Of a DNA stretch of 50,338 nt, positions 1 through 50,338 are shown one piece after another. A program made the translations under genes and the position numbers. The notes below the pieces were generated by a model, which saw nothing but the letters and a program-made list of their open reading frames with translations, searched no databases and was not told the DNA's origin. Numbering within the stretch: the first letter of the stretch is position 1; each line of letters opens with the position of its first letter. The stretch lies in assembly GCA_026982515.1 (NCBI GenBank), contig JALSGY010000424.1, forward strand, positions 1-50,338. Reading direction: 5' to 3'. Source of the stretch: Paracoccaceae bacterium. Lineage in GTDB: Bacteria > Pseudomonadota > Alphaproteobacteria > Rhodobacterales > Rhodobacteraceae.

Positions 1-127
1 TCGATGGCGTCCCACATGACCTCGCGCACGAAGCCGCCGATCTGGCGGAAGCAGTCCACGCGATAGAATTTCGTCATCCCGACCGACATCTCATCGCCGC
101 ATTTTTCCGAAACCATCCGCCCCGAGG
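1..127. repeat. Terminal overlap, copy 1 (identical to 50212..50338); circularisation signature
   Basis: I compared 1..127 with 50212..50338 base by base and found them identical, both running from tcgatggcgtcccacatgacc to ccatccgccccgagg. The overlap lies inside one continuous reading frame. Confidence 0.9.
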
Positions 128-536
128 CCGCCTTGAAATAGGGCTTGCCCGAACAGGTGCCGATGCGCGGGTTGGCTTCCATCCGTTCGATCAGCCCGGC
201 GAAATAGCCGCTCGGCAGGTCAAGGTCGAGGTCGAGCTTGCACAGGTAGCTGAAGGTCTCCAGATCGACCGTGTCCAGCCCGGCATAGAAGGCCTCGATC
301 ACCCCCGGCCCGACGGCGCGGTGGCCGCGGTCGGGTTTTGGCACCACCCGGATCCAGTCATGGCGGGCGGCGTATTCGGCCAGGATCTGCGGCGTCTCGT
401 CGCTTGAGCCGTCATCGACGATGACCCACAGCGCCGGCGGCACCGTCTGGGCCACCACGCTGTCAAGCGTGCGGCGCATGTAGTCGGCCTCGTTGCGGCA
501 GGGCGAGATCAGGACATAGGCGTGGGGGTCAGGCAT
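1..536 (-). CDS. Family-2 glycosyltransferase, 5' (N-terminal) part of a gene that wraps the contig junction; GtrB/ArnC/DPM1-like polyprenyl-phosphate sugar synthase candidate
   Basis: ATG is the reverse complement of 534..536. The hand translation is MPDPHAYVLISPCRNEADYMRRTLDSVVAQTVPPALWVIVDDGSSDET...LDLDLDLP...SGKPYF. The frame stays open to base 1 and continues in frame into ORF 49824..50327 through the overlap. 536 + 388 unique nt = 924 nt, giving 307 aa plus stop. Confidence 0.8.
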   Translation of the reverse strand, partial: MPDPHAYVLISPCRNEADYMRRTLDSVVAQTVPPALWVIVDDGSSDETPQILAEYAARHDWIRVVPKPDRGHRAVGPGVIEAFYAGLDTVDLETFSYLCKLDLDLDLPSGYFAGLIERMEANPRIGTCSGKPYFKAASGRMVSEKCGDEMSVGMTKFYRVDCFRQIGGFVREVMWDAI

Positions 537-792
537 CAGGTCTCTTCTGTGGATTGCAGGCCCACGGGTTTCGGGGCTGTAAAAGCATCCCTATTGCACG
601 ATGGCGACCAAAAAGACAAATTGGTGCGCCGACGCCATTTTTGCAGTTGCGTTGCGGGAAATAGTAAGCGCTGCTGCCATTTATTGTGGCGCCAACGGCG
701 GTATTGTCCAAATTCGCGGGGCCGGGCGTGTTTCGAGATGGAAAAACCTGTTATGAACTGGCACTGGAAGTGAAACTCGGGGAACGTGACAC
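537..792. promoter_or_regulatory. Divergent intergenic region between the wrapped GT2 gene and the exosortase gene (promoters not mapped)
   Basis: 256 bp lie between two divergent start codons. GC is locally lower. Only weak short ORFs are present (522..773, 529..711). Confidence 0.35.
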
Positions 793-2397
793 GTGTCGAT
801 GATCAGTAACATGGCGCAGGTGCGCAGGCTTCCCCAGACATTCGCCACCTGGGGGATGTTCTGGCTGGTGGTGGCCGTGCTGGGGGCGCTTGCGTTCTTT
901 TCGGACGGGCTGCGCGCGCTGCTGGACGCCTGGCAGTTGCCGGAATACAGCCACGGGCCGCTGATCCCGGTGCTGTCGGCCCTGCTGTTCCTGCGCCAGC
1001 TGAAAACCGAACCGGTCGAGACCGGCCCGGTGCGTGACTACTGGCCCGGTATCGTGGTGTTGCTTGCCGCCCTGCTGATGGGGGCGCTTGGCCGGCTGGC
1101 CAATATTTCCGACATCGTGGCCTATGCGCTGATCCTGTGGGTCGGGGGCATCCTGCTGGTCAGTTTCGGCTGGAAGCAGGGCCGCCGGTTCTGGCCGCCG
1201 GTGCTGCACCTGATCTACATGCTGCCGCTGCCCGGGGTGGTCTATTACAAGCTGTCGACCTACCTGCAGTTCATCTCGTCCGAACTCGGGGTCTTTCTGC
1301 TGCAGTGGCTGCAGGTGCCGGTTTTCCTGGATGGCAACATCATCGACCTGGGGGTCTACAAGCTGCAGGTGGCCGAAGCCTGTTCGGGGCTGCGCTACCT
1401 GTTCCCGATCCTGAGCTTTTCCTACATCTTTTCGGTGCTCTACAAGGGGCCGATCTGGCACAAGGCGATCCTGCTGGTCTCGGCGGCGCCGATCGTTGTG
1501 GTGATGAACTCGGTGCGTATCGCGCTGGCCGGCTACATGGTGAACGCCTATGGCATCGAATGGGTCGAGGGGCTGAGCCACTTCTTCGAGGGCTGGGTGA
1601 TCTTCGTGATCAGCATCGTGATCCTGTTCATCCTGGCGCGCATCCTGCTGATCTTCCAGCCGGTGAAGATGAGCCTTGCGCAATCGCTCGACCTGGAAAT
1701 CGACGGCATCGGCACGCAGTTCATGCGCCTGCGCCTGGTGCAGGCCTCGACGGGGATGATCCTCGCCGCGGTGCTGATGGTGGGCGCCGCCCTGTCCTGG
1801 CAGTTGCTGCCGGAACGTGGCACGCAGATGGTGGAGCGCGCGCCGTTCAGCCTTTTCCCGCGCCAGTTGGGCGACTGGAAGCAGCGCGGACCTGCCCAGT
1901 CGCTCGAAGCAAGCGTGGTGGTTGTCCTGGGGGCCGATGATTATCGCTCGGTCACCTTTTCCAGGCCGGGCGCCGCATCCGATATCGGCCTGTTCATGGC
2001 CTGGTATGACGACCAGAGCCAGGGGGGCGTGCATTCGCCGGAAATCTGCCTGCCCGGCGGCGGCTGGGAAATTGCCTGGCTGGAACGCACCGACATCGCC
2101 GACAGGCTCGGGCGGCAGGAGCCGTTCAGCATCAACCGGGCGATCATCCAGAAAGGGGAAACCCGCATGATGGTCTATTACTGGTTCGATCAGAAGGGCC
2201 GCAAGATTGCCTGGGATTTCGCCGCCAAGTTCTGGCTGCTGGCCGACGGTATTGCCACCGGACGCACCGACGGGGCGCTGGTCCGGCTGACCACGCTGAT
2301 CGAACAGGGTGAGACCGATGCCCAGGCCGAGGCGCGCCTTCTCGACATGACGCGGGCCCTGCTGTCGCCGTTGCCGAAATTTATCCCGGCAGGGTAG
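793..2397 (+). CDS. xrtD: Exosortase fused to a C-terminal EpsI-family domain (XrtD-like, VPLPA-CTERM-type)
   Basis: The N-terminal half is polytopic and carries the exosortase catalytic motifs: Cys in AEACSGLRYLFP (TGT at 1381..1383), Arg in MNSVRIALAG and His in LSHFFEGW. The C-terminal ~190 aa carries the EpsI-like motif GGVHSPEICLPGGGWE. A VPLPA-CTERM protein is encoded on the same replicon. The start is uncertain (GTG 793, ATG 799 or ATG 811). Confidence 0.8.
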   Translation: MSMISNMAQVRRLPQTFATWGMFWLVVAVLGALAFFSDGLRALLDAWQLPEYSHGPLIPVLSALLFLRQLKTEPVETGPVRDYWPGIVVLLAALLMGALGRLANISDIVAYALILWVGGILLVSFGWKQGRRFWPPVLHLIYMLPLPGVVYYKLSTYLQFISSELGVFLLQWLQVPVFLDGNIIDLGVYKLQVAEACSGLRYLFPILSFSYIFSVLYKGPIWHKAILLVSAAPIVVVMNSVRIALAGYMVNAYGIEWVEGLSHFFEGWVIFVISIVILFILARILLIFQPVKMSLAQSLDLEIDGIGTQFMRLRLVQASTGMILAAVLMVGAALSWQLLPERGTQMVERAPFSLFPRQLGDWKQRGPAQSLEASVVVVLGADDYRSVTFSRPGAASDIGLFMAWYDDQSQGGVHSPEICLPGGGWEIAWLERTDIADRLGRQEPFSINRAIIQKGETRMMVYYWFDQKGRKIAWDFAAKFWLLADGIATGRTDGALVRLTTLIEQGETDAQAEARLLDMTRALLSPLPKFIPAG

Positions 2398-2423
2398 TTT
2401 ATCAACAAGGACTTTGGTATCGA

Positions 2424-3326
2424 ATGCCCAGTATCAGACCCTATTTTCGTGTGTTGCGGCCCCATCAGTGGCTCAAGAATGCCTTGGTGTTCCTGCCCTT
2501 GCTGGCAGCGCACCGGTTTGACGGCGGCACGCTTCTTGATGCCGGCCTTGCCTTCATCGCGTTCAGCCTTGTCGCCTCGAGCGTTTATGTCCTGAACGAC
2601 CTGGTCGACCTCGAAGCCGACCGGGCCCACCCGCGCAAGCGCAACCGCCCCTTTGCCTCGGGGGCAATTGCAACGTCCAGGGGGCTGCTTCTGGTGCTGG
2701 CGCCCCTGGGGGCCGGGGCTCTGGTTGCCGCGCTGCTGGGGCCATGGTTCGGCCTCGTGCTGTTCGGGTATTACGCCACCACGCTGGCCTATTCCTTCTT
2801 TCTCAAGCGGCGCATCGTGATCGACATCTGCGTCTTGGCCGGGCTTTACACCTTTCGCATCATTGCCGGCGGGGCGGCCACGGGCATCGAGATTTCCGTC
2901 TGGCTTCTGGCCTTTTCGGTTTTCTTTTTCCTGTCGCTTGCCGCCGTCAAACGCCAGGCCGAACTGGTTGACGGGGTGGCCAGCGGCAACCTGAAGGCCC
3001 ACGGGCGGGGCTACATCACCGATGACCTGCCGATCGTGGCCAACATGGCCATTTCCTCGGGTTATGTTTCGGTGCTTGTCATGGCGCTCTACCTCAATTC
3101 ACCGGACGTCGCGCGGCTTTATGCAACGCCGGTCCTGCTCTGGGGTATCTGCCTGGTGCTGCTCTACTGGCTGAGCCGGATGGTCCTGGTCACCCATCGC
3201 GGCCAGATGCACGATGACCCGGTGGTGTTTGCCGTCAAGGACCGGACCAGCCTGGTCTGCTTTGCCCTTGTGCTTGTCATTGCGCTGGCCGGGGCGTGGT
3301 CTGGAGAACTCCCTTTCTCGGGATAA
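2424..3326 (+). CDS. UbiA-family prenyltransferase, decaprenyl-phosphate phosphoribosyltransferase (DPPR synthase)-like
   Basis: 300-aa polytopic membrane protein with the Asp-rich motif YVLNDLVDLEADRAHPRKRNRPFASG, matching the UbiA NDxxDxxxD signature. It lies 26 bp downstream of the exosortase gene on the same strand. Confidence 0.7.
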   Translation: MPSIRPYFRVLRPHQWLKNALVFLPLLAAHRFDGGTLLDAGLAFIAFSLVASSVYVLNDLVDLEADRAHPRKRNRPFASGAIATSRGLLLVLAPLGAGALVAALLGPWFGLVLFGYYATTLAYSFFLKRRIVIDICVLAGLYTFRIIAGGAATGIEISVWLLAFSVFFFLSLAAVKRQAELVDGVASGNLKAHGRGYITDDLPIVANMAISSGYVSVLVMALYLNSPDVARLYATPVLLWGICLVLLYWLSRMVLVTHRGQMHDDPVVFAVKDRTSLVCFALVLVIALAGAWSGELPFSG

Positions 3327-3363
3327 GTCGACAGGGCACGATCGCAGCCGCAAGACACTGACC

Positions 3364-4032
3364 CTAACCCCGGCCCCCGACATCCTCGGGCAAAGGCGCC
3401 CCCGAAGCGCGGGCCAAATGGGCCATCCGGCGCTGAAATTCCGCGTGGAAATCATGCTCTTTCGCAAACTGCGCGGCCTTCTGGCAGCGTGCCGCGATCT
3501 CTGCCCGGTCCCGGTCTGTTGCCGCGATACAAGACGCCAGCTTTTCCGGCTTGCCCAGGGGCGTCACCCAGCCGGCCCCGGACTCTCTGGACAGGTCCGC
3601 CCACATCCGGTTCCCGTAGCCGACAACGGCAAGACCGCAGCCCATGTTCTCGAGATAGGTGCAGGACGGGTCCGACTGCCGGTGACAGCACAGGTAGAGA
3701 TCTGCGTTCCGGCGCAGATGGGGAACCAGGACCGTGGCGAAATCCACGGGCTCATGCAACGTGACCTCGGCTTGCAGCCCGGCCTCGCGGATTGCGGCCG
3801 AAATCTGCTCCTGCAGGCTTCCGCTGCCAAATATGTCGAGCGTAAAGCGGAGACCCTGCGCGCGAAGCCGGCGCGCCACGGGAAGCAGGTCCTGCGCACC
3901 TTTCATGGGTTCAAGCCGCCCCGAATAAACCAGCCGAAGCGGCGCGCCATCAAGCAGGCGCCGTGTCTTGTCAGCCATCTCGGCCTGCGAAATGAAAAGC
4001 TCCGGAGACATCCTGTTGTCCAGATACATCAT
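3364..4032 (-). CDS. GT4/GT1-type glycosyltransferase, C-terminal Rossmann half only (possibly truncated or frameshifted)
   Basis: Shows C-terminal GT-B features: LRLVYSGRLEPMKGAQDLLPVA...DIFGSGSL...YLENMGCGLAVVGY. No ~170-aa N-terminal domain is encoded upstream. A short upstream ORF (MSKSKIINEYPRLLIIS...) sits in another frame. Confidence 0.55.
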   Translation of the reverse strand: MMYLDNRMSPELFISQAEMADKTRRLLDGAPLRLVYSGRLEPMKGAQDLLPVARRLRAQGLRFTLDIFGSGSLQEQISAAIREAGLQAEVTLHEPVDFATVLVPHLRRNADLYLCCHRQSDPSCTYLENMGCGLAVVGYGNRMWADLSRESGAGWVTPLGKPEKLASCIAATDRDRAEIAARCQKAAQFAKEHDFHAEFQRRMAHLARASGAPLPEDVGGRG

Positions 4033-4204
4033 CGTGTTGTCGTTCAGATGGCGGTATTTTTCATAAGCGGGATCACCGGCGCAGGCGAGATGATCAGCAG
4101 TCGGGGATATTCATTTATGATTTTGGATTTGCTCATAATTCCTGTAGTATCTAGCCAGATATTACCCCGCCGGAAAGCCCGGCCGAAATGAATAGTGACA
4201 TGGC

Positions 4205-5380
4205 ATGGCTTTTTTCGTGCAAAAACCGATCCCGAGGGGGATTCTCTGGCTTCTTTTCTTTTCATCCGTGCTTGCGGTGCTGTCCTTTCCCGTTGTGGCG
4301 CGGGCCTGGTTTGACTGGCTGAACGGCGGTAGCGACTGGCGCCAGGGGGACTGGCTGATCAACATGGGGTCCGGGTTCATCCGGCGCGGCCTGATGGGGG
4401 ACAGTCTCATCGCGCTCAGCGATGCAACCGGCTGGCCGCTGCTGGCGGTGGCCCAGCTCTTTCAGGGCCTGCTTTTCGTCATGCTGGTTTTCGTGGTCTG
4501 GCTCATCGGGCTGCTCTGCCCGAACCGCCGCCTGCTGGCGTTTCTTGCCGCCTCGCCGGCCATATTCCTGATCTTCTGGGCCGGGGATATTCAGGGCACG
4601 ATGCGCAAGGAGCTGTTTGGCCTTCTTGCCCTGGCGCTGCTGGCGCTCAACGGCATCTGCCGCTGGCGTGGTCCCGTGCTGCCGGTGGCGGCCGTCGTGC
4701 TGTTCACGCTTGGTTGTATCGGCAACATCCTGCATGTCTTCATGCTTCCGGCCCTGATCGCCGGGCTCTTGATGACCCGGGAGGCCGGGCTGATCTCCTC
4801 GCGCCAGTTTGCCGGCCTTGTCATCACGTCCCTGGCGATGAGCGCCCTCTGGATGGGCGTCGCGGTCTGGTTTCGGGAAGTGCCCGAACTGACAGGCATG
4901 TGCGCCCGCCTCGTGGCCCGGGGGCTGGACAAGGACATCTGCGGCGGGGCGATCGGCTGGACAGTTGCCGGCAATATCGATCACGCCTCCGAGCTTTCAC
5001 TGAAACTGACGGCCGGGGCGCTGAAGCGTTATGTCATCGTGGCCGCCCTGTGCATGCTGCCGGTGGCGCTGAGCTTTCGGTTCTTTGCCGAACGCCGGGA
5101 TCTGGCCATTCTTGCCGCGATCACCTTTCTGCCCCTGCTGCCGCTTTATGGCGTGGCAACCGACTGGGGGCGCTGGATCAGCATTTCCTATACGGCCTGG
5201 GCGTTGTTGCTGTTGCAGGGTCATGCCTCGGGCCGGTTCACGCTTTTGAAGACACCCCCCACGGGGCTGATTGCCGGGTTGCTCCTGCTGGCGCTCGTGA
5301 TCTCTCCCGAACACGGGATCGGCTGGCAACCGGGCGGGGCGGTGCGCTCGGTCCTGGCCGCGGCGCAGGACTTTCGCTGA
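4205..5380 (+). CDS. Polytopic inner-membrane protein of unknown function (possible polysaccharide polymerase or membrane GT)
   Basis: 391 aa, mostly successive hydrophobic segments (LWLLFFSSVLAVLSFPVV, LLFVMLVFVVWLIGLL and others). Composition is coding-like, whereas the antisense ORF 4262..4984 is Arg/Pro/Gly-rich. Confidence 0.6.
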   Translation: MAFFVQKPIPRGILWLLFFSSVLAVLSFPVVARAWFDWLNGGSDWRQGDWLINMGSGFIRRGLMGDSLIALSDATGWPLLAVAQLFQGLLFVMLVFVVWLIGLLCPNRRLLAFLAASPAIFLIFWAGDIQGTMRKELFGLLALALLALNGICRWRGPVLPVAAVVLFTLGCIGNILHVFMLPALIAGLLMTREAGLISSRQFAGLVITSLAMSALWMGVAVWFREVPELTGMCARLVARGLDKDICGGAIGWTVAGNIDHASELSLKLTAGALKRYVIVAALCMLPVALSFRFFAERRDLAILAAITFLPLLPLYGVATDWGRWISISYTAWALLLLQGHASGRFTLLKTPPTGLIAGLLLLALVISPEHGIGWQPGGAVRSVLAAAQDFR

Positions 5381-5395
5381 GCCCGGGCCAGACGG

Positions 5396-6283
5396 CTACC
5401 GCGCAAACCGCTCTTTGGTCAGCGCGATGAAGCTGCGCACCGTATCCAGCCCGGCTTTTTCCTTTTCTTCAAGCATGCCGAGAACCTTGTCGCGCGTGGC
5501 CAGGGCATGCCCGGCATCTTCGATGCCATAAGCCACGCCATAGCGATACAGATCATGCTGGGCGGCCCATTCCTCGCGCGAGGCATGTTCGCCGGGCACC
5601 ACGATGCTCAGGCACCCGCAGATCGCCGCATATTGGGAATACATCGTCGCTTCGTCATAGGAATAGAACACCTCGCAACGATTGAAGATGTCGTTGATCT
5701 CGGCCGGCCCGAGATCATCGATGCAAATGGCGCCGGGCACTTCGGTTTCGGGGATGCGCTCCTTGTAGGCGCCCTTGCGCAAAAGATAGCAGACGCCCGA
5801 GCGGTCGGGCCGGTTTTCATTGCGATAGATCCGGTTGATCTTCCAGAGGAACAGCTCGGGGGCGCCCCCGGTCAGTTCTGGCAGGTCGGCTTTCTCGAAT
5901 GCCCGGAAAAACAATTCTCCCTCGGTGAATTCATAGGGGTGGCGTTCGCCGGGCTTGTAGAGCAGCCAGCGGGCCACATGCCTTGCCTGCAACGGGTTTC
6001 CCGGAACGATTTCCGGATAAACGACGATCGTTTTTTCATCGATGTCGGACCTGCGTGCAACCGGTGTGTCAAGCTGCGGGTTGCACTGGAACGGCGGCGG
6101 GAAGATCCGGTTGAAAATCCGGTTGTGGAATCTCTGCCTGAAAATGGGTTTCATTGGCCAGAGATATGCCTGCTCTCCAAGCGTGTTCAGGGCATGCACA
6201 AGCTCATGCAGAAAGATGGTCCCGCCGCTGTCCGCAGTAAAAGACGGTGCGTAGACAATATATTTGACCGAACTGTCAGACAT
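5396..6283 (-). CDS. Hypothetical protein, weakly GT-B-like
   Basis: 295 aa with balanced soluble-protein composition. The N-terminus KYIVYAPSFTADSGGTIFLHELVHAL and the C-terminal CEVFYSYDEATMYSQYAAICGCLSIVVPGE resemble GT-B donor-binding motifs. I recognise no clear family. Confidence 0.5.
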   Translation of the reverse strand: MSDSSVKYIVYAPSFTADSGGTIFLHELVHALNTLGEQAYLWPMKPIFRQRFHNRIFNRIFPPPFQCNPQLDTPVARRSDIDEKTIVVYPEIVPGNPLQARHVARWLLYKPGERHPYEFTEGELFFRAFEKADLPELTGGAPELFLWKINRIYRNENRPDRSGVCYLLRKGAYKERIPETEVPGAICIDDLGPAEINDIFNRCEVFYSYDEATMYSQYAAICGCLSIVVPGEHASREEWAAQHDLYRYGVAYGIEDAGHALATRDKVLGMLEEKEKAGLDTVRSFIALTKERFAR

Positions 6284-6428
6284 GGAAACGAGCCTTTTTG
6301 CGTCCTTTCCTCAAAACCGAACCGGCGTGATGGCCCCTCTCGGGAGCCGTGGCAGGAGACGATGGCATTTCATTGGCCAATGTGGACAGAAATCACGACG
6401 AAACGGCAGTGGTCCCGGTGGCCCGCAC

Positions 6429-7505
6429 TCACGTTGCACGATGCTCCAGAAGTCTTTCGATATCCTCCGCGATCCGGGTATCGGTCAGGGCGCACATATC
6501 CGGGTGGGTCGGAAAATTCACCATCTGCGCGTGCAGTTCCCGGACCCGCGCCAGAGGCGCCAGCGGTTCATACTGGCGGGCGATGTCGACATGGTTTGTC
6601 GGCGCCGTGGCTGTTGCCTCGACAGGGGCGCCAAACAGGATCGGCAGGCTGGTTGTCGGGGGCGCCCCGTCAACGGGCAGCAACGAAGACAGCCCGAAGC
6701 CGGCGCTGATGTCCAGAACGCGTTGGCGCTGTTCCATGTAAGCCGGTTCCCACTGGCCGGCGCGCCGCAGCCGGGCAATCAGGAAGGCGCAGGAAATATC
6801 GGAAATCTTGCCATTGTTCAGCCAGTGGGACGGATCAGACGGAGCCTTGTCATAATTGATCAGCAGGCGCAGGAACTCCCGGGATTCGGCGGGGGCCAAT
6901 GCCAGGCCCCCCTCACCCATGCCATAGGGTTTCGTGTGGTGCAGGCTGAAGGCCTGCCATGGCCAGTCCGGAACATGGCGGTCGATGCCTGCGGCATTGT
7001 CGATCAGCAGTTTTTTCCCGGTGGCCCTGGCAAACCGGATGAAATCTTCGAAACCGCTGTGCATGCCGAATGGATTGGTGACAACGATCCCGTCGTAACT
7101 GTCCGGCGGAAGCTTTTCGAGCGCGGCAAGATCGAGAACGCCGCGCCGGTCGCAATCCAGAAACGTCATGTCGGCGAAATAGCCGCGTCCGAGGTTCTTG
7201 AAGCTGAACGCCGAGCCGACCCAGCGCAGCGCGGGCTTGCCGGCCTCGGCCGCCAGCGCCCGCGCCAGCAGCTCCAGAGCGATGCCGCCGTTTGCGCAGG
7301 GGGTCAGCGCAACACCGGCCGGAAGGTTCATGTGTTCTGCATATTCGGCCGCCAACCGATCATGGAGCGGGCCGAAATTGGCCCAGTGGTTCACGGCGCG
7401 GCACTCATCAAGCAATGCGTCAACCAGATCCATGTCAGGCTGCTTGGCTTCAATGAATTTCACTCGTCTGGAGCCGACGATCGGCTCTCGGGCAGCAAAG
7501 TTCAT
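6429..7505 (-). CDS. DegT/DnrJ/EryC1/StrS-family PLP-dependent sugar aminotransferase
   Basis: I chose the internal ATG at 7503..7505 (MNFAAREPIVG...), which has an upstream GGAAGGA-like RBS. The longer track ORF adds an Arg/Gly/Pro-rich extension. Family-like segments include NFGPLHDRLAAEYAEHM and SLHHTKPYGMGEGG, whose Lys would be the PLP lysine. Confidence 0.7.
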   Translation of the reverse strand: MNFAAREPIVGSRRVKFIEAKQPDMDLVDALLDECRAVNHWANFGPLHDRLAAEYAEHMNLPAGVALTPCANGGIALELLARALAAEAGKPALRWVGSAFSFKNLGRGYFADMTFLDCDRRGVLDLAALEKLPPDSYDGIVVTNPFGMHSGFEDFIRFARATGKKLLIDNAAGIDRHVPDWPWQAFSLHHTKPYGMGEGGLALAPAESREFLRLLINYDKAPSDPSHWLNNGKISDISCAFLIARLRRAGQWEPAYMEQRQRVLDISAGFGLSSLLPVDGAPPTTSLPILFGAPVEATATAPTNHVDIARQYEPLAPLARVRELHAQMVNFPTHPDMCALTDTRIAEDIERLLEHRAT

Positions 7506-7624
7506 GGCAGCATTCCCTTTTCCTTCCCTCTTGCGCAGGTCTCGCCTCCCTTGTCCGGCTCCCTTGTCCGGCTGCCCTGCAGCGCCGCGCCAAAGCCCCC
7601 CCTTCGGCCGGCCATGAAGGCCGT

Positions 7625-8425
7625 TTACGTCCCCAGTTTCTGCCCTGACCGCCCCCGGCTGCGCAGGGCCGTCCAGACCAGTTGCGGCAAAATGGCAATA
7701 CAGGCCCCGTAACGCCCCGCCAGCCGGCCGGGGCTGGTGGCCAGGCGCCACAACCATTCGACAGCCAGCAGGCGCGCCAGTTTCGGCGCCCGGGTCTGGA
7801 CGCCAGAAATGAAGTCCAGCCCCGCCCCGATCGACAGGAACCCCGTTTCGGGCAGCTTTTCCTGCGCCAGCGCGGCGAAAATTTCCTGCTTCGGGGCGCC
7901 AAGCGCCAGAAAGACCAGCCGCGCGCCGGCCGCCTGCAGCTGTGCAATGGCCTCCTGCCCCTGCTCGCCGGTCGGGTCAAACCCCATGGGTGGCGCGATA
8001 CGGGCCACCACGTGCAGCCCCGGATAACGTGTGCTCAGAACGCGCTCGGCTTGCGCCAGAGAGGCTTCGGTCGACCCCAGAAACGCCACCGGCACCCCCA
8101 GGCTCGCGGCCACGTCCGCCACCGGGTCGACCAGGTCGGCCCCCGGCACAAGGTCCACCTTCTGGCCGGCCAGCCGGGACAGCCAGACAATCGGGTTGCC
8201 ATCGGCGGTGACATGGCTGTGGCGCAGATAGGCGTCGCGAAACATCGACAGGCTGCGAAGCTTCACGACATGATCCAGGTTCAGCGTTGCCACCGAAAAC
8301 CCCCGCCTGGTGCGCAGCCGCGCCTCCAGATCGGCCAGCAGCGCATCGCGCGAACTGACATTGACTGACAATTCAGCATCCGCTTTCACGGCGCTGTCCA
8401 TACCTGTACCGGACCAATTGATCAT
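7625..8425 (-). CDS. WecB/TagA/CpsF-family (GT26) glycosyltransferase
   Basis: Family-typical segments are present: ATLNLDHVVKL, VTADGNPIVWLSRL, FLGSTEASLAQA, VFLALGAPKQEIF, GAGLDFISG and EWLWRL. The start is uncertain (ATG at 8425 or 8401; the ORF is open to 8533). Confidence 0.75.
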   Translation of the reverse strand: MINWSGTGMDSAVKADAELSVNVSSRDALLADLEARLRTRRGFSVATLNLDHVVKLRSLSMFRDAYLRHSHVTADGNPIVWLSRLAGQKVDLVPGADLVDPVADVAASLGVPVAFLGSTEASLAQAERVLSTRYPGLHVVARIAPPMGFDPTGEQGQEAIAQLQAAGARLVFLALGAPKQEIFAALAQEKLPETGFLSIGAGLDFISGVQTRAPKLARLLAVEWLWRLATSPGRLAGRYGACIAILPQLVWTALRSRGRSGQKLGT

Positions 8426-8591
8426 CCCGTTTCCCCAATTACCCGACCAGCGACAATGACGCCGGTCCCCTCTCGCAGATTGCTTCAGCTTTTCTTCAGA
8501 TTTCAACGTAGCCGGAGTCGGGTTTTGCCCCAAACACGCTCACCGCACCAAATCAATCAACTCTGGTTCAATCAATTTCAGGTCTTCGACC

Positions 8592-8626
8592 CAAAATGAA
8601 GAAGAATCCGCCTGGAGGCGGAGATT
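8592..8626 (-). terminator. Candidate rho-independent terminator downstream of repA
   Basis: Stem tccgcc (8607..8612) / ggcgga (8617..8622) with a 4-nt loop. On the minus strand it is followed by the T-rich run ttcttcttcatttt. It lies about 55 nt past the repA stop. Confidence 0.35.
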
Positions 8627-8677
8627 CCGGGTCCATTGTTTCTGTTTTCAGCCCAATTCGCAACCAGCAAAATGATT

Positions 8678-9697
8678 TTACCGGCCCCGCTCCGCGCGCC
8701 CCTTCACCCAGCCAAGAAACGCACGATCCGGGGCGCCAAGGCGCGGCTTGCCGGAACTGGCCCACCAGGCGCGCCATTGGGCTTCCAGCGCATAGACATC
8801 GGCGCCCGGCAGCAGGGCGCGCGCGTCCTCCAGCGTTTCGGGCCGCAGTTGCGGGGCTTCGGCCGCATCGACCACCACGGCGCGGCGGCTGATGCGGATG
8901 ATGTCGCCCGCTTCCTCGCTCAGGGTGTAATCGGGCAGGCTGTCGGCGCGGATGATCTCGCGCACCATGGCGCGAAACACCCGGCGCGGGCTGACAGAGC
9001 CCGATTTCTTCAGCAGCGTGCTCACCGACACGCGCCAGTCAGGCTGGCGGCCGCAATGTTTGCGCGCCAGTTCATACAGCCGGCGCTCAAGCGGGCGGCG
9101 CAGGTTGAAATAGTCTCTGTTCAAGGTCAAAACCGACTTTGACAGCACCGCGCGATACAGCCATTCCGACAGGGTGACCGACACCGACACCATGCGCCCG
9201 GCGCGGGTCTTGCGCACGATCTCCCAGCTTTCGATCAGCCCGAAACCGGTGGTCACTTCATCCTCGCCGGTGACGATATTGGTGGTGATGCGGGTGCCGG
9301 CCAGGCGTTCGAAGGCGTCGCGCAGCCGCCGGTAGCTGTCGCCCGAGGTTTCGCGCCCGGTCGCCAGCAGCAGGTCATGGGCGGTCAGCGTCAGCCGGCG
9401 CGAGGTCTTGCGCCCGGCATTGAGCGCGGCCATCAGCTGGCTGATGCAGAAGATCAGGATATCGGCGTCAAAGATCGTCGCCCGCCCCTTGACGCTTGGC
9501 GTGATGGTGATCGAGGCGGCGTTGTGCTCATAGCGCAGGATGCGCCGGTCGGGGCGGGTCGACAGCGAAAAGATCGGGTGTTCCATCGAGGCCAGATCAT
9601 GTTTGGGCACCGCACCGAAGAAATCGCAGACGAAGAAATCGCGGCTGGCGGCCGCCCTGCCCTGTCCTGTGCCCTGTCCTGCAACCCCCCCCGTCAC
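8678..9697 (-). CDS. repA: Plasmid replication initiator protein A (RPA/RepA family of Rhodobacterales RepA-type plasmids)
   Basis: Contains DFFVCDFFGAVPKHDLASMEHPIFSLSTRPDRRILRYEHNAASITITPSVKGRATIFDADILIFCISQL, typical of replication initiator protein A. The ORF is open to a TTG at 9937, but that extension would contain the DnaA box and iterons, so I place the start at GTG 9695..9697. The start remains uncertain. Confidence 0.75.
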   Translation of the reverse strand: MTGGVAGQGTGQGRAAASRDFFVCDFFGAVPKHDLASMEHPIFSLSTRPDRRILRYEHNAASITITPSVKGRATIFDADILIFCISQLMAALNAGRKTSRRLTLTAHDLLLATGRETSGDSYRRLRDAFERLAGTRITTNIVTGEDEVTTGFGLIESWEIVRKTRAGRMVSVSVTLSEWLYRAVLSKSVLTLNRDYFNLRRPLERRLYELARKHCGRQPDWRVSVSTLLKKSGSVSPRRVFRAMVREIIRADSLPDYTLSEEAGDIIRISRRAVVVDAAEAPQLRPETLEDARALLPGADVYALEAQWRAWWASSGKPRLGAPDRAFLGWVKGRAERGR

Positions 9698-9783
9698 GCG
9701 CCCTGCCCCTGCCTGTTTTCTGCCCGGTAATCCCGTTTGGTGATCCCGTTTCGGGATTCGTTGTTTCAGTGACACCTTGGTAG

Positions 9784-9792
9784 TTATCCACA
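9784..9792 (+). promoter_or_regulatory. DnaA box, perfect consensus TTATCCACA
   Basis: The sequence ttatccaca is read directly at 9784..9792. Confidence 0.6.
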
Positions 9793-9814
9793 GGGGCCGC
9801 GTCCAGCCCGGTGA

Positions 9815-9874
9815 TCGGGGGATCAGAGTCGGCTTCTCGGGGGTTCGGAATCGCTTTATCGGGGGTTCAGAGTC
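9815..9874 (+). repeat. Three iteron-like direct repeats with 22-bp phasing
   Basis: TCGGGGGATCAGAGTC starts at 9815, TCGGGGGTTCGGAATC at 9837 and TCGGGGGTTCAGAGTC at 9859. The start-to-start spacing is exactly 22 bp. Confidence 0.6.
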
Positions 9875-9942
9875 ACCCGGGCCTGAAAAAGTTGCGAAAA
9901 CCCCTTGTTCTTCCGTGGCTTGCCTGAACCACGCCAATCCCG

Positions 9943-9990
9943 TAACTGATAAGTAACATCAGATAACAGGCCGGTTTTTTTCTTTCGGGT
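9943..9990. other. AT-rich tract (candidate DNA-unwinding element)
   Basis: The sequence taactgataagtaacatcagataacaggccggtttttttctttcgg is much more AT-rich than its surroundings. It contains the ctgat/atcag inverted repeat and a T7 run. Confidence 0.4.
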
Positions 9991-10119
9991 TCCCCAAACC
10001 CCGCTTTCCCCCCGAAAAGGCGGGAATTTGCTTGGAAAACACAGGGTGTGTTCGACGCTTCTTCCCATGTCCCACCTTTTGTGCTACATCGCTCAAAACG
10101 CATAACATCGAGGGTCGGC

Positions 10120-11505
10120 ATGAGCAGCGAAGATCTTCCTCCGTATTTCAACATATCGCCGGATGCAGCCCTGGCCGAGCTTGACCCGCCAACCGGCACC
10201 GCCGGGTTCGGGCAGATCGCCGCCGCCTGCCAGCGCGGGCGCGACGACCTGGCGGGGCGAGGTCTGGACGAAAGCGGCGCGCGCAAGCTGCGGCTGTTTT
10301 CGACCTGGGAAATCACCAAATACCTGATCCCGGTGGCGCCGGCCCATTTCCGCCGCGTGCTGCGCCAGAACCCCGACCTGCCGCAGGGGCGCAGCGAAAC
10401 CGAAGGCGGCGCCAAGTGGTTCACGCTTGACGAGGTGCTGCGCCTGCGGGCGCATTTCGCCAGCCAGGGCTCGAAGGCCAAGGGCTACCTGCCCTACCGC
10501 CCCAAGGGCCAGCCCGCCAAGATCGTGGCGCTGGCCAATTTCAAGGGCGGGGTCGGCAAGACCTCGACCTGCGCGCATCTGGCGATGTCGGCAGCGCTCG
10601 ACGGCTACAGGGTGCTGATGATCGACCTCGACAGCCAGGGCTCGATGACCTCGATCTTCGGCGGGCGGGTGGAGGACGAATGGGGCACGGTGTTTCCGCT
10701 GCTGGCACGCCACTACGGCGAAACGCTGCAGGCCGACAACCAGCGCCGGCTGGACCGCGGCGAGGCCCCCCTGCCCCTCGATGACACGCTGTCAGAGGCG
10801 CTCAGGCTGCGCTCGCAGGACGTGATCGCCAAGACCCACTGGCCCAACATCGACCTGATCGGCGCGCAGCTGAACCTTTACTGGTCCGAGTTCCAGATCC
10901 CGGTATGGCGCATGCAAAGCCGCGGCTGGAAGCTGTGGGACGCGCTCAGCGGGGTGCTGGAGGCCGATGGCGTGCTCGATGAGTATGACATCGTGTTTCT
11001 CGACACGCCCCCTGCCCTTGGCTACCTGACGATCAACGGGCTGGCGGCGGCCGACATCCTGCTGGTGCCGGTTGGCGCGTCGTTTCTGGAGTTCGATTCG
11101 ACGGGGCGGTTCTTCGACATGCTGCACGCGACATTCGCCTCAATCGAAGACGGCGAAAACACCGCCGCGCGCGCCCTGGGCCGGCCCGAGATGGGTTTTG
11201 AATGGGATGCGGTGCGCGCCATCGTGACCCGGTTCGACGCCAGCCAGCAGGCCGAGATGGCCGGGCTGATGCAGGCCTACCTGGGGCGCACGCTCAGCCC
11301 CTACCGGCAGGATTTCACCGCGCTGATCGGCCAGGCCGGGGAAAGCGTGAACGGGATCTACGAAGCCGACTACCGCGATTTCAACCGCGAGACCTACGCC
11401 CGCGGCCGCGCCACGTTTGATGAAACCTATGCCGCGTTCAAGAAGCTTCTGGTCGGGATCTGGCGGCGCGATGAACTGGCGGCGCAGCAGGCGGCGGCCG
11501 AGTAA
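10120..11505 (+). CDS. parA: ParA-family partition ATPase
   Basis: Deviant Walker A motif ANFKGGVGKTSTCAHLA. ATG at 10120 is preceded by GAGGG. It is followed by parB and lies divergent from repA. Confidence 0.85.
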   Translation: MSSEDLPPYFNISPDAALAELDPPTGTAGFGQIAAACQRGRDDLAGRGLDESGARKLRLFSTWEITKYLIPVAPAHFRRVLRQNPDLPQGRSETEGGAKWFTLDEVLRLRAHFASQGSKAKGYLPYRPKGQPAKIVALANFKGGVGKTSTCAHLAMSAALDGYRVLMIDLDSQGSMTSIFGGRVEDEWGTVFPLLARHYGETLQADNQRRLDRGEAPLPLDDTLSEALRLRSQDVIAKTHWPNIDLIGAQLNLYWSEFQIPVWRMQSRGWKLWDALSGVLEADGVLDEYDIVFLDTPPALGYLTINGLAAADILLVPVGASFLEFDSTGRFFDMLHATFASIEDGENTAARALGRPEMGFEWDAVRAIVTRFDASQQAEMAGLMQAYLGRTLSPYRQDFTALIGQAGESVNGIYEADYRDFNRETYARGRATFDETYAAFKKLLVGIWRRDELAAQQAAAE

Positions 11506-11589
11506 AACAAGGCGCGCAACCGGGCAGGGGCGGGGAAATTCCAGAGATGGCTCAGAAAAAATCTTATTTTTCAATGACTTGTTCCTGCG

Positions 11590-11610
11590 GCGTTTCGCGT
11601 GCGAAACATC
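11590..11610. promoter_or_regulatory. parS-like palindrome copy 1 (core GTTTCGCGTGCGAAAC, 11592..11607)
   Basis: Near-perfect 16-bp palindrome in the parA-parB intergenic region. Its reverse complement shares 19 nt (gatgtttcgcacgcgaaac) with the copy at 12721. Confidence 0.5.
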
Positions 11611-11679
11611 GGGGCGCGCGCGGGGGCAGGGTTCTGTTTACCCCGGCGTCGCAGGATGGGGCCGCAGGAGGTGCAAGAC

Positions 11680-12720
11680 ATGGCAAAACGTAAACGGCTG
11701 ACCCCGCCCGAGATCGCGTCGCAACCGGCGCCGGAAACCAAGTCGGTGTCCCATCCGCTTGGCGTGCAGCCGGTGGTGAGCCGGCGGGCGCCGATTGCCC
11801 AGGTGGCGGGCGAGGCGTCGGCCCAGGCGGCGCTGGAAGAGGTGGCGGGCGAGTTGCGCAATGCCCGGACCGGCGGGCGCCTGGTGCTGGAACTGCCGCT
11901 TGACGCGGTGGATGAAACCTACCTGGTGCGCGACCGGCTGGAAACCGAAGGCGATGAGCTGGACGCGCTGATGGAAAGCCTGCGCCAGCGTGGCCAGCAG
12001 ACGCCGATCGAGGTGGTCGAGCTGGGGCAGGGGCGCTACGGGCTGATCTCGGGCTGGCGCCGGCTTGCAGCGCTGCGCCGGCTGCATCAGGGTGGCGGGG
12101 CCGAGGCCGGGGCGGGCGCGGTGCTGGCCCTGCTGCGCCAGCCGGAAACCGCCTCTGATGCCTATCTCGCGATGGTCGAGGAAAACGAGATCCGCACCGG
12201 TCTGTCGTTCTACGAACGCGCGCGCATCGTGGCGAAAGCCGCCGAAAAGCGTGTCTATTCCAACGAAACTGCCGCGCTCAAGGGGCTGTTTGGCAATATC
12301 GCCCGGGCCCGGCGTTCAAAGATCGGGTCATTCCTGAAACTGTACAAGGCGCTCGACAGCCGGCTGCGCTTTCCTTCGGCGATCTCCGAGCGCCTGGGGC
12401 TGGCGCTGGTCAAGGCGCTGGAGGCGGACCCCGAGTTCGGCCCCCGCCTGCGCGACCGGCTGCGCAAGGCCGACGTGCAGAGCGCGGCTGACGAGGTCGC
12501 GCTGCTGGAACGCGCGCTCAAACCCGCGGCCAGGCCGGCGCAGGCGCCGAAAACAGTGTCTGAACCGGGCGAAAAGGGCGAAAAGCGGGAAACAGAGCCT
12601 TCATCCGAGGTCGCGCCGGGGATCCGGCTGCAGGCCGAGCAGGGGCGCCTGGTGCTGAGCGGCAAGGGGGTGGACGCGGCGCTGCAGCGCGATCTTGTTG
12701 CCTGGCTGGCGCGGCGCTGA
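11680..12720 (+). CDS. parB: ParB-family partition protein
   Basis: ATG at 11680 is preceded by GCAGGAGG. ParB N-terminal box-like segments are present: RQRGQQTPIEVVEL..YGLISGWRRLAALRRL and YLAMVEENEIRTGLSFYERARI. Confidence 0.8.
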   Translation: MAKRKRLTPPEIASQPAPETKSVSHPLGVQPVVSRRAPIAQVAGEASAQAALEEVAGELRNARTGGRLVLELPLDAVDETYLVRDRLETEGDELDALMESLRQRGQQTPIEVVELGQGRYGLISGWRRLAALRRLHQGGGAEAGAGAVLALLRQPETASDAYLAMVEENEIRTGLSFYERARIVAKAAEKRVYSNETAALKGLFGNIARARRSKIGSFLKLYKALDSRLRFPSAISERLGLALVKALEADPEFGPRLRDRLRKADVQSAADEVALLERALKPAARPAQAPKTVSEPGEKGEKRETEPSSEVAPGIRLQAEQGRLVLSGKGVDAALQRDLVAWLARR

Positions 12721-12742
12721 GATGTTTCGCACGCGAAACATC
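12721..12742. promoter_or_regulatory. parS-like palindrome copy 2 (GATGTTTCGC-AC-GCGAAACATC)
   Basis: 10-bp perfect arms around a 2-nt centre, starting immediately after the parB stop codon. It has the same core as the 11592 copy but in the opposite orientation. Confidence 0.5.
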
Positions 12743-12756
12743 TGGCGCCTTTCCCC

Positions 12757-12800
12757 ATGAAAAACGGGGCCGGACAGGTGCCCGGCCCCGGAAAGTTTTC
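12757..12800. terminator. Bidirectional rho-independent terminator between convergent parB and the 1057-aa gene
   Basis: 9-bp GC stem cggggccgg (12765..12773) / ccggccccg (12782..12790) with an 8-nt loop. It is flanked by aaaaa (TTTTT on the minus strand) and gaaagtttt on the plus strand. Confidence 0.6.
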
Positions 12801-12814
12801 GGCGTTGCCCTGCC

Positions 12815-15800
12815 TCAGGCGGCCGCTTCGGCAATCAGCAGATCATTCGAATAGATCTCGGTCGGCAGATCGTCGCTGAGGGTCTCATGGCCCGCAGTCA
12901 GCGCCTCCCAGAGCGCCGCCGCCTCGGGTGAGTCCATGTCGGTCTCTGTGCCAACCGTGGACAGCGAGGCCGCGCCGCTGCCGCTGCCGGGGGCCGTAAG
13001 CTGCACGGTCAGCGTGTCAGTGGCATAGTCGATGACCAGATGCGCATCCTGGTTGCCGGACAGGCCAATGAGGCGGATGTCGCTGAGTTCGCCGACCAGT
13101 TCGTCGACCGAGATCAGCTCATATGTTCCGGCGGCAAGGCCCGCGACATCAAGTTCGAGCGTGCCCAGCCCCAGGTTGACGCCCGATGCGATGTCGGGGT
13201 TGTCGCCCATGGCGCCGGTGCGGAATTCCTCGATGGTCGAGAAGCCGCCGGCATCGGCGTCGAAGGACAGGGTGCCGCCGTCGTCCAGCCGCAGCACGCC
13301 GGTATCGCCCTGCGTGCCGTCAAAGCCGACGCTGGCCGCGCTGCCGTCGATGTTCAGGCTGGCGCCGGCTTCGACATCGTATGTGGCCCCGTCGGTTGCC
13401 AGCACGGTCTGGCCGTCGCTGATGTTCATCTGGACATTGCCGTCGACGGTGCCGGTGTTCACGAAGCGCCCGCCGTCGACGTCGATGGTCAGCCGGTCCT
13501 GGTCGCTGTAGCCGTTCATCCAGACCTGGCCGACATTGGAAATATCGAAGTGGCCACCATTGGCCCCGGCCTGGGTCACGCCGTCGATGTTCAGCCGGCC
13601 ATGGGTCACGTTCAGCTCTCCGCCCGATCCGAAATCGAAATCCGCGATCGTGGTGGTGCCGCCGTAGTTGACGATGTTGCCGCCCAGATCGACACTATCG
13701 CCGGCAACAGAGCCGGGCAGATCGTCGCTCGACCAGTTGATCTGATTGTCCCAGCGGATGCCGTCACCCAGATCATTGGGAATGAAACGCAGGGTTTCCG
13801 GGCTGAGCCGGTCGCCCGGGCTGAGGCCGAACCCGACCTGAAAGAAGTCGATGATCAGGTCGGCATCGACATAGTCATCCAGCGAGCCGTCGGCCTGGGC
13901 ACGCAGGAAAGCGGCCAGTTCCGGGATGCCGGCATTCGGGTCGCCCAGAAGCTGCTGGGTGAAGATCTGAATGGTCGTGGCATTGAGCACCGAGGTATCG
14001 AGACCGTCGACATTCTGATCGTCCAGGTTGGGGTCATGGCCCCATTGGGCCTGTCCGCTGCCGACCCAGTTGTAGATGATCGTGTCGTTGTAGAACGGGT
14101 TTTCCTGGTTGCTCAGAGGATAGTTGGAACCCGACTTGGCTGCGATTTCCGCCGGGTTGTTCGGATCGGCAAGGTGGGCGATGATGTTGTCCAGCAGGGT
14201 GGAATCCATCCCGGCATTGCGCACGCCCTCGGCCAGGTAGCCGATGCCGGCTGCCGTTTCCTTGTATCCGGCCGAAGTGATCAGGTTGTCGGAGAACTGG
14301 GTGTAGTTCCCGACAAAACCGGTGCCCTCGAACTCACCTCCGGTGAAGTCCACCGCGGCGTTGTTGTCGAGGAAGACGTTGCTTTCGATAAGGCCGCCGC
14401 TGCGGATGTGGGCGCCGAACATCGAGCCCTGCATCGTGATGTTGTCGCGGAAGGTGACGTCGGTGTTGTCCCAGTCGATGTAGAAGTTGTGATTGAACAT
14501 CGTCGGGGACTGGCCGCCGCTGGTGGACTGGTTGAACTGGTAGTCCGGGGCCCAGCCATTCTGATCGAAAAGCGAGCCTTCGACCAGCACACTGTCACTG
14601 TTGCCGATAAAGCCGCCGGAGGTCATGAGACCGCCACCCGGCCAGGAGCCGGCGCCATCGGGATGCACTGTCCGGAAGACATCGATGATCGAAGAGTCAT
14701 GCAGGGTGAAGCCCTGGGCATTCTGGACGACAAGCCCCATCACGTTGTCATGGGTGACGGTGGTGTTGGTGATGTCCACATTGTCCAGCATCAGGTTCGT
14801 GCCGCTGAGCGCATAGACGCCCCCGGTCACGAAAAGGTCGCTGACGACGATATTTTCGTTTCCGCCGCCCCAGGGCGACAGCGAGATGCTGGTGTTCAGA
14901 ACCGGTTTTGCGCCATCGCCGTAAGCCGTGATATGGACCGGATGCATCGGGTCTTCGCCCATTGTTCCGTCGTCAATGACCGCGCCGAGGTTGTCGTATT
15001 CAAAGCCGCGCTCGAACAGCAGCCAGTCGGAAGACGGAGCGTTCCCGCTGCCGGTCATCCCGTACCAGAGCCGCATCCCGGCCTCGCTGTCGAGCGCCAT
15101 GTCGGGTACGCTGCCATAGTCCGGGTGGGCCTGGAGCCAGTCGGCCGTGATCTGGTTGACGTCCAGCCCCTCGAGGGCCGCGATGTCATTCAGGCTCAGG
15201 GCGTCGTTGCTGCCCGAGATGTAGACTTCGCGGTGATTGTCGCCGGCCTCGACGATAACGTCGCCGTTTGCATCGGTTTCCAGCATGTAGACATTGCCTT
15301 GAGCCCAGCCGGCACCCTGGGTCGGCTGCAGGACGTCGACCGTATTGCCAAAGGATTGCGTGGTGCCGTCCTGGTAGGTGACCTCATAGCTGAAGCTCAG
15401 CTGGCCGCTGTAGTTTTCACCGCTCATGACCAGGGCCAGCGTGTTGTCGGGGTTGACCGAAAGGTGGCCGTATGCCGGCTGCCCGGTGATGCGCACCGAG
15501 TCTATGGAGTCGGCGTTGTCGAGGCGCAGGGTGGTTACCCGGCCGCCGGCGACATCGACACCATTTGACAGCTGTGTCGCCGCGACGCCGCCACCGTTGC
15601 TGGTATCGGTCAGCTGTTCCGGCGCAGTCGGGTCGGGGTTGCTTGGCGCCGGCGGGGTGGGGTCGGTCGGCGGGGTGGGATCGGTCGGTTGCGGATCGGG
15701 TGAACCGGTGTTGGGGTTCGGGGCCGGATCCGGCGTCGGATCGGTCGGCGCAGGATCGGGATCTGGCGCGGGGTCCACCGGGTCGGTCGGCTGCCATGGC

Positions 15801-15988
15801 TCTTCCGGATCGGGATCGACCGGGACAATGACCTCCGTGGGCCCCACGGATGGCTGCGGGGGCTCCTTGTCATTGTTGAAGGCCGTTGGTGCCGGATCTT
15901 CGGAACTGGCTTCGGAGGCCGAATTTCGGCCGAAGGCAGTCCCCAGGACAAGCACTCCGAGCAGAGAAAAGAGCAAGTAGATCATCAT
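12815..15988 (-). CDS. Large secreted or anchored surface protein: N-terminal signal/anchor, P/T/D-rich stalk, Ig/cadherin-like segment, right-handed beta-helix region, repetitive C-terminal beta-rich region
   Basis: The N-terminus MMIYLLFSLLGVLVLGTAFG is hydrophobic. Residues ~56-125 are a Pro/Thr/Asp low-complexity stalk. The centre has beta-helix-like repeats (NIVVSDLFVTGG, NLMLDNVDITNT, FRDNITMQGSMFGAHIRSGGLIESNVFLDNNA). The C-terminal third is Gly/Asp/Val-rich repeats. Confidence 0.75.
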   Translation of the reverse strand: MMIYLLFSLLGVLVLGTAFGRNSASEASSEDPAPTAFNNDKEPPQPSVGPTEVIVPVDPDPEEPWQPTDPVDPAPDPDPAPTDPTPDPAPNPNTGSPDPQPTDPTPPTDPTPPAPSNPDPTAPEQLTDTSNGGGVAATQLSNGVDVAGGRVTTLRLDNADSIDSVRITGQPAYGHLSVNPDNTLALVMSGENYSGQLSFSYEVTYQDGTTQSFGNTVDVLQPTQGAGWAQGNVYMLETDANGDVIVEAGDNHREVYISGSNDALSLNDIAALEGLDVNQITADWLQAHPDYGSVPDMALDSEAGMRLWYGMTGSGNAPSSDWLLFERGFEYDNLGAVIDDGTMGEDPMHPVHITAYGDGAKPVLNTSISLSPWGGGNENIVVSDLFVTGGVYALSGTNLMLDNVDITNTTVTHDNVMGLVVQNAQGFTLHDSSIIDVFRTVHPDGAGSWPGGGLMTSGGFIGNSDSVLVEGSLFDQNGWAPDYQFNQSTSGGQSPTMFNHNFYIDWDNTDVTFRDNITMQGSMFGAHIRSGGLIESNVFLDNNAAVDFTGGEFEGTGFVGNYTQFSDNLITSAGYKETAAGIGYLAEGVRNAGMDSTLLDNIIAHLADPNNPAEIAAKSGSNYPLSNQENPFYNDTIIYNWVGSGQAQWGHDPNLDDQNVDGLDTSVLNATTIQIFTQQLLGDPNAGIPELAAFLRAQADGSLDDYVDADLIIDFFQVGFGLSPGDRLSPETLRFIPNDLGDGIRWDNQINWSSDDLPGSVAGDSVDLGGNIVNYGGTTTIADFDFGSGGELNVTHGRLNIDGVTQAGANGGHFDISNVGQVWMNGYSDQDRLTIDVDGGRFVNTGTVDGNVQMNISDGQTVLATDGATYDVEAGASLNIDGSAASVGFDGTQGDTGVLRLDDGGTLSFDADAGGFSTIEEFRTGAMGDNPDIASGVNLGLGTLELDVAGLAAGTYELISVDELVGELSDIRLIGLSGNQDAHLVIDYATDTLTVQLTAPGSGSGAASLSTVGTETDMDSPEAAALWEALTAGHETLSDDLPTEIYSNDLLIAEAAA
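15614..15823 (-). repeat. Coding low-complexity repeat (PTDP/PDPAP-type stalk)
   Basis: Encodes PVDPDPEEPWQPTDPVDPAPDPDPAPTDPTPDPAPNPNTGSPDPQPTDPTPPTDPTPPAPSNPDPTAPE. The DNA shows reiterated gggtcggtcgg-like units. Confidence 0.8.
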
Positions 15989-16480
15989 GGCAGCGTATTC
16001 CCAGGTTTTGCCGCATCAGCGACGGAGTGGATTTCGGAACGCAGCCCCACATGGTCAAAGCAAAGCCTGCGATGACGGAAGGGCGGAAACTGGCAACGGT
16101 TCACCCGCAGTTTGTCTTTTGTTCCCACGAACTTGGTTAATCCCGCGCAATTACTGAGGCTTTTTTGTGGCGGGCCGGTTCCGGGCAGACGAGTGATTAC
16201 TGGTTGCCGGTGTTCATACTAGGGGTTGTGGGGGAATGTCTCTGCCAGCCTAGGTTTCGTGCATTTTCGCGCAAGACTCTGCCAAGTGCTGGCGGAAATC
16301 CGCCCCTGAAGGCCGATTCGAGAGGGGAAAGGAGGCCTTTCCCGCATTCAGCGGCCGCAGAACCGGCGAGAACCCGCTCAACCGGGCGGTTTGTCTGGCG
16401 CCCGTCCCGTTGCGCGCCTCGGGGTGAACCCCTGGGCGCAGGGGCGATTCCCTGACATGGGGGCCTGACATGGGGGGGCG

Positions 16481-17419
16481 TCAGGGAGAGACGCCCGTCT
16501 GCCTGTTCTGCGTGACAACGTCCCAGACGATCTGTTGCATCAGGCGGGCGGCGTCCGGCCCGGGGTCGCGGGCGGGGCTGCCGTCGGCCCGGGTCAGCCT
16601 GTGGGGCAGGCCGCGCGGATCCTGTCGATAAAGCACCGCATAATGGGTCAGGGCCACCAGATAGGCGCCGAAATCGTTGAAATGGATATTGTCGGAGAAC
16701 AGGTCGGCCCGGGTTCCGATCGGGCCGACCCCGCCGCGCTTTTCCACGTCGCGCACGAACCGGGCCATGACCTGGCCTGCCGGGATCAGGTAGATCGGCT
16801 GCGGCGCCTCTTCATAATTCAGGGCGCGGCGCAGGATTTCGCCTTCCCAGTAGCGCTCCAGATCCCGGTCAATCCGTTCCAGCCAGCCCTCGGGGTCATC
16901 CAGTTCATGCCATGTTTCGTATAAATAGACACTGATTTCAGGGTTGGCGGCGCGGGCAGCAGAGGCCCATTCATGCAGATAGCGTGCCGGGTCGAAATAC
17001 TTGATGGCGTCGCGGATCTCGACGCCTTCGGTCAGCACCAGGGCGTCATAGTCGCCCGAGTTCACGGCCTCATGCGCGTCGCGGTAGCGGGGATGGTCGT
17101 TTTCGGTCTCGAACCCGTTGATCGGCTCATCCGGCTCCCAGTGGGCTTTCAGGAAGGTTCCCCAGCCAAGCTGGCTTTCATAGGCATGCCCGGCCCCGGC
17201 CAGCTGCGCCAGCATCGCGGGCATGTCGCGCCCGACCAGGCTGTGGCCCAGGTGAAACACGCGCAGAGGCCTGTCGGGGGGCGATGCAGGCTGGGCGTAG
17301 AGCGCATCGAAGGCCGCCTTGTCCAGCGGCTCGGGCAGGCTGCAGCGCGACACCATTCCGCAGGCGCCCAGCAACAGCAGCAGCAGGGCCGAACCCTGGC
17401 GTTTCAGGCGGGCAATCAT
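16481..17419 (-). CDS. Secreted protein or lipoprotein, possibly SGNH/GDSL-like hydrolase (esterase or acyl-handling)
   Basis: The internal ATG at 17419 gives MIARLKRQGSALLLLLLGAC, a signal peptide with a lipobox-like LGAC. VFHLGHSLVGRDM resembles SGNH block I and DNIHFNDFGAY resembles the DxxH block V. The functional call is weak. Confidence 0.5.
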   Translation of the reverse strand: MIARLKRQGSALLLLLLGACGMVSRCSLPEPLDKAAFDALYAQPASPPDRPLRVFHLGHSLVGRDMPAMLAQLAGAGHAYESQLGWGTFLKAHWEPDEPINGFETENDHPRYRDAHEAVNSGDYDALVLTEGVEIRDAIKYFDPARYLHEWASAARAANPEISVYLYETWHELDDPEGWLERIDRDLERYWEGEILRRALNYEEAPQPIYLIPAGQVMARFVRDVEKRGGVGPIGTRADLFSDNIHFNDFGAYLVALTHYAVLYRQDPRGLPHRLTRADGSPARDPGPDAARLMQQIVWDVVTQNRQTGVSP

Positions 17420-17502
17420 CGGGTTTCGTTTCTTGTGTCCATCCTGCCAATATAAGTTGAATTTGCCAGGGCAAAAAGGCATATCGGTCCGGTTGGATGT
17501 GA

Positions 17503-18759
17503 ATGGTCAGGGTGTGGATGATGGGCTCCGAGGGCAGGCAAGGTGGGGACGGCAAGCGTCTCCTGGTCTATGCGCCGGTTCCCCTGTATCAATCCGACAA
17601 CGGATTTCTTCTGGAAGATCAGGCCTGTAACGGCATCAGGCTCTGGGCCGAGAATTTTGACAAGGTGTCGATCATGATGCCTGTCGAAGCCGGCCCGGCC
17701 CCTGCCAACTGGGTTCCGATCGAGGCGATCGGCCCCAACCTTGAGCGCGTCGAGATCGTGCCGCTGCCGACGGCCTATCGGCCCGACCAGTTCCTGCGCC
17801 ATCTTCGCGCCACGCGCCGCATCATCCGCGCGCAGATCGACAAGGCCGACTACCTGTCGTTTTCGATTGGCGGTCTGTTCGGCGACTGGGGGTCGGTGTC
17901 GTGTTACGAGGCCTGGCGGAAGGGGCGCCCCTATGCCGTCTGGACCGACCGGGTTGAATCCGAGGTGATCCGGCGCACGGCGCATGCCGGCCACTGGCGC
18001 AAGCGGCTGCGCGCGCGCCTGACGCACCGGCCAATGTTCCAGCTTGAAAAATTCCTGATCCGGCGCGCCGCCCTGGGGTTGTTTCATGGCCGGGAAACCT
18101 TTGACACCTATGCGCCGTTTTGCCAGAGACCCGAGGTCGTTCATGACATTCACCTGAAGAAATCGGAACATATCCCGCCCGACAGGCTGGCGGCCAAGCG
18201 CTCGGCGGTGACCGACGGGCCGTTGAAAATACTCTATCTCGGGCGGGCCGACCCGATGAAAGGTCCGCTGGACTGGGTCGAGGTGCTGGAAACGGTCGCC
18301 CGGGCCGGGGTGGCATTCGAGGCCTGCTGGCTGGGCGAGGGGCCCGAACTGGCGGCCATGCAGGCGCGGGTCAGGGCGGCGGGCCTGCAAGATCATGTCG
18401 AATTCCCCGGTTTTGTCAGGGATCGGCAGGCGGTTCTGGACCGGCTGCGTGCGGCACATGTCTTTCTGTTCTGCCACAAGACACCGGAATCGCCGCGCTG
18501 CCTGATCGAAGCGCTGGTGTCGGGCACGCCGATCATCGGGTATGACGGCCCGTTTGCCCGGGATCTGATTGCCGATGGCCAGGGCGGTCTGCTGAGCCCT
18601 GTCGGCGACACCGGCACGCTGGCGGGCAATGTGGCCGGCCTTGGGCGTGACCGGGACAGGCTGGCCGAGATGATCGGAGCGGCGGCGCGGGCGGGATCGA
18701 TTTTTGACGATGAGGGCGTTTTTGCGCACCGCAGCGAGCTTATCCGTCGCTATCTGTAA
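17503..18759 (+). CDS. GT4/GT1-family glycosyltransferase
   Basis: The C-terminal half is GT-B-like: ILYLGRADPMKGPLDWVEVL, GEGPELAAMQARV and FLFCHKTPESPRCLIEALVSGTPIIGYD (an EX7E-like motif). Confidence 0.75.
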   Translation: MVRVWMMGSEGRQGGDGKRLLVYAPVPLYQSDNGFLLEDQACNGIRLWAENFDKVSIMMPVEAGPAPANWVPIEAIGPNLERVEIVPLPTAYRPDQFLRHLRATRRIIRAQIDKADYLSFSIGGLFGDWGSVSCYEAWRKGRPYAVWTDRVESEVIRRTAHAGHWRKRLRARLTHRPMFQLEKFLIRRAALGLFHGRETFDTYAPFCQRPEVVHDIHLKKSEHIPPDRLAAKRSAVTDGPLKILYLGRADPMKGPLDWVEVLETVARAGVAFEACWLGEGPELAAMQARVRAAGLQDHVEFPGFVRDRQAVLDRLRAAHVFLFCHKTPESPRCLIEALVSGTPIIGYDGPFARDLIADGQGGLLSPVGDTGTLAGNVAGLGRDRDRLAEMIGAAARAGSIFDDEGVFAHRSELIRRYL

Positions 18760-18780
18760 GCGGTTTGCTCAAAACAGTGT

Positions 18781-19455
18781 CTAATCAGGCAAAATCAGGC
18801 CGCAGACAAGCAGGTTTCCGACAATTTGCCACCGTCCGTCCGGGGGTGCATGACCGGGAAAGCGGGCAAGCCCGCCGGGAAAGGCGATCGAGAACCCGCC
18901 GGTGCTGGTGGATGCCGTGATCTCGACCGCGTCAAATCCGATCATCTCGCCGGTCAGCGGATACCGGGCCTTGTAGACGGCTTCCTTGGCGCTGAAGATC
19001 AGCTTGGCCAGCAGGGCGCGGTCGCGGGCGGGCTGGCGGTCAAGCCAGGCGCGTTCGGAGCGCGTGCAGATCGTGCCTTCCAGTTCCGCTTCCAGGGGCG
19101 TGGCGTCTTCGATGTCGATGCCGATCGCGCGCAGGTGCGTGCGGGGGGCCACGGCGGCGATGCAGGCGGTGGAACAATGGGCGATGGACCCCACCAGCCC
19201 TTCGGGCCAGACGGGCGCGCGGTCGGGGCCCTGCGGCACCGGGGCGGGGGGCAGGCCGATGTCGGCCATTGCAAGGCGCGCGGCCTGGCGCCCGGCGGCA
19301 AACTCCAGCCGCCGCCGGGGCACCGCGCGCGTCACTGCGGCGTCTTCCCCGGGATACAGCGCGCCGGCCGCAGCCGTCGGATCGGTGGCCGCGACCCCGA
19401 CACCTGGCCCCAGAAGCCCGCGCAGGGCTTCCGTGAGCGCTGCGAGATCGCTCAT
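18781..19455 (-). CDS. 4'-phosphopantetheinyl transferase (EntD/Sfp type)
   Basis: Contains FAAGRQAARLAM, GSIAHCSTACIAAV, IGIDIE and KLIFSAKEAVYKA. Its ATG overlaps the upstream NRPS-like stop codon (ATGA at 19452..19455). Confidence 0.85.
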   Translation of the reverse strand: MSDLAALTEALRGLLGPGVGVAATDPTAAAGALYPGEDAAVTRAVPRRRLEFAAGRQAARLAMADIGLPPAPVPQGPDRAPVWPEGLVGSIAHCSTACIAAVAPRTHLRAIGIDIEDATPLEAELEGTICTRSERAWLDRQPARDRALLAKLIFSAKEAVYKARYPLTGEMIGFDAVEITASTSTGGFSIAFPGGLARFPGHAPPDGRWQIVGNLLVCGLILPD

Positions 19456-22400
19456 GCGCTGCTGGACTGGCGGCGCGCGCGCATTTCGCGCCGCCGTTTC
19501 ATGGCTTCGGCGCGGGCTTCGGCTTTTTCGCCGGAAACAGTGTCTGTTTCAGGGGTTTTCGCTGGTTTTGCGCCCCCGGAAAGCTTGTCTTCCACGGTGC
19601 GGGCCAGCCCATCCAGCGTCGGAAAACGGAAGATGTCGGTGATGGAAAGCCGGTCGGCGCCCAGCTCCTTGCGAATCTCGCGATGCGCCTGCACGGCCAG
19701 CAGCGAATGGCCACCGAGATCGAAGAAGTTGTCCTTTGCGCCGATCCCGGACACCCCGAGGATGCGTGACCAGATATCCGCCACCTGCTGCATGACGGTG
19801 CCAACAGGGGCGGTGTCTTCTGTTGCCGAAGACGGCTTGCCGGCCGCGGCAGCAGCCATCGGGGCGGGCAGGGCGTTGCGGTCGACCTTCTTGTTGGGCG
19901 TCAGCGGAAAGGCGTCAAGCGTGACGAAGCGCGCCGGCAGCATGTGGGCTGGCAGGCGCGCGCCAAGATGGGCCTTCAGGTCGGCTTCGGGCACCGGGGT
20001 CTCGGCCAGCGTGTAGGCGACAAGCTGGCGCAGCCCCGGCACATCCTCGCGCAGCATCACCACCGACTGGCGCACGCCCGGATGGGTATCGAGCGCGCTT
20101 TCGATCTCGCCCAGTTCGATCCGGTAGCCGTGCAGCTTGACCTGGTCGTCGGCGCGGCCGAGAAAATCGAGCTGCCCGTCCGCGCGCCAGCGCACCAGAT
20201 CGCCGGTGCGATACAGGCGTGCGCCCTGGCTGTCGGTGAACGGGTCGTCGACAAAGCGTTCATCGGTCAGGTCGGGCCGTTGCCAGTAGCCGCGCGCCAC
20301 CCCGGCCCCGCCGATGTAAAGCTCACCCGCCATGCCAAGCGGCACCGGCGCGCGGTTTTCGTCCAGCACATAAACGCGGGTATTGGCGATCGGGCGTCCG
20401 ATCGGCGCGACGGTGTCGGTCGGGACAACCGGGCCGGTGGTCGACCAGATCGTGGTTTCGGTCGGGCCATACATGTTTTCGACATGGCCCCCGGCAAGCC
20501 CCAGCAGTTCGCGCACGAGCCCCCCCGGCAGCGCCTCGCCGCCGATCATCAGGTGGCGGACATGCGACAGCGCGTGGCGCGCCTCGTCGTTCATCACCAG
20601 CATCTGCGCCATCGAGGGCGTGCACTGCATATGGGTGACCGCGTGGCGCTGGATCTGGGCCGCGATCGAAAAGTCATCCTCGGCCGGCCCGGTTTCCTGG
20701 TTGGTGCGGCGCACCACCTCGGCCAGCGGCTTGAGGCCCTCGAGCACGGTGTCGCGCGCGATGCCGTAGTCGATCAGGCAGGCGATTTCGTCGACACCGA
20801 TGCGCTTGAGCTGTTCGGTGCGCGCCAGGCAGTCGTCAACCGTGCCAAACAGGCCCGAATCCTCGAAATAGCGCAGGAAGGCAAACTCGAGGATGGCGTC
20901 GAGCTCTTCCTCGCTCAGGATGCCGAGGTCGATATCGAAGGCGTTGTTCACGCCCTTGGGTTTCTTGAAGGCCGGGAAGACCCAGGCAAACTGCTTGATC
21001 AGCCCGGCGGCCGAGCGCAGGTAGTCCTTCATCGGCCCGCGGGCGATTTCGCGCACCGCTTCGCGGTCGGTCCCGACGAAAGTGTGCAGCATCAGCGTGA
21101 CGGTGAAGTCATCCGGGTCGTGGCCGGCCTCGCGCAGGGCGGCGTGGTAGATCCTGATCTTTTCGCCGACCTCGTCGATGCTCTGGCCAAGCAGGTGGGT
21201 CAGCACGTTGGCGCCGATCTCTCCGGCTTCGCGCCAGGTGTCGGGATTGCCGGCCGTGGTGATCCAGATCGGCAACTCTTTCGAGACCGGCCGGGGCTGG
21301 GTGAGCACCGCGTGCGGTGTGCCGTCGGCGGTCGGAAATTCCACCTCTTCGCCACGCCACAGGCGGCGCAGATCGTCGATTGCGCGATACATGGCGGGCT
21401 TGTTTTCGGGCGGCGTGTTTTCCGGGCGCAGCACGAAGTCATGCGGCTGCCAGCCCGAGGCGATGCCCAGCCCGGCCCGCCCGTTGGTCAGGTTGTCGAT
21501 CACCGCCCAGTCTTCGGCGATGCGCGCCGGGTGGTGCAGCGGGGCGACGCAGCTGCCGGCGCGCACCGCGATATTGCGCGTGATGGCCGCCACCGCCGCG
21601 CCGGTGACCGAGGGGTTGGGATAGGGGCCGCCGAACGCGTGGAAGTGCCGTTCCGGCGTCCAGACCGCGCAAAAGCCGTTCTGGTCGGCGAACCGTGCGC
21701 CATCGAGCAGCATCTTGTACTTGTCGCGCCCCTGGCCGTCGTCGTTGCCCCAGTAAAACAGGCTGAATTCCATGCCGCGCCCGGTGATGGCGTGCACCCC
21801 GGCGTTGTCGCCGGCCACCAGTGCGCGGTTTTCGTCGCTGCTGAGCACGACCTTGAAGCCGCGCGCAAGCGTCCAGAACAGCTCGAGCACCGAAATGTCG
21901 AACGACAGGCTGGTCAGGGCCAGCCAGACGCCCGGCGGGTCATGGGCGATGCGTTCATCCATGCCGGTGAAGAAATTGGCGACGTTGCGATGCTCGACCA
22001 TCACGCCCTTGGGCTTGCCGGTGGAGCCCGAGGTATAGATCAGGTAGGCCAGATCTTCGCCGGTCACGCCGCTTTGCGGGTTGATCGCCGGGGCCGAGGC
22101 GATCTGTGGCGCATCGTCAAGGCTGAGCAGTTGCGCGCCCGTTTCCGGCAGTGCATGCGCCAGGCCGGTATTGGTCACGATAACCCGGGCCCCGCTGTCT
22201 TCGGCATAAAGCGCGGTGCGGTCGGCCGGATAGGCCGGGTCCATCGGCAGGTAGGCGCCGCCGGCCTTGAGGATCGCCAGCGCCGCCACCAGCAGGTCGG
22301 TCGAGCGCGGCAGGTGCAGCCCGACGACGACCCCGGGCCTGACCCCCATGTCCTGCAGCACATGGGCGATGCGGTTGGCGCGCGCGTTCAGGGCGTCATA

Positions 22401-24080
22401 GCTCAGGCTTTCGCCTTCGAACGCCAGCGCCTCGGCCTCGGGGTTGCGGGCGACCTGCTGTTCGAAGAATTCATGAATGCAGGTGTCTGCCGGAAAGTCG
22501 CGCGCGGTGTCGTTCCAGTCTTCCAGCAGCATCCGGCGTTCGGCGTCGGGCAGGATCGGCAGGGCGCCGGGCGCCGTGTCGGGGGCCTGCACCGCCGCCT
22601 CCAGAAGATGCGTCAGCCGCGCCGCCAGGCGTTCAAGCTCGGCTGCATCGGGGCCGGTATTTGTGCTGATCAGTGTCGCTTTTGCGCCCTGAACCGCCAG
22701 GGTCAGCGCGGTGCCCGGCAGGCATCCGGCGCCCGCATCGCGCGACAGGCCGATGGTGGGCAGAACCGCCTTTTCGGCCAGGCGGGCGGGCAGGTCGCAG
22801 GCGAAACCGCCGTTGTCGAGCGCCTGGGCCAACTGTGCCGACAGCGCATCCCGGCTGGCGGCGAAACTGCTTTCGAGCGCGCCATGCACCGGAACCCAGG
22901 GGCAGACGTAATCGGGCGCATCGGGCAGGTGACAGGCCATGTCCAGCCCGTCCGTCCCTGCCATCCTGGCAAGCAGGATGGCGAGGGCGGCCCAGGCATC
23001 TTCGGCGCCGGCCCCTTCGGGCAGGGCAAAGCCGTGGCGCGGCGCATCGCCGTCACCGTTGCTGCCGAGCCGCGGCAGATCAAGCGGGGCGACCTGCTCG
23101 AGCCGGTCGCGCCAGAACGGTTCGGCACGCAGCAAAGGGGCAAGAACTGCATCGATCCGGGCCGCGTCTTCGGTGTCCGGGCTGGGCAGAACGTCGCCGG
23201 TCTGCGCCACATCGGAGGCCGGGACCGGACGGCCGAAACAGTCACTGATACGGCTTAAAACGATGTCATTCGTGCCGGTTGCCACGGTCAGGCTGTCGGC
23301 CGTGGCGGCCGTGACAGTGCCCGGCGCCTTGCCCGAAGCGGTCGGCGCGGGCACAGCGCTGTGCACCAGCCGGATTTCCCCGCCGGCCTCGATCTTGGGG
23401 CAAAGCAGCGGGTTGCGATAGTCGCCATGGTCAAGCGCACGCACCAGCCCCGCGAGGGTCTCGGCCGATTTCGTGAAATCGAGCCGTCCGCCGGCCTCGG
23501 GCCGGGCGTCGCGGCCGAAGTAGCTGCGCTGGTCCAGATCCTGGGGCGTGGCGGCCGGCGTGTCGCTGGCCAGTTCGGCCATCACCTGGCCAAAGCTGTC
23601 GATGGCGGCGCTGTAGCATTTCGTGTTGAGCGTGAGGGCGGTTTCGTCAGGGGCGATGTCAAACCGGCTCTGGGCGATGATGTCGCCTTCATCGACGCCG
23701 CCCGAAATCAGGTGCCAGGAGATGCCGTGGGTTTTCTCGCCATTGATCAGCGCCCAGACCGGCGCATTGAGACCGGCATAGCGCGGCAGCGGGCCATCGT
23801 GAAAATTGACCGCGCCGCGGGCGGCCATGTCAAGCGCGTCCTGCGGGATCAGGTCGAGATTGGCGATGGACAGGAGCCAGTCGAAATCATGGGGTTTCAG
23901 CCGTGCGGCCAGATCGGCGCCGGGGGCGAGCACCGGCAGGCCGCGGGATTTTGCCCAGTCCTGCACTTCGGCATTGCGGGTCACGACAGCGCGGATCGGA
24001 TTGTCCGCCTCCAGCAGCATTTCACCACATTGAATGACAAGGGATTCGTTGCCGATGAGGACGGAACTGAAACCGGGCAT
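19452..24080 (-). CDS. NRPS-like module: formyltransferase-like domain, degenerate condensation remnant, adenylation domain interrupted by a luciferase-like monooxygenase, PCP
   Basis: Fmt-like residues ~1-300 (VNFHDGPLPRYAG). C-to-A linker LPILPDAERRMLLEDWNDT. A motifs LAYLIYTSGSTGKPKG, SFDISVLELF, NMYGPTETT, GELYIGGAGVARGY, YRTGDLVRW, GRADDQVKLHGYRIELGEIE and PNKKVDR. An LLM insert of ~350 aa sits between A4 and A5 (MEFSLFYWGND...GIASGWQPHDF...). PCP motif FFDLGGHSL, with the Ser codon at 19704..19706. Confidence 0.9.
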   Translation of the reverse strand: MPGFSSVLIGNESLVIQCGEMLLEADNPIRAVVTRNAEVQDWAKSRGLPVLAPGADLAARLKPHDFDWLLSIANLDLIPQDALDMAARGAVNFHDGPLPRYAGLNAPVWALINGEKTHGISWHLISGGVDEGDIIAQSRFDIAPDETALTLNTKCYSAAIDSFGQVMAELASDTPAATPQDLDQRSYFGRDARPEAGGRLDFTKSAETLAGLVRALDHGDYRNPLLCPKIEAGGEIRLVHSAVPAPTASGKAPGTVTAATADSLTVATGTNDIVLSRISDCFGRPVPASDVAQTGDVLPSPDTEDAARIDAVLAPLLRAEPFWRDRLEQVAPLDLPRLGSNGDGDAPRHGFALPEGAGAEDAWAALAILLARMAGTDGLDMACHLPDAPDYVCPWVPVHGALESSFAASRDALSAQLAQALDNGGFACDLPARLAEKAVLPTIGLSRDAGAGCLPGTALTLAVQGAKATLISTNTGPDAAELERLAARLTHLLEAAVQAPDTAPGALPILPDAERRMLLEDWNDTARDFPADTCIHEFFEQQVARNPEAEALAFEGESLSYDALNARANRIAHVLQDMGVRPGVVVGLHLPRSTDLLVAALAILKAGGAYLPMDPAYPADRTALYAEDSGARVIVTNTGLAHALPETGAQLLSLDDAPQIASAPAINPQSGVTGEDLAYLIYTSGSTGKPKGVMVEHRNVANFFTGMDERIAHDPPGVWLALTSLSFDISVLELFWTLARGFKVVLSSDENRALVAGDNAGVHAITGRGMEFSLFYWGNDDGQGRDKYKMLLDGARFADQNGFCAVWTPERHFHAFGGPYPNPSVTGAAVAAITRNIAVRAGSCVAPLHHPARIAEDWAVIDNLTNGRAGLGIASGWQPHDFVLRPENTPPENKPAMYRAIDDLRRLWRGEEVEFPTADGTPHAVLTQPRPVSKELPIWITTAGNPDTWREAGEIGANVLTHLLGQSIDEVGEKIRIYHAALREAGHDPDDFTVTLMLHTFVGTDREAVREIARGPMKDYLRSAAGLIKQFAWVFPAFKKPKGVNNAFDIDLGILSEEELDAILEFAFLRYFEDSGLFGTVDDCLARTEQLKRIGVDEIACLIDYGIARDTVLEGLKPLAEVVRRTNQETGPAEDDFSIAAQIQRHAVTHMQCTPSMAQMLVMNDEARHALSHVRHLMIGGEALPGGLVRELLGLAGGHVENMYGPTETTIWSTTGPVVPTDTVAPIGRPIANTRVYVLDENRAPVPLGMAGELYIGGAGVARGYWQRPDLTDERFVDDPFTDSQGARLYRTGDLVRWRADGQLDFLGRADDQVKLHGYRIELGEIESALDTHPGVRQSVVMLREDVPGLRQLVAYTLAETPVPEADLKAHLGARLPAHMLPARFVTLDAFPLTPNKKVDRNALPAPMAAAAAGKPSSATEDTAPVGTVMQQVADIWSRILGVSGIGAKDNFFDLGGHSLLAVQAHREIRKELGADRLSITDIFRFPTLDGLARTVEDKLSGGAKPAKTPETDTVSGEKAEARAEAMKRRREMRARRQSSSA

Positions 24081-24083
24081 GCG

Positions 24084-25112
24084 TTACTCTCCAGGTTGAG
24101 GGGGCAGAGGTCGGGCGTCGCGCTTCGCCGGTGAAAGGAGCCTGCGCCGCAGGGCGGCCAGATCGTGGCGCGCCATGGAGCGCAGGAATTGGGGGGACAC
24201 TTCGCGTTTCTTGCGGGTCAGCGTTGCACGCAGCCAGCACAGGCCGCCACCGGTCAGGTGGGCAAGCGTCGCGAGGCCGGCATAAAGGGCGCCGTGGTTC
24301 TTGGCGAAGTAGTGCCAGCGCGAGTCGTACCAGTAGTCGGGCACCCGCGACCAGGTTTTCATTCCGGTGGACACCGAACCGATATGGGTCACGACACTGT
24401 CGCGCAGAAAAATGATCTCGTGGCCAGCAAGGCGGACGCGGCGGCACAGGTCGGTTTCCTCGAAATAGAGAAAGAAGGTTTCATCGAACAGGCCCACCTC
24501 ATCGAGCACGCTCTGGCGCATCATCAGGCTGGCCCCGGCCAGCCAGTCGACAGACTGCCCGTCGCGCGGTGTTTCGATCGGCACCCGGTGGCGGGCCAGC
24601 AGGCGGCTGACCGGCCCGAAGCGGATCGCGCTTTCGAATTCGCTGAGGATCGAGGGGAAGCGGAAAGCCGAGGTGTGCGCCACCCCGTCCTCGCCGTGGA
24701 TGTAGCTGCCGGCGAAGGCGGTTTCGGGATGGGCAACCAGGTGGTTCAGCAAAACGCGGATCGCCTCCGGCTCGGGGAAGGCATCCGAGTTTTGCACATA
24801 AATGAAATCGGGGCGCGATCCGTCACTGAGTCCGGCCCGGATGCCGACGTTGTTGCCGGCCCCGAAGCCACCGTTGTGACCGGATTGCAGAAGGCGCACC
24901 CGGTCGTTCCTGTCCCAGCCCGCGTCCGCGATGTGATTGCGGATCGTTTCATCGGAACCGTCCCGGCTGTCGTTGTCGACGATGACGATTTCACCGGCGA
25001 TGCCGTCCATCGCCGCCAATGCGGCTTCGGTTGCGCGCAGGGTCATCGGCGCCGTGCGGTAGTTCAGGATGACGGTCAGAAGTGTTGGATCCGACGTGGT
25101 ACTGGTCTGCAT
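24084..25112 (-). CDS. Family-2 glycosyltransferase embedded between the PKS and NRPS-like genes
   Basis: ATG at 25110..25112 (MQTSTTSDPTLLTVILNYRT...IVIVDNDSRDGSDE...) lies 1 nt after the PKS stop. The longer track ORF (to 25187) would overlap the PKS. The stop is 3 nt before the NRPS-like start. Confidence 0.85.
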   Translation of the reverse strand: MQTSTTSDPTLLTVILNYRTAPMTLRATEAALAAMDGIAGEIVIVDNDSRDGSDETIRNHIADAGWDRNDRVRLLQSGHNGGFGAGNNVGIRAGLSDGSRPDFIYVQNSDAFPEPEAIRVLLNHLVAHPETAFAGSYIHGEDGVAHTSAFRFPSILSEFESAIRFGPVSRLLARHRVPIETPRDGQSVDWLAGASLMMRQSVLDEVGLFDETFFLYFEETDLCRRVRLAGHEIIFLRDSVVTHIGSVSTGMKTWSRVPDYWYDSRWHYFAKNHGALYAGLATLAHLTGGGLCWLRATLTRKKREVSPQFLRSMARHDLAALRRRLLSPAKRDARPLPPQPGE

Positions 25113-25113
25113 A

Positions 25114-28100
25114 CTATTCTGCTGCCTTGATTGTTTTTGGTGGGATGCTGGTTTCGCCAGCCTCCCATGCCCGTTCTGCCGCTTCAAGCCGGTGTTTCAT
25201 TCGTGCGGCGAGAACCCGCACATTGGGTTCAAGCACCATGGAATCGTGGTCGCCCGGCACTTCGAATACCTCGATGGCATGGGCCCATCTGGTCCAGCCG
25301 TTGTCCGGAAGAAGGTAGTGGCGATGCTTGTCGACAAGCCGCCCCGGCGCCACTTCCCACTGGCCGATCTGGGGCGGGCGGATCAGGGCAAGCGGCCCGG
25401 ACCAGGGCATGACCTTGTAGGCCCCCACGCTTTCGAGGAAAGCATCCTGGATGGCCGCATTGTGGAATTCATGCGCTGCCTCGGTTTCTTCGTCATGGCC
25501 CTGGCGTTTGCCCAGTTCCCAGGCGATGCGGTTCCTTGCCCAGGTGGTCAGATAGCCAAGGCCCTGACGGCGCAGGTTGATCCAGTTGATCATGATGCGG
25601 TCGCGCCGCGACAGCGGCGGGCGCACCGGCAGGGGGGTGTCGAGCATGATCAGCTCCGACACGGTTTCGCCGGCGGCCGTCAGCTGTTGGGCAATCTCGT
25701 AGGCAATGATGCCGCCGCCGGAAAACCCGCCCAGCATGTAGGGGCCATGCGGCCGGACCTGGCGCATTTCGGCGATATAGTCGCGCGCCGCCTCGACCAC
25801 CGAGCGGTGCGGCTCCTCATCGCCGTAAAGCCCGCGCGCCTGCAGCCCGTAAAACGGCCGGTCGGCGCCCAGAAGATGCGCAAGATGGCGCAGGTTCAGC
25901 ACGTTGCCGAACATGCCGGCCACCAGGAAGAACGGGGTTTTCGGCCCCCCTTCGCCGGCATGCATCGGCACCAGGTGGGTGAAGCGGCGTTCGGTCCTGG
26001 CCACAGCCGGGGCCGGGGCGCCGTCTTCTTCGTCGGTGGCCACACCGCGCGCGGCGATCAGCTCGGCGCATTTGCGGATCGTCGGGGCTTCGAACAGCAC
26101 CGAAATCGGAAAGTCGACCTGCCAGGTCTTGCGGATCTGTGCAAACAGCCGCACCGCGATCAGGGAATGTCCGCCAAGGTCGAAGAAACTGTCTTCGACG
26201 CCGACCTGATCGACCCCGAGCAGGTCCTGCCAGAAGCCGGCCAGCCGGGATTCGATCGCATTTTCCGGGGCAACGTAGTCGGCATCGAGCTCGGGGCGCT
26301 GGAACTTCTGCTCGCTGCCCTGGTTGTCGGCCACGCTTTCGCCGGCCTGGGCGGCCAGCCCGGCGAGATCGAGCGACGACACGATCACCTGGGGCAGATC
26401 GGTGCTCAGGGCGCGCAGGAACAGGTCAGCCCCCTCGGCCGGGCGAATACCCTGGGTCAGGTTGTGGCGCAGGCGCTCTTCGGCGGGCGACAGCGGGCGC
26501 GCGGCCTCGTTGTCGGGCAGGGTGGCGACAGGGTTGTCGGCCGGGGCGGCCGCGAATTGCGCCGCGCTTTCCAGGCGGCGGATCGAAAACCCGCGGATCT
26601 CGACGCAGACGGTGCCGTCGGGGGCCGCGATGGTGACATCGAAACTTGCGGTTTCGGCGCCGGCCTCGTTTTCGCCGCTGTTGCGCACCCAGCTGACGAC
26701 CTCGGCCGGCAGGGGGCGGAAGACCCGGACCGAGCGGTAGGAAACCGGCACCCACAGGTGGGTCGGGCGATAGCCGGCGATCAGCTCCATCGCCCAGCCG
26801 GTGGCGATATCCATCAGCCCGGGGTGCAGCAGGCAGCCGGTGTCATTCCCGGCCCCGGGCAGGGCAAGCCGGGCCAGGCCCTCGCCCTGACCCAGGGCGG
26901 TTTCACGCAGCACATGCCACTGGGCGCCGAAGTTCAGCTGTGCTTCCTGGGGCGCGCTCAGCCATTGGCCCGGCGGCGCGGTGACCGGAGCGCCGCAGCG
27001 CGCGGCGATGGCCGCGGGGTCGATCGGGTCGGGGGGCGTCTGCGGCAGCAGCGAAAGACTGGCCTGGGCGTTCTGTTCGCGGTCCGCGCCGGCGCCGCTT
27101 TCAACGCTCAGGTCATAGCCGGTGTCGCTGCGTGAAAGCGTCAGGCGGATGTCACGCTCTTGTCCGTCTTCCACGGCCAGCGGGCGCAGGAAATAGAGGT
27201 CGCGGATCTCGAATGTCTGTGGCTCGCCCTGTGCGCGCAGGGCCTCGGCGGCCAGTTCGATATACCCGGTGCCCGGCAACAGCGCGTCGCCCGCGCGGGT
27301 CCGGTGCTGGTCGAGAAACCAGCGCCCGTCCGCCCGCCAGCGCGCCGTGAACAGCCGGTTGCCGGCGCCGTCGAAGCTGGCGTCGTCCAGCATCGGCTCG
27401 CCCGCCGCCTCGACCGGCGGGGGCGGGGTGGACCCGGTGCGCACCTGCATGGCATCGGCGGCCATGCCGACATCGGCCCAGATGCCCCAGTCGATGGCCA
27501 GAACCCGGGTCTTGCCGCCGGCGCGCGCCCTGGCGTAGGCGTTGAGATATTCGTTGGCCGCGACATAGTCGACCTGCCCCGGCGGGGCGGTGACGGTGGA
27601 GGTCGAGGAAAACAGCACCAGCCAGTCGAGCGCGCCATCGGGGAAGAGCTCATCGAGCACCTGGGTGCCGTGGATCTTGGGGGCGAAGACATCTTCGATC
27701 CCGGTCATCGACTTGGTCATGATCAGCCCGTCTTCGATCAGCCCGGCGGCATGGATCACGCCATTGACCGGCCCCCAGCGCCCCTCGATCTCGGCGCGGG
27801 CGGCCCGCATGTCCTCGACATTGCTGACATCGGCGGCAAGACACATGACCTGCCCGCCGGCCTCTTCCAGCGCCTGCACCGCCCGGATGCGCCGCGCCAG
27901 GCTGTCGCCGGGGGCGGTATTGCGCAGGATCTGCTCCCATTTGTCCCGGTCGGGCAGGGCGTTGCGCGACAAGAGCACGATACGCGCCGAGACCTTGCGG
28001 ATCAGGGTTTCGGCCAGGGTCAGCCCGATGCCGCCGAACCCGCCGGTGATCAGGTAGACGCCTTCTTCGCGCAGCGGTGGCACCAGGGTGTCCGGGGCGG

Positions 28101-31100
28101 CGATTTCCTGTTGCCGCCAGCCCAGTTCGAACCGCTTGTCGCCGCGCAGGGCCACGGTGGCGGTGGCCGGCGGGGCGAGCAGATCTTCGAGCAGCCGTTC
28201 GGCCAGCGCGGCCATCTGCGGATCGGGGCCGGTGCGTTTGCGGCGCGCGGGCTCCTGCGGCAGCTCCAGGTCGATCAGCGAACAGCTGAAGCCCGGAAAC
28301 TCGCGCGGGATGACCCGCGCCGGTCCGGCGATCGTGGCCTTTTCCGGATAGGCCAGCCCCTCATCGCGCACCTGTTGCGCCCCGGTGGTCAGCACGCTCA
28401 GGTGCAGCGGCATGGCCAACCCCTCGTCGCCGATGGCCTGGGCCAGAAACAGCAGGCTGTAAAACCCCTGTTCGAGATTGCGGTGGAAAAAGCTGCTGCC
28501 GGGGCGGAAGGTTTCCTTGCGGGTGGCCAGCCAGCCGTGGACGATCCGGCTCGGGGCCATGTCGCGTTCCACGAGGTCGCGGATCAGCGCGTCATAGCTT
28601 TCGCGCCCGCGCTCGGGGGCGATGATGTAACCGTCGTCGCCCATGCGCGCGAAAGTGTCGCCGGCGCGCACGGTGATCACCGGGTGCCCGGCCGCGCGCA
28701 GCCGTTCGGTGATGGCCCCGGTCAGCCCGGCGTCATCGGCAAAGACCAGCCAGGTTTCGCGCGGGGCCTCTGACAGGTCACCGCTTGTGTCGATGTCGCA
28801 GGCGGCATAGGTCGGGGTCCAGGCCGGGCGATAGCCCCAGCGCGACAGGTCATCCTCGCGCATCAGCCAGCGATTGTCGGTTTCGGCGGGTTTGCCCGGC
28901 TCGATGAAATAGGGCGCACGCTGGAAGGCGTAGCCGGGCAGCGGCACCCGCAGGCGCCGCGCGTCGCCCCAGTATTGTGCCCAGTCAAAGCGCCCCCCCA
29001 TGGCCCAGAGCCGCCCGAGCATGGCCAGGAAATAGGCATCATCGCCGATTTCGTCTTTCGGGTGGCGCAGGCTGGACATCACCTGGTTGGCGGTGGCATC
29101 GCCATGCTGGCCGGTCAGCGCGGCCAGCGCCTTGCCGGGGCCGACCTCGAGGAAGATGCGCCCGGGGGTCTGTGCCAGTGTCGCGATACAGTCGGCGAAA
29201 TGCACGGTGCCGCGCAGGTGGCCGACCCAGTAGTCGGGGTCGGTGGCTTCGGCCTCGGTGATGAACGCGCCGCTGCGGTTCGAGGTGAAGGGGATGCGCG
29301 GGGCGTGCAGCTCGATCGAGCGCAGATAGTCGCCGAAATCCTTCAGGATCGGTTCGAGCATGCGCGAATGGGCGGCAATGTCGATCGGGATGCGCTGGCA
29401 GTCGATGTCACGTTCTTTCAGCACCGCTTCCAGCGCGTCCAGCGCATCCTGGGCGCCGGTGGCGACGCTCAGCCCCGGCGCGTTGACCGCCCCGAGGTCC
29501 AGGTCGTCGCCCAGCAGCGGCTTCAGGTCTTCGGCGGGCAGGGCCACCGACAGCATGCCGCCGGCAGGCACCGTATCAAACAGGCGACCGCGCAGGTGCA
29601 CCAGCCCGATGCAGTCTTCGAACGACATGACCCCGGCCACGCAGGCGGCGGTGTTTTCCCCCATCGAATGGCCGACCAGGGCTGCCGGGCTTACCCCCCA
29701 GCTCATCCACAGCTGCGCCAGCGCATATTCGACGATCATGATCAGCGGCAATTGCACCGACGGCTGCTTGAGCCGGTCTTCGGCCTCGGCCCTGGCGCCG
29801 GGTTCGGGCAGCCAGATTGCGCGGATGTCATAGTCGAGCTTCGGCTGCAGGATTTCCAGGCCGCGGTCCATCCATTCGGCAAAGACCGGCTCGGTCTCGT
29901 AGAGGTCGCGCGCCATGCCGGCATATTGCGCCCCGCCGCCGGGGAACATGAACACGACCTCCGGGTCGTCGCCGACCACCGTGTGGGTGAAAACGCGGCG
30001 CGGGTCGTTTTCCTCGAGCAGGCGGGCGGCTTCTTCGTGGGTCTCGGCCACGACGACGCGGCGCCTTTCGAATTCGCGCCGGCCTTCCTTCAGGGTCCAG
30101 GCAATGTCGGCCAGGGGCTGTTCGGGATGGGCGCGCAGATGGGCGGCCAGCCGGGCGGCGTTGCCGTCGAGCGCGCCCTTGCTGCGCCCCGAAATGCACA
30201 GCAGCTGGAACGGCCAGTCCGAGGCTTCGGAGGCGACCCGTTCGGGGGCTTCTTCCAGAACGGCATGGGCATTGGTGCCCCCGACCCCGAGCGAGTTCAC
30301 CCCGGCCCGGCGCGGCCCCTTGTGCGATTGCCAGTCGCTCAGCCGGTCGTTGACGCGAAACGGGCTGTGCGCGAAGTCGATTGCCGGGTTCGGCTTTTCG
30401 TAGCCGAGCGAGGGCGGGATCTGGCGCCTGTGCAGCGACAGCGCGGTCTTGATCAGGCTGGCAACCCCGGCCGCGGTGTCGAGATGGCCGATGTTGGTCT
30501 TGACCGAGCCAAGCCGGCAATAGCCGGTTTCATCGGTGGTTTCGCCAAACGCCTGGGTGAGGGCGGCCACCTCGATCGGGTCGCCCAGGTAGGTGCCGGT
30601 GCCGTGGCACTCGACATAGTCGATGGTGTCGGCCGGCGTGCCGGCCATGCTGAGCGCTTCGGAAATGGCGGCGGCCTGGCCGTCGACCGACGGGGCAAGA
30701 TAGCCGGCCTTGGCGGCGCCATCGTTGTTGACGGCGGTGCCCTTGATCACGGCCCAGATATGGTCGCCGTCGGCGATGGCATCGGCCAGCCGACGCAGCA
30801 CCACGACACCCGCGCCCGAGCCGAACACCGTGCCCTGGGCGCGGTGATCGAACGCGTGGCAATGGCCGTCGGGCGACAGCACTTCGCCTTCCTTGTAGAT
30901 ATAGCCGCGCCCCTGCGGCAGTTCGATTGTCACCCCGCCGGCCAGCGCGATGTCGCATTCGCCGGTCATCAGCGCCTGGGCCGCGTAATGGGTGGCCACC
31001 AGCGAGGTCGAACACGCGGTCTGCAGGTTGATGCTCGGGCCCTTGAGGTCAAGGATGTGGCTGGCCCGCGTCGACAGGAAGTCCTTGTCGTTGCCGGTGT

Positions 31101-31563
31101 GGCGCAGCAGGAACATGCCCACGTCTTCAACCAGGTCCGGGTTCGAGCAGACGTTGAAATAAAAGTAGCTGCCCATGCCGCAGCCGGCAAACACCCCGAT
31201 CGGCCCCCTGGCCTTTTCCGGCGGGTGGCCGGCGTTTTCCAGCGCTTCCCAGGCCACCTCCAGGAACTGGCGGTGCTGCGGGTCCATGATCGCGGCTTCT
31301 TTCGGCGACAGCCCGAAGAATTCGGCATCAAAGGTTTCGAACCCTTCCAGCGGGGCGGCGGCGGGCACATAGTCGGGGCGGTTCAGCAGGTGCGGCGCCT
31401 CGCCGTTTTCCAGCAGCTCCTCGCGGCTGAACTGGCGGATCGATTCGATGCCGTCGCGCAGGTTGGCCCAGTATTGGTCTATCGAGCCCGCGCCGGGCAG
31501 ATGTGCGGCCATGCCGACGATGGCGATGTCGGTGTCGGCGCTGCGATGTGTCGTGTCATTCAT
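25114..31563 (-). CDS. Type I polyketide synthase, KS-AT-KR-DH-carrier protein-TE
   Basis: KS: QTACSTSLV (Cys184), ECHGTGT, KTNIGH. AT: GHSMGE (Ser633). KR: VYLITGGFGGIGL (aa ~1170). PS-DH: LDQHRTRAGDALLPGTGY (aa ~1420). Carrier: FFDLGGHSLIAV (Ser1800, codon 26164..26166). TE: MLGGFSGGG (aa ~1948) and VPGDHDSM. Confidence 0.9.
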   Translation of the reverse strand: MNDTTHRSADTDIAIVGMAAHLPGAGSIDQYWANLRDGIESIRQFSREELLENGEAPHLLNRPDYVPAAAPLEGFETFDAEFFGLSPKEAAIMDPQHRQFLEVAWEALENAGHPPEKARGPIGVFAGCGMGSYFYFNVCSNPDLVEDVGMFLLRHTGNDKDFLSTRASHILDLKGPSINLQTACSTSLVATHYAAQALMTGECDIALAGGVTIELPQGRGYIYKEGEVLSPDGHCHAFDHRAQGTVFGSGAGVVVLRRLADAIADGDHIWAVIKGTAVNNDGAAKAGYLAPSVDGQAAAISEALSMAGTPADTIDYVECHGTGTYLGDPIEVAALTQAFGETTDETGYCRLGSVKTNIGHLDTAAGVASLIKTALSLHRRQIPPSLGYEKPNPAIDFAHSPFRVNDRLSDWQSHKGPRRAGVNSLGVGGTNAHAVLEEAPERVASEASDWPFQLLCISGRSKGALDGNAARLAAHLRAHPEQPLADIAWTLKEGRREFERRRVVVAETHEEAARLLEENDPRRVFTHTVVGDDPEVVFMFPGGGAQYAGMARDLYETEPVFAEWMDRGLEILQPKLDYDIRAIWLPEPGARAEAEDRLKQPSVQLPLIMIVEYALAQLWMSWGVSPAALVGHSMGENTAACVAGVMSFEDCIGLVHLRGRLFDTVPAGGMLSVALPAEDLKPLLGDDLDLGAVNAPGLSVATGAQDALDALEAVLKERDIDCQRIPIDIAAHSRMLEPILKDFGDYLRSIELHAPRIPFTSNRSGAFITEAEATDPDYWVGHLRGTVHFADCIATLAQTPGRIFLEVGPGKALAALTGQHGDATANQVMSSLRHPKDEIGDDAYFLAMLGRLWAMGGRFDWAQYWGDARRLRVPLPGYAFQRAPYFIEPGKPAETDNRWLMREDDLSRWGYRPAWTPTYAACDIDTSGDLSEAPRETWLVFADDAGLTGAITERLRAAGHPVITVRAGDTFARMGDDGYIIAPERGRESYDALIRDLVERDMAPSRIVHGWLATRKETFRPGSSFFHRNLEQGFYSLLFLAQAIGDEGLAMPLHLSVLTTGAQQVRDEGLAYPEKATIAGPARVIPREFPGFSCSLIDLELPQEPARRKRTGPDPQMAALAERLLEDLLAPPATATVALRGDKRFELGWRQQEIAAPDTLVPPLREEGVYLITGGFGGIGLTLAETLIRKVSARIVLLSRNALPDRDKWEQILRNTAPGDSLARRIRAVQALEEAGGQVMCLAADVSNVEDMRAARAEIEGRWGPVNGVIHAAGLIEDGLIMTKSMTGIEDVFAPKIHGTQVLDELFPDGALDWLVLFSSTSTVTAPPGQVDYVAANEYLNAYARARAGGKTRVLAIDWGIWADVGMAADAMQVRTGSTPPPPVEAAGEPMLDDASFDGAGNRLFTARWRADGRWFLDQHRTRAGDALLPGTGYIELAAEALRAQGEPQTFEIRDLYFLRPLAVEDGQERDIRLTLSRSDTGYDLSVESGAGADREQNAQASLSLLPQTPPDPIDPAAIAARCGAPVTAPPGQWLSAPQEAQLNFGAQWHVLRETALGQGEGLARLALPGAGNDTGCLLHPGLMDIATGWAMELIAGYRPTHLWVPVSYRSVRVFRPLPAEVVSWVRNSGENEAGAETASFDVTIAAPDGTVCVEIRGFSIRRLESAAQFAAAPADNPVATLPDNEAARPLSPAEERLRHNLTQGIRPAEGADLFLRALSTDLPQVIVSSLDLAGLAAQAGESVADNQGSEQKFQRPELDADYVAPENAIESRLAGFWQDLLGVDQVGVEDSFFDLGGHSLIAVRLFAQIRKTWQVDFPISVLFEAPTIRKCAELIAARGVATDEEDGAPAPAVARTERRFTHLVPMHAGEGGPKTPFFLVAGMFGNVLNLRHLAHLLGADRPFYGLQARGLYGDEEPHRSVVEAARDYIAEMRQVRPHGPYMLGGFSGGGIIAYEIAQQLTAAGETVSELIMLDTPLPVRPPLSRRDRIMINWINLRRQGLGYLTTWARNRIAWELGKRQGHDEETEAAHEFHNAAIQDAFLESVGAYKVMPWSGPLALIRPPQIGQWEVAPGRLVDKHRHYLLPDNGWTRWAHAIEVFEVPGDHDSMVLEPNVRVLAARMKHRLEAAERAWEAGETSIPPKTIKAAE

Positions 31564-32081
31564 TGAAATGCGAAGTCCCTATCGCATCAAGTGCGGGTTT
31601 CTGAGAGTTGAAAGACTCGAAAAAAATCCAGAGATAATCAAAAAGACCAACCTTTTTCTACCGGGGGCAATTCGCCGGGTCAAACAGCGGCATTGTTGCG
31701 TATCGGGCAGTAGCATGGGACAGGCCATTCTCAAATGCGGCAGCCCGGAAAATTGCCCTGATGATCACGATCCGGCGTCAATGTTTCGTGAGCGGGCGGA
31801 TTGGTTCGGTTCCCGGCAAGATCATTCCGCGCTTTTCTGGTGAACCTGCCCGGGGTCTTGCCCGGGTGGATGGCCCGTGAGCGCGCCTTTACCCCTTGTT
31901 TTCAGGGTGAAAAAACGGGTGATCGTGGCGGTTTCCGAGAAAAAACAGGGCCATTTCCGGTTTTTTGCCCCGCTCAGCAGCGCCAATTGCGGCAGCATTG
32001 CGTTGCAATCATGGCCCCAATGGTGCAGTTTGGCCGAGGATGAGTTTCCCGGCTATTTCCGGGATATTGAAGGAGTGGGTA
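31564..32081. promoter_or_regulatory. 518-bp divergent intergenic region between the PKS operon and the VPLPA-CTERM gene
   Basis: No credible ORF. An AT-rich core lies at ~31610..31660 (gaaagactcgaaaaaaatccagagataatcaaaaagacc). The RBS GAAGGAG at 32069..32075 precedes the cargo ATG. Confidence 0.45.
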
Positions 32082-32840
32082 ATGGGGTTGAAGTTTTTGA
32101 AAGCCTGCGTGGCTTGCGCAATGGTTTATCTGCCCGCCGTCGGGACGGCGCAGGCGGCGACGGTCAATATTGTCCGGGTTGCCGATAATCCTCAGGAAAC
32201 GGTTTACGGGATTCGTGACAACACCGGGACAGACGGGGTTGATCTGGATGGTGCGATCTTTACGGCGACCTATGCCGATGGAACAAGCGAAGAGATCGTC
32301 TGGAACGCCTTGCGCACATTCAACTACAGCATCGATGGCGAAGCGGCCGGGACGGACACATATGTCTACATGAGCTGGGACGGGTTCGAAATGACGACGA
32401 CCCGCCTGCTGACCTCGCTTCTCATCCAGCTTGCTCCGGCCAGCTCGGTTTTTGACACGACGTTCATCTTCGATCCCGATCCGGCCTCTACGCCAGGGTC
32501 CAGCTTTGGCTATCCGTTCGAGCTTTACAGTGCCTATTCCGGTCTGCAGGGCAGCATCACGGCGACCTATTCGGGGATCGTGAACATGGCCGGCGATGTG
32601 GCGCGGGGCGATCTGTTCACCGACATGCTCGTCGACTTTTCGGGTCTGTCGACCGGTGGAATTCTTGGCGCCGTGAGCTTCAGGTCCGACATGGACACCC
32701 TGCGGTATGCGGGCGATCTGACGCCGATTTCCCCGGTGCCGCTTCCGGCCGGTTTCTGGCTTTTGCTGGCCGGCATGGGCGGTTTCGTGTTGAGCGGTCG
32801 CATGGCGCGGCGCGGCTCTGCGGCCCGGGTTTCCGCCTGA
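32082..32840 (+). CDS. Secreted protein with a C-terminal VPLPA-CTERM exosortase sorting signal
   Basis: Signal peptide MGLKFLKACVACAMVYLPAVGTAQA. The C-terminus reads ...PISP-VPLPA-GFWLLLAGMGGFVLSG-RMARRG (motif, TM helix, basic cluster). VPLPA is encoded at 32735..32749. I recognise no family for the ~200-aa mature domain. Confidence 0.85.
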   Translation: MGLKFLKACVACAMVYLPAVGTAQAATVNIVRVADNPQETVYGIRDNTGTDGVDLDGAIFTATYADGTSEEIVWNALRTFNYSIDGEAAGTDTYVYMSWDGFEMTTTRLLTSLLIQLAPASSVFDTTFIFDPDPASTPGSSFGYPFELYSAYSGLQGSITATYSGIVNMAGDVARGDLFTDMLVDFSGLSTGGILGAVSFRSDMDTLRYAGDLTPISPVPLPAGFWLLLAGMGGFVLSGRMARRGSAARVSA

Positions 32841-32995
32841 CGGCAGCCAGGGCGGACAGTCGATGAATTGCAGCGCGTCGGGGCCATTGTTGCAACTTCG
32901 CGCCGACCGGGCGGATTCTCCGGTCAGGGGATGTAAATTCCCGCAGAACCCGTAAATAGTGTGGATGAATAGGAAAATTCATCAATAGGTGAAGA

Positions 32996-33841
32996 GTGTC
33001 GCAGAAGAAACGGCCTGAAAAATCGGCAGACATGGTCATTGGCTGCCTGTCAAACAACGCCGACATCCTGTCCGCCAACCTGATGCTGTCTCCGGCTGTT
33101 CGCTCGGGCGCGCTCAAGCTTGTCGTGGAAAAAAACCCGACAAGCGCCGCCACCGGCTACAACCGCATTCTTGACCGAACAGATGCTCCGATCGTTATCC
33201 TGGCCCACCATGATGTTTTCCTGCCGGATGGCTGGGAGCAGCTTCTTGCCCGCCGGATTGCGGAGGTTGAAGCGGTCGACCCGGACTGGGGGATCATTGC
33301 CCCCTACGGGATCGATGAGCATGGCACGGGGTGGGGCCCGGTCTGGTCGTCTTCGATCGGCCAGGTTGTCGGCCGCGTCGCCACCGAACCTGTCGCAATC
33401 AAGAGCAGCGACGAGTTGCTGATCGTCCTGCGGCGCCACGAAGGGCTGCGCTTTGATGAAGGCATGGCGCATTTTCATTTTTACGGGCTGGATATCGTGC
33501 AGACGGCCTGGGCCCTGGGCCATGGCGCCTGGAACGTGCCCCTGCCGCTTGTTCATAATGACAGGTTCAAGGGCGACCTGGGAGAAGACTATGCGCAGGG
33601 CTATCATTTCGTGCGCAAGAAATGGCGCGCGCAATTGCCCCTGCATTCTCCGACTGCAAAGGTTTCGTGGCACGGGCTGCATCTGCGCGGTGTCAGGAAA
33701 CGGATGCGTGAAAGCGTTGAACACAGGAAAGCCATCGCCGTTGCGGCCGAAGTTGATCCGCGCATTCATGCAGAACGCTGCGGCTGGGAAACGCTCGGCG
33801 GGGTGCCGGCGCCGGCCATCCGGCCAGCGCTGGCCTCCTGA
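32996..33841 (+). CDS. Hypothetical protein, GT-A (GT2)-like glycosyltransferase candidate
   Basis: Coding-like composition, whereas the antisense ORF 33050..33919 is Arg/Pro-rich. Segments ATGYNRILDRTDAPIVILAHHDVFLPDGW and SSDELLIVLRR resemble small GT-A enzymes. The start is GTG 32996 or ATG 33032. Confidence 0.5.
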   Translation: MSQKKRPEKSADMVIGCLSNNADILSANLMLSPAVRSGALKLVVEKNPTSAATGYNRILDRTDAPIVILAHHDVFLPDGWEQLLARRIAEVEAVDPDWGIIAPYGIDEHGTGWGPVWSSSIGQVVGRVATEPVAIKSSDELLIVLRRHEGLRFDEGMAHFHFYGLDIVQTAWALGHGAWNVPLPLVHNDRFKGDLGEDYAQGYHFVRKKWRAQLPLHSPTAKVSWHGLHLRGVRKRMRESVEHRKAIAVAAEVDPRIHAERCGWETLGGVPAPAIRPALAS

Positions 33842-34052
33842 GCGCCGGCACCGGCCTGCATGCCCGCTTTCCACTTGCCACGGCCTTTGTCGCGGGCGTC
33901 GGGACGATGCGGGCATCACAGCCCTTCTGTTTCTTGTGAGCGGAGATCGGTCATTGGCAGATGCTTCGGTGGCGACTTTCCATTAAGGCTGCTGTCAGGC
34001 GCATGTCCGGTGTGGGGCGGGCAGGGCGCGGGATGAAATGTGGTAGGGCAGG

Positions 34053-35072
34053 ATGGGCAAGCGAATTCTTCTGACTGGCGGGGCCGGGTTCATCGGTTCG
34101 CATACCTTTGTGGCTTTGGCTGAAGCCGGTCATGAGGTCACGATTCTCGACAGTTTCGAGAATGCGCATCGGGATGTTCCCGGGCGCCTGGCGCAGATTG
34201 TCGGGCAGCCCGTCGATGTGATCGAGTGCGATATCCGGGATGCCAGGGCTCTGGACGGCGCTTTTTCCGGGCGCGGGTTCGATGCGGTCGTGCATTTTGC
34301 CGCCCGCAAGAGCATCGCCGAGGGCGAGGCCGATCCGGTCGGTTATTACCAGAGCAACTGCACCGGGCTGATCAATGTCGTGGCGGCAATGCGCGCCCAT
34401 GATGTGAATGCGATCGTGTTTTCCTCGAGCGCGGCGATCTATGGCAATACCGACAGGGTGCCGATCCGCGAAGACGACGCGGTTGCCCCGATGAATACCT
34501 ATGCCCGGACCAAGGCCATCGGAGAGAACATCCTGACGGATGTTGCCCGGTCCGATCCCGGGTTTATCGTGGGCATATTGCGGTATTTCAACCCGGTGGG
34601 GGCACACCCTTCGGGGCTGATCGGGGAAGATCCGAGCCAGCCGCCTTCGAACCTGGTGCCGGTGATTGCGCGGGTTGCAAACGGAGAGCTGCCGGAACTC
34701 ATGATTTATGGCAATGACTACCCGACCCCGGACGGAACCGGTGTGCGCGACTATATTCACGTTTCGGATCTTGCGCGCGGCCATGTCCTGTCACTGGAGG
34801 CGCTACTGACACGCGGACAGGGGCATCTGGTCAACCTGGGGACGGGCCGGGGCCACAGTGTGCTGGAGGTTCTGGACGCCTATCAGGACATATGCGGGCG
34901 CAAGCTGGCACATCAGGTTGTTGCACGCCGGCAGGGTGATGCGGCAGTGTCATTTGCCGATGTTTCCCTGGCACGCGACGTTCTGGGGTTCGAGGCGCAG
35001 CATGATCTGCGGGCCATGTGCGAAAGCAACTGGCGTTTTTCACGCCGGAGTGCGTCGCCGGCCGGGGGCTGA
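34053..35072 (+). CDS. galE: UDP-glucose 4-epimerase
   Basis: Contains ILLTGGAGFIGSH, SSSAAIYG, YARTK (YxxxK) and LRYFNPVGAHPSGLIGEDP, the classic GalE signature. Confidence 0.9.
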   Translation: MGKRILLTGGAGFIGSHTFVALAEAGHEVTILDSFENAHRDVPGRLAQIVGQPVDVIECDIRDARALDGAFSGRGFDAVVHFAARKSIAEGEADPVGYYQSNCTGLINVVAAMRAHDVNAIVFSSSAAIYGNTDRVPIREDDAVAPMNTYARTKAIGENILTDVARSDPGFIVGILRYFNPVGAHPSGLIGEDPSQPPSNLVPVIARVANGELPELMIYGNDYPTPDGTGVRDYIHVSDLARGHVLSLEALLTRGQGHLVNLGTGRGHSVLEVLDAYQDICGRKLAHQVVARRQGDAAVSFADVSLARDVLGFEAQHDLRAMCESNWRFSRRSASPAGG

Positions 35073-35087
35073 AAAAGAGACTGTTCC

Positions 35088-36308
35088 ATGCGTGTTGCCT
35101 ATCTCGTCAATCATTATCCGGCCGTAAGCCACACCTTTATCCGGCGCGAAATCCGGGCGCTCGAACGCCAGGGCGTCGAGGTGGAAAGATTTGCCCTGCG
35201 CGGCTGGGACAGCGAGCTTGTCGATCCGCGCGACCGGGATGAACTGGAAAAGACGCGCCATACGCTGAAGGACGGATTGCCGCGCCTGCTGCTTGGAGCG
35301 CTGAAATGCCTGGTGCTGCGGCCGGGGCGGTTCTGGAAGGCGCTGAAACTGGCCCTGTCCATGTCGAAAAACGGGGCGCGGCCCTGGCCGTTCCACCTGG
35401 TCTACCTGGCCCATGCCTGTCGGATCGTGCAATGGCTGGAGGCAAGCGGGGCATCGCATCTTCACGCCCATTTCGGCACCAATTCCGCCGAGATCGCGGC
35501 GCTGGTCCAGGCCCTGGGGGGGCCGACATTCAGCTTCACGGCGCATGGATCGGAGGTGTTTGACGATCCGAAGGCACAGGCCCTTGAACAAAAGACCACC
35601 CATGCGAAATTCGTGGCGGCGTCCTGCGCATATATCGCCAGCCAGCTGATGTATAACGTGCCGCCTGATCTGTGGCACAAGATCAGGGTGGTCCATTGCG
35701 GGCTGCCGGAAGACGCGTTTGCCCCGAAGGCGGCTCCCTTGCCCGAACAGCCGGTGTTTCTGAGCGTTGGTCGGCTGAGTTCGGAAAAGGGGCATCTTGT
35801 CCTTCTGGAGGCCTTTTCAACGGTTCTGAAAGCACACCCGACGGCGCGGCTGGTCCTTGCCGGTGACGGGCCATTGCGGCCGCTTGTCGAGGGTCGGATC
35901 GATGACCTGGGTCTGGGGGCGGCTGTCGAGATCACGGGCTGGATCAGCTCGGACGAAGTGCGCGAGCGGATCCGCGGCTGTCGGGTGCTTGTGCATCCGA
36001 GCTTTACCGAGGGGCTGCCGGTGGTGATCATGGAAGCCATGGCACAGCGCCGCCCGGTGATTTCAACCTATATCGCGGGTATTCCCGAGTTGGTCCGGCC
36101 CGGTGAAACCGGCTGGCTGGTTCCGGCCGGCCGCGCGCGCGCGCTGGCCGAGGCCATGACCGAAAGCGCGTCCCTGCCGGCAGAGGCGCTGCAGGCGCTT
36201 GGTGATGCCGGGCATGACCGGGTCAGGATCCGCCATGATGCCGATGTCGGCGCGACGCGGCTCAGGGCCCTTTTTTGCGGGGAGCGGCCTGATGAAATCT
36301 GCCGCTAA
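35088..36308 (+). CDS. GT4-family glycosyltransferase (WcaL-like)
   Basis: N-terminus MRVAYLVNHYPAVSHTFIRREI. C-terminal FLSVGRLSSEKGH and VLVHPSFTEGLPVVIMEAMAQRRPVIST (EX7E motif). Confidence 0.8.
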   Translation: MRVAYLVNHYPAVSHTFIRREIRALERQGVEVERFALRGWDSELVDPRDRDELEKTRHTLKDGLPRLLLGALKCLVLRPGRFWKALKLALSMSKNGARPWPFHLVYLAHACRIVQWLEASGASHLHAHFGTNSAEIAALVQALGGPTFSFTAHGSEVFDDPKAQALEQKTTHAKFVAASCAYIASQLMYNVPPDLWHKIRVVHCGLPEDAFAPKAAPLPEQPVFLSVGRLSSEKGHLVLLEAFSTVLKAHPTARLVLAGDGPLRPLVEGRIDDLGLGAAVEITGWISSDEVRERIRGCRVLVHPSFTEGLPVVIMEAMAQRRPVISTYIAGIPELVRPGETGWLVPAGRARALAEAMTESASLPAEALQALGDAGHDRVRIRHDADVGATRLRALFCGERPDEICR

Positions 36309-37287
36309 ACGCGCAGCTCTCGGCCTGCTGAGTTCGGCGCCGGTGCATGGGATGTTGCGCTGGCGCGCGCTGCGAAACAAGCCGCTGACCGTTCTGTGCT
36401 ATCACACGCTGCGTCCCGACAATGAAAACCTTGATGCCTGGCTGGCCCTGCGGCTGGGTGATTTCCGCCGCCAACTGGATATCCTGCGGCGCGACTACGA
36501 TATCGTCAGCCTCGATGAAGGGCTGGAGCCTGCCCGGCCGGGCACCCGACCGCGGGCGGTTCTGACTTTCGATGACGGCGAGTGGGGACTGTATGAATAT
36601 CTGCGTCCTCTGGTCGAGGCCGAGGGCGTGCCGGTGACCGTCTATGTCGCAACCGGCCAGATCGAAAGCGGGGTGCCCTATTGGTTTGACCGGGTGATGA
36701 ATGCCTTGCAGCGCGAGGGGGCGGGGCAGATCGACCTGACGGCTGCCGGGTTGGGCCGCTGGACGGTCGGCCCGGCGCGCGGCAAGGCCCGCTGGCAGGT
36801 CATCGGCGACATACTGGAAGCGCTGAAAGCTGTGGCCCCGCCGGATCGGGAGGCCCTGGCCCAGGATGTTGTTGCCCAGGCCGGGGCAGGGGCCGGCACA
36901 GGGACAGACGCATTTTCCCCGCTCCGGCCAATGTCGGTCGAGCAGCTTCGCGATCTTGCGGCCAGCCCCCATGTGACAATCGGGGCCCACAGCCATTGTC
37001 ACAGCCTGCTGGATCAGATCCCGTTGAACGAAGCGCGCGACAGCATTGCCCGCTCACGAGAGCTTCTGCGCGCCTGGACGGGCCAGCCGGTGCGCCATTT
37101 TGCCTATCCGAACGGAAATTTTTCACCCGCGCTGGTATCTGAAATGGCGGCTCTTGGTTTTGCTTCTGCCAGTATACTTGGCGATCGGCCCGCCCCCCCC
37201 GGAAGCGACCCTTTCGCCTTGCCGCGGATCGGGATCGGCCGTTATGATGGACCCGAGCGCTTTCGGTTGCGTCTTGTCGGCATTTGA
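36292..37287 (+). CDS. Polysaccharide deacetylase (NodB-homology) family protein
   Basis: ATG at 36292 is preceded by GGGGAG and overlaps the upstream gene's end by 17 nt. Family motifs are LTFDDGEWGLY and GAHSHCHSLL, plus HFAYPNG. Confidence 0.75.
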   Translation: MKSAAKRAALGLLSSAPVHGMLRWRALRNKPLTVLCYHTLRPDNENLDAWLALRLGDFRRQLDILRRDYDIVSLDEGLEPARPGTRPRAVLTFDDGEWGLYEYLRPLVEAEGVPVTVYVATGQIESGVPYWFDRVMNALQREGAGQIDLTAAGLGRWTVGPARGKARWQVIGDILEALKAVAPPDREALAQDVVAQAGAGAGTGTDAFSPLRPMSVEQLRDLAASPHVTIGAHSHCHSLLDQIPLNEARDSIARSRELLRAWTGQPVRHFAYPNGNFSPALVSEMAALGFASASILGDRPAPPGSDPFALPRIGIGRYDGPERFRLRLVGI

Positions 37288-37423
37288 GCGGAGCAATTTT
37301 TCCGGTTTCCCGGACGTGCCCAATCAGGTGGTTCCCGTGTGACTGTATCTGACTGGTCGTCAGGCGGCACCTTTCGACGATCGGCGCTTTTTAAGCCGCG
37401 CCAAATTTCATAGTGATCAGTGC

Positions 37424-39037
37424 ATGCATAGTGAAAATGATCTTACAAGACATCGGAACCGCAAGATGAGCCTTCTCAAGGAAAGAACCGTTTTCCTGTT
37501 CATTGCGGCGGCGCTGGTGTTCGGGGCGGCCTACCGGCTGTTTCCCGTCATTGCGGGCCCCCCTGCGCTGGCGCAGTTTTTCATGACGGAAGACGGCTAC
37601 CTGATGCTGACCATTGCCCGGAACATGGCAATCGGGCTGGGAATGTCGGTGTCCGACGGCACCATCCCGAGCAATGGCGTCCAGCCGCTGGCGACATTCC
37701 TGTTTGCCCTGCCTTATCTGCTGACCGGCGGCGACAAGACCGGGGGGCTTGTCGGTGTGCACCTGATTTCTGTCGTCATTTCCGTGGCGGCGGTCTTTTC
37801 GGTGCGCGCCCTGGCGCGCGATGTGCTCAGGCCGCAGGATCCGTCCCCACTCTGGCCCTGGCTGGTGGCGGCGCTGTGGTTTGTCAGCCCGCTTTTGCTG
37901 CTGCATACGATGAATGGCCTGGAAACCGGGCTGTATACGCTCATGGTCACGGTGACCCTGTTGCTGTTCGGCCGGCTTCTGGCGCGGGGCGAGGCGGCGA
38001 CGATGCGCGATCGCCTGATCCTGGGCGGAGCCTGTGGCGTGACCTTTCTGGCGCGCAATGACGCGGTCTTCCTGATCACGGCCATATTCGCGGTCTGGGC
38101 CGTGCATGACCTGGTGACACTGCGCCGGAGCCTGGCGGATGTGGTGCTGCGCCTGATCCCGCCCGGCCTTCTGAGCGTTGCGCTTGCGGCCCCCTGGCTG
38201 ATCAACAACTACCTGAATTTCGGCTCGATCGTGCCGATCAGTGGCGCGGCCGAAGCCCGTGGCACCAGTTTCGCTGCCCATGCCGATCTGTTGCCGGCCA
38301 AACTGTTCGAACTGTTCTTCCCCATGCTGCCGGTGCCTGGCGCGCTGGAACGCAACCCGGTGTTCATGGCCGTGGCCCTGCTGCTTGTTGCCGTCATTGT
38401 GCTGAGCTTTCTTGTCGGTGTCTGGCGCCGGGGAGGGGTGATGCGGTATGTCATCGGGGCCTATGTTCTGTTCGCGCTGGCGATCTGTTTCTACTACGGG
38501 TTCACCTTTGGCGCGCCATGGTTTCTCAGCCGATACCTGTCCCCGCTTGCCCCGCTTGCAATCATCGCCAGCATTTCGGTGCTGATCGGTCTTGCGCAGC
38601 GGTTGGCGCCGGGCAACGGGGCTGCGCTGGTGCGGTTGCTTGGCGTGGCCGGGCTTGCCCTGTCTGTCGCCCTGCTGGCGCGTTTTCTTGTCCCGGGCGC
38701 CCGCGAGCAGGGGCATTTCCAGGTTGTCGAATGGGTGCAGCAGAACGTGGCGGATGAGGCCTGGGTCGGTGCCATACAGACCGGAACGCTGGGATATTGG
38801 CATGACCGGACCATCAATCTGGACGGCAAGGTCAACCCGGATGCGCTGCGGGCGCTTCAGGAAGAGGGCAATGTCCTTGACTATGTGCTGAACAGCCCGA
38901 TCGAATATCTGGCCGACTGGCACGGGATTGCCACGTGGACGACAACCGGCAACATGGGCAACACCGCATTTTCCGACAGCTTCGAGGTCGTCGTGGAAGA
39001 TCCGGCCCGCAACCTGGGAGTGCTGAAACGGAAGTGA
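37424..39037 (+). CDS. GT-C-fold-like membrane glycosyltransferase candidate (ArnT/PMT-like) with a C-terminal soluble domain
   Basis: The ~400-aa polytopic N-terminal part has an acidic first-loop motif FFMTEDGYLMLTIARNM. The C-terminal ~130 aa are soluble. The start is ATG 37424 or 37466. Confidence 0.55.
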   Translation: MHSENDLTRHRNRKMSLLKERTVFLFIAAALVFGAAYRLFPVIAGPPALAQFFMTEDGYLMLTIARNMAIGLGMSVSDGTIPSNGVQPLATFLFALPYLLTGGDKTGGLVGVHLISVVISVAAVFSVRALARDVLRPQDPSPLWPWLVAALWFVSPLLLLHTMNGLETGLYTLMVTVTLLLFGRLLARGEAATMRDRLILGGACGVTFLARNDAVFLITAIFAVWAVHDLVTLRRSLADVVLRLIPPGLLSVALAAPWLINNYLNFGSIVPISGAAEARGTSFAAHADLLPAKLFELFFPMLPVPGALERNPVFMAVALLLVAVIVLSFLVGVWRRGGVMRYVIGAYVLFALAICFYYGFTFGAPWFLSRYLSPLAPLAIIASISVLIGLAQRLAPGNGAALVRLLGVAGLALSVALLARFLVPGAREQGHFQVVEWVQQNVADEAWVGAIQTGTLGYWHDRTINLDGKVNPDALRALQEEGNVLDYVLNSPIEYLADWHGIATWTTTGNMGNTAFSDSFEVVVEDPARNLGVLKRK

Positions 39038-39084
39038 CGGGGGCTTGCGGAGGATCCGGTGGCCGGGGCGATGGGAGAGTGGAC

Positions 39085-39996
39085 ATGAAGTTCGATGAGA
39101 CGCAGCTGATGCAGGCGCGCGAAGCGCTGCTCGGCGAAGGGTCGGCCGAGCTCATCCGTTTCATGCATCATGTCAGCCTGTCACTGGACACCGGCGGCTT
39201 CCCTGCACAGACCGTTCGGCAGGCCGTTGACCTGGGCTGGATCGACGCGCAGTCCGGGCGTCCCACCGGGACGGGGGGATGTGTGGCGGATTCCTGTCGC
39301 GAATACCAGTTCTGGCTGGAACGCGCGAAAGCGCTGCCGTTCGAAGGGGCGGCACCGGGCCTGTCGCTCGAATACTTCCGGGGCAAGTCGGTTCTTGAAA
39401 TAGGGTCGGGAATGGGCGCCAACCTGATGTCGATGAGCGGGACCGCCGCCCGGGTCTGCGGCCTGGAGCCGGTGGAGTGCTATGCGCAGCTGGGGGCCAT
39501 CTTGTGTGAGCGGGAAGGGTTGCCGGCACCGGAAGTTCTGCCGGGTGCGGCCGAAGCACTGCCGTTTGGCGACAACCACGCAGAATTGATTCTCTGTGTC
39601 ACGGCGCATCAGTATTTTGACATACGCCCGGCCTTGACCGAGATTGCGCGTGTCCTGCGTCCGGGCGGAGAGCTGATCATCATCGGGGCGACGCTGGAGT
39701 CCTGTTTCAGCGAAGGGCTGGGCGAGCTGCTGCACGGGCGGCATGGCACGAAGGCCTTTGCCATCACGATCATCAATACGCTGAGCTACATGACCATGGG
39801 CCGCCGCATCATTCCCGAACGCAGCACATCGACAACGTCCCGGCCGATCTACCCCAGCCAGGCGGCCATGCATCGCTGGATGGATGCAACCGGCCTCATA
39901 CCCACCATGCCGACAGTCCGCATCGGACCCGAGACATGCTTCCGTTTCCGGTTGGCGCCAGAGGATGTCGGGGCAGCCGGGCGCCAGTTCGCATAA
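39085..39996 (+). CDS. Class I SAM-dependent methyltransferase
   Basis: ATG at 39085 is preceded by GGGAGAG. Motif I is VLEIGSGMGANL. Post-I and motif III-like segments are LPFGDNHAELILC and LRPGGELIII. Confidence 0.75.
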   Translation: MKFDETQLMQAREALLGEGSAELIRFMHHVSLSLDTGGFPAQTVRQAVDLGWIDAQSGRPTGTGGCVADSCREYQFWLERAKALPFEGAAPGLSLEYFRGKSVLEIGSGMGANLMSMSGTAARVCGLEPVECYAQLGAILCEREGLPAPEVLPGAAEALPFGDNHAELILCVTAHQYFDIRPALTEIARVLRPGGELIIIGATLESCFSEGLGELLHGRHGTKAFAITIINTLSYMTMGRRIIPERSTSTTSRPIYPSQAAMHRWMDATGLIPTMPTVRIGPETCFRFRLAPEDVGAAGRQFA

Positions 39997-40010
39997 TGTT
40001 TCTTATGTTA

Positions 40011-40031
40011 AAAGATGGCCCGTCCATCTTT
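40011..40031 (+). terminator. Weak candidate hairpin/terminator after the methyltransferase gene
   Basis: aaagatgg-cccgt-ccatcttt forms an 8-bp stem with a 5-nt loop, 15 nt after the stop codon. The stem is AT-rich and has no separate U-tract. Confidence 0.25.
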
Positions 40032-40214
40032 CCCGGCCCCGATGAGATCGGGCCATTTCGGCCCATGATGCGATGACGGGTGCCAGAATGGCGGATTATT
40101 CGTCAAACCCGGACAATTACCCATGTTTCAGCCCCCAGGACGTTGTTTTCTCGCTTCTCCCGAACAGATATCGTAAGGGCTTGCCGAAGGTATCCGCGGG
40201 ATGAAGCTGACATC

Positions 40215-41591
40215 ATGAAAAACCTGGTTTTCTCGATCCTGACCGGAGACGGGATGAAAGCCCGTGCGATCCGGGGAACGGCCCTGAGCATTATCGGCTT
40301 CGGTGGCAGTCAGGTCATCCGCCTGGGCTCCAACCTGATCCTGACGCGGATCCTTTTTCCCGAGGCCTTCGGTCTGATGGCGCTGGTGCTGATCGTTCTG
40401 GCCGGGCTGGAGATGTTTTCCGATATCGCCATCGGCCCGTCGATCATCCAAAGCGCGCGCGGCGATGAAGAAACCTTTCTGAATACCGCCTGGACGCTTC
40501 AGATACTGCGCGGCATCGTGCTGTGGCTTGCGGCCTGCGCCCTGGCCATCCCGATTGCCCATTTCTACGAACAGGATGCCCTGGCCCGGATGATTCCGGT
40601 TGTCGGGTTCAGCACGGTGATCGCCGGGTTCAGTTCGATCGGCATGTATACCGCAAACAGGCATCTTACCCTGGGGCGGCTGACGGCGCTCGAACTTGCG
40701 GCACAGGTTGTGGGAACACTTGTCATGATCGGCCTGGCGCTCTGGTTGCAGTCAGTCTGGGCGCTGGTTCTGGGCTCTCTGGCCATCGCCATGGCGAAGA
40801 CCGCGTTGTCCCATGTTTTCCTGCCCGGGCCGGGCAACCGCATAGGCTGGGACAAGTCCGCCTTCCTTGAGATCTTCCATTTTGGAAAATACATTTTCCT
40901 CGGGACGATCGCGGGGTTTTTCATCCAGCATGGCGACCGGCTGGTGCTTGGCAAGTTCATCAGCCTGGAAGAGCTTGCCGTCTATACGATCGCCCTGCTG
41001 TTTGCCGGGATCCCCCAGATGCTGAACAACCATCTGGTCAGCCGCGTTCTTCTGCCGCTTTACAAGAACAGACCACCCTCCGAGAATGCAGGCAACCGGG
41101 CCCAGATCGGACAGGCCCGGTTCCTGCTCAGGCTTGCGTTTCTCGGTCTTGGAGCGGTGCTGGCGCTTGGCGGCGAGCCGCTGGTCTCATTGCTGTATGA
41201 TTCGCGCTACCAGCTGGCGGGGCCGCTTCTGGTGCTGGTCAGCCTGTCGCTGCTGAGCAAGATCATCATCGGCGGTTATGATGCGATCCTGCTGGCCAAC
41301 GGCAATTCCCGGGATTTCACGATTCTCACCGTGGGAACCGCTGTCCTGAGGGTGATCGTGCTGCTTGTTCTGGTGCAGAATTACGGCGTGCTGGGCGCCG
41401 TTCTTGCTTCGGTCCTGATTGACATCCTGACCTATCCCGCCCTGGTCTATTTCATCCGGCCATACCGCGGGTGGTATCCCGGGCAGGACCTGGGTTTTCT
41501 CATACTGGCCCTTGCAATCGGAACGCTGGCGCTCTGGATGAGTCCGACGGCCCAAACCATGCTGGCAGATGTTTTCGCAGCCGGCGGCTAG
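40215..41591 (+). CDS. wzx: Wzx-like oligosaccharide flippase (MOP/polysaccharide biosynthesis protein family)
   Basis: 458-aa protein with about 12-14 hydrophobic segments. The N-terminus (GTALSIIGFGGSQVIRLGSNLILTRILFPEAFGLMALV) is typical of PST-family flippases. Confidence 0.7.
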   Translation: MKNLVFSILTGDGMKARAIRGTALSIIGFGGSQVIRLGSNLILTRILFPEAFGLMALVLIVLAGLEMFSDIAIGPSIIQSARGDEETFLNTAWTLQILRGIVLWLAACALAIPIAHFYEQDALARMIPVVGFSTVIAGFSSIGMYTANRHLTLGRLTALELAAQVVGTLVMIGLALWLQSVWALVLGSLAIAMAKTALSHVFLPGPGNRIGWDKSAFLEIFHFGKYIFLGTIAGFFIQHGDRLVLGKFISLEELAVYTIALLFAGIPQMLNNHLVSRVLLPLYKNRPPSENAGNRAQIGQARFLLRLAFLGLGAVLALGGEPLVSLLYDSRYQLAGPLLVLVSLSLLSKIIIGGYDAILLANGNSRDFTILTVGTAVLRVIVLLVLVQNYGVLGAVLASVLIDILTYPALVYFIRPYRGWYPGQDLGFLILALAIGTLALWMSPTAQTMLADVFAAGG

Positions 41592-41595
41592 CAGG

Positions 41596-42564
41596 TTACT
41601 TGTACTCGATCAGCCCCCGTCGGGCGCCCCGCACCCGGCCCCACCAGTAGTCGGCCACGCCCTGCGCTTCGGGCAGTTTTCCAAGAGTCAGGAAAAAGGC
41701 ATGCGCCCAGTCCCCCTCGCGCAGCCCGAGGCGCAGGACCTGGGCCGGCCAGCCCAGCAAAAGCAGCAGGGACCATGGTGTCAGAGCCAGACCGGAAAGC
41801 GCCAGAAGCGGAAGCCCGGCCCCCCAGGCCAGGGCCGAACGCACCTGCCGCACGCCATGACGTTCGGGCGGGGCCCCGTGCAGCGCGGCGCCCTCGGCAT
41901 AGGCATGGCCGGCCCGGCGATTGCGCTTCCACCACTGTGAAAACCGGCTGAGCGCCGCGTCATGCAGCGTCATTTCCTCATCCAGGCGCCAAATGGTCCA
42001 GCCGGCCGCGCGCAACCGGACGCAAAGCTCGGGCTCTTCGCCGGCAATGAGAGCGGGATTGAACCCGCCGACCTCCTGCAAGGCCTCCATGCGCATCAGT
42101 GCGTCGCCACCGCAGGCCCTGGTTTCCCCCACGGGCGTATCCCATTCCCGGTCAATCAGCCGGTTGTAGACCGAGGCGTCCGGAAAGCGCTCTCGTCGGC
42201 GCCCGCAGACCACTGCCACCCCGGGGTTCGCCCGGAGAAAGGCCCGCCCCGCCGGCAGCCAGCCGGGTTGCATTTCGCAGTCGCCGTCGATGAACTGCAC
42301 CAGCGCGGGGGGCGACCGGTGATCGGCCAGCAGCCTGAGCCCGGCATTGCGCGCCCGCGCTGCGGTGAACGGTCGGTCGCGATCAAGCTCGACCAGCCGG
42401 GCACCCTGCGCGCGCGCGGCGTCCTGGCTGCCATCGGTTGAGCCGCTGTCGACATAGATGACCTGGTCGGCCAGACCTTTTACAGAGTCCAGACAGCGCA
42501 ACAGGCGCGGCCCTTCGTTGCGCCCGATGATCACGACGCCAATTGCCATATCGGAACTGTTCAT
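41596..42564 (-). CDS. Family-2 glycosyltransferase
   Basis: The ATG at 42564 gives MNSSDMAIGVVIIGRNEGPRLLRCLDSV...VIYVDSGSTDGS...FTAARARNAG...FIDGDC. It follows the upstream Wzy-like gene's stop by a few nt. C-terminal hydrophobic segments are present. Confidence 0.8.
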   Translation of the reverse strand: MNSSDMAIGVVIIGRNEGPRLLRCLDSVKGLADQVIYVDSGSTDGSQDAARAQGARLVELDRDRPFTAARARNAGLRLLADHRSPPALVQFIDGDCEMQPGWLPAGRAFLRANPGVAVVCGRRRERFPDASVYNRLIDREWDTPVGETRACGGDALMRMEALQEVGGFNPALIAGEEPELCVRLRAAGWTIWRLDEEMTLHDAALSRFSQWWKRNRRAGHAYAEGAALHGAPPERHGVRQVRSALAWGAGLPLLALSGLALTPWSLLLLLGWPAQVLRLGLREGDWAHAFFLTLGKLPEAQGVADYWWGRVRGARRGLIEYK

Positions 42565-42571
42565 GCCGCGC

Positions 42572-44116
42572 TCATCGGGTTTTCGGCCTGTTATGTCCAT
42601 CGGCCCGGTCCCGCCTGATCCTGGCTTTCTGGCGTGTGTATCGTTGCCGCGCCGCTGGTTCCGGGGCGGGTTGTCCGGCTTGTTCCGGTTCGGGTGTGGC
42701 CGGTTCCGGCGCCCGGCGGGCATAGGCTGCACGCGCCCGTTCCGGCTCTGGCGTCGGTATTTCGGCAGGCGAGGCGTTCACATCGCGGCCCAGTTCCAAC
42801 CGGCCCCAGATCGCGCCGGCCATCAGCCAGGTCAGCGGCGTGATGGTTGCATTGGGAATGAGATCGGCCAGGTTGCCTGCAAGGATGAGAAGGAGCACCG
42901 AGGTCTCCAGGCCGATCCGGTAGTGGCGGGCATGCCAGGCCGCAAGGATCGGGGCCAGGCAGAGCAATCCGAACTCGGCAAGATACCTGACCCAGCCACC
43001 AATGCCGATGACAATGATCCAGTAGCCATCGGTGACGCTGATGTCTCTTCCGAATTCGTCATAGACAAAGCTGCGCCCCCATCCGCCCCAGCCGAAAAGT
43101 GGACGTTCGCTTGCCTTTTCCAGCAGGATATCTTCGTTTGCCAGACGAAACCCGAAAGATTCCGCGCGCTCCGGGCTGAGCCCCTGGACCCAATTGAAAA
43201 CCTGATCGACGGGAATCAGGTTGGCCCCGCGCAACATCGGATAAAGCAGAACGATCACCGCGACACCCGCAGCCACCAGCAACTGGATGCGCACGGGCGA
43301 AAACACGACAATGGGCAAGAGCAGCAGGGTAATTGCCAGCGCGCCCAGGGATTTGGCCAGAACAAGGGTCATCAGCAACCACAGGCCCGCCCCGAGATAC
43401 GCGACCTTGAGATTTCCCGTCGAAAGACGCATCAGGCCGAAAGCTGCAAGGATCGCTCCGGAAAAGAAGATCGCCAGCCACAGCCCGTGAACGAGAAAAA
43501 CGATTGGTCGGAACCCTCCTGCCCGAATATGCTGAAGCCAGCTGTGAGGGAAAAACCCGTAGATGATATTGTTCAGCTGTGGCGACATGCGCACTTCGTA
43601 AAGAGCGAGAAACGAATAGAGGAATGCCGCGACCACCAGGGCGACAAGAATGACCTGGTGGTGCTCTGGCCTGGCCAGAAGCCTGCGCCCGAGAAAAAGC
43701 GGAAGCAGCGAGACCAGAACCGTCAGAATGGCCGAAAGCGCATCCCAAAGCCGCAGGGCGGGTACGAAAGTCGCCCCGTAGATCAGTGCATCCCCGTTCG
43801 TGACCACCGTCAGGAACGTTCCGATGACGATCGCGCTCACGAGTATCTTGGGCAGCAGGCTGCGGGGCACCCAGCCGGCGGGGCCTTGTTGGTCCTTGCC
43901 TGCTCCAACCATCAGAACGACCAGGAACGTGGCGATCGCCGGCACGGTATCCTTGTTCAGTGTCGGCAGCCCCGGCAGGTTCAGTTCGGTCTGGGTCGGC
44001 AAAAGCAGGTAGCCGGCAATGATGGACGCAAGAAGGGCGACGGGTCTGGAACAGGTGCGAAACAGCACCATCACAACCAGGGGCCAACCAAACAGGGCAA
44101 TATTAGCAACCATCAC
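42572..44116 (-). CDS. O-antigen ligase / Wzy-like polymerase family membrane protein with a Pro-rich basic C-terminal tail
   Basis: Polytopic protein. A Wzy_C-like region reads HGLWLAIFFSG...LLEKASERPLFGWGGWGR...DGYWIIVIGIGGWVRYLAEFG. The tail reads APEPATPEPEQAGQPAPEPAARQRYTRQKARIRRDR. Confidence 0.6.
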   Translation of the reverse strand: MMVANIALFGWPLVVMVLFRTCSRPVALLASIIAGYLLLPTQTELNLPGLPTLNKDTVPAIATFLVVLMVGAGKDQQGPAGWVPRSLLPKILVSAIVIGTFLTVVTNGDALIYGATFVPALRLWDALSAILTVLVSLLPLFLGRRLLARPEHHQVILVALVVAAFLYSFLALYEVRMSPQLNNIIYGFFPHSWLQHIRAGGFRPIVFLVHGLWLAIFFSGAILAAFGLMRLSTGNLKVAYLGAGLWLLMTLVLAKSLGALAITLLLLPIVVFSPVRIQLLVAAGVAVIVLLYPMLRGANLIPVDQVFNWVQGLSPERAESFGFRLANEDILLEKASERPLFGWGGWGRSFVYDEFGRDISVTDGYWIIVIGIGGWVRYLAEFGLLCLAPILAAWHARHYRIGLETSVLLLILAGNLADLIPNATITPLTWLMAGAIWGRLELGRDVNASPAEIPTPEPERARAAYARRAPEPATPEPEQAGQPAPEPAARQRYTRQKARIRRDRADGHNRPKTR

Positions 44117-44360
44117 CCAAGGGGCCTCTTTTCAGGACGGGCGAAACAGACGAAAGTCGCTGCACCCGGGTCATTTTCTTGTTGAGGAACACCCGCTTGT
44201 CCCTGCGCTCTGCCCCCCATCGCGCGGTGCATACACCAAAGCTTGACCATTGTCATCAAAGCTGAGGGCCTCGTGTTGACGGGGAAAAATGCCCGTCGGA
44301 AACGGCCTTGGTTCGCTTTTGCCGGCCTGGGCTATATTCTTTTCTTGGCCAGAGGTAGAT

Positions 44361-46265
44361 ATGGAATTAGGGTTCTCGGTTTCGATCGGCGCATTCCCGA
44401 TCGATGGGGCGGCAAACCAGGGTCAGGGAGGAGACACACCAGGAGTGGAAGCACAGATCAACATCATTCGCCGTTCCCGGCTCTGGTGCGCGCCGGAAGG
44501 GGTTGTCTTCGAGGTGGCGGTCAGCGGGTTCGATGCCGCCGGGCCGAGCGGTGGCGCGATCTACGATGACCGCTTTCATGACCTGTATTATTTCTGGGAT
44601 TTCGGCGATGCCTACACGTTCAGCGCGCCGCAGAACCTTCCGCCCGTTCATCGCAATGCCAATGTCGCCTATGGGCCGATGGCGTCTCATACCTATCGCG
44701 CAGAGGGCATCTATACCGTTTCGGTCCTGGTGGTCGAACCCTCTTCAGGCAAGCAGGCCACAGCAACCCTGCAGGTGCCTGTCGGCAACCCGGATGCCCA
44801 GTTTCCGGGGCTGAATACGCTGTTTGTCAGCCCGTCATCGGACTGGACAAATGCGCCGGCTGGCGCCGGGCACTACACCTCTTTCGACGCGGCAATCGCT
44901 GCCGTGCTGGGCAATGATGCAGCCCCCAGGCGCATCCTGCTGAACCGGGGGGAAAACCACACATTTTCCGGCGCAGGCCTTGGCACATCTTCTGCCAGCC
45001 GCTGGCCCACCTGTCATATCATGGCCGGCGCCGGCACCGGCGCCCGCCCTGTCGTTAGCTGCACCGGCGGGTTTTACTGGGACGACACGGCAACGACAGG
45101 AAGCGGTGCAGACAAGGACTTCGTGCTGCAGGGCATTGACTTTGTCGGGCCCTATTCCAGCGTTACCAATTCCGGGACCGCAATTGACCTGTTTACCATG
45201 TTCCAGAATGCGCCCCAGTTGCTGTTGCTTGACCAGGTGTCGATGTCGGGCTTCGGGCATGCGATCTTCTCGACCGACTATGGCAGTTCCAGTTCGGCGC
45301 ATCGCACAACCGTTCTGAATGACAGTGTGATCACCGACTTCCAGGCCTGGGGGTTTGCTGACTACGACAAGTTTGCCACCGCGATCACGGGATGTTCCCT
45401 GCGGGCCCATGTGGATGCCCTTGTAGACAGCACGCCGAACATGGGGGCCCCGCTTCGTTCGAACGGGGGCAAGACGATCGTTCACAGTTGTGACGGGTTC
45501 AGTCGTCAGGGCTGGTCGCCGCACGGCGACCACATTGCGACCCAACCCAGTTTCCGGCTGAATGCGGAAGGTGTCGCCGGGGCAAAGATCGTGGTCGCGG
45601 CCAGCGCAGTCGAGGGCGGGCACGAAGCCTTGCAGATCAAGCTGTCCGGTGTCGGAACCGCCCATGCCGTCAATGCCCTGATCGAAAAGAATTACATGGT
45701 CGGCGGCTATCAGACCTACAATATGGTTTCCCTCGACATGGGGGGGGTGACGGTCAGAAACAACGTGATGGTCTGGCCCGACACCGGGCGCCTGCAGACA
45801 ACAAACGACCCCAGCGCCTTTGTGCGTGCCGACAGCTCGCAAGGCGATGGGGAAAACCAGTCCAGTCCGATTCGGGTCTATTCCAACACGATGGTGAATT
45901 TGCTTGCGGCCGCCAACCATACCTGGACGGATCAGCCTGCCGCCAGGGTGAATGTCACCGGCTTCACCGCCGTGACCGAGGCCAACAACGTCGAATACCA
46001 GCCGAACCTGACAAGCCCCGTCACCGGCGATGCGCCGCTGGCAACCAGCCCCGCCATGTGGGTGCCGCGCGAAAAGGGTTACAGGACCAGTTCGGTGCCC
46101 CTGCAATCGCAAACCGCAACGCCACCCGGGATCACGGCGACCTACGCGCCGCTTTCCGGCTCTGATGCCATCGGCGATGCCCTGGCCGGTCCGGTTGCCC
46201 GAGATGACTTTGACGGCGATGTGCGGCCACAATACCCGTCGCGCGGTGCATTTGAGATGCCCTAG
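44361..46265 (+). CDS. PKD-domain plus right-handed beta-helix-like protein (polysaccharide lyase, glycanase or epimerase candidate); no obvious signal peptide
   Basis: ATG at 44361 is preceded by AGAGG. PKD signature: YYFWDFGDAYTF...GPMASHTYRAEGIYTVSVLVVEP. The rest is rich in short beta-strand repeats (FVLQGIDFVGP, VLNDSVITDF, VTVRNNVMVWPD). Confidence 0.65.
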   Translation: MELGFSVSIGAFPIDGAANQGQGGDTPGVEAQINIIRRSRLWCAPEGVVFEVAVSGFDAAGPSGGAIYDDRFHDLYYFWDFGDAYTFSAPQNLPPVHRNANVAYGPMASHTYRAEGIYTVSVLVVEPSSGKQATATLQVPVGNPDAQFPGLNTLFVSPSSDWTNAPAGAGHYTSFDAAIAAVLGNDAAPRRILLNRGENHTFSGAGLGTSSASRWPTCHIMAGAGTGARPVVSCTGGFYWDDTATTGSGADKDFVLQGIDFVGPYSSVTNSGTAIDLFTMFQNAPQLLLLDQVSMSGFGHAIFSTDYGSSSSAHRTTVLNDSVITDFQAWGFADYDKFATAITGCSLRAHVDALVDSTPNMGAPLRSNGGKTIVHSCDGFSRQGWSPHGDHIATQPSFRLNAEGVAGAKIVVAASAVEGGHEALQIKLSGVGTAHAVNALIEKNYMVGGYQTYNMVSLDMGGVTVRNNVMVWPDTGRLQTTNDPSAFVRADSSQGDGENQSSPIRVYSNTMVNLLAAANHTWTDQPAARVNVTGFTAVTEANNVEYQPNLTSPVTGDAPLATSPAMWVPREKGYRTSSVPLQSQTATPPGITATYAPLSGSDAIGDALAGPVARDDFDGDVRPQYPSRGAFEMP

Positions 46266-46427
46266 GAAACAGTCCCCGCCCAGAGGGGTCGGCACGGCTT
46301 TACTCCGCAAGCGCGCATCGGCATAGAGGGCCGGTAGTTCTTGAGGGGTCCGGCCTGTGGTCTTCGGTTTCAACATATCTGCAGACATCATTCCCCCGGT
46401 GGCCCGCCTCGGCGGCCGGCGCCTCTG

Positions 46428-48392
46428 ATGTGCGGGATCACCGGATTCCTCTGGCCCCCGGGCCAGCCGCAAGGACGCGATGCCCCCGAAGTCGTGCGCG
46501 CGATGATGCGCACGATCGCGCACCGCGGGCCGGATTCGCAAGGTCACTGGTGCGACGCCGCCGCCGGGGTTGCCCTTGGCCACCTGCGCCTGGCGATCGT
46601 TGACCTGAGCCCGACGGGCCATCAGCCGATGGCCTCGCCCACGGGGCGCTATCAACTGGTGTTCAACGGTGAGGTCTACAATTTCCAGTCCTTGCGGCAG
46701 GAACTGGAACAGGCCGGGCTGGCCCCGCCCTGGCGGGGCACATCCGATACCGAAGTGCTGATTGCCGGCATCGAGGCCTGGGGGCTGGAAGACACCCTCA
46801 GACGCACGCAGGGGATGTTCGCCCTTGCCCTGTGGGACCGGGAAAGACAAATGCTCAGCCTGGCCCGCGACCGGCTTGGGGAAAAGCCGCTTTACTATGG
46901 CTGGCAAGGCACGGGGCGCGATGCGTTGTTTCTTTTCGGCTCCGAGCTGAAGGCCCTGCGGGCGCATCCCGGCTTTCAGGAGCGTATCGACCGGAATTCC
47001 CTGGTTGCCATGCTGCGCCACGGCCATGTGCCGGAAGATCGGACAATTTACGAAGGTGTGGCCAAGCTGCGCCCCGGCGAGATCGCCGAAATCTCGCGGC
47101 AGGCGCCGGCCCCGGCGCGGCGGCACTACTGGGATGGCGGCCAGGTCGCCGCAGCGCCCCGCCCCCCTGCCCCGGATCCGCAAGAGGCCGTCGACCGGCT
47201 GGAGGCGCTTCTGCTCGATGCGGTTGGTCAGCAAATGATATCGGATGTGCCGCTCGGGGCGTTCCTGTCGGGGGGGATCGACAGCTCGACCATCGTTGCG
47301 CTGATGCAGCACCTGTCGGAACGTCCGGTGCATACCTTTTCCATCGGCTTTCATGAGGCACGCTACAACGAAGCGGTGTTTGCCGCAGAGGTCGCGGCCC
47401 ATCTGGGCACCCACCACACCGAGCTGTATGTCGGCGACACCGACCTGCGGGACGTGATCCCGCGCCTGCCGGACATGTATGACGAACCCTTCGCCGACAG
47501 TTCGCAAATTCCGACCTTCCTCGTGGCGCAGCTTGCGCGCCAGCATGTGACCGTCGCCCTTTCCGGGGATGGCGGCGACGAGCTGTTTGCCGGGTATGAC
47601 CGCTACCGCCAGGGGGCCTCGCTGATGAAGGCGGTCCGCGCCCTGCCCCGGCCATTGCGCGCACTTGGTGCCGGTGCTGTCCGCACCCTGCCCGTGCCCC
47701 TGCTCAACCGGCTGATGGAGCCCCTGCGCCCGACCCCGCAGGGCAAGGAACCCAACGGCCAGCGCCTGCACCGGCTGGCCGACTATGCCCGCAGCCGCAA
47801 CGTGGAAGAATTGCATCGCAAGCTCGTCTCGATCTGGCGCTTCCCCGAGGCGGCGGTGATCGGCGGCAAGAGCCCGCCCAGCATTCTGGCCGACCACGTG
47901 CCGCCCCGCGGCAACCTGAGCGACCTTGAGCGCATGATGCAGCTCGACATGCTGGCCTACATGCCCGACGATATCCTGACCAAGGTCGACCGTGCCACCA
48001 TGGCCGTGGCGCTGGAAAGCCGGGCCCCGCTGCTTGATCACCGGGTCGCCGAGTTCGCCTGGTCCCTGCCGCAGGATCTGAAGATCCGTGATGGCAAATC
48101 GAAATGGGTGTTGCGCCAGGTGCTTTACCGGCATGTGCCGAAAGCGCTGATCGAGCGCCCCAAGATGGGGTTCGAGGTGCCGATCGGACTGTGGCTGCGC
48201 GGCGGGCTGCGCGACTGGGCCGAAGCGCTTCTGGCGCCGGACCGGCTGACGCGCGAAGGGTTTCTCGACCCGGCGCTCATCACCCGGCTCTGGGGGCAGC
48301 ATCAGTCGGGCAGTCACAACTGGGGCCTGCAACTGTGGAATGTGCTGATGTTCCAGGCCTGGCTGGAAAGACAATCGCAAGATCCGGCATAG
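46428..48392 (+). CDS. asnB: Asparagine synthase (glutamine-hydrolysing)-family amidotransferase
   Basis: N-terminal nucleophile MCGITGF. Also HRGPD, LAIVDLS, FNGEVYNF and the PP-loop FLSGGIDSS. It is 654 aa long. Confidence 0.85.
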   Translation: MCGITGFLWPPGQPQGRDAPEVVRAMMRTIAHRGPDSQGHWCDAAAGVALGHLRLAIVDLSPTGHQPMASPTGRYQLVFNGEVYNFQSLRQELEQAGLAPPWRGTSDTEVLIAGIEAWGLEDTLRRTQGMFALALWDRERQMLSLARDRLGEKPLYYGWQGTGRDALFLFGSELKALRAHPGFQERIDRNSLVAMLRHGHVPEDRTIYEGVAKLRPGEIAEISRQAPAPARRHYWDGGQVAAAPRPPAPDPQEAVDRLEALLLDAVGQQMISDVPLGAFLSGGIDSSTIVALMQHLSERPVHTFSIGFHEARYNEAVFAAEVAAHLGTHHTELYVGDTDLRDVIPRLPDMYDEPFADSSQIPTFLVAQLARQHVTVALSGDGGDELFAGYDRYRQGASLMKAVRALPRPLRALGAGAVRTLPVPLLNRLMEPLRPTPQGKEPNGQRLHRLADYARSRNVEELHRKLVSIWRFPEAAVIGGKSPPSILADHVPPRGNLSDLERMMQLDMLAYMPDDILTKVDRATMAVALESRAPLLDHRVAEFAWSLPQDLKIRDGKSKWVLRQVLYRHVPKALIERPKMGFEVPIGLWLRGGLRDWAEALLAPDRLTREGFLDPALITRLWGQHQSGSHNWGLQLWNVLMFQAWLERQSQDPA

Positions 48393-48424
48393 GAACCGGG
48401 CCCCCGCCCGCTGAAAGCCCCCTG

Positions 48425-49684
48425 TCACCCGTGGCGCGGATTTTTGCGCCCATGCTTCATGTATCGCTCGGCCAGGGCTGCCAGAAACATCCCGTTGCCG
48501 GCAATGATCAGCCAGTCAAACGGCAACCTGAATCTCACCCGTGTGAAAAAGACCGCATAGGCCAGGCCCGCCCCGACCCACAGGCACAGGAAAAGCAGCT
48601 CCACCGGAGAAAAGGGAAATTGCCGCCTGAGGGCGACATGCACCACCAGGGGAAGGATCATGCCACCATAGGAGATGAGCAGCACCATCTCCCGGGTGCC
48701 GATCCCGACCCCCGAGGCACCGCCGTCAATGACCTTGTCTGACACCAGGTCGTTGGTGAAGTGAAACCAGTGAGCGAACTTGCCGGCGTAGCGGGTTCCG
48801 GCGCGCAACGGGTCGTTCCGGATTTCCCGGATGGCGGCACGGGTCATGATCCTGTTTGCCGCAACCTCATCGGCGCCGGTGAGATCGGCATACACATATT
48901 CCGGGAAGCGGATTTCGGTGCTCGTGTCATGTCTGGCCTCGGGCGTGTTCCCGACCAGAAGATTGTATCCGGCGCTCGTTGAAACGGGGATGAATGTGTC
49001 GAAGGCCATATGGTTGCGCATGGACCATGCGCCGACGAGGGACAGGCTGACCGCGCAGAAAACCAGGGACTGCATCCAGCGATGTCTTGAATGGATGACA
49101 ATCCACCCCAGGAAAACCGGCAGGAGCAACAGCGCCACGGGAATGGTCAACACAAGATATCCGAATGACAGCCCCGCCAGCGCCGCGACCATTGGAAAGG
49201 GCCCATGTGCAAGACGCTCCAGAAAATTCACGGTGATGATCAGGACAAGCGCCGCAAGGGTCTGGGGATACAGCGTTGACGATGCATAGATCACGACCGG
49301 CCATGTCGGGACGAGGGCAACCGCGATCAATCCGGCAAGCGGCGTGCTGATCCGGCGGATGAAATGAAACAGCACAACCAGGCTGAGGCCGACCAGCAGG
49401 GCATTTGCCAGGCGCAGCCCGACCACGCCCGCACCCATTTTGACAAGGGGCGCCAGGAAGAAGATCAGCCCCGGTGCCCGATAGGCGGTAAGCTCCCCAT
49501 TCTCGTCGGCATAGCGCCCATGGGTTGCCAGGCTGTCGGCAATGGCGATGAAGGCCGTCTCATCGAAAGACCTGATCCTGCCGCCTTCAAGAAAAATGAC
49601 GCCCCAGCAGATCAGAACCACAAGGGTTGCAACCGTATATGCCCAGAGCTTTTCGCGGCCCGAAATGAAGCCAGGAACCCACAT
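48425..49684 (-). CDS. GT-C-fold membrane glycosyltransferase candidate (ArnT/PMT_2-like)
   Basis: 419-aa polytopic protein. The first-loop motif RSFDETAFIAIADSLATHGRY resembles the DE-motif of ArnT/GT83/GT39 enzymes. It lies immediately downstream of the GtrB-like GT2 on the same strand. Confidence 0.6.
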   Translation of the reverse strand: MWVPGFISGREKLWAYTVATLVVLICWGVIFLEGGRIRSFDETAFIAIADSLATHGRYADENGELTAYRAPGLIFFLAPLVKMGAGVVGLRLANALLVGLSLVVLFHFIRRISTPLAGLIAVALVPTWPVVIYASSTLYPQTLAALVLIITVNFLERLAHGPFPMVAALAGLSFGYLVLTIPVALLLLPVFLGWIVIHSRHRWMQSLVFCAVSLSLVGAWSMRNHMAFDTFIPVSTSAGYNLLVGNTPEARHDTSTEIRFPEYVYADLTGADEVAANRIMTRAAIREIRNDPLRAGTRYAGKFAHWFHFTNDLVSDKVIDGGASGVGIGTREMVLLISYGGMILPLVVHVALRRQFPFSPVELLFLCLWVGAGLAYAVFFTRVRFRLPFDWLIIAGNGMFLAALAERYMKHGRKNPRHG

Positions 49685-49823
49685 TCAAAAACACCATGAA
49701 GCCTGCCCGCATAATCGTCTGCTGGCTGCGGGAGGCGAAAAAAATCACGCTCTCCAATACCTGGAGCGCGCGTCAGCCTACCATGGTTTCCGTTTTGGCG
49801 AAAGAGCCCGGCCGAACGGCCTC

Positions 49824-50338
49824 TCAGGCCTGCCATACCCCGGCGCGTTCGGCTTCGATGCGCGCGACCGCGCCGGTCTTGCCGCGCAGCAGCGCCTGCC
49901 ACTGGTAGGCGCGGATGAAACGGCGCAGTTCCACATCGCCATGCTGTTCGGACCGCTTCAGCATGGCCCCGAAATAACCCTGCAACATCGCCAGCCCGCC
50001 CAGCACATAAGGAGGATGCGCCATGCGGAAAACTGCGGTGGCGATGAAATACAGCGGATGGGTGCCCATGTAATACTGTCCGAACCCGTGCCGGCGGCGG
50101 CCGGTAAAGATGCTTTGTTGCGAAGACCCCATCGGACGCAGGTGCTCGAAGCGCAGCTCGGGGTCGTCCCAGCTGACCGCGATCCAGCCCAATTGCCGGG
50201 CCTTGTGGCAATCGATGGCGTCCCACATGACCTCGCGCACGAAGCCGCCGATCTGGCGGAAGCAGTCCACGCGATAGAATTTCGTCATCCCGACCGACAT
50301 CTCATCGCCGCATTTTTCCGAAACCATCCGCCCCGAGG
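49824..50338 (-). CDS. 3' (C-terminal) part of the junction-spanning GT2 gene (see feature 1..536)
   Basis: The ORF ends with a stop at 49824. The translation ...MVSEKCGDEMSVGMTKFYRVDCFRQIGGF...THPLYFIATAVFRMAHPPYVLGGLAMLQGYFG has a hydrophobic C-terminal segment as in GtrB/ArnC. The frame is continuous with 1..536 through the overlap. Confidence 0.8.
   Translation of the reverse strand, partial: SGRMVSEKCGDEMSVGMTKFYRVDCFRQIGGFVREVMWDAIDCHKARQLGWIAVSWDDPELRFEHLRPMGSSQQSIFTGRRRHGFGQYYMGTHPLYFIATAVFRMAHPPYVLGGLAMLQGYFGAMLKRSEQHGDVELRRFIRAYQWQALLRGKTGAVARIEAERAGVWQA
50212..50338. repeat. Terminal overlap, copy 2 (identical to 1..127)
   Basis: Direct base-by-base comparison with 1..127. Confidence 0.9.

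Follow-up and report, generated by a model that had tools for sequence, protein, structure and literature searches.

An intact exosortase D encoded on a RepA/ParAB-type surface-polysaccharide plasmid of Rhodobacterales together with a single VPLPA-CTERM cargo gene

The whole 50,338-nucleotide stretch of DNA analysed here (the window) is a closed RepA/ParAB-type Rhodobacterales plasmid of ~50.2 kb with mainly surface-polysaccharide functions, and it carries an ORF that, judged by family membership, conserved residues and domain architecture, is an intact, ordinary XrtD exosortase. Very probably, this XrtD would act by processing the one VPLPA-CTERM cargo protein encoded on the same plasmid. The contig was obtained from a metagenome assembly (ENA ERZ27262642), and the cargo and exosortase counts given below cover the plasmid circle alone. 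The coordinates of the features are collected in Table 1.

Table 1. Features of the plasmid (positions of the window)
Feature	Position	Strand	Evidence or remark
xrtD, VPLPA-CTERM-specific exosortase D	799..2397	+	532 aa; TIGR04152 full length
Polytopic exosortase (EpsH) core domain	880..1644	+	PF09721, aa 30-284
Extra transmembrane helix between exosortase core and C-terminal domain	1753..1809	+	hydropathy peak aa 319-337; AF2 helix 318-336
EpsI-type alpha/beta domain (DUF3485) fused to XrtD	1852..2382	+	TIGR02914, PF11984, AF2
UbiA-family prenyltransferase (DPPR-synthase-like)	2424..3326	+	NF006088, 422 bits vs 351, model positions 191-480 only
repA	8678-9937	-	PF10134, 331 bits
parA	10048-11505	+	ParA match
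parB	11599-12720	+	ParB match
PPTase, NRPS-like protein, GT2, type I PKS module	18781..31563	-	head-to-head with cargo gene
VPLPA-CTERM cargo gene	32082..32840	+	252 aa; TIGR03370, 28.4 bits vs 25.35
Surface-polysaccharide region	34053..50338		GalE, GT4, methyltransferase, GT2, PKD-domain protein, PMT_2-like membrane protein, others
Wzx-type flippase	40080-41591		in surface-polysaccharide region
Wzy/O-antigen-ligase-like protein	42572-44116	-	in surface-polysaccharide region
AsnB-type amidotransferase	46341-48392		in surface-polysaccharide region
GT2 gene across junction	536->1 joined to 50211->49824	-	divergent from xrtD; intact (307 aa) in public contig copy L003

The ends of the window overlap, positions 1..127 being identical to 50212-50338 (127 bp), so that the circle measures ~50,211 bp, and in L003, a public copy of this contig, the sequence runs uninterrupted across the junction. 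Together with RepA, ParA and ParB, these results bear out the plasmid location given in the original prediction. The RepA/ParAB module (8678..12720) shows ~78-81% nucleotide identity to plasmid modules of Rhodovulum, Leisingera and Marinovum algicola, and the DNA of the replication module is also similar to Phaeobacter plasmids.

The longest ORF at the xrtD locus extends from 793 to 2397 on the plus strand (GTG start, 534 aa), and the start in the public gene call is the ATG at 799 (532 aa). In searches with the exosortase subfamily HMMs, TIGR04152 (XrtD) matched over model positions 1-486 of 486 with 642.2 bits (cutoff, 400; E-value, 6.6e-193), so that the predicted XrtD identity is confirmed; no other exosortase subfamily model reached its own cutoff on the ORF, the runner-up being XrtW (239 bits; cutoff, 425), and the XrtA model gave 140.5 bits (cutoff, 208). 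The exosortase/archaeosortase signature TIGR04178 was matched by aa 191-285 (65.4 bits vs 23). The motifs originally read as the exosortase Cys/Arg/His site, ACSGLRY, NSVRIAL and SHFFEGW, are all present, and C195 (within AEACSGLRY; codon, 1381-1383), R240 (1516-1518) and H261 (1579-1581) are invariant in an alignment of 47 homologs. The AF2 model of XrtD (pLDDT, 82; pTM, 0.76) has a helical exosortase core. A PDB sequence search with the XrtD profile gave 0 matches, and no functional inference was drawn from the folds of XrtD or the cargo because Foldseek searches of both models against PDB gave nothing at E <= 0.001. By literature search, no experimental work on XrtD was found, XrtD and VPLPA-CTERM yielding a single incidental mention.

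The EpsI-type domain that had been predicted in the same polypeptide is supported by two profile matches (TIGR02914 (EpsI), aa 354-530, 133 bits; PF11984, aa 325-530, 186 bits) and by the AF2 structure prediction, in which residues 350-532 fold as an alpha/beta domain. The segment HSPEICLPGGGW is located in this C-terminal domain, the EpsI domain motif HSPEICLPGxGW is invariant, and H412, P414, E415 and C417 are kept in the 47 homologs. From its predicted topology, the domain is probably periplasmic. The fusion is the defining architecture of the XrtD family and not an unusual trait of this protein, because TIGR04152 spans both domains and the pair of PF09721 and PF11984 was found in all 120 best XrtD homologs, each of 520-575 aa. 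EpsH-EpsI fusions have been known since 2006 (PMC1569441).

Nor is the location of such a system on a plasmid exceptional, as had been supposed. XrtD on plasmids is routine in Rhodobacterales: near-full-length XrtD was found on 24 PLSDB plasmids, of which 22 carry an xrtD annotation in RefSeq, and a plasmid-borne exosortase system was already noted in 2006 (PMC1569441). Exosortases are unmentioned in the roseobacter plasmid literature found by search. The XrtD of the window is 67% identical to its best plasmid match and 85% identical to its best protein match in any database. The plasmid resembles pTB2 (Roseobacter denitrificans OCh 114), pRLO149_63 (R. litoralis), pRGUI04 (Rhodovulum sp. P5) and XrtD plasmids of Jannaschia sp. 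CCS1 in its two-domain XrtD (60-66% identity), in being of the RepA/ParAB type, non-mobilizable and in the range of about 50-90 kb, and in its EPS surroundings and 1-2 VPLPA-CTERM genes. EPS genes accompanied by xrtD and one or two VPLPA-CTERM genes are a layout common to pTB2, pRLO149_63 and pRGUI04, the first two having EPS genes and two VPLPA-CTERM genes each. Unlike pTB2 and pRGUI04, the window plasmid is without a rhamnose operon, Wzc/Wza and a priming sugar transferase, and it differs from the pTB2-type plasmids by its NRPS-like/PKS module and by the family of its cargo. The claim that the whole system sits on the plasmid was not upheld, because neither a Wza/Wzc-type export pair nor a Bac_transf priming enzyme was found among the scanned genes of the plasmid. 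Likewise, the RmlA-D family and ABC transporters had no match among the scanned ORFs, only GalE being found. As to the value of the plasmid as a tractable minimal model, cultured strains with equivalent plasmids, e.g. R. denitrificans OCh 114 (pTB2), are more tractable.

A second point of comparison is the RepA-I 'biofilm plasmids' of roseobacters (Michael et al. 2016, PMC5030684), which are likewise small RepA-parAB replicons devoted to surface polysaccharide. The RepA-parAB region is ~78-80% identical at the nucleotide level to a 52.5-kb plasmid of Marinovum algicola and to Leisingera plasmids. The window differs from the biofilm plasmids in lacking the rfbABCD rhamnose operon, and an ABC-type polysaccharide exporter was likewise not found among its scanned ORFs. 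Sortases are not mentioned in the biofilm-plasmid paper (PMC5030684).

With the XrtA/PEP-CTERM/EpsI system and its PrsK-PrsR-PrsT proteins (Haft et al. 2006, PMC1569441), the plasmid system shares the superfamily, a tripartite C-terminal signal, an EPS neighbourhood and EpsI homology, and the AsnB-type amidotransferase of the window is nearest to TIGR03108 of the XrtA system, yet below its cutoff (580 vs 817). It differs from that system in its motif, which is VPLPA and not PEP, in having one cargo and not dozens, and in being without PrsK/PrsR. The lack of a PrsK/PrsR-type regulator, as originally stated, agrees with the absence of any PrsK/PrsR match in the plasmid ORFs scanned against NCBIfam; histidine-kinase and response-regulator domains were also absent from the ORFs scanned against Pfam. 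This absence is uninformative because PrsK/PrsR are present in only part of the PEP-CTERM/EpsH genomes (PMC1569441, Table 1).

Downstream of xrtD, the UbiA-family gene starts after 27 nt and is probably co-transcribed with xrtD. A UbiA homolog is near xrtD in just 3 of 42 other loci, and on that count the gene was rejected as a core XrtD partner. By comparison, homologs of the Wzy-like protein, GT2, WecG and Wzx occur <=10 kb from xrtD in 11-18 of the 42 loci. An EPS-linked sorting role has been proposed for EpsH (PMC1569441), and the same paper mentions, historically, the idea that an EpsH-like protein might work in polysaccharide polymerisation or flipping and not in protein sorting. The EPS-gene surroundings of xrtD would suit this older hypothesis, which is nevertheless very improbable here: it was rejected on the ground that the plasmid encodes, separately from xrtD, a Wzx-type flippase and a Wzy-like protein, and against it stand also the Cys/Arg/His signature kept throughout the homologs, the cognate VPLPA-CTERM sorting signal on the same plasmid and the peptidase chemistry backed by mutagenesis of ArtA (PMC9263693). 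Archaeosortase A (ArtA) of the PGF-CTERM system of Haloferax volcanii is a homologous polytopic Cys enzyme from another domain of life, with another signal and without an EpsI domain. ArtA is the model with experimental support for covalent anchoring after cleavage; it requires Cys173, Arg214 and Arg253, and lipid is attached to its substrates once they have been cleaved (PMC9263693).

The cargo gene is the sole ORF with a sorting tail on the circle in six-frame scans, in line with the one visible substrate that had been reported, and, as a TIGR03370-positive protein on the same replicon, its product supports the pairing of XrtD with VPLPA-CTERM signals. In the protein, a putative Sec-type signal peptide (MGLKF...GTAQA|ATVN) is followed by an all-beta passenger domain (~190 aa) and the sorting tail (PVPLPAGFWLLLAGMGGFVLSGRMARR..., motif from 32736). 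The N-terminus is hydrophobic, with an AQA|AT site that is kept throughout the cargo family in sequence comparison. The C-terminal tail, PVPLPAGFWLLLAGMGGFVLSGRMARRGSAARVSA, comprises the motif, a transmembrane helix and a basic cluster; the basic stretch after the helix is 13 residues long, longer than in most relatives. The AF2 model of the cargo had a pLDDT of 91. On the circle, xrtD and the cargo gene are 18-30 kb apart, and no cargo homolog was found <=10 kb from xrtD in any of 42 genome loci, so that the pairing of the two rests on signal type and not on tight linkage.

The following course of events would fit these features. The cargo would be exported by Sec and its signal peptide removed, and the VPLPA-CTERM helix with its Arg cluster would hold it in the inner membrane. 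XrtD may then recognise VPLPA at the periplasmic face, where the Cys/Arg/His site would cleave the cargo to give an acyl-enzyme, and the passenger of ~190 residues would be released or be passed on to an acceptor associated with the envelope or with EPS. The EpsI domain of the fusion, placed in the periplasm after the ninth helix by the predicted topology, may assist XrtD. In this scheme we infer the cleavage of the cargo by XrtD, the topology and the acceptor, as well as any role of the cargo as the only substrate in the host. On that last point, there is slightly better than an even chance that XrtD of the plasmid serves several substrates in common, most of them VPLPA-CTERM proteins encoded by the host chromosome or by further replicons, in which case the system would not be minimal. 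XrtD replicons elsewhere have 0-3 VPLPA-CTERM genes near xrtD, from unrelated passenger families, members of the present cargo family are often away from any visible xrtD, and in D. vulgaris a PEP-CTERM protein is encoded off the exosortase-bearing plasmid (PMC1569441); nothing speaks directly against such sharing, and the circle itself has its single tail.

Sequence comparisons place the passenger domain in a small, uncharacterised family that usually lies beside the same PKS/EPS module. The family consists of 59 clusters, of which ~44 have a putative signal peptide and a VPLPA-type tail, ~10 carry Hint_2 and are without a signal peptide (for example WP_127751419 of P. marina, a Hint form), and 1 is an RTX form. 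The passenger domain of the cargo shares 45-51% identity with the N-terminal domain of the Hint_2 proteins, and the junction is common to both forms: after AGDL[VT]P.SP comes the Hint Cys, or VPLPA in the case of the window. In the module itself, the NRPS-like protein has formyltransferase, adenylation, MupA-type LLM and PCP domains, and the type I PKS has the domains KS-AT-KR-DH-ACP-TE. This PKS module adjoins the cargo-family gene in the window and in loci L049 and L054, and in L046 it is ~8 kb from the cargo homolog within the same EPS cluster.

From this arrangement, it may be asked whether the C-terminus of the cargo is covalently joined to a lipid or glycan made by the PKS/EPS module, with XrtD and Hint as interchangeable C-terminal activation modules. 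The shared passenger domain and junction, the presence of both forms within one family and the PKS adjacency would be consistent with this, and there is a precedent in BIL/Hint domains, which self-cleave at their termini, and in the Hedgehog Hint domain, which transfers its cargo to lipid (PMC5874633). We nevertheless regard it as unlikely. Both the XrtD/Hint equivalence and the covalent linkage are suggested by comparison alone, no PKS module adjoins the cargo homolog in L048, and its neighbourhood in L053 shows just a GT4 gene and a fragment of a PPTase; furthermore, the Hint forms are without a signal peptide, so that their compartment may differ, and plain release of the passenger domain accounts for the VPLPA and Hint architectures equally well. 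The broader proposal is put forward just as tentatively, namely that the cargo family is tied to the NRPS-like/GT2/type I PKS and EPS module and that exosortase processing and Hint autoprocessing might be functionally equivalent in it, perhaps for covalent attachment to lipid or glycan.

The window thus adds one more XrtD-bearing EPS plasmid, from uncultured marine Rhodobacterales, to an arrangement that is common and whose automatic annotation was already correct. Its value is one of context: XrtD systems are largely plasmid-borne in Rhodobacterales and lie beside Wzx/Wzy-type polysaccharide genes, with one to few cognate cargo genes per XrtD plasmid. In the literature examined, no acceptor has been identified for any bacterial exosortase; if the proposed equivalence and its use for covalent attachment were true, the cargo family would point to an acceptor for exosortase transfer. 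The exchange of Hint and VPLPA within the cargo family is accordingly the more useful lead, and may offer a testable handle on exosortase attachment targets.

The open reading frame of the original prediction is real and carries the motif residues quoted for it, and its product was assigned, as predicted, to the VPLPA-CTERM-specific exosortase XrtD (TIGR04152, 642 bits, cutoff 400, model positions 1-486 of 486). All other exosortase subfamily models scanned fell short of their own cutoffs, the runner-up being XrtW (239 bits, cutoff 425), with XrtA at 140 bits (cutoff 208). The fused EpsI domain was also recovered, by the EpsI model TIGR02914 at aa 354-530 (133 bits) and by Pfam, which placed PF09721 at aa 30-284 and PF11984/DUF3485 at aa 325-530. 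In an alignment of the window XrtD with 46 homologs (65-85% identity; numbering of the 532-aa form), C195 (AEACSGLRY), R240 (NSVRIA) and H261 (HFF) were invariant, as were H412, P414, E415 and C417 of the EpsI motif HSPEICLPGxGW. The AlphaFold2 model built from this alignment was confident (pLDDT 82, pTM 0.76) and consisted of a helical membrane core reaching roughly to residue 285, one more hydrophobic helix (318-336) and a compact alpha/beta domain (350-532); neither sequence search nor fold search found a solved structure resembling XrtD. Helix counting and the Arg-rich N-terminus suggest that the EpsI domain is periplasmic. Apart from the chain ends, pLDDT dropped below 50 at residues 410-417 only, and the motif, with its invariant His, Glu and Cys, may be either a binding loop or another reactive site.

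Coordinates of features in the window and on related plasmids
Feature	Position	Strand	Detail
Terminal direct overlap	1-127; 50212-50338		
xrtD	793-2397	+	GTG start, 534 aa; public gene call ATG 799, 532 aa
HSPEICLPGxGW motif of XrtD	2026-2067		aa 410-423
UbiA-family prenyltransferase	2424-3326	+	above NF006088 cutoff, model positions 191-480 only
GT4 ORF	3364-4032	-	C-terminal half of GT4 models only (positions ~210-384 of 389)
Replication module	8.7-12.7 kb		RepA PF10134, 331 bits; ParA and ParB present
PKS block	18781-31563	-	PPTase, NRPS-like, GT2, type I PKS
Cargo gene with sorting tail	32082-32840	+	TIGR03370, 28.4 bits, cutoff 25.35
AsnB-type amidotransferase	46341-48392	+	best match XrtA/PEP-CTERM-system family TIGR03108, 580 bits, cutoff 817
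Tateyamaria omphalii pDOK1-4-6, xrtD	8564-10176		two overlapping CDSs
Rhodovulum sp. P5 pRGUI04, xrtE site	41033-41542		VPEID-CTERM system
P. marina pW43C (L046), Hint-form relative	15992-17425		
L047, Hint-form relative	11995-13197		

A protein search gave 6,359 XrtD homologs (E <= 1e-10), and the PF09721+PF11984 architecture, at 520-575 aa, was present in all of the best 120, many of which already carry the name XrtD (NCBI or JGI). Because these 120 are alike and TIGR04152 itself covers both domains, the EpsI fusion is the family norm; EpsH proteins with fused EpsI regions were already reported by Haft et al. (2006, PMC1569441), together with an EpsH/PEP-CTERM/EPS cluster on a plasmid of Desulfovibrio vulgaris. 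By tblastn, near-full-length XrtD was found on 24 PLSDB plasmids, in 22 of which xrtD is annotated. The unusualness originally ascribed to the locus was therefore not upheld, and the window XrtD belongs to a known kind, already annotated automatically.

Small RepA-type EPS "biofilm plasmids" of roseobacters are well described, in a paper that does not mention sortases (PMC5030684); the window plasmid lacks their hallmarks, a rhamnose operon and an ABC exporter. On both Roseobacter denitrificans pTB2 (69 kb) and R. litoralis pRLO149_63, xrtD occurs with RepA/ParAB, EPS genes and a pair of VPLPA-CTERM genes, and on Rhodovulum sp. P5 pRGUI04 with EPS genes and one VPLPA-CTERM gene; unlike the window plasmid, pTB2 and pRGUI04 have Wzc/Wza-type genes and a sugar transferase. 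The 64-kb pRGUI04 also carries xrtE and so holds two exosortase systems. Among 42 XrtD loci surveyed in reference genomes and MAGs, 35 lay on contigs of <=120 kb and six had a RepA homolog <=10 kb away; within 10 kb of xrtD, VPLPA-type tails numbered 0 to 3 per locus, and the recurrent neighbours were Wzy-like (18/42), GT2 (16/42), WecG (12/42) and Wzx (11/42) genes. XrtD of Tateyamaria omphalii pDOK1-4-6 is annotated as an exosortase part and an EpsI part, by either a frameshift or a natural split, and the same plasmid has an unannotated match to the window PKS. In PLSDB, NZ_CP061940.1, a 24-kb unannotated 'Bacillus velezensis' plasmid, has at the record end an XrtD match of 46% identity that is broken into three pieces; an exosortase in this Gram-positive record points to contamination or to a wrong assignment.

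The window is a closed circle: bases 1-127 recur at its end, a direct overlap left when a circular molecule was assembled, and the public copy of the contig (ENA ERZ27262642, k141_573814, 50,352 bp) spans the junction unbroken with the same overlap, so the true size is about 50,211 bp. A GT2 gene divergent from xrtD lies over the junction, split at the window ends and intact (307 aa) in the public copy. The overlap, together with RepA, ParA and ParB, confirmed the predicted plasmid location, and the replication module DNA is 78-81% identical to plasmid modules of Rhodovulum, Leisingera and Marinovum algicola.

Surface-polysaccharide biosynthesis genes make up most of the rest, encoding several GT2 and GT4 enzymes, a WecG-type transferase, a DegT aminotransferase, GalE, a methyltransferase, a Wzx-type flippase and a Wzy/O-antigen-ligase-like protein. 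The AsnB-type amidotransferase and the PKS block were counted with this surface-polysaccharide set; the amidotransferase resembles an accessory enzyme of exosortase loci, here in an XrtD context. The UbiA-family prenyltransferase just 3' of xrtD is without the N-terminal part (~190 residues) of its family and has a counterpart close to xrtD at just 3 of 42 other loci, and the GT4 ORF is probably a truncated remnant, since upstream there is no room for the N-terminal half.

Among 31 ORFs picked as likely genes and scanned against Pfam and/or NCBIfam, none encoded a histidine kinase, a response regulator, PrsK/PrsR, a Wza/OPX or Wzc/PCP export component, a Bac_transf priming enzyme, an ABC exporter or rhamnose operon genes, and no relaxase or T4SS was detected in the whole window. 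The plasmid thus looks non-mobilizable and, without export and priming functions, dependent on its host for polysaccharide export. The absence of PrsK/PrsR agrees with the original prediction and carries no information, since only some of the PEP-CTERM/EpsH genomes have these regulators (Table 1, PMC1569441). The proposed minimal system could not be established from a metagenome contig that lacks export and priming functions and has its cargo gene 18-30 kb from xrtD.

Two six-frame scans of the circle, for VPLPA-like tails and for any C-terminal helix with a basic cluster, turned up a single credible sorting tail, in line with the single visible substrate proposed; its gene lies 18-30 kb from xrtD. 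The cargo model (pLDDT 91) shows a signal-peptide-like N-terminus (MGLKF...GTAQA/ATVN), an all-beta passenger domain of ~190 residues, for which neither a Pfam match nor a PDB fold match was found, and the tail PVPLPAGFWLLLAGMGGFVLSGRMARRGSAARVSA.

The mechanism of XrtD is argued from homology with archaeosortase A, which depends on its conserved Cys173, Arg214 and Arg253 and whose substrates undergo cleavage followed by lipid anchoring (PMC9263693); a role in EPS-linked sorting, as proposed for EpsH (PMC1569441), points the same way. A literature search found no experimental work on XrtD. Most probably, the cargo would be exported by Sec, held back by its C-terminal helix and cut by XrtD at VPLPA through a putative Cys acyl-enzyme, and would then be released or passed on to an envelope or EPS acceptor.

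The passenger domain shares 45-51% identity with the N-terminal domain of "Hint domain-containing proteins" (Hint_2, BIL) on other Rhodobacterales plasmids, and alignment showed a junction common to both forms. In the Hint forms, which have no signal peptide, ...DIDTMREAGDLVPSPTS-VPC leads into the Hint_2 domain, whose start is the nucleophilic Cys; in the window cargo, ...DMDTLRYAGDLTPISP-VPLPA leads into the sorting tail. The family is small: of its 59 clusters, about 44 combine a signal peptide with a VPLPA-type tail, about 10 carry Hint_2 but lack a signal peptide, one ends in RTX repeats instead, and two have other C-termini. In the window (PKS block to cargo gene, 18781-32840) and at two other loci (L049 and L054), all VPLPA forms, the cargo gene adjoins one and the same type I PKS of ~2,145 aa, and in P. 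marina pW43C a Hint-form gene is separated by ~8 kb from this NRPS-like (MupA-type LLM)/GT2/PKS trio; the linkage was absent at one further cargo-homolog locus (L048) and not seen at another (L053). This recurrence suggests a conserved functional module. Because BIL/Hint domains cut themselves off at their termini and the Hedgehog Hint domain hands its cargo over to a lipid (PMC5874633), XrtD and Hint could conceivably be interchangeable means of activating the cargo C-terminus, an unproven and rather unlikely possibility. The swap of Hint for VPLPA-CTERM on the cargo is the main interest of a locus that is otherwise of modest interest.

Follow-up and report, generated by a model that had tools for sequence, protein, structure and literature searches.

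A predicted PRP-less polyprenyl-phosphate phosphoribosyltransferase encoded directly downstream of the exosortase gene xrtD on an exopolysaccharide plasmid

Why does the gene of a UbiA-superfamily membrane enzyme lie directly behind that of an exosortase, and does the enzyme serve protein sorting or the exopolysaccharide (EPS) built by the same plasmid? The question is raised by positions 2424..3326 of a Paracoccaceae contig (the window, by which we mean the whole 50,338-nucleotide stretch of DNA analysed here). The original prediction took the gene product for a DPPR-synthase-like enzyme and, from its adjacency to the exosortase gene, suggested a pentofuranose modification of the sorted protein or its acceptor. 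We consider it probable that the protein is a PRP-less polyprenyl-phosphate phosphoribosyltransferase that would feed periplasmic ribofuranosylation of the plasmid's EPS. Enzymes of this type have been described before; what is unusual here is no more than the absent phosphatase domain and the place right after an exosortase gene. The gene pair and its junction are as follows:

793..2397 (+ strand): xrtD, upstream gene of the pair, VPLPA-CTERM-specific exosortase with a fused EpsI domain (TIGR04152)
2398..2423 (+ strand): intergenic spacer of 26 bp with an AAGGA ribosome-binding site (read directly from the sequence)
2424..3326 (+ strand): PRP-less polyprenyl-phosphate 5-phosphoribosyltransferase (predicted PPPRS, DPPR-synthase-like, UbiA superfamily), 300 aa (NF006088, Rv3806c match, residues)
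2595..2663 (+ strand): motif NDLVDLEADRAHPRKRNRPFASG, aa 58-80, cytoplasmic loop (mapped onto Rv3806c N73, D77, K87 and R90)

XrtD scores 642 bits against TIGR04152 (cutoff 400) and carries the Pfam domains Exosortase_EpsH and DUF3485. Its TAG stop codon occupies 2395-2397, which leaves exactly 26 bp to the ATG of the UbiA gene on the same strand, with the AAGGA Shine-Dalgarno sequence about 12 nt 5' of that ATG; the reading frame, motif and spacing originally described are thus all real. No plus-strand promoter or terminator pattern was found in the spacer, and it is likely a co-transcribed junction; a search for RNA-seq runs that could show this returned none. The start codon is backed by close homologs that begin MPSIGPYF... 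or MPSPKSYF..., the GC3 of 0.78 is coding-like for a replicon of 63% GC, and dN/dS values of 0.04-0.10 for the short-form gene indicate purifying selection. Multiple hydrophobic 19-aa windows are distributed along the whole protein, and its NDLVDLEAD loop is at aa 58-66.

The protein belongs to the UbiA superfamily (Pfam PF01040, 80.9 bits against a gathering threshold of 34.2), and the sole NCBIfam model that it passes is NF006088 (PRK08238), with 422.4 bits against a cutoff of 351. That match spans only profile positions 191-480 of 482, and the N-terminal HAD/PRP domain of ~190 aa is absent; the HAD(PRP)-UbiA architecture of this model is the one characterised for Citrobacter youngae ORF15 (Kelly et al., PNAS 2024; PMC11127046). 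The DPPR-synthase-like call stands in part. In its favour, the sole PDB relative is Mycobacterium tuberculosis Rv3806c (E 2.5e-33, 44.9% identity over 176 aa), and 11 of the 12 Rv3806c residues that contact the PRPP pyrophosphate, ribose, 5-phosphate, Mg2+ or lipid phosphate are kept: R22, K28, Y70, N73, D77, K87, R90, Y138, K143, Y157 and K191 correspond here to R12, K18, Y55, N58, D62, K72, R75, Y123, K128, Y142 and K176, respectively. Against it, the three DPPR-synthase equivalog models NF008976, NF008977 and NF008978 give 131, 148 and 162 bits, below their cutoffs of 474, 234 and 207, and the protein is an NF006088 member instead. These three are nonetheless the next-best NCBIfam scores, every other UbiA class giving 55 bits or less, and among plasmid matches in a tblastn search the weakest that are specifically annotated are all called "decaprenyl-phosphate phosphoribosyltransferase".

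The 11 mapped catalytic and binding residues, like the motif NDLVDLEADRAHPRKRNRPFASG, are invariant across 125 family members, and the lone substitution (Rv3806c Q135, here T120) is family-wide. From the Rv3806c mapping, N58 and D62 would be Mg2+/PRPP ligands, and K72 and R75 would bind pyrophosphate. The protein is a derived NF006088 member, descended from a HAD(PRP)-UbiA fusion by loss of the phosphatase domain. At least 18 protein clusters make up the short, HAD-less form, which is monophyletic. No relative above 68% identity was found in a scan of species-representative genomes, and the lineage that hosts the short clade is thus absent from those representatives.

The replicon also encodes candidate transferases for a lipid-linked sugar. 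These genes and their neighbours are:

37424..39037 (+ strand): win537, second GT-C homolog (hhalign against the win419 family)
48425..49684 (- strand): win419, GT-C-fold glycosyltransferase, ArnT/PMT_2-like (AF2 pLDDT 94.8 and PDB structure matches)
49824..50338 (- strand): C-terminal part of a GT2 gene that runs across the window end into 1..536 (the ORFs span the circularised junction)
1..536 (- strand): N-terminal part of the same GT2 gene, divergent from xrtD (Pfam GT2 on 3..536, - strand)
4205..5380 (+ strand): win391, polytopic membrane protein, 391 aa (AF2 pLDDT 95.1; AftD the top PDB match)
5396..6283 (- strand): win295, soluble protein convergent to win391 (conserved neighbour; no Pfam or PDB match)

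Since the GT2 gene spans the window ends, the window is a closed circle, on which win419 is a neighbour of the xrtD-UbiA pair and lies ~1.4 kb upstream of xrtD; the source contig measures 50,352 bp and the window 50,338 bp. Both GT-C candidates originally named, win419 and win537, held up, by fold match and as a profile homolog, respectively. All 21 PDB structures matched by the win419 model at E<1e-3 are GT-C enzymes (ArnT 5f15 at 1.3e-5, STT3, PglB, Pmt4, EmbA/B), D41-E42 after TM1 is invariant, and its homologs are annotated as ArnT or GT39 and adjoin UbiA genes in four related loci (L095, L037, L075 and L074); it is a candidate user of lipid-linked pentose. The win537 profile aligns with that of the win419 family at 96.3% hhalign probability (E 1.6e-9), acidic motif after TM1 included. 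It has homologs in L049 (3.2 kb off the UbiA cassette), in L044 (beside the HAD-UbiA gene; a weaker match, E 1.3e-15), in L060 and on a Rhodovulum sulfidophilum plasmid.

The membrane protein at 4205..5380 was missed by the original prediction. Homologs of win391 stand beside UbiA cassettes in L178/9, L054, L053, L049, L055, L097 and L101, and of all the partners it shows the most consistent linkage to the UbiA gene. Its best PDB match is AftD 6w98 (Foldseek E 5e-3, prob 1.0), followed by ALG12, ALG3, STT3 and ALG9, and D49 after TM1 is invariant. An hhalign comparison of win391 with win419 gave 1.4% probability and no sequence-profile link, so win391 cannot be called a GT-C on sequence, and from its predicted structure we regard it tentatively as a GT-C-like pentofuranosyltransferase. 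Pfam has no match for win391 or win295, and PDB profile searches with the win419, win537 and win295 alignments returned no matches. When the window's three membrane proteins were compared one by one with the Rhodovulum GT39 (below) by BLASTP, no significant match resulted; since pairwise BLASTP lacks the sensitivity that GT-C proteins require, structure prediction and profile comparison were used instead.

In the pathway that we favour, the PPPRS (the Gram-negative counterpart of DPPR synthase) would transfer ribose-5-phosphate from PRPP onto polyprenyl phosphate, presumably undecaprenyl-P, at the cytoplasmic face. The phosphatase domain having been lost, a host enzyme would have to take off the 5-phosphate, unless it is retained, and as the plasmid carries no epimerase the predicted donor is polyprenyl-P-ribofuranose. 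This donor would then be flipped and used in the periplasm by win419, win537 and probably win391, which would add pentofuranose side chains to the Wzx/Wzy-type EPS built by the xrtD plasmid.

Several steps of such a pathway have no gene here. No DprE1-, DprE2-, GMC-, HAD- or GtrA-like sequence was found anywhere in the window (tblastn, E<=0.01), so the earlier statement that no epimerase pair or phosphatase is visible is correct for the replicon. Pfam and NCBIfam scans of the window's larger ORFs found no phosphatase domain, nothing in the Pfam or PDB profile searches points to win295 as the missing phosphatase (it is co-conserved in L003, L007 and L178/9 and its family has 1,953 representatives), and the replicon has no GtrA-, SMR- or MATE-type flippase. 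The three steps therefore depend on other or host genes. Judged by the three components of pentofuranosylation systems (Kelly et al. 2024), a PPPRS gene and a GT-C partner are present, and a dedicated flippase and a means of 5-phosphate removal were not found within the window. Removal of the 5-phosphate may be host-encoded; a D18A mutant of ORF15 still yields the Ribf product (PMC11127046) and deletion of noeN merely reduces arabinosylation (PMC5080398), so other systems can do without a dedicated phosphatase. A single gene of the replicon is a flippase candidate:

40080..41591 (+ strand): Wzx-type MOP-superfamily flippase (Pfam Polysacc_synt_3, 158.8 bits)

As this is probably the EPS repeat-unit flippase, a role for it in lipid-linked pentose export is speculative.

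How does this arrangement compare with known systems? ORF15 of C. youngae O1, a PRP-UbiA fusion (PRP-PPPRS), makes polyprenyl-P-Ribf from PRPP for a GT-C (PMC11127046). Like the window protein it has a UbiA-type membrane domain with an NDxxDxxxD loop, and its system, like the window protein's family, combines GT-C partners with optional epimerases, a likeness of description and not of alignment. ORF15 has the HAD+UbiA architecture common to NF006088 members, whereas the window protein is without the N-terminal HAD/PRP domain. A MATE flippase and a GT136-type partner belong to the ORF15 system, and neither was identified in the window, where the partners are PMT_2/ArnT-like GT-Cs and an unclassified membrane protein. 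The Rhizobium sp. CCGE531 system cited in the same paper has a 40%-identical homolog of the window protein plus a GMC oxidoreductase.

Rv3806c (PDB 8J8J) is of the same length class (302 aa against 300 here), and neither protein has a fused phosphatase. The window protein differs in falling below the DPPR-synthase equivalog cutoffs and in having Thr for Q135; its lipid is presumably C55 and not C50, it has no adjacent Rv3807c-type phosphatase, Rv3789/GtrA or DprE1/E2, and its product is predicted for EPS decoration and not arabinan synthesis. NoeC, of the noeCHOP/noeCNHOP operon for Nod-factor D-arabinosylation, and the PPPRS for Pseudomonas aeruginosa pilin Araf are likewise DPPR-synthase homologs from Proteobacteria, and they catalyse the priming step towards lipid-linked pentofuranose donors (NoeC is likened here by description). 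Those systems have DprE1/E2-type epimerases and an Araf product, whereas the window has no epimerase, and their acceptors are the Nod factor and pilin, respectively, against the EPS predicted here. Plasmids of Rhodovulum sulfidophilum and Rhodovulum sp. MB263 (AP014803, NZ_CP020386) are the same type of replicon, rep_cluster_252 RepA plasmids with EPS genes, and xrtD is seen on AP014803. On these plasmids a UbiA homolog of 64-65% identity is immediately followed by a GT-C gene, and an epimerase is absent. Their enzyme, however, is a full-length HAD fusion (478-481 aa) ~8 kb from xrtD, while the window's is short and directly follows xrtD, and their GT39 partner is unrelated by BLAST to the window GT-Cs.

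We surveyed 160 related loci. HAD is fused to UbiA in 149 of them, and a DprE1-like gene lies downstream in 104, a DprE2-like gene in 92 and GtrA in 77; annotated examples of the family are found in R. etli, Cereibacter and Rhodovulum, the last with GT39 alone. These numbers bear on the best of the competing explanations, by which the enzyme is the same and the final sugar another: the plasmid would supply only the priming step and the transferases, and chromosomal DprE1/DprE2-like, GMC/SDR or ORF13-like epimerases would lead to arabinofuranose or xylofuranose. In addition to the frequency of DprE1-like genes, two short-form relatives (L009 and L110) carry GtrA-DprE1-DprE2, a GMC+SDR pair stands beside the short UbiA gene of L003, a GMC oxidoreductase is part of the CCGE531 system (above), and ORF12-type GT-Cs can be donor-promiscuous (PMC11127046). 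The DNA comes from a hydrothermal-vent metagenome and the host chromosome lies outside what was analysed, so chromosomal DprE1/E2 could change the sugar. Yet in related loci epimerases are almost always immediately beside UbiA, and that slot holds none here, and the Rhodovulum plasmids are a precedent for UbiA plus GT-C pairs without an epimerase. We judge a different final sugar to be improbable.

Does the position behind xrtD mean that the enzyme works for the exosortase? The replicon has an XrtD/VPLPA-CTERM pair, with the exosortase and at least one cargo:

31965..32840 (+ strand): VPLPA-CTERM cargo, predicted XrtD substrate (TIGR03370, 28.4 bits against a cutoff of 25.35)

The C-terminus of the cargo reads ...SPVPLPAGFWLLLAGMGGFVLSGRMARRG..., and its true start is probably the internal MGLKFLK... 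signal peptide. Lipid-linked ribose or ribose-5-phosphate might be needed specifically for the XrtD pathway, where it might build or mark a glycan or glycolipid acceptor for cleaved VPLPA-CTERM cargo, or glycosylate the cargo. Besides the cargo gene itself, several neighbourhoods favour such a coupling. In four of the seven contexts that are at least 74% identical (the window, L006, L003 and L176) xrtD is directly followed by UbiA, although the flanking genes of these four all differ; L108 has the order xrtD, membrane protein, short UbiA; in L052 the two genes were juxtaposed independently and in reversed order (HAD-UbiA, then XrtD at 48% identity); and the clade linked to xrtD is also the one that lost the HAD domain.

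The wider comparison argues the other way. XrtD is adjacent to UbiA in only one of the 160 family loci, with an XrtD-like gene 7.6 kb off in one more. In the closest relative (L095, 91% identity) UbiA is divergent with a GT-C gene and xrtD is ~8 kb away, and in L096 and L178 the UbiA gene has no xrtD neighbour (the upstream fragment of L178 does not encode XrtD and matched nothing in the window or in the other loci retrieved). The downstream slot of xrtD on four annotated plasmids is taken by a beta-helix protein gene, an unrelated CDS, a Tn3 transposase and a sulfotransferase gene. A metagenome scan for the short clade yielded only one member above 70% identity (L096), so the adjacency frequency is drawn from the seven close contexts. 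The UbiA gene is linked more tightly, and over a wider phylogenetic range, to GT-C genes than to xrtD; homologs of win391 and win419 directly adjoin UbiA genes in many unrelated loci. Exosortase genes usually lie within EPS loci (PMC1569441), where an EPS-modifying gene is a neighbour to be expected, and our literature search found no experimental work on XrtD or VPLPA-CTERM. The pentofuranose on the sorted protein or its acceptor, originally read from this adjacency, is thus not borne out by the neighbourhoods; exosortase coupling is in our view unlikely, a shade more so than a different final sugar, and a role of UbiA in modifying the cargo is speculation.

A narrower and still less likely version is that the short clade lost its phosphatase domain through recruitment into an xrtD operon, where it would supply a pentofuranose(-phosphate) unit for the exosortase pathway. 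The product would then possibly be polyprenyl-P-ribose-5-phosphate rather than polyprenyl-P-ribose, and XrtD could transfer VPLPA-CTERM cargo onto an EPS or glycolipid in which this unit is the attachment point. Were this true, it would offer the first chemical clue to the targets of protein attachment by exosortases.

The gene could also be a decaying remnant of a HAD-UbiA fusion, left by rearrangements that truncated its immediate 3' neighbour as well:

3364..4032 (- strand): GT4 glycosyltransferase, C-terminal Rossmann half only, 222 aa (EpsE profile positions 210-384 of 389)

There is no room for the N-terminal half of this GT4, and the gene is probably a pseudogene remnant whose insertion separated the UbiA gene from its GT-C-like partner win391; in L178/L179 the genes that flank the remnant here lie 43 bp apart. 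The truncated neighbour, the missing N-terminal domain and the absence of pathway partners found with relatives would all fit decay of the UbiA gene too, but its reading frame is intact with its own start codon and ribosome-binding site and its catalytic residues are invariant. The conservation of the short form as a clade, together with its dN/dS, rules decay out as a working explanation, and we give it very little credence. Least credible of all is a conventional quinone, heme O, chlorophyll or aromatic prenyltransferase unrelated to glycan synthesis, for, in spite of the generic PF01040 match and the automatic annotation of some homologs as "4-hydroxybenzoate polyprenyltransferase", it is excluded by the scores (16-55 bits against cutoffs of 180-350 for the heme O synthase, UbiA, ChlG, homogentisate and GGGP models, among them heme O synthase 44 against 210, UbiA 30 against 275 and ChlG 26 against 313, the quinone and heme models thus giving at most 55 bits against cutoffs above 200) and by the conserved PRPP-specific K18, Y55, Y142 and K/R cluster (phosphoribose-binding residues are not conserved in true prenyltransferases; PMC10994848), the PDB and plasmid matches include no quinone, heme or chlorophyll enzyme, and the gene context is consistently glycan-related.

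The reading that we prefer, a PRP-less phosphoribosyltransferase serving the EPS, would extend the PRPP-based periplasmic pentofuranosylation pathway to the exosortase-type EPS plasmids of marine Rhodobacterales-like bacteria, and its prediction is an exopolysaccharide decorated with ribofuranose. The analysis further delimits a HAD-less subclade with its origin within the PRP-fused family. If glycan modification and sorting are unlinked, the gene pair would be ordinary EPS-locus variation; as a recurrent xrtD-UbiA operon it is a testable gene pair for a link between the two. Finally, win391 and win419 flag two uncharacterised membrane-protein families as candidate pentofuranosyltransferases.

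The UbiA-type gene originally described at 2424..3326 (plus strand) is confirmed: it begins with an ATG and encodes 300 amino acids; the start methionine is common to its close homologs, and its GC3 is 0.78 on a replicon of 63% GC. Pfam finds only the generic UbiA family, and the NCBIfam model NF006088 matches at 422 bits (cutoff 351), although the protein aligns to no more than positions 191-480 of the 482-position profile. The next-best NCBIfam models are three DPPR-synthase (Mtb Rv3806c type) equivalogs at 162, 148 and 131 bits, each under its cutoff. A quinone- or heme-type prenyltransferase can be dismissed, as the heme O synthase, UbiA, ChlG, homogentisate and GGGP models all score 55 bits or less. 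The sole solved-structure match is Mtb Rv3806c (8J8J; E 2.5e-33, 44.9% identity over 176 residues), in which R22, K28, Y70, N73, D77, K87, R90, Q135, Y138, K143, Y157 and K191 were shown to contact PRPP, Mg2+ or decaprenyl-P (PMC10994848). The window protein has eleven of these twelve, each invariant across 125 family members, and Q135 is Thr across the whole family. True prenyltransferases do not share the phosphoribose-binding residues of Rv3806c (PMC10994848), so their retention in the window protein favors PRPP as the donor. The motif noted earlier, NDLVDLEADRAHPRKRNRPFASG, is present at residues 58-80, and the NF006088 score, the Rv3806c match and the functional residues together give the predicted DPPR-synthase-like assignment good support. 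The protein is thus well supported as a further member of the known class of PRPP-dependent polyprenyl-phosphate phosphoribosyltransferases (PPPRS).

Typical NF006088 members are 455-495 aa long and carry Pfam HAD domains plus UbiA, which is the architecture of C. youngae ORF15, an N-terminal HAD phosphoribose phosphatase (PRP) and a UbiA-type domain (PMC11127046). The window protein and 17 related protein clusters (70-91% identity) are all 291-314 aa, and the short forms make up one clade in a neighbor-joining tree rooted on Rv3806c. Pairwise dN/dS inside this clade is 0.04-0.10 (with dS near saturation), values that, together with the single clade, rule out decay of the window gene and indicate that loss of the HAD domain is an established, selected state. 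It is likewise well supported that the protein branched off from the HAD-fused family as a PRP-less form.

What does the replicon offer such an enzyme? The window is a plasmid of the RepA/ParAB type from a hydrothermal-vent metagenome, and its bacterial host is Rhodobacterales-like; a GT2 gene and the synteny with relatives (PKD protein, AsnB, xrtD, UbiA) both run through the window's end-to-start junction, which is why it was treated as a closed circle. The plasmid is devoted to exopolysaccharide (EPS), encoding Wzx (its only flippase-like gene), a Wzy-like protein, GT2/GT4/WecG transferases, DegT, an NAD-dependent epimerase, a deacetylase and a methyltransferase, and it also carries a PKS/NRPS-like block. 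The features discussed are as follows:

793..2397, plus strand: xrtD, exosortase with fused EpsI domain
3364..4032, minus strand: 222-aa GT4 fragment, matching only the C-terminal (Rossmann) half of EpsE
4205..5380, plus strand: win391, membrane protein
5396..6283, minus strand: win295, 295-aa soluble protein
6429..7757, minus strand: DegT, longest ORF 442 aa; homologs of 385-404 aa point to a probable start downstream of the one used here
7625..8533, minus strand: WecG, overlapped by the DegT ORF for 133 bp
12815..15988, minus strand: 1,057-aa protein, signal-peptide-like N-terminus, faint tandem-95 repeat match only; no Pfam family or VPLPA-CTERM tail found
18781..19455, minus strand: PPTase
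19452..24080, minus strand: 1,542-aa formyltransferase/AMP-binding/luciferase-like monooxygenase/carrier protein
24084..25187, minus strand: GT2, between carrier-protein gene and PKS
25114..31563, minus strand: 2,149-aa type I PKS (KS-AT-KR-DH-ACP-TE)
31965..32840: VPLPA-CTERM cargo gene, one in the window
37424..39037, plus strand: win537, membrane protein
44289..48392: PKD-domain protein and AsnB-type amidotransferase, upstream of xrtD
48425..49684, minus strand: win419, membrane protein
49824..50338 joined to 1..536, minus strand: junction GT2, two reading frames with a 26-nt overlap

The source contig, to which the window's own proteins map, is 50,352 bp long and exceeds the window by 14 bp, which may explain the GT2 frame break; otherwise this gene is frameshifted. 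The PPTase-to-PKS cluster (18781..31563) points to a glycan modified with a lipid or polyketide, or to a glycolipid. PKD and AsnB genes also precede xrtD in the related loci L003 (17..4022) and L006 (1..4092), and L176 (545..2695) keeps the PKD protein there. Asparagine-synthase-like amidotransferases tied to exosortases are a known trait of PEP-CTERM loci.

Both GT-C candidates of the original prediction hold up. The win419 model (pLDDT 94.8) has 21 PDB matches at E<1e-3, every one GT-C (ArnT, STT3, PglB, AglB, Pmt4 and EmbA/B among them); D41-E42 following TM1 are invariant, homologs carry ArnT/GT39 annotation, and UbiA genes directly adjoin them in L095, L037, L075 and L074. win537 is homologous to this family (hhalign 96.3%, E 1.6e-9), with the acidic motif inside the match. 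The win391 model (pLDDT 95.1) has the arabinofuranosyltransferase AftD as its top structural match at an E of only 5e-3, followed by ALG12, ALG3, STT3 and ALG9, and no sequence-profile link to win419 was found. Its homologs lie directly after UbiA or DprE2 in L178/9, L054, L049, L055, L097 and L101 and, in L053, a short way upstream; that win391 is a GT-C-like transferase is probable but unproven. The GT4 fragment between it and the UbiA gene is apparently an insertion remnant, probably a pseudogene marking a rearrangement. The win295 gene and its homologs (L003 16836..17717; L178 2514..3392) are always convergent with win391; the family (1,953 representatives when clustered at 50%, at times embedded in 600-1,200-aa multidomain proteins) has no Pfam or PDB match, and the N-terminus of win295 has a GT-B-like 'SGG' motif.

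Kelly et al. showed that ORF15 makes polyprenyl-P-ribofuranose from PRPP, which once flipped supplies a GT-C enzyme; ORF13 and DprE1/E2 are auxiliary epimerases that turn the ribose sugar into xylofuranose or arabinofuranose (PMC11127046). HAD, GtrA, DprE1, DprE2, GMC and partner-SDR sequences were sought within the window and none was found, in agreement with the earlier observation that it has no epimerase pair or phosphatase. The predicted donor is thus ribofuranose, unless the chromosome supplies epimerases. Lack of the phosphatase appears tolerable, since an ORF15 D18A mutant still forms some ribofuranose product (PMC11127046) and deletion of the putative phosphatase gene noeN merely reduces Nod-factor arabinosylation (PMC5080398). 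Most likely, the window protein would prime the addition of ribofuranose to the plasmid's EPS in the periplasm by way of the GT-C enzymes.

The wider family was surveyed in 80 species-representative genome loci and 80 metagenome loci. A fused HAD domain is present in 77/80 and 72/80, respectively, DprE1-like genes lie downstream in 60/80 and 44/80, DprE2-like genes in 58/80 and 34/80, and GtrA is found in 47/80 and 30/80. Annotated loci of Rhizobium etli and Cereibacter read UbiA-GtrA-FAD oxidoreductase-SDR, then large membrane proteins and GT87; Rhodovulum xrtD-type plasmids have HAD-UbiA with GT39 alone downstream and no epimerase. By this context the family is a proteobacterial lipid-linked pentofuranose donor synthase. 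Rhizobium sp. CCGE531 plasmid pRCCGE531b, a candidate system in the supplement of Kelly et al. (PMC11127046), encodes a 480-aa homolog (40% identical), whose neighbors are oxidoreductase genes and the genes of an SMR transporter and of a hypothetical protein of large size. In this strain (L180, 6891..11589) and in L003 (10951..13315) a GMC-family FAD oxidoreductase and an SDR or NAD-dependent oxidoreductase replace DprE1/DprE2, and may together act as another oxidase/reductase pair that epimerizes lipid-linked pentose.

The exosortase gene predicted upstream is indeed xrtD (TIGR04152, 642 bits, cutoff 400), and the 26-bp gap to the UbiA gene is confirmed; it contains a ribosome-binding site (AAGGA), and no promoter or terminator pattern was found in it on the plus strand. 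Is the exosortase cargo then tied to the lipid-linked pentose? The contexts of the closest relatives bear on this.

Gene contexts of different short-form (HAD-less) proteins, the window's included (identity in brackets)
Window: xrtD, 26-bp gap, UbiA
L095 (91%): UbiA divergent from win419 homolog; xrtD about 8 kb off
L178/L179 (82%): UbiA, win391 homolog 43 bp downstream, win295 homolog; upstream fragment not XrtD
L006/L007 (81%): xrtD, UbiA, DegT, GT2, GtrA, acetyltransferase
L003 (77%): xrtD, UbiA, convergent SDR and GMC oxidoreductase
L176 (75%): xrtD, UbiA, LPG_synthase_TM
L096 (74%): without xrtD
L108 (61%): xrtD, 536-aa membrane protein, UbiA, GT4
L009, L110 (61-63%): UbiA, GtrA, DprE1-like, DprE2-like

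Four close contexts keep the xrtD-UbiA pair though all their surroundings differ, which is more than nothing, and L108 and L052 are two further, apparently independent juxtapositions. However, the adjacency is absent from the closest relative, L095; XrtD is adjacent in only 1/160 wider-family loci (the genome locus L052), with a distant XrtD-like gene (30% identity) 7.6 kb away in one metagenome locus; other genes follow xrtD in four annotated xrtD plasmids, one a sulfotransferase (also glycan-modifying); and exosortase genes are typically embedded within EPS loci (PMC1569441). L052 (1437..7181, an uncultured Boseongicola MAG; ManC, NAD-dependent epimerase, HAD-UbiA and XrtD in one direction) is the sole genome locus with a full-length PPPRS directly adjoining an exosortase, in the reverse of the window's order. 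We found no RNA-seq runs bearing on the pair, and no XrtD biochemistry in the literature. A tie to the cargo is a minority hypothesis, and the economical reading takes the UbiA gene as a further variable module for decorating EPS. The PPPRS class itself is known; what the plasmid adds is an offshoot, a PRP-less form beside xrtD on an EPS plasmid.

Follow-up and report, generated by a model that had tools for sequence, protein, structure and literature searches.

A conserved orphan "hybrid NRPS/PKS" cluster has been described in the Roseobacter group (Martens 2007), and the same four genes are kept, again as an orphan, in 28 of 57 roseobacter genomes (PMC4337385; PMC5014874). Among exosortase systems, those of XrtA are known to have ligase and carrier-protein genes of their own, as in the description of NCBIfam TIGR03098, 'acyl-CoA ligase (AMP-forming), exosortase A system-associated'. 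Here we analyse a stretch of 50,338 nucleotides from a Paracoccaceae bacterium (the window), in which a four-gene operon adjoins the gene for a VPLPA-CTERM sorting-domain protein, the cargo of exosortase XrtD. A sequence-only reading had proposed that operon and cargo form one functional unit; its remark that XrtA loci contain an AMP-forming ligase fits TIGR03098, and the NRPS-like protein of the window scores below the cut-off of that family. We show that the operon is orthologous to this orphan Roseobacter cluster (PKS/GT/NRPS/PPTase) and in this sense already known; Leisingera sp. JC1, named in the survey of 57 genomes, is locus L072 of our relatives scan. Its usual neighbour is a Wzx/Wzy/Wzz-type surface-polysaccharide locus and not an exosortase system, and its exosortase link is real but restricted to one lineage. 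With a probability of about 0.6, we read the operon as a putative acyl decoration pathway that adorns a surface polysaccharide with a glycine-derived unit, with a lineage-specific exosortase link.

Domain organisation of the operon

The operon spans 18781-31563 on the minus strand and consists of translationally coupled genes for a PKS, a GT2 glycosyltransferase, an NRPS-like protein and a PPTase, an assignment in which domains and tight junctions agree with the sequence-only reading. Its junctions (TAG-n-ATG, TAA-cgc-ATG and an ATGA overlap) mark it as one tight operon. The single-module type I PKS (25114-31563) has the Pfam order KS-AT-KR-DH-carrier-TE, with the KS motifs TACSTS (containing the Cys), HGTGT and NIGH, the AT motifs GHSMG and FabD-like AAHS, and GGFGGIG, GGHSL and GFSGG in the KR, carrier and TE domains, respectively; the TE is nearest to NRPS/PKS TE domains, including that of Pks13 (42 bits). 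One nucleotide past the PKS stop lies the ATG of the GT2 (24084-25112, Pfam Glycos_transf_2, E = 4e-14), the open reading frame of which spans 24084-25187 on the minus strand with the true ATG probably at 25112; no TM segment was predicted in this protein, and sequence search gave no PDB relative.

The NRPS-like loading protein (19452-24080) carries, in this order, Formyl_trans_N/C, an AMP-binding domain with a monooxygenase embedded in it, and PP-binding, and domain profiles detected no condensation domain in it. The monooxygenase is of the luciferase-like MupA/Atu3671 type (TIGR04020, 487 bits against a cut-off of 244) and is inserted between A4 and A5 of the A domain, the motifs being A3 at 684, A4 FDISVLE at 727, A5 NMYGPTE at 1202 and PCP GGHSL at 1455. 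The derived A-domain code, DILQMGMIWK, is glycine-type. The last operon gene, the start of which overlaps the NRPS stop in ATGA, encodes an Sfp/EntD-type 4'-phosphopantetheinyl transferase (18781-19455, Pfam 4PPT_N and ACPS).

With one glycine-type A domain and one KS-AT-KR-DH module, we predict a C4-sized product unless the PKS is iterative, so that the glycosylated amino-lipid expected by the sequence-only reading gives way to a C4-sized formyl-amino-enoyl unit. The KR-before-DH order resembles that of iterative PUFA/enediyne-type synthases, and a long-chain lipid-like product may therefore apply.

The operon's usual neighbours

At least 563 relatives of the operon were found, and our counts use the best-scoring 80 species-representative loci, which are therefore biased toward relatives of the window. 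Among these, GT2 is present in 80/80, the PKS in 72/80 and the PPTase in 69/80. One or more markers for the assembly or export of polysaccharide (Wzx/Wzy/Wzz-type, families assigned with Pfam) lie in the flanks of 71 of the 80 loci and of 57 of the 60 full-length loci; a Wzx homologue is near the operon in 49/80, and in 34 of 68 loci it stands directly upstream of the PKS on the same strand with a gap of at most 600 bp, while a Wzz-like gene directly follows the 3' end of the PPTase gene in 24 loci. Annotated plasmids of Parasedimentitalea, Paracoccus and Ruegeria share this polysaccharide context. A further accessory gene, 'unk333' (16481-17482, minus strand), encodes a predicted lipoprotein with SGNH-like motifs (lipobox LLLGAC, GHSLVG, DNIH) that has no Pfam, NCBIfam or PDB match; its homologues occur in the flanks of 29/80 loci, in 21 of them directly after the PPTase gene on the same strand.

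These neighbours bear on one of the alternatives, namely a diffusible secondary metabolite (a signal, a siderophore-like compound or an antibiotic) as the operon product, with polysaccharide and cargo genes as incidental passengers of accessory islands. The antiSMASH-based papers class the operon as an orphan NRPS/PKS biosynthetic cluster, a free product is the normal outcome of a TE domain, and most of the 12 loci in the clade of the window are found on plasmids, on short contigs or beside plasmid replication genes, settings in which accessory genes gather. However, Wzx is the gene just before the PKS, on its strand, in half of the loci, and in 24 the operon is directly followed by a Wzz-like gene; the GT2 is invariant within the operon, and conservation does not extend to any transporter, regulator or TonB-type gene. 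Such adjacency of Wzx and Wzz is, by our own estimate, far above chance for genomes of several megabases. We thus regard a diffusible metabolite as unlikely.

In the window, a GT4 glycosyltransferase gene (17503-18759, plus strand; Pfam Glycos_transf_1, E = 6e-20) lies beyond the PPTase gene, and the cargo gene heads a co-directional plus-strand block that comprises a Glyco_tranf_2_5-like gene (32996-33841; 55% identity over 91% of the gene after the cargo homologue in the Litoreibacter-like xrtD plasmid L093, no Pfam match at E < 0.01), an NAD-dependent sugar epimerase/dehydratase (34053-35072; Pfam Epimerase, E = 4e-53; same position in L093), a GT4 glycosyltransferase (35088-36308; Pfam Glycos_transf_1, E = 4e-37; homologue in 49/82 loci), a polysaccharide deacetylase homologue (36199-37287; tblastn 58% identity over 100% of the deacetylase of L084), the membrane protein 'p524' (37424-39037; about 10 predicted TM segments, conserved in xrtD islands, 61% identical to a 524-aa protein of L093) and a class I SAM methyltransferase (38935-39996; Pfam Methyltransf_11). 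A minus-strand open reading frame at 36262-37002, within the span of the deacetylase homologue, was rejected as spurious. Further along are a Wzx-type oligosaccharide flippase (40080-41591, plus; Pfam Polysacc_synt_3, E = 2e-46), a GT2 glycosyltransferase (41596-42732, minus; Pfam Glycos_transf_2), 'p504', a Wzy/O-antigen-ligase-like membrane protein (42572-44116, minus) that is 55% identical to a 504-aa protein of L093 and whose family members match Pfam Wzy_C, and a PKD-domain protein (44289-46265, plus; Pfam PKD), a marker of xrtD islands whose homologues adjoin asnB and xrtD in L084, L085 and L013.

The cargo protein

The cargo gene (32082-32840, plus strand; TIGR03370, 28.4 bits against a cut-off of 25.35) starts with the ATG at 32082, preceded by GGAG 7 nt upstream, and encodes a signal peptide, a beta-sandwich passenger of ~190 aa, the VPLPA motif, a TM helix and an Arg-rich tail; its C-terminus contains SPVPLPAGFWLLLAGMGGFVLSGRMARRG. 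It was presented earlier as the sole VPLPA-CTERM gene of the plasmid, which holds within the 50-kb window, the rest of the replicon being out of view. Between cargo gene and PKS lies the divergent region of 518 bp (31564-32081), the length previously given; it contains no match to the sigma-70 consensus, and its counterparts in L088 and L090 resemble it in short patches only.

Among the 78 cargo homologues, about 45 proteins join the passenger domain to a VPLPA-CTERM tail, about 30 to Hint_2 instead and one to RTX repeats. Such exchange of tails would suit the idea that the cargo has the modified polymer, and not the synthase chemistry, as its partner, its beta-sandwich binding, organising or trimming the decorated polysaccharide at the cell surface and XrtD being just one route of export or anchoring among several that can replace one another. 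That the cargo gene heads the EPS block, both here and in L093, also favours this, as does the confident AlphaFold model (pLDDT 88, all-beta plus a C-terminal helix), a sandwich fold common among carbohydrate-binding modules. However, a PDB fold search with the model gave no match at E < 0.05 and no significant lectin, CBM or enzyme, and at least one homologue, that in L091, has unrelated chromosomal surroundings, which leaves this explanation rather improbable in our view.

Linkage to the exosortase

The window xrtD (793-2397, plus strand) encodes a VPLPA-CTERM-specific exosortase to which an EpsI domain is fused (TIGR04152, 642 bits, cut-off 400; EpsI TIGR02914, 133 bits) and is 60-67% identical to the annotated xrtD of 24 Rhodobacterales plasmids; the window replicon is itself a RepA/ParAB plasmid and belongs to the 'xrtD plus exopolysaccharide' type. 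Next to it lies a gene for a UbiA-family, decaprenyl-phosphate phosphoribosyltransferase-like prenyltransferase (2424-3326, plus; NCBIfam PRK08238, 422 bits), the match of which covers profile positions 191-480 only, so that the protein appears to be without the N-terminal HAD part found in relatives; its homologues in L084 and L093 are 476-479 aa long, and genes for GtrA, an FAD oxidoreductase and an SDR come after them.

Seen from the operon, the co-occurrence with xrtD and VPLPA-CTERM genes that was expected across Rhodobacterales fails in general. Within the flanks of at most 10 kb, which leave an xrtD elsewhere in the genome out of view, such genes occur in 4 of the 80 loci, all in one clade of the PKS tree (4/12 versus 0/68 elsewhere; Fisher p = 3e-4), and in none of the six betaproteobacterial Hydrogenophaga loci. 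Seen from xrtD it fails as well: no PKS, NRPS or PPTase lies within up to 10 kb of xrtD in 37 metagenomic loci, and the operon is missing from 20 of the 24 xrtD plasmids, such that a general XrtD acceptor role cannot be shown. XrtD can evidently function where no such operon lies in cis, and typical xrtD plasmids (pTB2 of R. denitrificans, p1 of Jannaschia CCS1) carry cargo and GT genes only.

The juxtaposition nevertheless recurs. Homologues of the window cargo directly adjoin the PKS in six of nine resolved contexts and in two orientations: in three of the six (window, L088, L090) the two genes diverge, and in the other three, all Neptunicoccus/Amylibacter loci, the cargo homologue precedes the PKS by 267 bp on the same strand. 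The assembly line or its remnant is found on four xrtD plasmids, namely together with xrtD in Ruegeria sp. SCSIO 43209, R. conchae and Aliiroseovarius, and as a remnant in Tateyamaria. The Aliiroseovarius genes are a distant variant, F-A(MOx)-PCP plus KS-AT-KR-DH-ACP-C-A-PCP-TE. A VPLPA-CTERM gene stands 1.4 kb away from this variant, followed by genes for a TPR protein and xrtD; no polysaccharide genes surround it, which makes this a second, independent juxtaposition. These contexts, together with the ligase and carrier genes of XrtA systems, are what speaks for a lipid or glycolipid acceptor or anchor to which XrtD would transfer its cargo, with operon, cargo and xrtD forming one machine at least in this clade; yet with the distribution given above, a collinear product that would be a C4-sized acyl unit and no membrane anchor, and a cargo homologue on the Litoreibacter-like plasmid that lies inside the EPS block, ~13 kb from the PKS, we judge this explanation improbable.

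Discussion

As a matter of distribution, the locus is, in one operon clade that includes the window, part of xrtD/VPLPA-CTERM polysaccharide islands that are often plasmid-borne; the cargo-headed block is syntenic with that of L093. Of the proposed functional unit, a lineage-specific island linkage is supported; the general exosortase acceptor and the amino-lipid product are not. The cargo family is repeatedly beside the PKS in this clade, and cargo and operon therefore probably serve the same surface layer there.

We favour the acyl decoration pathway, in which, judging from the domains, the PPTase would prime the two carrier domains and the F-A(MOx)-PCP protein would load glycine and N-formylate and/or alpha-oxidise it, before the single KS-AT-KR-DH module adds, reduces and dehydrates one malonate unit to give a small carrier-bound formyl-amino-enoyl unit. 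The collinear Aliiroseovarius genes support this order of loading and then extension, and the chemistry also draws on the A-domain code, the site of the monooxygenase insertion and the nearness of the F domain to ArnA. The acyl unit may then be put on a sugar, either in the lipid-linked repeat unit or in the polymer, by the TE (in a possible transferase role) together with the GT2 and the SGNH-like lipoprotein, and the decorated unit would be flipped by Wzx and polymerised by Wzy/Wzz; we infer the product and its glycan attachment from domains and neighbourhood only. Two cases are at odds with the decoration pathway: shared polysaccharide context explains neither L088, where cargo homologue and PKS are divergent neighbours and the cargo side holds housekeeping genes rather than polysaccharide genes, nor Aliiroseovarius. 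The KR-before-DH order and a GT2 with neither a predicted TM segment nor a solved relative count against the pathway as well.

The asparagine synthase of the window (46341-48392, plus strand; glutamine-hydrolysing, TIGR01536, 489 bits against a cut-off of 267) is kin to the amidotransferase of XrtA/PEP-CTERM systems (TIGR03108, 581 bits, below the cut-off of 817). The F domain of the NRPS-like protein has the formyltransferase of ArnA, a sugar N-formyltransferase, as its closest solved relative (82 bits, against 28 bits for the F domain of LgrA).

Results

The window is apparently a plasmid segment, as it encodes replication initiator protein A (8678-9937, minus strand), ParA (10048-11505, plus strand) and ParB (11599-12720, plus strand), and PLSDB contained no high-identity match to it (best about 75% nucleotide identity). 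Nearly all remaining genes belong to surface-glycan biosynthesis. The xrtD gene (793-2397) carries a fused EpsI domain, and its product can be assigned to XrtD by this fusion (EpsI model TIGR02914, 133 bits, residues 354-530) together with a TIGR04152 score of 642 bits against a cut-off of 400. Further glycan genes encode a UbiA-type prenyltransferase, glycosyltransferases (several of the GT2 and GT4 families and a WecB/TagA enzyme), both a Wzx flippase and a Wzy-like membrane protein, as well as a sugar epimerase, a methyltransferase and a polysaccharide deacetylase homologue (36199-37287, plus strand; 58% identity to a Ruegeria plasmid gene), and there are also genes for a PKD-domain protein and a glutamine-dependent asparagine synthase. 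A minus-strand ORF at 36262-37002, the longest high-GC3 ORF for a simple gene caller, was rejected as spurious in favor of the plus-strand deacetylase homologue; likewise, the Wzy-like gene (42572-44116, minus strand) is hidden by a 575-aa plus-strand ORF.

Two further features of this replicon deserve mention. The UbiA gene (2424-3326, plus strand) comprises the 300-aa UbiA part only and adjoins a GT4 fragment (3364-4032); on related xrtD plasmids a HAD-UbiA prenyltransferase is encoded together with GtrA, an FAD oxidoreductase and an SDR (19081-22995 on a Ruegeria plasmid, L084; 17570-20732 on a Litoreibacter-like plasmid contig, L093), a set that resembles the DprE1/DprE2-like route from decaprenyl-phospho-ribose to arabinose and that looks degraded in the window. 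In addition, a secreted protein of about 1050 aa with no Pfam match adjoins parB (12815-15988, minus strand). The equivalent position on plasmid p1 of Jannaschia sp. CCS1 (24590-27769) holds a gene annotated as a right-handed parallel beta-helix repeat protein, and homologues are also present in three metagenomic xrtD loci. This protein is another conserved passenger of xrtD plasmids.

The four-gene operon (18781-31563, minus strand) lies beside a divergent VPLPA-CTERM gene just as the sequence-only reading had described, the gap between them being exactly 518 bp. Its genes are at most 3 nt apart, and at the tightest junction they overlap by 4 nt (ATGA). The PKS (25114-31563, minus strand; KS-AT-KR-DH-carrier-TE) is followed by the GT2 gene, whose probable true ATG at 25112 lies 1 nt past the PKS stop, by the gene for a 1542-aa NRPS-like protein (19452-24080, minus strand) and by that for an Sfp/EntD-type PPTase, whose ATG overlaps the NRPS stop (ATGA). 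Searches by sequence returned no PDB relative for the GT2. In the 518-bp intergenic region we found no sigma-70 consensus, and because only short patches align with the equivalents in two other loci with a PKS-divergent cargo gene (L088 and L090), no regulator site was called.

The PKS has the hallmarks of a modular type I enzyme, namely an intact KS triad (TACSTS, HGTGT, NIGH), the AT serine (GHSMG), the KR NADPH site (GGFGGIG), the carrier serine (GGHSL) and a TE GxSxG motif (GFSGG). The AT is FabD-like (malonyl), the carrier is PCP-like, and the TE is akin to NRPS TEs with a weaker likeness to that of Pks13. The DH motif is one residue out of register (HRTRAGDALLP), which leaves DH activity uncertain. 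The protein is a single module with no ER domain, and its unusual KR-before-DH order, which resembles that of iterative synthases, means that it may act iteratively. The NRPS-like protein consists of a formyltransferase (F) domain, an A domain split by a MupA/Atu3671 luciferase-like monooxygenase (MOx) and a PCP. A condensation domain (PF00668) was not detected in its 1542 aa, setting it apart from a canonical NRPS elongation module, and such a domain is present in the second protein of the Aliiroseovarius variant described below. The A domain shows A4 (FDISVLE), the MOx insertion, HMQCTPS, LMIGGEA and A5 (NMYGPTETTIW). Its predicted specificity code in GrsA numbering is DILQMGMIWK; this is close to the glycine code DILQLGLIWK, and glycine is therefore the likely substrate. 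For the F domain, the nearest relatives are sugar N-formyltransferases such as the ArnA UDP-Ara4N formyltransferase (82 bits versus 28 bits for the F domain of LgrA).

The operon is a further member of a known, uncharacterized cluster family of the Roseobacter group. A four-gene NRPS/PKS/glycosyltransferase/PPTase cluster was first reported by Martens et al. (2007) and occurs in 28 of 57 roseobacter genomes (PMC4337385, PMC5014874); a 2024 genome paper found the NRPS/PKS cluster to be without similarity to known clusters, and later papers still call it uncharacterized. These two articles and the 2024 paper treat it as a secondary-metabolite cluster and mention neither a Wzx/Wzy/Wzz context nor an exosortase link, and our literature search on XrtD or VPLPA-CTERM found no relevant paper. 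Scanning one genome per species, we obtained at least 563 relatives of the NRPS-like protein and analyzed the best 80, which come from Rhodobacterales and from six Hydrogenophaga loci and include Leisingera sp. JC1, the strain of PMC5014874. In these best 80 of at least 563, the window protein has full-length orthologues at 56-64% identity, accompanied by the GT2 in 80/80, the PKS in 72/80 and the PPTase in 69/80 loci, and absences fall mostly at contig ends. The six Hydrogenophaga genomes (Betaproteobacteria; loci L012, L015, L016, L021, L025 and L029) carry the complete operon, with neither an XrtD nor a VPLPA-CTERM gene nearby in any of the six; their PKS sequences are nested within the Rhodobacterales tree, which points to horizontal transfer out of roseobacters.

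We clustered the neighboring ORFs of all loci and annotated the recurrent families. Among the best 80 of at least 563 relatives, 49 loci have a Wzx flippase gene in the vicinity of the operon; other recurrent families are Wzz-like chain-length proteins, CpsD/CapB tyrosine kinases, Wzy/O-antigen-ligase-like proteins, initiating sugar transferases, WecB/TagA and GT4. At least one polysaccharide assembly or export marker is found in the flanks of 71 of these 80 loci and of 57 of the 60 with full flanks. Within the same set, 68 loci have enough upstream sequence, and in 34 of these the gene directly ahead of the PKS, in the same orientation, is Wzx; the PPTase is followed directly by a Wzz-like gene in 24 loci and by a homologue of unk333, a conserved accessory gene of the window (16481-17482, minus strand), in another 21. 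This embedding extends to annotated plasmids of Parasedimentitalea marina, Paracoccus liaowanqingii, Ruegeria conchae and Ruegeria sp. SCSIO 43209. By our own estimate, such an association for one locus in genomes of several megabases is far beyond chance. The product of unk333 matches no Pfam or NCBIfam family and has no PDB relative by sequence; it bears the lipoprotein signal LLLGAC, and its GHSLVG and DNIH motifs are suggestive of an SGNH-type esterase or acyltransferase. Since its homologues directly follow the PPTase in 21 related loci, unk333 may be a fifth gene of the pathway.

The exosortase link was approached from both sides. A motif scan and tblastn of the flanks of the best 80 of at least 563 operon loci revealed a VPLPA-type C-terminus in only three (two Neptunicoccus species and one Amylibacter MAG) and xrtD in one (Loktanella sp. 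5RATIMAR09, at the flank edge). In a neighbor-joining tree of the PKS KS-AT region, all XrtD/VPLPA-CTERM-linked loci fall into a single clade of 17 terminals, which also holds the window, two Ruegeria plasmids, the Tateyamaria plasmid, the Litoreibacter-like plasmid contig and L088, and which is monophyletic also when the Aliiroseovarius variant is the root. XrtD-island markers (XrtD, either VPLPA-CTERM family, the PKD protein, asparagine synthase or UbiA/GtrA/FAD oxidoreductase) occur in 12/17 loci of this clade versus 1/66 outside it, a lone UbiA in Hydrogenophaga. Under the strict criterion of XrtD or VPLPA-CTERM among species representatives, the counts are 4/12 versus 0/68 (Fisher p = 3e-4), a figure that, the loci being related sequences, shows association at the level of the clade rather than independent events.

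Starting from xrtD, a tblastn search of 72,556 plasmids returned full-length XrtD on 24, all from Rhodobacterales. Three of these plasmids, those of R. conchae, Ruegeria sp. SCSIO 43209 and Aliiroseovarius sp. M344, have the assembly line as well, the Tateyamaria omphalii plasmid contains PKS-homologous DNA in which no CDS is annotated, and the remaining 20 lack the assembly line; neither PKS, NRPS nor PPTase was found in any of 37 metagenomic xrtD loci with flanks of up to 10 kb. These absences from 20/24 plasmids and all 37 metagenomic loci speak against the operon product as the general XrtD acceptor. On the Tateyamaria plasmid pDOK1-4-6, the PKS-homologous DNA has 72% nucleotide identity. 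The intervals in this record are 48457-51346 and 41838-43450, and exosortase and EpsI are encoded by separate CDSs instead of one xrtD gene. Synthase and exosortase both appear to be decaying there.

A distant variant lies on a plasmid of Aliiroseovarius sp. M344 (L132; NZ_CP081154.1, 13505-33512), where seven genes sit between nos and nir denitrification genes. They encode, in order, an F-A(MOx)-PCP protein (41% identity to that of the window, with identical specificity residues), a KS-AT-KR-DH-ACP-C-A-PCP-TE protein, an esterase, a small ORF, a 144-aa VPLPA-CTERM protein, an 815-aa TPR protein and XrtD. The PKS module is equidistant from all clades of the four-gene operon. No polysaccharide genes surround this island, so the juxtaposition of VPLPA-CTERM gene and xrtD with the synthase is not ascribable to a shared EPS island; it is a candidate compact synthase and exosortase island and the strongest single argument for the functional unit proposed in the sequence-only reading. 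The variant is a singleton among plasmids with one partial relative in the protein database, on a 5.7-kb contig, and its xrtD link is thus a single instance.

The cargo gene next to the window's PKS begins at an ATG at 32082 behind GGAG and ends at 32840. Its product has a signal peptide (MGLKFLKACVACAMVYLPAVGTAQA) and a C-terminus (SPVPLPAGFWLLLAGMGGFVLSGRMARRG) with VPLPA motif, TM helix and basic tail that passes TIGR03370 (28.4 bits versus 25.35), and with the cognate xrtD in the same window it is a predicted XrtD substrate. A Foldseek search of its confident AlphaFold model (pLDDT 88) against the PDB gave no match below E = 0.05. Among 78 homologues, about 45 are VPLPA/PEP-CTERM proteins of about 250 aa, and in about 30 of 385-428 aa, for example in Paracoccus aminophilus, P. 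liaowanqingii and P. sanguinis, the N-terminal passenger domain of about 190 aa (window 32082-32650; P0031-P0068) is fused to Hint_2 (PF13403); one protein combines the passenger with RTX repeats. VPLPA-CTERM tail, Hint_2 and RTX thus seem to be alternative export or anchoring devices for one module. RTX proteins found near many operons were considered as cargo homologues and rejected, tblastn cargo matches occurring in only 3/82 loci.

Nine cargo contexts were resolved. The gene is divergent from the PKS in the window, in L088 and in L090, and co-directional 267 bp upstream of it in three Neptunicoccus/Amylibacter loci (L017, L019 and L022). L088 is a chromosomal contig, in which the other neighbors of the cargo gene are housekeeping genes. 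A homologue with 65% identity (L087, 2132-4155) lies between a GT4 gene and an 84-aa ORF with a weak ACPS (PPTase) match; PKS or NRPS DNA was not detectable at this locus, which may be a scar from operon deletion. Another homologue (L091) is at an unrelated chromosomal site, and one context (L086) stops at the contig edge. On the Litoreibacter-like xrtD/EPS plasmid the PKS is about 13 kb from the cargo homologue; there and in the window, cargo heads the same co-directional block (GT2_5-like, epimerase, GT4, deacetylase, 10-TM protein, methyltransferase), which argues that its primary linkage in these two replicons is to the EPS block. Hitch-hiking in EPS islands was considered as the sole cause of the adjacency of cargo and PKS, and was rejected as a complete explanation in view of L088 and the Aliiroseovarius variant. 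A second family of small VPLPA-CTERM proteins, hardly related to the first, occurs in R. conchae and Ruegeria sp. SCSIO 43209, where its gene adjoins that for an initiating sugar transferase at a distance of 1.4-2 kb from the operon. The R. conchae plasmid gene at 28410-29048 (WP_260026569.1) is annotated as 'MprA protease, GlyGly-CTERM protein-sorting domain-containing form'. Its product ends in AAVPLPSAALLLMGGLAGFGLIRQRQRRRVT, a VPLPA-type exosortase signal, and the gene is located upstream of the PKS, at a distance of 1.4 kb, and 3.7 kb from xrtD; given this end and position, the annotation is probably wrong.

Discussion

Our comparative analysis identifies the operon and the Wzx/Wzy polysaccharide pathway as the best-supported functional unit, and this pathway as the operon's general partner. 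Described in 2007 and still an orphan, the operon ranks among the most widespread biosynthetic clusters of this kind in marine roseobacters, with about half of the genomes carrying it. With Wzx/Wzy/Wzz genes as its usual neighbors, the search for this product turns from culture extracts toward the surface polysaccharide, and simple experiments combining mutants with glycan analysis follow.

We propose that glycine would be loaded on the F-A(MOx)-PCP protein, extended once with malonate by the PKS module, then reduced and dehydrated, and released by the TE, a sequence of steps supported by the gene order of the Aliiroseovarius variant, in which the loading protein precedes the KS. Read collinearly, the domains predict a small formyl-amino-enoyl or hydroxy acyl unit instead of the amino-lipid-like molecule first envisaged. 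Given the KR-DH order, the synthase may act iteratively. Considering the Wzx/Wzy context, the invariant GT2 and the unk333 lipoprotein, this acyl unit would most likely end up as a substituent on a sugar of the surface polysaccharide.

The proposal that the operon and the exosortase cargo form one unit stands in part: their association is recurrent and above chance for the cargo family, but confined to one clade and one distant variant, and the exosortase link is dispensable in cis for most operons and most xrtD systems. The operon product is quite unlikely to be the exosortase acceptor. We also consider it quite unlikely that the assembly line in the xrtD-linked clade, and independently in Aliiroseovarius, makes a moiety that XrtD attaches to its VPLPA-CTERM substrates or that modifies them; under that reading, the moiety could be free or carried on a glycan. 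If true, the assembly-line product would be the first handle on the acceptor of any exosortase, and strains of this clade and of the distant variant are the right places to ask whether carrier-protein chemistry touches exosortase substrates.

The operon and its surroundings share features with several known systems. XrtA/PEP-CTERM loci are associated with an AMP-forming ligase, an acyl carrier protein, a decarboxylase and an amidotransferase (Haft's TIGR03098 and TIGR03108 families), and the window similarly unites exosortase, cargo, EPS genes, an asparagine-synthase-type amidotransferase and carrier-protein chemistry in one island. However, its exosortase is XrtD, its adenylating enzyme is the 1542-aa NRPS-like protein, and carrier-protein genes are missing from most xrtD loci. 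The NRPS-like protein scores 214 bits against TIGR03098, the exosortase-A acyl-CoA ligase model (cut-off 592), which reflects generic adenylation-domain similarity only, and the asparagine synthase stays below the TIGR03108 cut-off (581 versus 817 bits) and matches the generic TIGR01536.

The MtaG and MelG proteins of myxothiazol and melithiazol biosynthesis carry a monooxygenase between A4 and A5 of a glycine module, where it alpha-hydroxylates glycine, and MtaG itself is a terminal module, C-A(MOx)-PCP-TE, in which an amide is formed. The window A domain likewise combines a glycine-type code with a luciferase-like monooxygenase between A4 and A5, whereas its module lacks a C domain, has an N-terminal formyltransferase and is placed as a loading module ahead of the KS, a role supported by the collinear gene order in Aliiroseovarius. 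A formyltransferase fused N-terminally to an A-PCP loading unit is also found in the linear gramicidin synthetase LgrA, but the window F domain is much closer to ArnA and its downstream partner is a PKS, not an NRPS.

Among plasmids, pTB2 of Roseobacter denitrificans and p1 of Jannaschia sp. CCS1 share with the window the replicon type (replication initiator protein A, ParA, ParB), xrtD, one or two small VPLPA-CTERM genes, many glycosyltransferases and the beta-helix protein of about 1050 aa beside parB; they have no PKS/NRPS synthase operon, in contrast to the window, two Ruegeria plasmids and the Litoreibacter-like contig. Finally, the Roseobacter cluster itself has a type I PKS, a glycosyltransferase, an NRPS and a PPTase in one operon, as in the window, and differs in that the copy in the window falls within the single clade located in xrtD islands.

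Follow-up and report, generated by a model that had tools for sequence, protein, structure and literature searches.

A plasmid-borne copy of the conserved roseobacter PKS–glycosyltransferase–NRPS–PPTase cluster with a putative formylglycine loading module and a polysaccharide gene neighbourhood

Introduction

Conglobatin and oxazolomycin have documented starter modules of the formyltransferase (F)–A(Gly)–PCP type that feed a KS, and in myxothiazol and melithiazol biosynthesis a monooxygenase lying within a glycine A domain is documented to hydroxylate Cα. The locus described here resembles both groups and differs from each. With OzmO (oxazolomycin), CongA (conglobatin) and RizA (rhizopodin) it shares the F–A(Gly)–PCP arrangement and the hand-over to a KS without a C domain; however, its A domain is interrupted by a monooxygenase, it has no OzmP/CongE cyclodehydratase, and its single cis-AT module carries KR and DH domains, making an oxazole unlikely. 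With MtaG/MelG and PuwE (PDB 6KET) it shares a MupA/Atu3671-family FMN monooxygenase placed between A4 and A5 of a glycine-specific A domain. The known cases are terminal C–A(MOx)–PCP–TE modules that make a terminal amide, whereas the monooxygenase here is part of a loading module, beside an F domain, that feeds a PKS. LgrA (linear gramicidin), whose first-position residue is valine, has the same F–A–PCP order and is the best solved-structure match to the whole NRPS (E 1e-231), but in LgrA C domains follow and the A domain has no insertion, and the two F domains are only distantly similar (E 7e-6). The WcbR/RkpA capsule clusters of Burkholderia and rhizobia, likened here by description only, also encode a type I PKS of one module within a set of genes for polysaccharide synthesis and export; as described, they consist of a PKS and capsule genes, with no mention of an NRPS loading module, a GT2 insert or a dedicated PPTase.

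A cluster of PKS, glycosyltransferase, NRPS and PPTase genes has been reported from roseobacters. It was present in 28 of 57 genomes, its product being uncharacterised (PMC4337385), and PMC5014874, which attributes it to Martens et al. (2007), likewise describes a conserved roseobacter cluster with an uncharacterised product. Papers from 2015 to 2024 still called the product unknown, and no paper assigning one was found in the literature to 2026; closed-access work could differ. Here we describe a locus of this type in a 50,338-nucleotide stretch of DNA from a Paracoccaceae bacterium (the window, to which all coordinates refer).

Results

The ORF list places four genes side by side on the minus strand: a type I PKS (25114-31563; 2149 aa), a GT2-family glycosyltransferase (24084-25112; 342 aa from ATG), an NRPS loading module (19452-24080; 1542 aa) and an Sfp/EntD-type PPTase (18781-19455; 224 aa). 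Because strong domain matches were found in all four, they are considered real genes and not chance ORFs of GC-rich DNA. The ORF call for GT2 (24084-25187) begins at a TTG, but alignment to homologues of about 337 aa supported the ATG at 25112 as its start. Reading of the junctions showed that the PKS stop codon (GAA TAG; stop 25116-25114) is followed after 1 nt (t, 25113) by the GT2 start (ATG CAG; ATG at 25112), that the GT2 stop codon (GAG TAA; stop 24086-24084) is followed after 3 nt (cgc) by the NRPS ATG at 24080, and that the NRPS and PPTase genes share a 4-nt ATGA overlap at 19455-19452 (GCGC ATGA GCG). The gene layout and spacing given in the earlier note are exact to the base, and the ORF list and domain matches agree that the PKS, GT2, NRPS-like and PPTase genes form a tightly packed, co-oriented unit. 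Once PKS/NRPS carrier-domain cross-matches had been filtered out, the median gaps across orthologous loci were -4 nt (n = 60), +4 nt (n = 50) and -1 nt (n = 57), compared with 1, 3 and -4 nt here. Translational coupling of the four genes may reasonably be inferred from this spacing, which is kept across species.

A scan of 18300-32400 detected no internal promoter or terminator signals above chance in the operon; the two promoter-like and eight terminator-like sites that it returned were no more than in shuffled sequences and are uninformative on transcription. The intergenic region upstream of the PKS (31564-31964) lies between the PKS and a divergent gene for a VPLPA-CTERM protein. This region, in which no sigma-70-like site exceeded chance, is presumed from its position to be the operon promoter region.

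The earlier note had mentioned a four-gene orphan cluster of roseobacters that might be the same. The comparison showed that it is: Ruegeria sp. ANG-S4, a strain of the PMC4337385 study, carries PKS, GT2, NRPS and PPTase genes in this order and all on the same strand; their products are 73%, 65%, 64% and 46% identical, respectively, to those of the window. Synteny comparison, which the earlier note had proposed as a check, showed the same four-gene order, on the same strand and with tight spacing, in nearly all of the best 80 loci. In 56 of these 80 loci the NRPS gene had a PPTase match downstream of it, the remainder being short contigs or loci with no match. The PKS is 60-74% identical to its counterparts in Ruegeria, Primorskyibacter, Litoreibacter, Yoonia and others, the NRPS 55-67%, GT2 55-68% and the PPTase 38-59%. 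The best protein relatives all come from roseobacter genera, the nearest database relative is only about 74% identical, and GT2 is encoded in at least 589 species genomes. Taken together, the four-gene operon is a plasmid-borne copy of a known, conserved orphan cluster and not a new kind of system. The GT2 gene between the two synthases and the dedicated PPTase, which had been thought unusual, are indeed present, but both define this cluster and are conserved across loci.

Profile searches of the NRPS revealed, all on the minus strand, a formyltransferase with N- and C-terminal subdomains (23181-24080; PF00551 and PF02911), a first part of an A domain (21825-22493), a luciferase-like FMN monooxygenase of the MupA/Atu3671 family (20715-21767; TIGR04020), a second part of the A domain (19866-20678) and a PCP (19596-19790). 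The monooxygenase scored 487 bits against TIGR04020 (cut-off 244) over NRPS residues 772-1122 and is inserted between A4 (FDIS, residue 727) and A5 (NMYGPTE, residue 1202). The A-domain specificity code is DILQMGMIWK here and DILQ[MFYL]GM[IV]WK in all 71 sequences compared; we take the published glycine code to be DILQLGLIWK, and on this basis the A domain is called glycine-specific. No TE domain was found in the NRPS protein by profile search, and no condensation domain was significant, the sole trace being a match to the last 40 profile positions (E 0.22). A degenerate C domain at NRPS residues 305-525 was considered and rejected, given that the E 0.22 trace was all there was and that only 29% was conserved; the segment was treated as a linker. 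These domain assignments identify the NRPS as an N-terminal loading module with a predicted glycine-specific A domain. The term NRPS-like, used in the earlier note, fits but under-describes this formyltransferase–A(Gly, monooxygenase-interrupted)–PCP module.

In an alignment with ArnA, the residues N92, H94 and D130 of the F domain fall on the catalytic motifs Asn-x-His and Asp (N102/H104/D140 in ArnA numbering), and all three, as well as PCP S1459, were invariant in 71 sequences. Among solved structures, the F domain is closest to ArnA, which matched residues 22-294 and thus both subdomains (E 4e-22), and to sugar N-formyltransferases, several of which also matched, whereas the match to LgrA covered residues 64-158 only (E 7e-6). 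This ranking, together with the GT2 encoded alongside and the polysaccharide genes around the cluster, would fit a formyltransferase domain that acts on an amino sugar nucleotide like ArnA, with GT2 transferring the N-formyl amino sugar in the manner of ArnA/ArnC. However, every one of the 71 sequences has the F domain fused to the N-terminus of the A–PCP module, which is where F domains with a demonstrated or proposed action on carrier-bound amino acids are found, and an amino sugar substrate is considered very improbable. Sugar formyltransferases are the probable ancestors of NRPS F domains, so similarity to them does not decide the substrate.

The embedded monooxygenase matched the corresponding domain of PuwE (PDB 6KET) with an E value of 3e-102, and it is the best-conserved part of the NRPS (78% mean identity). 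Its conservation and its place inside a glycine A domain, the arrangement of MtaG/MelG, for which cleavage chemistry is described, would be compatible with a pathway in which Cα hydroxylation leads to N–Cα cleavage, leaving a glyoxylyl-PCP starter and releasing formamide or ammonia. The product could then be a short oxo/hydroxy dicarboxylic-type acid, subsequently glycosylated. This pathway gives no role to the invariant, apparently active formyltransferase domain, and the MtaG/MelG domain belongs to a terminal C–A–PCP–TE module and not to a loading module; moreover, N-acyl-α-hydroxyglycines can be stable enough for further processing. We regard cleavage of this kind as improbable. Even so, for a starter that is both N-formylated and hydroxylated at Cα, breakdown to formamide and a glyoxylyl thioester in the manner of MtaG/MelG could occur instead, and it would then be hard to see what the F domain is for.

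Pfam and NCBIfam matches on the minus strand gave the PKS the domains KS (30250-31533), AT (29113-29955), psiKR and KR (27472-28842), DH (26557-27366), ACP (26056-26247) and TE (25234-25929). The domain order is thus KS–AT–KR–DH–ACP–TE, and the TE at the C-terminus marks the protein as a predicted terminating module. The KR-then-DH order departs from that usual in modular PKSs. Active-site residues were recognised in KS (C184/H320/H360), AT (S633, in the motif IAAHS), the B-type KR (Y1333/N1337/D1278), DH (H1420/D1585), ACP (S1800) and TE (S1948/D1975/H2106), and the catalytic residues were invariant or nearly so in 69 orthologous sequences. In canonical AT domains HAFH indicates malonyl and YASH methylmalonyl; since IAAHS matches neither, the extender unit is uncertain. 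The nearest solved KS–AT structures are PDB 8XJU/8XJY, from entry 8XJZ, which also contains an NRPS chain and which we suspect to be the colibactin ClbH–ClbI complex.

These PKS features bear on whether formylglycine might be extended once and cyclodehydrated to a 5-substituted oxazole, as in oxazolomycin and conglobatin biosynthesis. The passage from F–A(Gly)–PCP directly to a KS, as in OzmO/OzmQ and CongA/CongB, and the conserved glycine code and F-domain triad are what such a pathway would predict. In contrast, a cyclodehydratase of the OzmP/CongE type, known to us by description only, is absent from the operon and from the recurrent neighbours, and PP-loop-type enzymes are represented in the window by a single AsnB-like amidotransferase, which is exosortase-associated, lies 15 kb away and has no counterpart in the other loci. 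The active-looking KR and DH would also remove the β-keto group required for ring closure, and OzmO and CongA are not described with a monooxygenase in the A domain. An oxazole product is considered extremely improbable; as the main reading it was rejected because there is no cyclodehydratase and both KR and DH are intact.

GT2 matched PF00535 and PF13641, which place it in the GT2 family with a GT-A fold. Its homologues number 3978 at E<=1e-10; the best 120 of these are 62-74% identical, and the named genomes among them belong almost all to roseobacter genera. A sequence search of PDB with GT2 gave no match, and the AF2 model (pLDDT 80) gave generic GT-A matches only (such as ppGalNAc-T, WrtF, TarP and GlfT2, TM about 0.55), which point to no particular acceptor. 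The PPTase matched PF17837 and PF01648 of Pfam, and its matches to the NCBIfam models Npt, PptT and EntD were below the cut-offs of those models.

A replication module with RepA (PF10134), ParA and a ParB-like gene was found at 8678-12720. At about 78-80% it matched 172 plasmids, of which by far the most come from Rhodobacterales genera; the window has no rRNA or marker gene. An XrtD exosortase is encoded at 793-2397 (TIGR04152; 642 bits, cut-off 400), and profile matches showed that the window is rich in glycosyltransferase, Wzx-like and Wzy-like genes. The window is an approximately 50-kb RepA/ParAB plasmid of Rhodobacterales type that encodes an XrtD exosortase and carries EPS genes. Beyond the replication module and the cluster, the backbone is without a close relative in PLSDB, and the right-hand third of the window gave one weak match only in megablast searches against plasmids. 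Many of the other loci, in contrast, lie on contigs of up to 4.2 Mb, too long for plasmids.

The plasmid, EPS and exosortase setting pointed out in the earlier note is therefore real, but its suggestion of a new context did not hold. Three other plasmids carry synthase genes among EPS genes: pW43C of Parasedimentitalea marina has PKS, GT2 and NRPS genes followed by a hypothetical gene with no PPTase match, a plasmid of Paracoccus liaowanqingii has the same three genes and then an annotated PPTase, and Aminobacter pUSP1 has a variant of the synthase genes. At least two other genomes likewise have XrtD and VPLPA-CTERM genes next to the cluster. More generally, a polysaccharide-type neighbour (Wzx, Wzy_C, Wzz, CpsD-like, GT2, WecG or epimerase-type) was present in 48 of 58 genomic loci (83%), the Hydrogenophaga loci having a WecG neighbour.

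Downstream of the PPTase gene, and convergent with it at 21 nt from its stop, the plus strand encodes a GT4 glycosyltransferase (17503-18759; PF00534), followed on the minus strand by a conserved 333-aa protein with an N-terminal hydrophobic segment (16481-17482). The latter family had no Pfam or NCBIfam match, but its homologues were found downstream of the PPTase in 21 related loci, in most of those listed directly after the PPTase and on the same strand; the six best are 62-68% identical. The protein is possibly a fifth member of the cluster. The arrangement of PPTase, convergent GT4 and 333-aa protein also occurs in Primorskyibacter sedentarius, and a convergent GT4 follows the PPTase in two further loci (L054 and L079) and in the Paracoccus plasmid. 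Three recurrent neighbour families, Wzx-like, GT2 and Wzy_C-like, adjoin the cluster in 25, 10 and 12 of the 58 loci, respectively. Their counterparts in the window, identified by Pfam and tblastn, are a Wzx-like flippase (40080-41591, plus strand; 44% identity), a second GT2 outside the operon (41596-42732, minus strand; 46%) and a Wzy_C/O-antigen-ligase-like protein (42572-44116, minus strand; 41%). These partner genes lie 8-12 kb from the cluster here, whereas they flank it directly in other genomes. A tie between the cluster product and a surface polysaccharide is plausible. The polysaccharide neighbourhood could in part reflect inherited synteny rather than function.

The neighbourhood also bears on whether this is an ordinary secondary-metabolite cluster with polysaccharide genes as mere neighbours, making a small diffusible glycosylated N-formyl-amino polyketide acid; the role of such a product might be that of an antibiotic, a signal or a metal binder. 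The classic NRPS–PKS assembly line with TE release and its own PPTase agrees with this, genome-mining papers class the cluster as an NRPS-like/T1PKS BGC, and 10 of the 58 loci have no recognisable polysaccharide neighbour within the visible flanks. However, 83% of the loci are polysaccharide-flanked, the association survives rearrangement and also holds for plasmids and for other orders and classes, and the conserved neighbours include no transporter, regulator or resistance gene. A free metabolite of this kind is considered unlikely.

Discussion

As judged from sequence, an orthologous four-gene operon that would work in six steps and yield a surface-glycoconjugate product is the best explanation of the data, to which we assign a probability of about 0.6. 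In the first step, the PPTase, as a member of the Sfp-type family, would convert both carrier domains to the holo form. The A domain, as its invariant specificity code suggests, would then activate glycine and load it onto the PCP, and the F domain would N-formylate the PCP-bound glycine with formyl-tetrahydrofolate, by analogy to OzmO, CongA and LgrA. In the fourth step, the embedded FMN monooxygenase may hydroxylate the carbon α to the thioester, as proposed for MtaG/MelG and PuwE. The KS would take the starter straight from the PCP, so that no C domain is needed, and add a malonyl unit, a single round of extension being assumed; the B-type KR and the DH would give an enoyl intermediate, and the C-terminal TE would release it. 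Finally, GT2 may couple the released product to a sugar. The starter is thus likely to be N-formylglycine, possibly hydroxylated at Cα; after extension by the PKS and release by the TE, the product would be attached to a sugar.

Because the module sits in Wzx/Wzy-type polysaccharide loci in most genomes, a product that forms part of a cell-surface glycoconjugate, decorates it or primes it is more likely than a free antibiotic. More specifically, and only tentatively, the cluster may serve a Wzx/Wzy-type surface-polysaccharide system as an accessory module, making a formylglycine-derived, oxidised acyl unit of C4 or longer, joined by GT2 to a sugar. A roseobacter exopolysaccharide or capsule would in this way be decorated or primed by a non-carbohydrate group, and the cluster would move with polysaccharide genes between chromosomes, plasmids and even bacterial classes. 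If this is true, the combination of a formyltransferase, a glycine A domain and an embedded monooxygenase in a loading module would represent starter chemistry not found in the literature searched.

The window provides another copy of a known cluster and adds no new kind of system. Few uncharacterised biosynthetic clusters are as widespread in marine Rhodobacterales, which are abundant bacteria important in algal blooms, biofilms and animal symbioses. The starter unit of this cluster is now predictable as glycine, N-formylated and probably hydroxylated at Cα, and a small plasmid bearing both the cluster and its partner polysaccharide genes could be a convenient unit for curing or transfer. The predicted starter and the near-constant polysaccharide-locus setting suggest that the product may be found on the cell surface or in the exopolysaccharide, besides culture extracts.

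Layout and spacing of the four genes

The ORF list places the PKS gene (25114-31563; 2149 aa), the GT2 gene (24084-25187, including a formal TTG start at 25187), the NRPS gene (19452-24080; 1542 aa) and the PPTase gene (18781-19455; 224 aa) on the minus strand. Reading of the minus strand showed "GAA TAG t ATG" between PKS and GT2 (PKS stop at 25116-25114, one base, GT2 ATG at 25112), "GAG TAA cgc ATG" between GT2 and NRPS (stop at 24084, three bases, ATG at 24080) and "GCGC ATGA GCG" between NRPS and PPTase (a 4-nt overlap at 19452-19455), in agreement with the spacing of 1 nt, 3 nt and a 4-nt ATGA overlap claimed in the earlier note. Because GT2 homologues are about 337 aa long and their alignments begin at residues 2-11 of the ATG-started window protein, GT2 is likely to start at ATG 25112 rather than at TTG 25187. 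All four ORFs gave strong domain matches, and the layout is therefore real and not a chance feature of GC-rich DNA.

A tblastn comparison showed that gene order and tight spacing are kept in related loci. With artefacts filtered out, the median gaps in orthologous loci were -4 nt for PKS-GT2 (n=60), +4 nt for GT2-NRPS (n=50) and -1 nt for NRPS-PPTase (n=57); tight spacing is thus conserved across these loci. Promoter and terminator scans of the cluster region of the window gave no signal exceeding chance. The G+C content of the synthase genes (18000-31000) was 0.66-0.70 over most of the span, against 0.59-0.64 in the plasmid flanks and 0.594 just upstream of PKS, a difference that could stem from the amino-acid composition of megasynthases or from a different origin.

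Identity with the conserved roseobacter cluster

A conserved roseobacter cluster encoding a PKS, a glycosyl transferase, an NRPS and a PPTase has been described, with a product that was not identified (PMC5014874). The same cluster was reported in 28 of 57 roseobacter genomes, and its product was called uncharacterised (PMC4337385). Genome-mining papers of 2023 and 2024 still list this "NRPS-like/T1PKS" cluster as one without similarity to any known cluster. No product assignment was found in the literature searched; closed-access work may differ.

A database search returned 3978 relatives of GT2 at E<=1e-10. The best 120 of these were 62-74% identical, and nearly all the named ones belonged to roseobacter genera (Roseovarius, Ruegeria, Yoonia, Primorskyibacter, Tateyamaria, Sulfitobacter and others). 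In a scan of one genome per species, at least 589 genomes carried a GT2 relative. When the four window proteins were compared by tblastn with the best 80 of these loci, PKS, GT2, NRPS and PPTase shared one order and one strand in nearly all of them; breaks in the pattern were mostly due to short contigs. These 80 include the locus of Ruegeria sp. ANG-S4 (L006), a strain analysed in PMC4337385. What the earlier note said of a PPTase/NRPS/glycosyltransferase/PKS cluster conserved in roseobacters was thus borne out. Judged by identity, the window copy is a plasmid-borne and fairly divergent member, with at most 74% identity to its nearest relative among the matches listed.

Complete four-gene clusters of about 57-65% identity were also found in three Hydrogenophaga loci (L056, L066, L067) and in a MAG labelled Erythrobacter sanguineus (L055). 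Occurrence outside Rhodobacterales, including Betaproteobacteria as the MAGs are labelled, points to horizontal transfer.

The NRPS as a probable loading module

The NRPS opens with a formyltransferase in two subdomains, N- and C-terminal (residues 1 to about 300; window 23181-24080, minus strand), followed by a poorly conserved linker, an A domain in two pieces (residues 539-752 and about 1135-1405) and a PCP (residues 1431-1495). Between the A-domain pieces sits a luciferase-like FMN monooxygenase of the MupA/Atu3671 family (residues 772-1122; TIGR04020, 487 bits against a cut-off of 244), which matches the assembly-line monooxygenase of PuwE (PDB 6KET, E 3e-102). The only trace of a condensation domain in the NRPS was a match of E 0.22 to the last 40 profile positions. 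A closer description than the "NRPS-like" of the earlier note is a formyltransferase, a Gly A domain, an embedded monooxygenase and a PCP.

The A-domain specificity code was read by hand from the core motifs as DILQMGMIWK (D, I and L from FDIS; Q from "THMQCTPS"; M and G from "LMIGGEA"; M, I and W from "NMYGPTETTIW"; K from "NKKVDR"), which we take to be a glycine signature on the basis of a published code DILQLGLIWK. The code had the form DILQ[MFYL]GM[IV]WK in 71/71 aligned NRPS sequences. Three residues of the formyltransferase, N92, H94 and D130, do not vary among about 70 NRPS orthologues. In an alignment they fall on the catalytic Asn-x-His and Asp motifs of ArnA, where their counterparts are presumably N102, H104 and D140. 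The monooxygenase is the best-kept part of the NRPS (78% mean identity) and the F-to-A linker the worst (29%).

The F domain retains the C-terminal Formyl_trans_C subdomain. Its similarity to ArnA and sugar N-formyltransferases (E 4e-22) far exceeds that to the LgrA F domain (E 7e-6). It may act on a sugar, although its fusion to A-PCP in all 71 sequences favours a tethered amino acid as substrate.

The PKS and its active sites

Domain matches in the PKS comprised KS (residues 11-438), AT (537-817), a KR structural subdomain with KR (908-1364), DH (1400-1669), a carrier domain (1773-1836) and a thioesterase (1879 onward). The KS residues C184, H320 and H360, the AT serine S633 (in the non-canonical motif IAAHS), the KR residues Y1333, N1337 and D1278, the DH residues H1420 and D1585, the carrier serine S1800 and the TE residues S1948, D1975 and H2106 are all present; D1278, the Asp at the "LDD" position, indicates a B-type KR. 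An alignment of about 70 PKS orthologues showed that the catalytic residues of KS, AT, KR, DH and TE are invariant or nearly so, and that KS and ACP are the best-kept parts (81% each). The PCP and ACP serines are invariant in about 70 orthologues of each synthase. Conservation of this kind is consistent with a functional enzyme system under purifying selection. The closest solved relatives of the KS include KS-AT didomains of NRPS-PKS hybrids.

In the window PKS the DH follows the KR, an order that is atypical for modular PKSs. The PKS may work iteratively.

Proposed pathway

The N-terminal F domain and the lack of a C domain make the NRPS a starting module, and the C-terminal TE makes the PKS a finishing module; the flow would thus run from NRPS to PKS despite the PKS gene coming first. 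That the window cluster is the known conserved roseobacter cluster and has this loading and termination logic is, in our estimate, true with a probability of 0.9 or above.

The domain content, the intact and conserved catalytic sites, the arrangement of the genes and their surroundings were observed; the chemistry that follows is inferred. Glycine would be loaded onto the PCP and N-formylated there, a reaction demonstrated in LgrA and suggested for CongA and OzmO (PMC4504003). The embedded monooxygenase would then probably hydroxylate the glycine C-alpha, as embedded monooxygenases do in the Gly A domains of myxothiazol and melithiazol (PMC11342130); the PuwE monooxygenase domain has been proposed to give a 2-hydroxy acyl unit (PMC4219810). 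In MtaG/MelG, C-alpha hydroxylation is followed by splitting of the N-C-alpha bond, leaving glyoxylate on the carrier; if the window enzyme took that course, no formyl group would remain, and it would be difficult to account for an F domain that is invariant. The glycine, N-formylation and hydroxylation steps are fairly probable as read from the domains.

The KS would condense the starter with a malonyl-type unit, KR and DH would yield an unsaturated acid, and the TE would release it. An oxazole route as in oxazolomycin and conglobatin is unlikely, since the operon and its recurrent neighbours showed no gene of the OzmP/CongE type and both KR and DH look intact. GT2 would either add the product to a sugar or decorate it with one. 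This protein matches PF00535 and PF13641 and is weakly similar to WbbL-type rhamnosyltransferases and MftF; a sequence search of the PDB gave no match, and its predicted structure matched generic GT-A folds only, giving no acceptor. The PPTase is of the Sfp/EntD type (PF17837 and PF01648).

Plasmid backbone and neighbouring genes

The window covers almost all of the 50,352-bp source contig and, judged from sequence, is a plasmid. It encodes the replication initiator RepA (PF10134; 8678-9937, minus strand) and, divergent from it, ParA (10048-11505) and a ParB/RepB-like gene (11599-12720). The module (8678-12720) matched 172 plasmids at about 78-80% identity, the great majority from Rhodobacterales genera, among them Phaeobacter, Leisingera, Rhodovulum and Marinovum.

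The remainder of the window is largely taken up by surface-polysaccharide genes. They include several GT4 and GT2 genes, a WecG/TagA-type GT, a DegT-like aminotransferase, an epimerase, a polysaccharide deacetylase, a methyltransferase, a Wzx-like flippase and a Wzy_C-like membrane protein. An XrtD exosortase lies at 793-2397 (TIGR04152, 642 bits). An exosortase-associated type of AsnB-like amidotransferase (46341-48392, plus strand; TIGR03108, 581 bits, below the cut-off of 817) is nearest to an XrtA/PEP-CTERM system family, yet the exosortase of the plasmid is XrtD, not XrtA. The plus-strand gene divergent from PKS (31965-32840) codes for a secreted protein: it has a signal peptide (...LPAVGTAQA) and ends in a typical VPLPA-CTERM sorting signal (VPLPAGFWLLLAGMGGFVLSGRMARRGS...), the tag that marks substrates of XrtD. 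VPLPA-CTERM homologues lie just upstream of PKS in two related loci (L018 and L009), and in L018 an XrtD gene also adjoins the cluster.

The 333-aa protein p333 (16481-17482, minus strand) has an N-terminal hydrophobic segment and gave no Pfam or NCBIfam match. Its homologues occur downstream of PPTase in 21 related loci (the six best 62-68% identical), directly next to PPTase on the same strand in most of the listed loci; a convergent GT4 gene lies between PPTase and p333 in the window and in Primorskyibacter sedentarius (L007). By its distribution, p333 may be an unrecognised fifth cluster gene in one sub-lineage. A 1057-aa protein (12815-15988, minus strand) gave no family match and has a 58%-identical homologue downstream of the cluster in Litoreibacter (L002). 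Its N-terminus resembles a signal sequence, a long stretch is rich in Pro, Thr and Asp, and its sequence recalls right-handed beta-helix proteins.

Polysaccharide context in other genomes

On plasmid pW43C of Parasedimentitalea marina, PKS-GT2-NRPS is followed by a gene annotated as hypothetical in the PPTase position, and the cluster is flanked by glycosyltransferases, a sugar transferase and a CpsD/CapB kinase. A Paracoccus liaowanqingii plasmid carries all four genes beside a sugar transferase, GTs and CpsD/CapB, with a convergent GT gene after PPTase as in the window. A variant on Aminobacter sp. MSH1 plasmid pUSP1 (Hyphomicrobiales; 11420-24846) has NRPS and PPTase co-oriented, PKS divergent and no GT2 between; a glycosyltransferase follows PPTase, and the variant is embedded in a polysaccharide locus with genes for a flippase, an export protein, an O-antigen-ligase family protein, GTs and a GH9 hydrolase as well as a TolC-family gene.

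Flanking ORFs were clustered in 58 loci of at least 20 kb, with about 3.5 kb upstream and 4.7 kb downstream visible in each. A Polysacc_synt_3 flippase lay immediately upstream on the same strand in 25/58 loci; the other recurrent neighbours were a Gfo/Idh/MocA-epimerase fusion (22/58), two GT2 families (21/58 and 10/58), a CpsD-like ATPase (20/58), Wzz (16/58), a Wzy_C-like protein (12/58) and WecG (7/58, with occurrences in betaproteobacterial Hydrogenophaga loci). At least one of these was present in 48/58 loci. The flippase, the Wzy_C-like protein and one GT2 family each have a homologue in the window (41-46% identity), at 40-44 kb. The plasmid, EPS and exosortase setting that the earlier note regarded as a new context is thus present in the window and is not new, as the three plasmids and the 48 loci show.

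A monomodular PKS among capsule genes, like that of the window cluster among polysaccharide genes, has a precedent in WcbR/RkpA (PMC3908369). A glycosylated product of a single extension and the link to polysaccharide are tentative proposals to which we give somewhat less than an even chance. Because of the polysaccharide neighbourhood, a role in a surface glycoconjugate is more likely than a free antibiotic. The reading of formyltransferase, Gly A domain, embedded monooxygenase and PCP as a loading module, which joins two separately known devices, and the counts that place the cluster inside polysaccharide loci may both add to the literature searched.

Follow-up and report, generated by a model that had tools for sequence, protein, structure and literature searches.

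The 50,338-nt stretch of Paracoccaceae DNA analyzed here (the window) carries the NRPS gene of the conserved Roseobacter PKS/NRPS cluster of 2007, and the domain combination of this NRPS is not new. We propose, with somewhat more confidence than doubt, that the protein is the initiation module of an alphaproteobacterial ("Roseobacter") operon consisting of a PKS, a GT2 glycosyltransferase, the NRPS, a phosphopantetheinyl transferase (PPTase) and often a lipoprotein, and that it formylates and α-hydroxylates glycine before handing it to the PKS. Counted in favor of a starter role are the condensation (C) domain, of which only the C-terminal lobe is kept, and the presence in the same tight operon of a PKS that begins with KS and ends with TE.

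Domain layout and glycine-type code of the NRPS

The ORF that a sequence-only reading of this DNA had claimed at 19452-24080 is present and lies on the (−) strand. Its layout is as follows:

19452..24080, (−): NRPS ORF, 1542 aa; in order, a formyltransferase (Fmt) domain, a C-terminal C-domain lobe, a predicted glycine adenylation (A) domain interrupted by a luciferase-like monooxygenase (LLM), then PCP and basic tail
23196..24080, (−): formyltransferase domain, aa 1-295, made up of an N-terminal catalytic and a Formyl_trans_C subdomain (Pfam; triad; AF2)
22491..23195, (−): condensation remnant, aa 296-530, C-terminal lobe plus C-A linker, without HHxxxDG (AF2 model and Foldseek)
21771..22490, (−): N-terminal part of the A domain, aa 531-770, motifs A1-A4 including FDISVLE with D728, I729 and L732 (Pfam, alignment)
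20706..21770, (−): LLM domain, aa 771-1125, between A4 and A5 (TIGR04020, PDB 6KET match)
19851..20705, (−): C-terminal part of the A domain, aa 1126-1410, motifs A5-A10, with Q1152, M1178, G1180, M1203, I1211, W1212 and K1398 (alignment)
19581..19796, (−): PCP, aa 1429-1500, attachment Ser1459 in FDLGGHSLLA (Pfam PP-binding)
19455..19580, (−): Arg-rich C-terminal tail, aa 1501-1542 (homologue consensus)

Pfam matched Formyl_trans_N at residues 56-156 (E 6.7e-17), Formyl_trans_C at 198-292, AMP-binding in two stretches (E 1.3e-89), Bac_luciferase at 779-1097 (E 1.1e-48), AMP-binding_C at 1325-1398 and PP-binding at 1431-1495. It found no TE, consistent with the earlier observation that the ORF has neither TE nor R domain; a TE sits instead on the PKS two genes upstream. 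The attachment residue S1459 of the PCP was invariant (120/120 homologues).

After the GrsA reference sequence had been verified against PDB 1AMU, L-INS-i alignment of the A domain with residues 772-1122 excised gave the code DILQMGMIWK, and all ten residue numbers of the sequence-only reading were reproduced once the LLM had been removed. By contrast, whole-protein MAFFT alignment against GrsA with the LLM left in returned DILEMGMIWK, which we rejected as an artefact because E1098, taken as position 278, belongs to the LLM; excision restores Q1152. As a practical warning, position 278 can be misplaced when specificity is called automatically on A domains that bear an insert. The pocket residues of LgrA module 2 (Gly), also tried as a code reference, were unlike the DILQ type and gave no support either way. 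Among 120 homologues aligned by L-INS-i with the LLM excised, 111 carried DILQMGMIWK and 7 DILQLGMIWK, and the code residues are also kept in the Aminobacter and Deinococcus relatives. DILQLGMIWK is the code common to four monooxygenase-bearing Gly domains in a published survey (PMC12283262). The query code is one residue off this sequence and nearer to it than to the textbook Gly code, and the glycine-type assignment is supported. Its two Leu-to-Met changes were counted among the points against the initiation model. Core motifs A3, A5, A7, A8 and A10 are present, YRTGDL, GRADDQVKLHGYRIELGEIE and PNKKVDR being read directly in the translation, and the domain is predicted to activate glycine.

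The LLM is inserted after A4 (FDISVLE, 727) and before A5 (NMYGPTE, 1202), and alignment thus confirmed the MtaG/MelG-like placement suggested earlier. The coordinates previously given for it (aa 769-1125, nt 20706..21776) were right, because NCBIfam TIGR04020 (MupA/Atu3671 LLM) matched residues 772-1122 with 487 bits (cut-off 244.45; model positions 1-340 of 341). Its closest solved relative was the monooxygenase domain of PuwE from the puwainaphycin pathway (PDB 6KET; E 1.8e-101 across nearly the whole length), which has been assigned α-hydroxylation of a carrier-bound acyl chain (PMC4219810). In PuwE, however, the domain is flanked by PKS and NRPS modules and adjoins an aminotransferase domain rather than being embedded in an A domain, and the substrate is a β-amino fatty acyl chain. 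The LLM was the most conserved domain of the protein in the homologue alignment (mean identity 79%, 39% of columns invariant, n=120); it is no decayed spacer. It is predicted to be active and FMN-dependent, and glycine is its likely site of oxidation.

Formyltransferase domain and condensation remnant

The Fmt-like domain noticed earlier at the N-terminus is real: in addition to the Formyl_trans_N and Formyl_trans_C matches, it contains the motif VNFHDGPLPRYAG and an intact N/H/D triad (N92, H94 and D130) that is invariant in 120/120 homologues, and its AF2 model has a pLDDT of 92. We predict an active formyltransferase. The ArnA N-terminal formyltransferase was the best match both in sequence (E 3.8e-22, aa 22-294) and in fold (E 7e-25), and sugar N-formyltransferases and Met-tRNA Fmt were the other best fold or sequence matches. 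The F domain of LgrA, to our knowledge the only solved NRPS F domain, matched weakly (E ~7e-6, aa 64-158). Counted against the initiation model is that Fmt is much nearer to ArnA and the sugar N-formyltransferases (E 4e-22) than to this F domain, and the formyl acceptor could therefore be an amino sugar. The likeness to ArnA, a UDP-Ara4N formyltransferase, covers sequence and fold including the C-terminal subdomain; the present protein differs in having no dehydrogenase/decarboxylase domain by Pfam and in that its Fmt is fused to an NRPS module, beside a GT2 that is not ArnC-like.

LgrA (F-A-PCP, linear gramicidin synthetase) was the top PDB match for the A-PCP part and likewise has Formyl_trans_N with an N/H/D triad ahead of A-PCP. 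Unlike LgrA, the present protein keeps the Formyl_trans_C subdomain, has an ArnA-like Fmt of only distant F-domain kinship, carries a C lobe of ~235 aa between F and A and an LLM in the A domain, and probably has a PKS as downstream partner. Formylglycine F-A-PCP loaders feeding a PKS have been described for the oxazolomycin and conglobatin systems.

The sequence-only reading had described a condensation remnant without HHxxxDG between Fmt and the A domain. No HHxxxD motif was found anywhere in the 1542-aa protein, and the AF2 model of the remnant has a condensation fold. What can be detected of it by sequence is confined to the C-A linker and the final ~40 residues of the Condensation profile, matches covering aa ~480-530 only. 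The Condensation match of a Pfam search with aa 266-542 was marginal (E 0.31), and structure prediction was therefore needed to identify the remnant. The AlphaFold model of residues 295-540 had a pLDDT of 93, and all 50 of the 50 Foldseek matches listed were NRPS condensation domains or the condensation-like X-domain (best E 6e-10; TMq 0.54-0.70 among the matches listed). The C domain lacks its catalytic half, only the C-terminal lobe being kept; this is the least conserved region of the NRPS (mean identity 32%).

The operon, its relatives and its surroundings

The genes flanking the NRPS gene in the window are as follows:

25114..31563, (−): type I PKS, 2149 aa, KS-AT-KR-DH-carrier-TE (Pfam)
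24084..25112, (−): GT2 glycosyltransferase between the PKS and NRPS genes (Pfam Glycos_transf_2, E 4e-14)
18781..19455, (−): Sfp-type 4'-phosphopantetheinyl transferase (Pfam 4PPT_N + ACPS)
16481..17482, (−): predicted lipoprotein, 333 aa, LLGAC lipobox (lipobox read in translation)

The PKS, GT2, NRPS and PPTase genes are adjacent, close-packed and all on the (−) strand; the likely GT2 start is the ATG at 25112, near the PKS stop, and the PPTase start overlaps the NRPS stop. The PKS has the motifs TACSTS, HGTGT and NIGH in KS, GHSMG in AT, HxxxGxxxxP in DH, GGHSL in the carrier and GFSGG in TE, and is presumed both to accept the starter from the NRPS and to be where the product is released. 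Across 80 related loci, a GT2 homologue was found in all 80 (median identity 61%), a PKS homologue over at least half its length in 72 (66%) and a PPTase homologue in 70 (47%). The lipoprotein, often a fifth operon gene, had a homologue in 49-50 of the 80 and followed the PPTase gene on the same strand in 14/14 mapped loci having it; in the window, a GT4 gene is inserted between the two. Pfam and PDB gave no match for the 333-aa lipoprotein, and a PDB sequence search with GT2 returned nothing informative. GT2 was also considered as an ArnC homologue and ruled out, having no predicted membrane helices and no NCBIfam ArnC match.

A four-gene PKS–GT2–NRPS–PPTase cluster was described in Roseobacter genomes by Martens et al. 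(2007), as cited in PMC4337385 and PMC5014874, and the gene order in the window is the one given in PMC5014874. As far as those citing papers describe it, the 2007 cluster has the same four genes in the same order; the present copy differs in lying within an exosortase-type polysaccharide locus on a circular RepA-type plasmid of ~50.2 kb, in its GT4 insertion and in its NRPS, whose nearest database protein is 71% identical. Papers of 2015 and 2016 gave the product of the cluster as unidentified, and surveys of 2023 and 2024 listed the cluster without a product. Our literature search found no publication naming the product and none giving the domain architecture of the NRPS. The sequence-only reading had known of no characterised module with this combination; this holds for biochemistry but not for novelty, the gene belonging to a cluster known since 2007 with >2000 homologues in the database.

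The operon has been reported in 28 of 57 sequenced genomes of the Roseobacter group, which is dominant in many coastal and algal-associated communities. We found relatives in 395 species-representative genomes, also in other Alphaproteobacteria and in Deinococcus. Orthologues (55-71% identity) were found in Ruegeria, Leisingera, Phaeobacter, Tateyamaria, Sulfitobacter, Thalassovita, Yoonia and Nioella, and over its full length the NRPS is 56-71% identical to its Roseobacter-group counterparts. The NRPS architecture recurs in at least 79 of the 150 best cluster representatives at 50% identity. In Deinococcus and Methylobacterium the NRPS gene comes first and the PKS gene second, which was counted in favor of a starter role; the window has the reverse order, which was counted against the initiation model.

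Because relatives place the Fmt-A(LLM)-PCP unit upstream of a PKS or of a C-A-PCP-TE module (P0140, Fmt-A(LLM)-PCP-C-A-PCP-TE), we read this unit as a probable starter module. The sequence-only reading had instead implied the terminal-amide logic of MtaG and MelG, the C-A-MOX-A-T-TE termination modules of myxothiazol and melithiazol (PMC11411415), in which an upstream chain would be condensed with glycine, the LLM would hydroxylate the α-carbon, a primary amide would leave and glyoxylate would be hydrolysed off. In its A(LLM) unit and code the protein is indeed of the MtaG/MelG kind, an LLM of the TIGR04020 type interrupting a Gly A domain between A4 and A5, and large NRPSs with C-A(LLM) modules exist among the relatives. 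However, MtaG and MelG have a full C domain and a TE, whereas the present protein probably stands at the start of a line and has neither: the catalytic C half with its HHxxxDG is gone, and an N-terminal Fmt, which marks a chain start, is found instead. Moreover, the sole possible donor, the PKS, starts with KS and carries the only TE of the operon at its own end, and in P0140 the unit lies ahead of the C-A-PCP-TE module. Termination of this type is thus extremely improbable here.

In most relatives the operon lies inside Wzx/Wzy-type polysaccharide loci. The window also has DegT-like, polysaccharide-deacetylase and PMT_2 family genes; these Arn-like genes were considered as operon members and ruled out, since they adjoin the operon in only 0-2 of the 80 related loci. 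Given such surroundings, Fmt might have as its acceptor an amino sugar or nucleotide-sugar from the polysaccharide pathway, as in ArnA and WbkC, with A(LLM)-PCP and the PKS making an acyl unit joined to the sugar later. The sugar-modifying relatives of Fmt, the GT2 gene and Wzx/Wzy setting of the operon, the Arn-like genes of the window and the occurrence of Fmt as a free-standing gene in Deinococcus all speak for this alternative, the last being counted against the initiation model as well. It is nevertheless quite improbable: Fmt is fused ahead of A-PCP in the at least 79 representatives sharing the architecture, the Arn-like genes are rarely neighbors of the operon, and in the Andreprevotia NRPS P0149 Fmt is followed directly by an A domain and then three C-A-PCP modules without an LLM. 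There Fmt heads a multimodular NRPS, the place expected for a chain-initiating F domain.

Proposed route from glycine to a glycoconjugate

According to the initiation model, the PPTase would prime both carrier domains, and the split A domain would activate glycine and load it onto Ser1459 of the PCP. Fmt, in place of the former donor-side half of the C domain, would then N-formylate Gly-S-PCP with N10-formyl-tetrahydrofolate, and the embedded FMN-dependent LLM would hydroxylate the α-carbon of the tethered (formyl)glycyl thioester. The product may be kept as N-formyl-α-hydroxyglycyl-S-PCP or may collapse to glyoxylyl-S-PCP and formamide. Either starter would be handed on to the KS of the synthase (KS-AT-KR-DH-carrier-TE), which would extend it with malonate, reduce and dehydrate it, the TE releasing the chain. 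The KS-AT-KR-DH order is like that of iterative synthases, which bears on chain length and was counted against the model.

The collapse would amount to a cryptic oxidative deamination, the PKS being primed with a nitrogen-free glyoxylyl (2-oxoacetyl) starter. The same chemistry, from N-acyl-α-hydroxyglycine to amide and α-keto acid, has been proposed for MtaG/MelG (PMC11411415), and Fmt is found where the lost donor half of the C domain would be, so that the formyl group would take over the role of the upstream acyl chain. Yet this is a step that we infer, N-acyl-α-hydroxyglycines can be stable enough to persist, and hydroxylation of free Gly-S-PCP without formylation is possible in principle; we consider the glyoxylyl variant distinctly unlikely.

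Since GT2 is co-transcribed and Wzx/Wzy-type genes surround the operon, the product may end in a glycoconjugate. We advance only tentatively the fuller proposal, in which Fmt and LLM, acting as a pair on PCP-bound glycine, would generate an N-formyl-α-hydroxyglycyl or glyoxylyl starter that undergoes one PKS extension and becomes part of a Wzx/Wzy-dependent surface polysaccharide or glycolipid. If true, a glycan-bound product would explain the absence of a reported free small molecule for the cluster, and would represent a thiotemplated route to a glycan substituent in many marine Rhodobacterales, several Rhizobiales and even Deinococcus. The initiation model at domain level (a glycine starter formylated, α-oxidised and given to a single PKS) makes the open question experimentally specific; since the operon is embedded in polysaccharide-assembly genes in most relatives, the search turns to cell-surface glycoconjugates and not to culture-supernatant metabolites.

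Transfer of the starter to the KS may involve the Arg-rich C-terminal tail, a possible docking element. The basic tail noted earlier is a real feature, occupying the last 42 aa of the protein and recurring in homologues with the consensus AMSRRRxMRARR; the Aminobacter and Deinococcus relatives are likewise Arg-rich at the end. At the opposite terminus, MSxFSxVxIGNESL is common to homologues at 60-71% identity.

Domain make-up and glycine-type code of the NRPS

Pfam searches resolved the 1542-aa NRPS ORF into a formyltransferase (Fmt), an adenylation (A) domain split by a luciferase-like monooxygenase (LLM) and a carrier (PCP).

Domains of the NRPS ORF (19452..24080, minus strand, 1542 aa; Pfam)
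aa 56-156: Formyl_trans_N
aa 198-292: Formyl_trans_C
aa 539-752 and from ~1130: AMP-binding, in two pieces
aa 779-1097: Bac_luciferase
aa 1325-1398: AMP-binding_C
aa 1431-1495: PP-binding

Given domain E-values of 1e-89 to 7e-17 and more than 2000 database homologues, these assignments are not due to chance. The putative catalytic residues N92, H94 and D130 of Fmt, which correspond by motif to the Asn/His/Asp triad of formyltransferases, were invariant in 120 of 120 homologues. In an AlphaFold model of aa 1-540 (pLDDT 92), the Fmt part matched the ArnA N-terminal formyltransferase, Met-tRNA formyltransferases and sugar N-formyltransferases (Foldseek, E down to 7e-25), supporting the Fmt-like domain that the sequence-only reading had placed at the N-terminus. 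By sequence, Fmt is much nearer to ArnA (best match, E 3.8e-22 over aa 22-294) than to the LgrA F domain (E ~7e-6 only, over aa 64-158). This resemblance to ArnA speaks for the main, less likely alternative to formylation of PCP-bound glycine, namely that Fmt would formylate an amino sugar, as does the occurrence of Fmt as a separate gene in Deinococcus. On the Deinococcus actinosclerus plasmid (L083:11785-17108), a separate 304-aa Fmt gene immediately precedes the gene for X-A(LLM)-PCP, with the PKS gene coming next, indicating that the Fmt-NRPS fusion is not obligatory.

In the ~235 residues separating Fmt from A, what sequence methods could detect was limited to the C-A linker and the final ~40 positions of the Condensation profile. 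When aa 295-540 were modeled separately (pLDDT 93), 50 of the 50 matches listed were NRPS condensation domains or the condensation-like X-domain (E 6e-10 to 3e-6, TMq 0.54-0.70), including Txo1, McyB, LgrA and the RzmA starter C. Combined with the absence of an HHxxxD motif from the entire NRPS, these fold matches indicate that the segment is the C-terminal lobe of a C domain whose catalytic N-terminal lobe was replaced by the formyltransferase, so that the earlier description of a condensation remnant lacking HHxxxDG was borne out. A 2000-aa metagenomic relative (P0169), in which Fmt-A(LLM)-PCP is preceded by an entire Condensation domain (aa 7-444), is at odds with a simple replacement of the C domain by Fmt.

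The insert (aa 772-1122) belongs to TIGR04020, the MupA/Atu3671 natural-product LLM family (NCBIfam, 487 bits against a cut-off of 244), and its closest solved relative is the crystallised PuwE monooxygenase domain (6KET), with which it could be aligned over nearly its full length (E 1.8e-101). It was also the best-conserved part of the NRPS among the 120 homologues, with 79% mean identity and 39% invariant columns, as compared to mean identities of 67% for the A and PCP parts and 32% for the Fmt-to-A region. The near-complete 6KET match and this conservation argue against a decayed spacer, a possibility raised by the sequence-only reading. The LLM also carries a conserved ERHFH motif. Alpha-carbon hydroxylation is the role assigned to the PuwE domain (PMC4219810) and to TIGR04020 domains generally (PMC8739492).

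The A-domain core motifs A3, A5, A7, A8 and A10 are intact. Using a GrsA reference sequence identical to PDB 1AMU except at residue 2, a plain MAFFT alignment of whole proteins recovered nine of the ten positions of the hand-derived code and placed E1098 at position 278; since E1098 lies inside the LLM, this placement is an artefact caused by the insert of 350 aa. Once aa 772-1122 had been excised, L-INS-i paired MQCTPS with GrsA ITLPPT and reproduced the hand-derived code, DILQMGMIWK, exactly. Under the same treatment, 111 of the 120 homologues carried this code and seven carried DILQLGMIWK, which a 2025 survey of A-domain signatures found common to all four MOX-insert glycine domains (PMC12283262). 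The query code is thus one conservative change (L299M) from the MtaG/MelG-type code.

Operon partners and the probable place of the NRPS in the pathway

The PKS, GT2, NRPS and PPTase genes are close-packed on the minus strand, with a lipoprotein gene beyond them.

Genes around the NRPS
25114..31563, minus: type I PKS, 2149 aa, KS-AT-KR-DH-carrier-TE (Pfam and motifs)
24084..25112, minus: GT2 glycosyltransferase
18781..19455, minus: Sfp-type PPTase, start overlapping the NRPS stop
16481..17482, minus: 333-aa lipoprotein-type protein, signal LLLGAC

The PKS contains the KS Cys/His/His, AT GHSMG, DH HxxxGxxxxP, carrier GGHSL and TE GFSGG motifs and ends in a TE, so that the TE missing from the NRPS is located on the PKS. 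Its DH is placed after KR, an order known from PUFA- or enediyne-type iterative synthases, and GGHSL is PCP-like instead of the usual ACP motif; chain length is not predictable from this domain order and carrier motif.

An N-terminal formyltransferase is a hallmark of chain start, and the only partner of the NRPS in the operon, the PKS, has a KS at its start and a TE at its end. The NRPS gene comes before the PKS gene in Deinococcus and Methylobacterium, and in Deinococcus the stop of the former overlaps the start of the latter. Two relatives from the search of cluster representatives point the same way: P0140 has the architecture Fmt-A(LLM)-PCP-C-A-PCP-TE, and in an Andreprevotia NRPS (P0149) Fmt directly precedes an A domain without LLM, followed by three C-A-PCP modules. 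Judged from gene order and architecture, the query NRPS is most likely a starter, not a terminator. The sequence-only reading had likened it to MtaG/MelG, which are C-A-MOX-A-T-TE modules that add glycine to the chain by condensation and hydroxylate this glycine; the chain is released as an amide, and the keto acid is set free by the TE (PMC11411415). The likeness holds for the A(MOX)-Gly unit, which is of the same kind, but not for the amide-releasing termination role, because the query NRPS has neither a catalytic C half nor a TE and carries an N-terminal formyltransferase instead.

We propose that glycine would be loaded on S1459 of the PCP, that Fmt, at the former place of the C-domain donor half, would formylate the glycine amine, and that the LLM would hydroxylate the alpha-carbon, matching the role assigned to PuwE and TIGR04020 domains. 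The hemiaminal would either persist or break down to glyoxylyl-S-PCP and formamide, as in MtaG chemistry; the PKS would then add malonate, reduce and dehydrate, and the TE would release the product. The Arg-rich C-terminal tail of the NRPS, also seen in distant relatives, may be a docking element.

Distribution of the cluster

The closest homologues of the NRPS (60-71% identity, full-length) were from Ruegeria, Tateyamaria, Sulfitobacter, Thalassovita, Yoonia and Nioella. Two papers, following Martens et al. 2007, describe a conserved Roseobacter-lineage cluster of PKS, glycosyl transferase, NRPS and PPTase that is present in 28 of 57 genomes and whose product they give as uncharacterised (PMC4337385; PMC5014874). 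In surveys from 2023 and 2024 the NRPS-T1PKS hybrid is still entered without a product, and the 2023 survey reports no meaningful MIBiG match. The query gene is a new, plasmid-borne addition to an orphan family that was already known.

When one genome per GTDB species was scanned, 395 stretches encoded a relative of the NRPS; nearly all of the best 80 were labeled as Rhodobacterales or Paracoccaceae genera, and homologues of the PKS, GT2, NRPS and PPTase were found in 72, 80, 80 and 70 of these loci, respectively. The order PKS-GT2-NRPS-PPTase was observed in 14 mapped Rhodobacterales loci, the exception being L018, where no PPTase match was found. An Erythrobacter orthologue was 55% identical, and full-length relatives of 45-55% identity occurred on plasmids or chromids of Aminobacter, Shinella, Rhizobium, Neorhizobium, Methylobacterium and Paracoccus and on one Deinococcus plasmid. 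Among the best 150 matches from 1.84 billion representatives of 50%-identity clusters, 79 were proteins of 1400-1700 aa with both Fmt and LLM, showing that the combination is common in sequence space. The earlier statement that no characterised module with this combination was known thus stands for biochemistry, none having been found in our literature search, but not as a claim of novelty.

The 333-aa lipoprotein matched nothing in Pfam, NCBIfam or PDB. Homologues of it were present in 49-50 of the 80 loci, the count at up to 10 kb from the NRPS being 50, and in every mapped locus having it the gene lay 3′ of the PPTase gene on the same strand. Its GHSL and DNIH motifs resemble, by eye, those of SGNH hydrolases.

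Plasmid and polysaccharide context

The first 127 bases of the window (1-127) are identical to the last 127 (50212-50338), the usual sign of circularity. Together with the genes for RepA and ParA-like and weakly ParB-like proteins, this indicates that the window most likely represents an entire ~50.2 kb circular plasmid. Both the PKS/NRPS cluster and a 65% identical RepA are also found on a Ruegeria plasmid (NZ_CP065364.1).

Replication and polysaccharide genes of the plasmid
8678..9937, minus: replication initiator protein A
10048..11505: ParA-like
11599..12720: weakly ParB-like, match below Pfam cut-off
793..2397: exosortase EpsH+DUF3485
2424..3326: UbiA-family
3364..4032, 17503..18759 and 35088..36308: GT4s
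6429..7757: DegT-like
7625..8533: WecG/TagA GT
36199..37287: polysaccharide deacetylase
38935..39996: methyltransferase
40080..41591: Wzx
41596..42732: GT2
42572..44116: Wzy-like
46341..48392: AsnB-like amidotransferase
48425..49684: PMT_2 family

The remainder of the plasmid (793..8533 and 31965..49684) is an exosortase-type polysaccharide locus. This setting is not peculiar to the plasmid, since in the 80 related loci homologues of its glycan genes were found at up to 10 kb from the NRPS (second GT2 in 47, WecG-type transferase in 27, Wzy-like in 28, GT4 in 51 and Wzx in 47), typically in the order GT2b-WecG-Wzy-PKS-GT2-NRPS-PPT-lipoprotein-...-GT4-Wzx. A larger conserved block thus usually encloses the four-gene cluster in related genomes; the papers describing the cluster (PMC4337385; PMC5014874) give four genes only. 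The Aminobacter and Deinococcus copies lie amid genes for O-antigen ligase family, export, flippase, CapK and UDP-glucose dehydrogenase proteins. The polysaccharide genes around the cluster, here and in relatives, suggest that its product is part of a glycoconjugate, which gives a testable lead to what this very widespread marine cluster makes.

A 1057-aa ORF (12815..15988, minus strand) matched no Pfam or NCBIfam family. It has a coding-like GC3 of 0.81, a signal-like segment at its N-terminus and a Pro/Thr/Asp-rich stretch; L014, one of the 80 loci, carries a homologue of 56% identity near the cluster. A 291-aa protein (31965..32840, plus strand), for which no Pfam match was found, ends in VPLPAGFWLLLAGMGGFVLSGRMARR, which by eye resembles a VPLPA/PEP-CTERM sorting signal and fits the presence of an exosortase on the same replicon.
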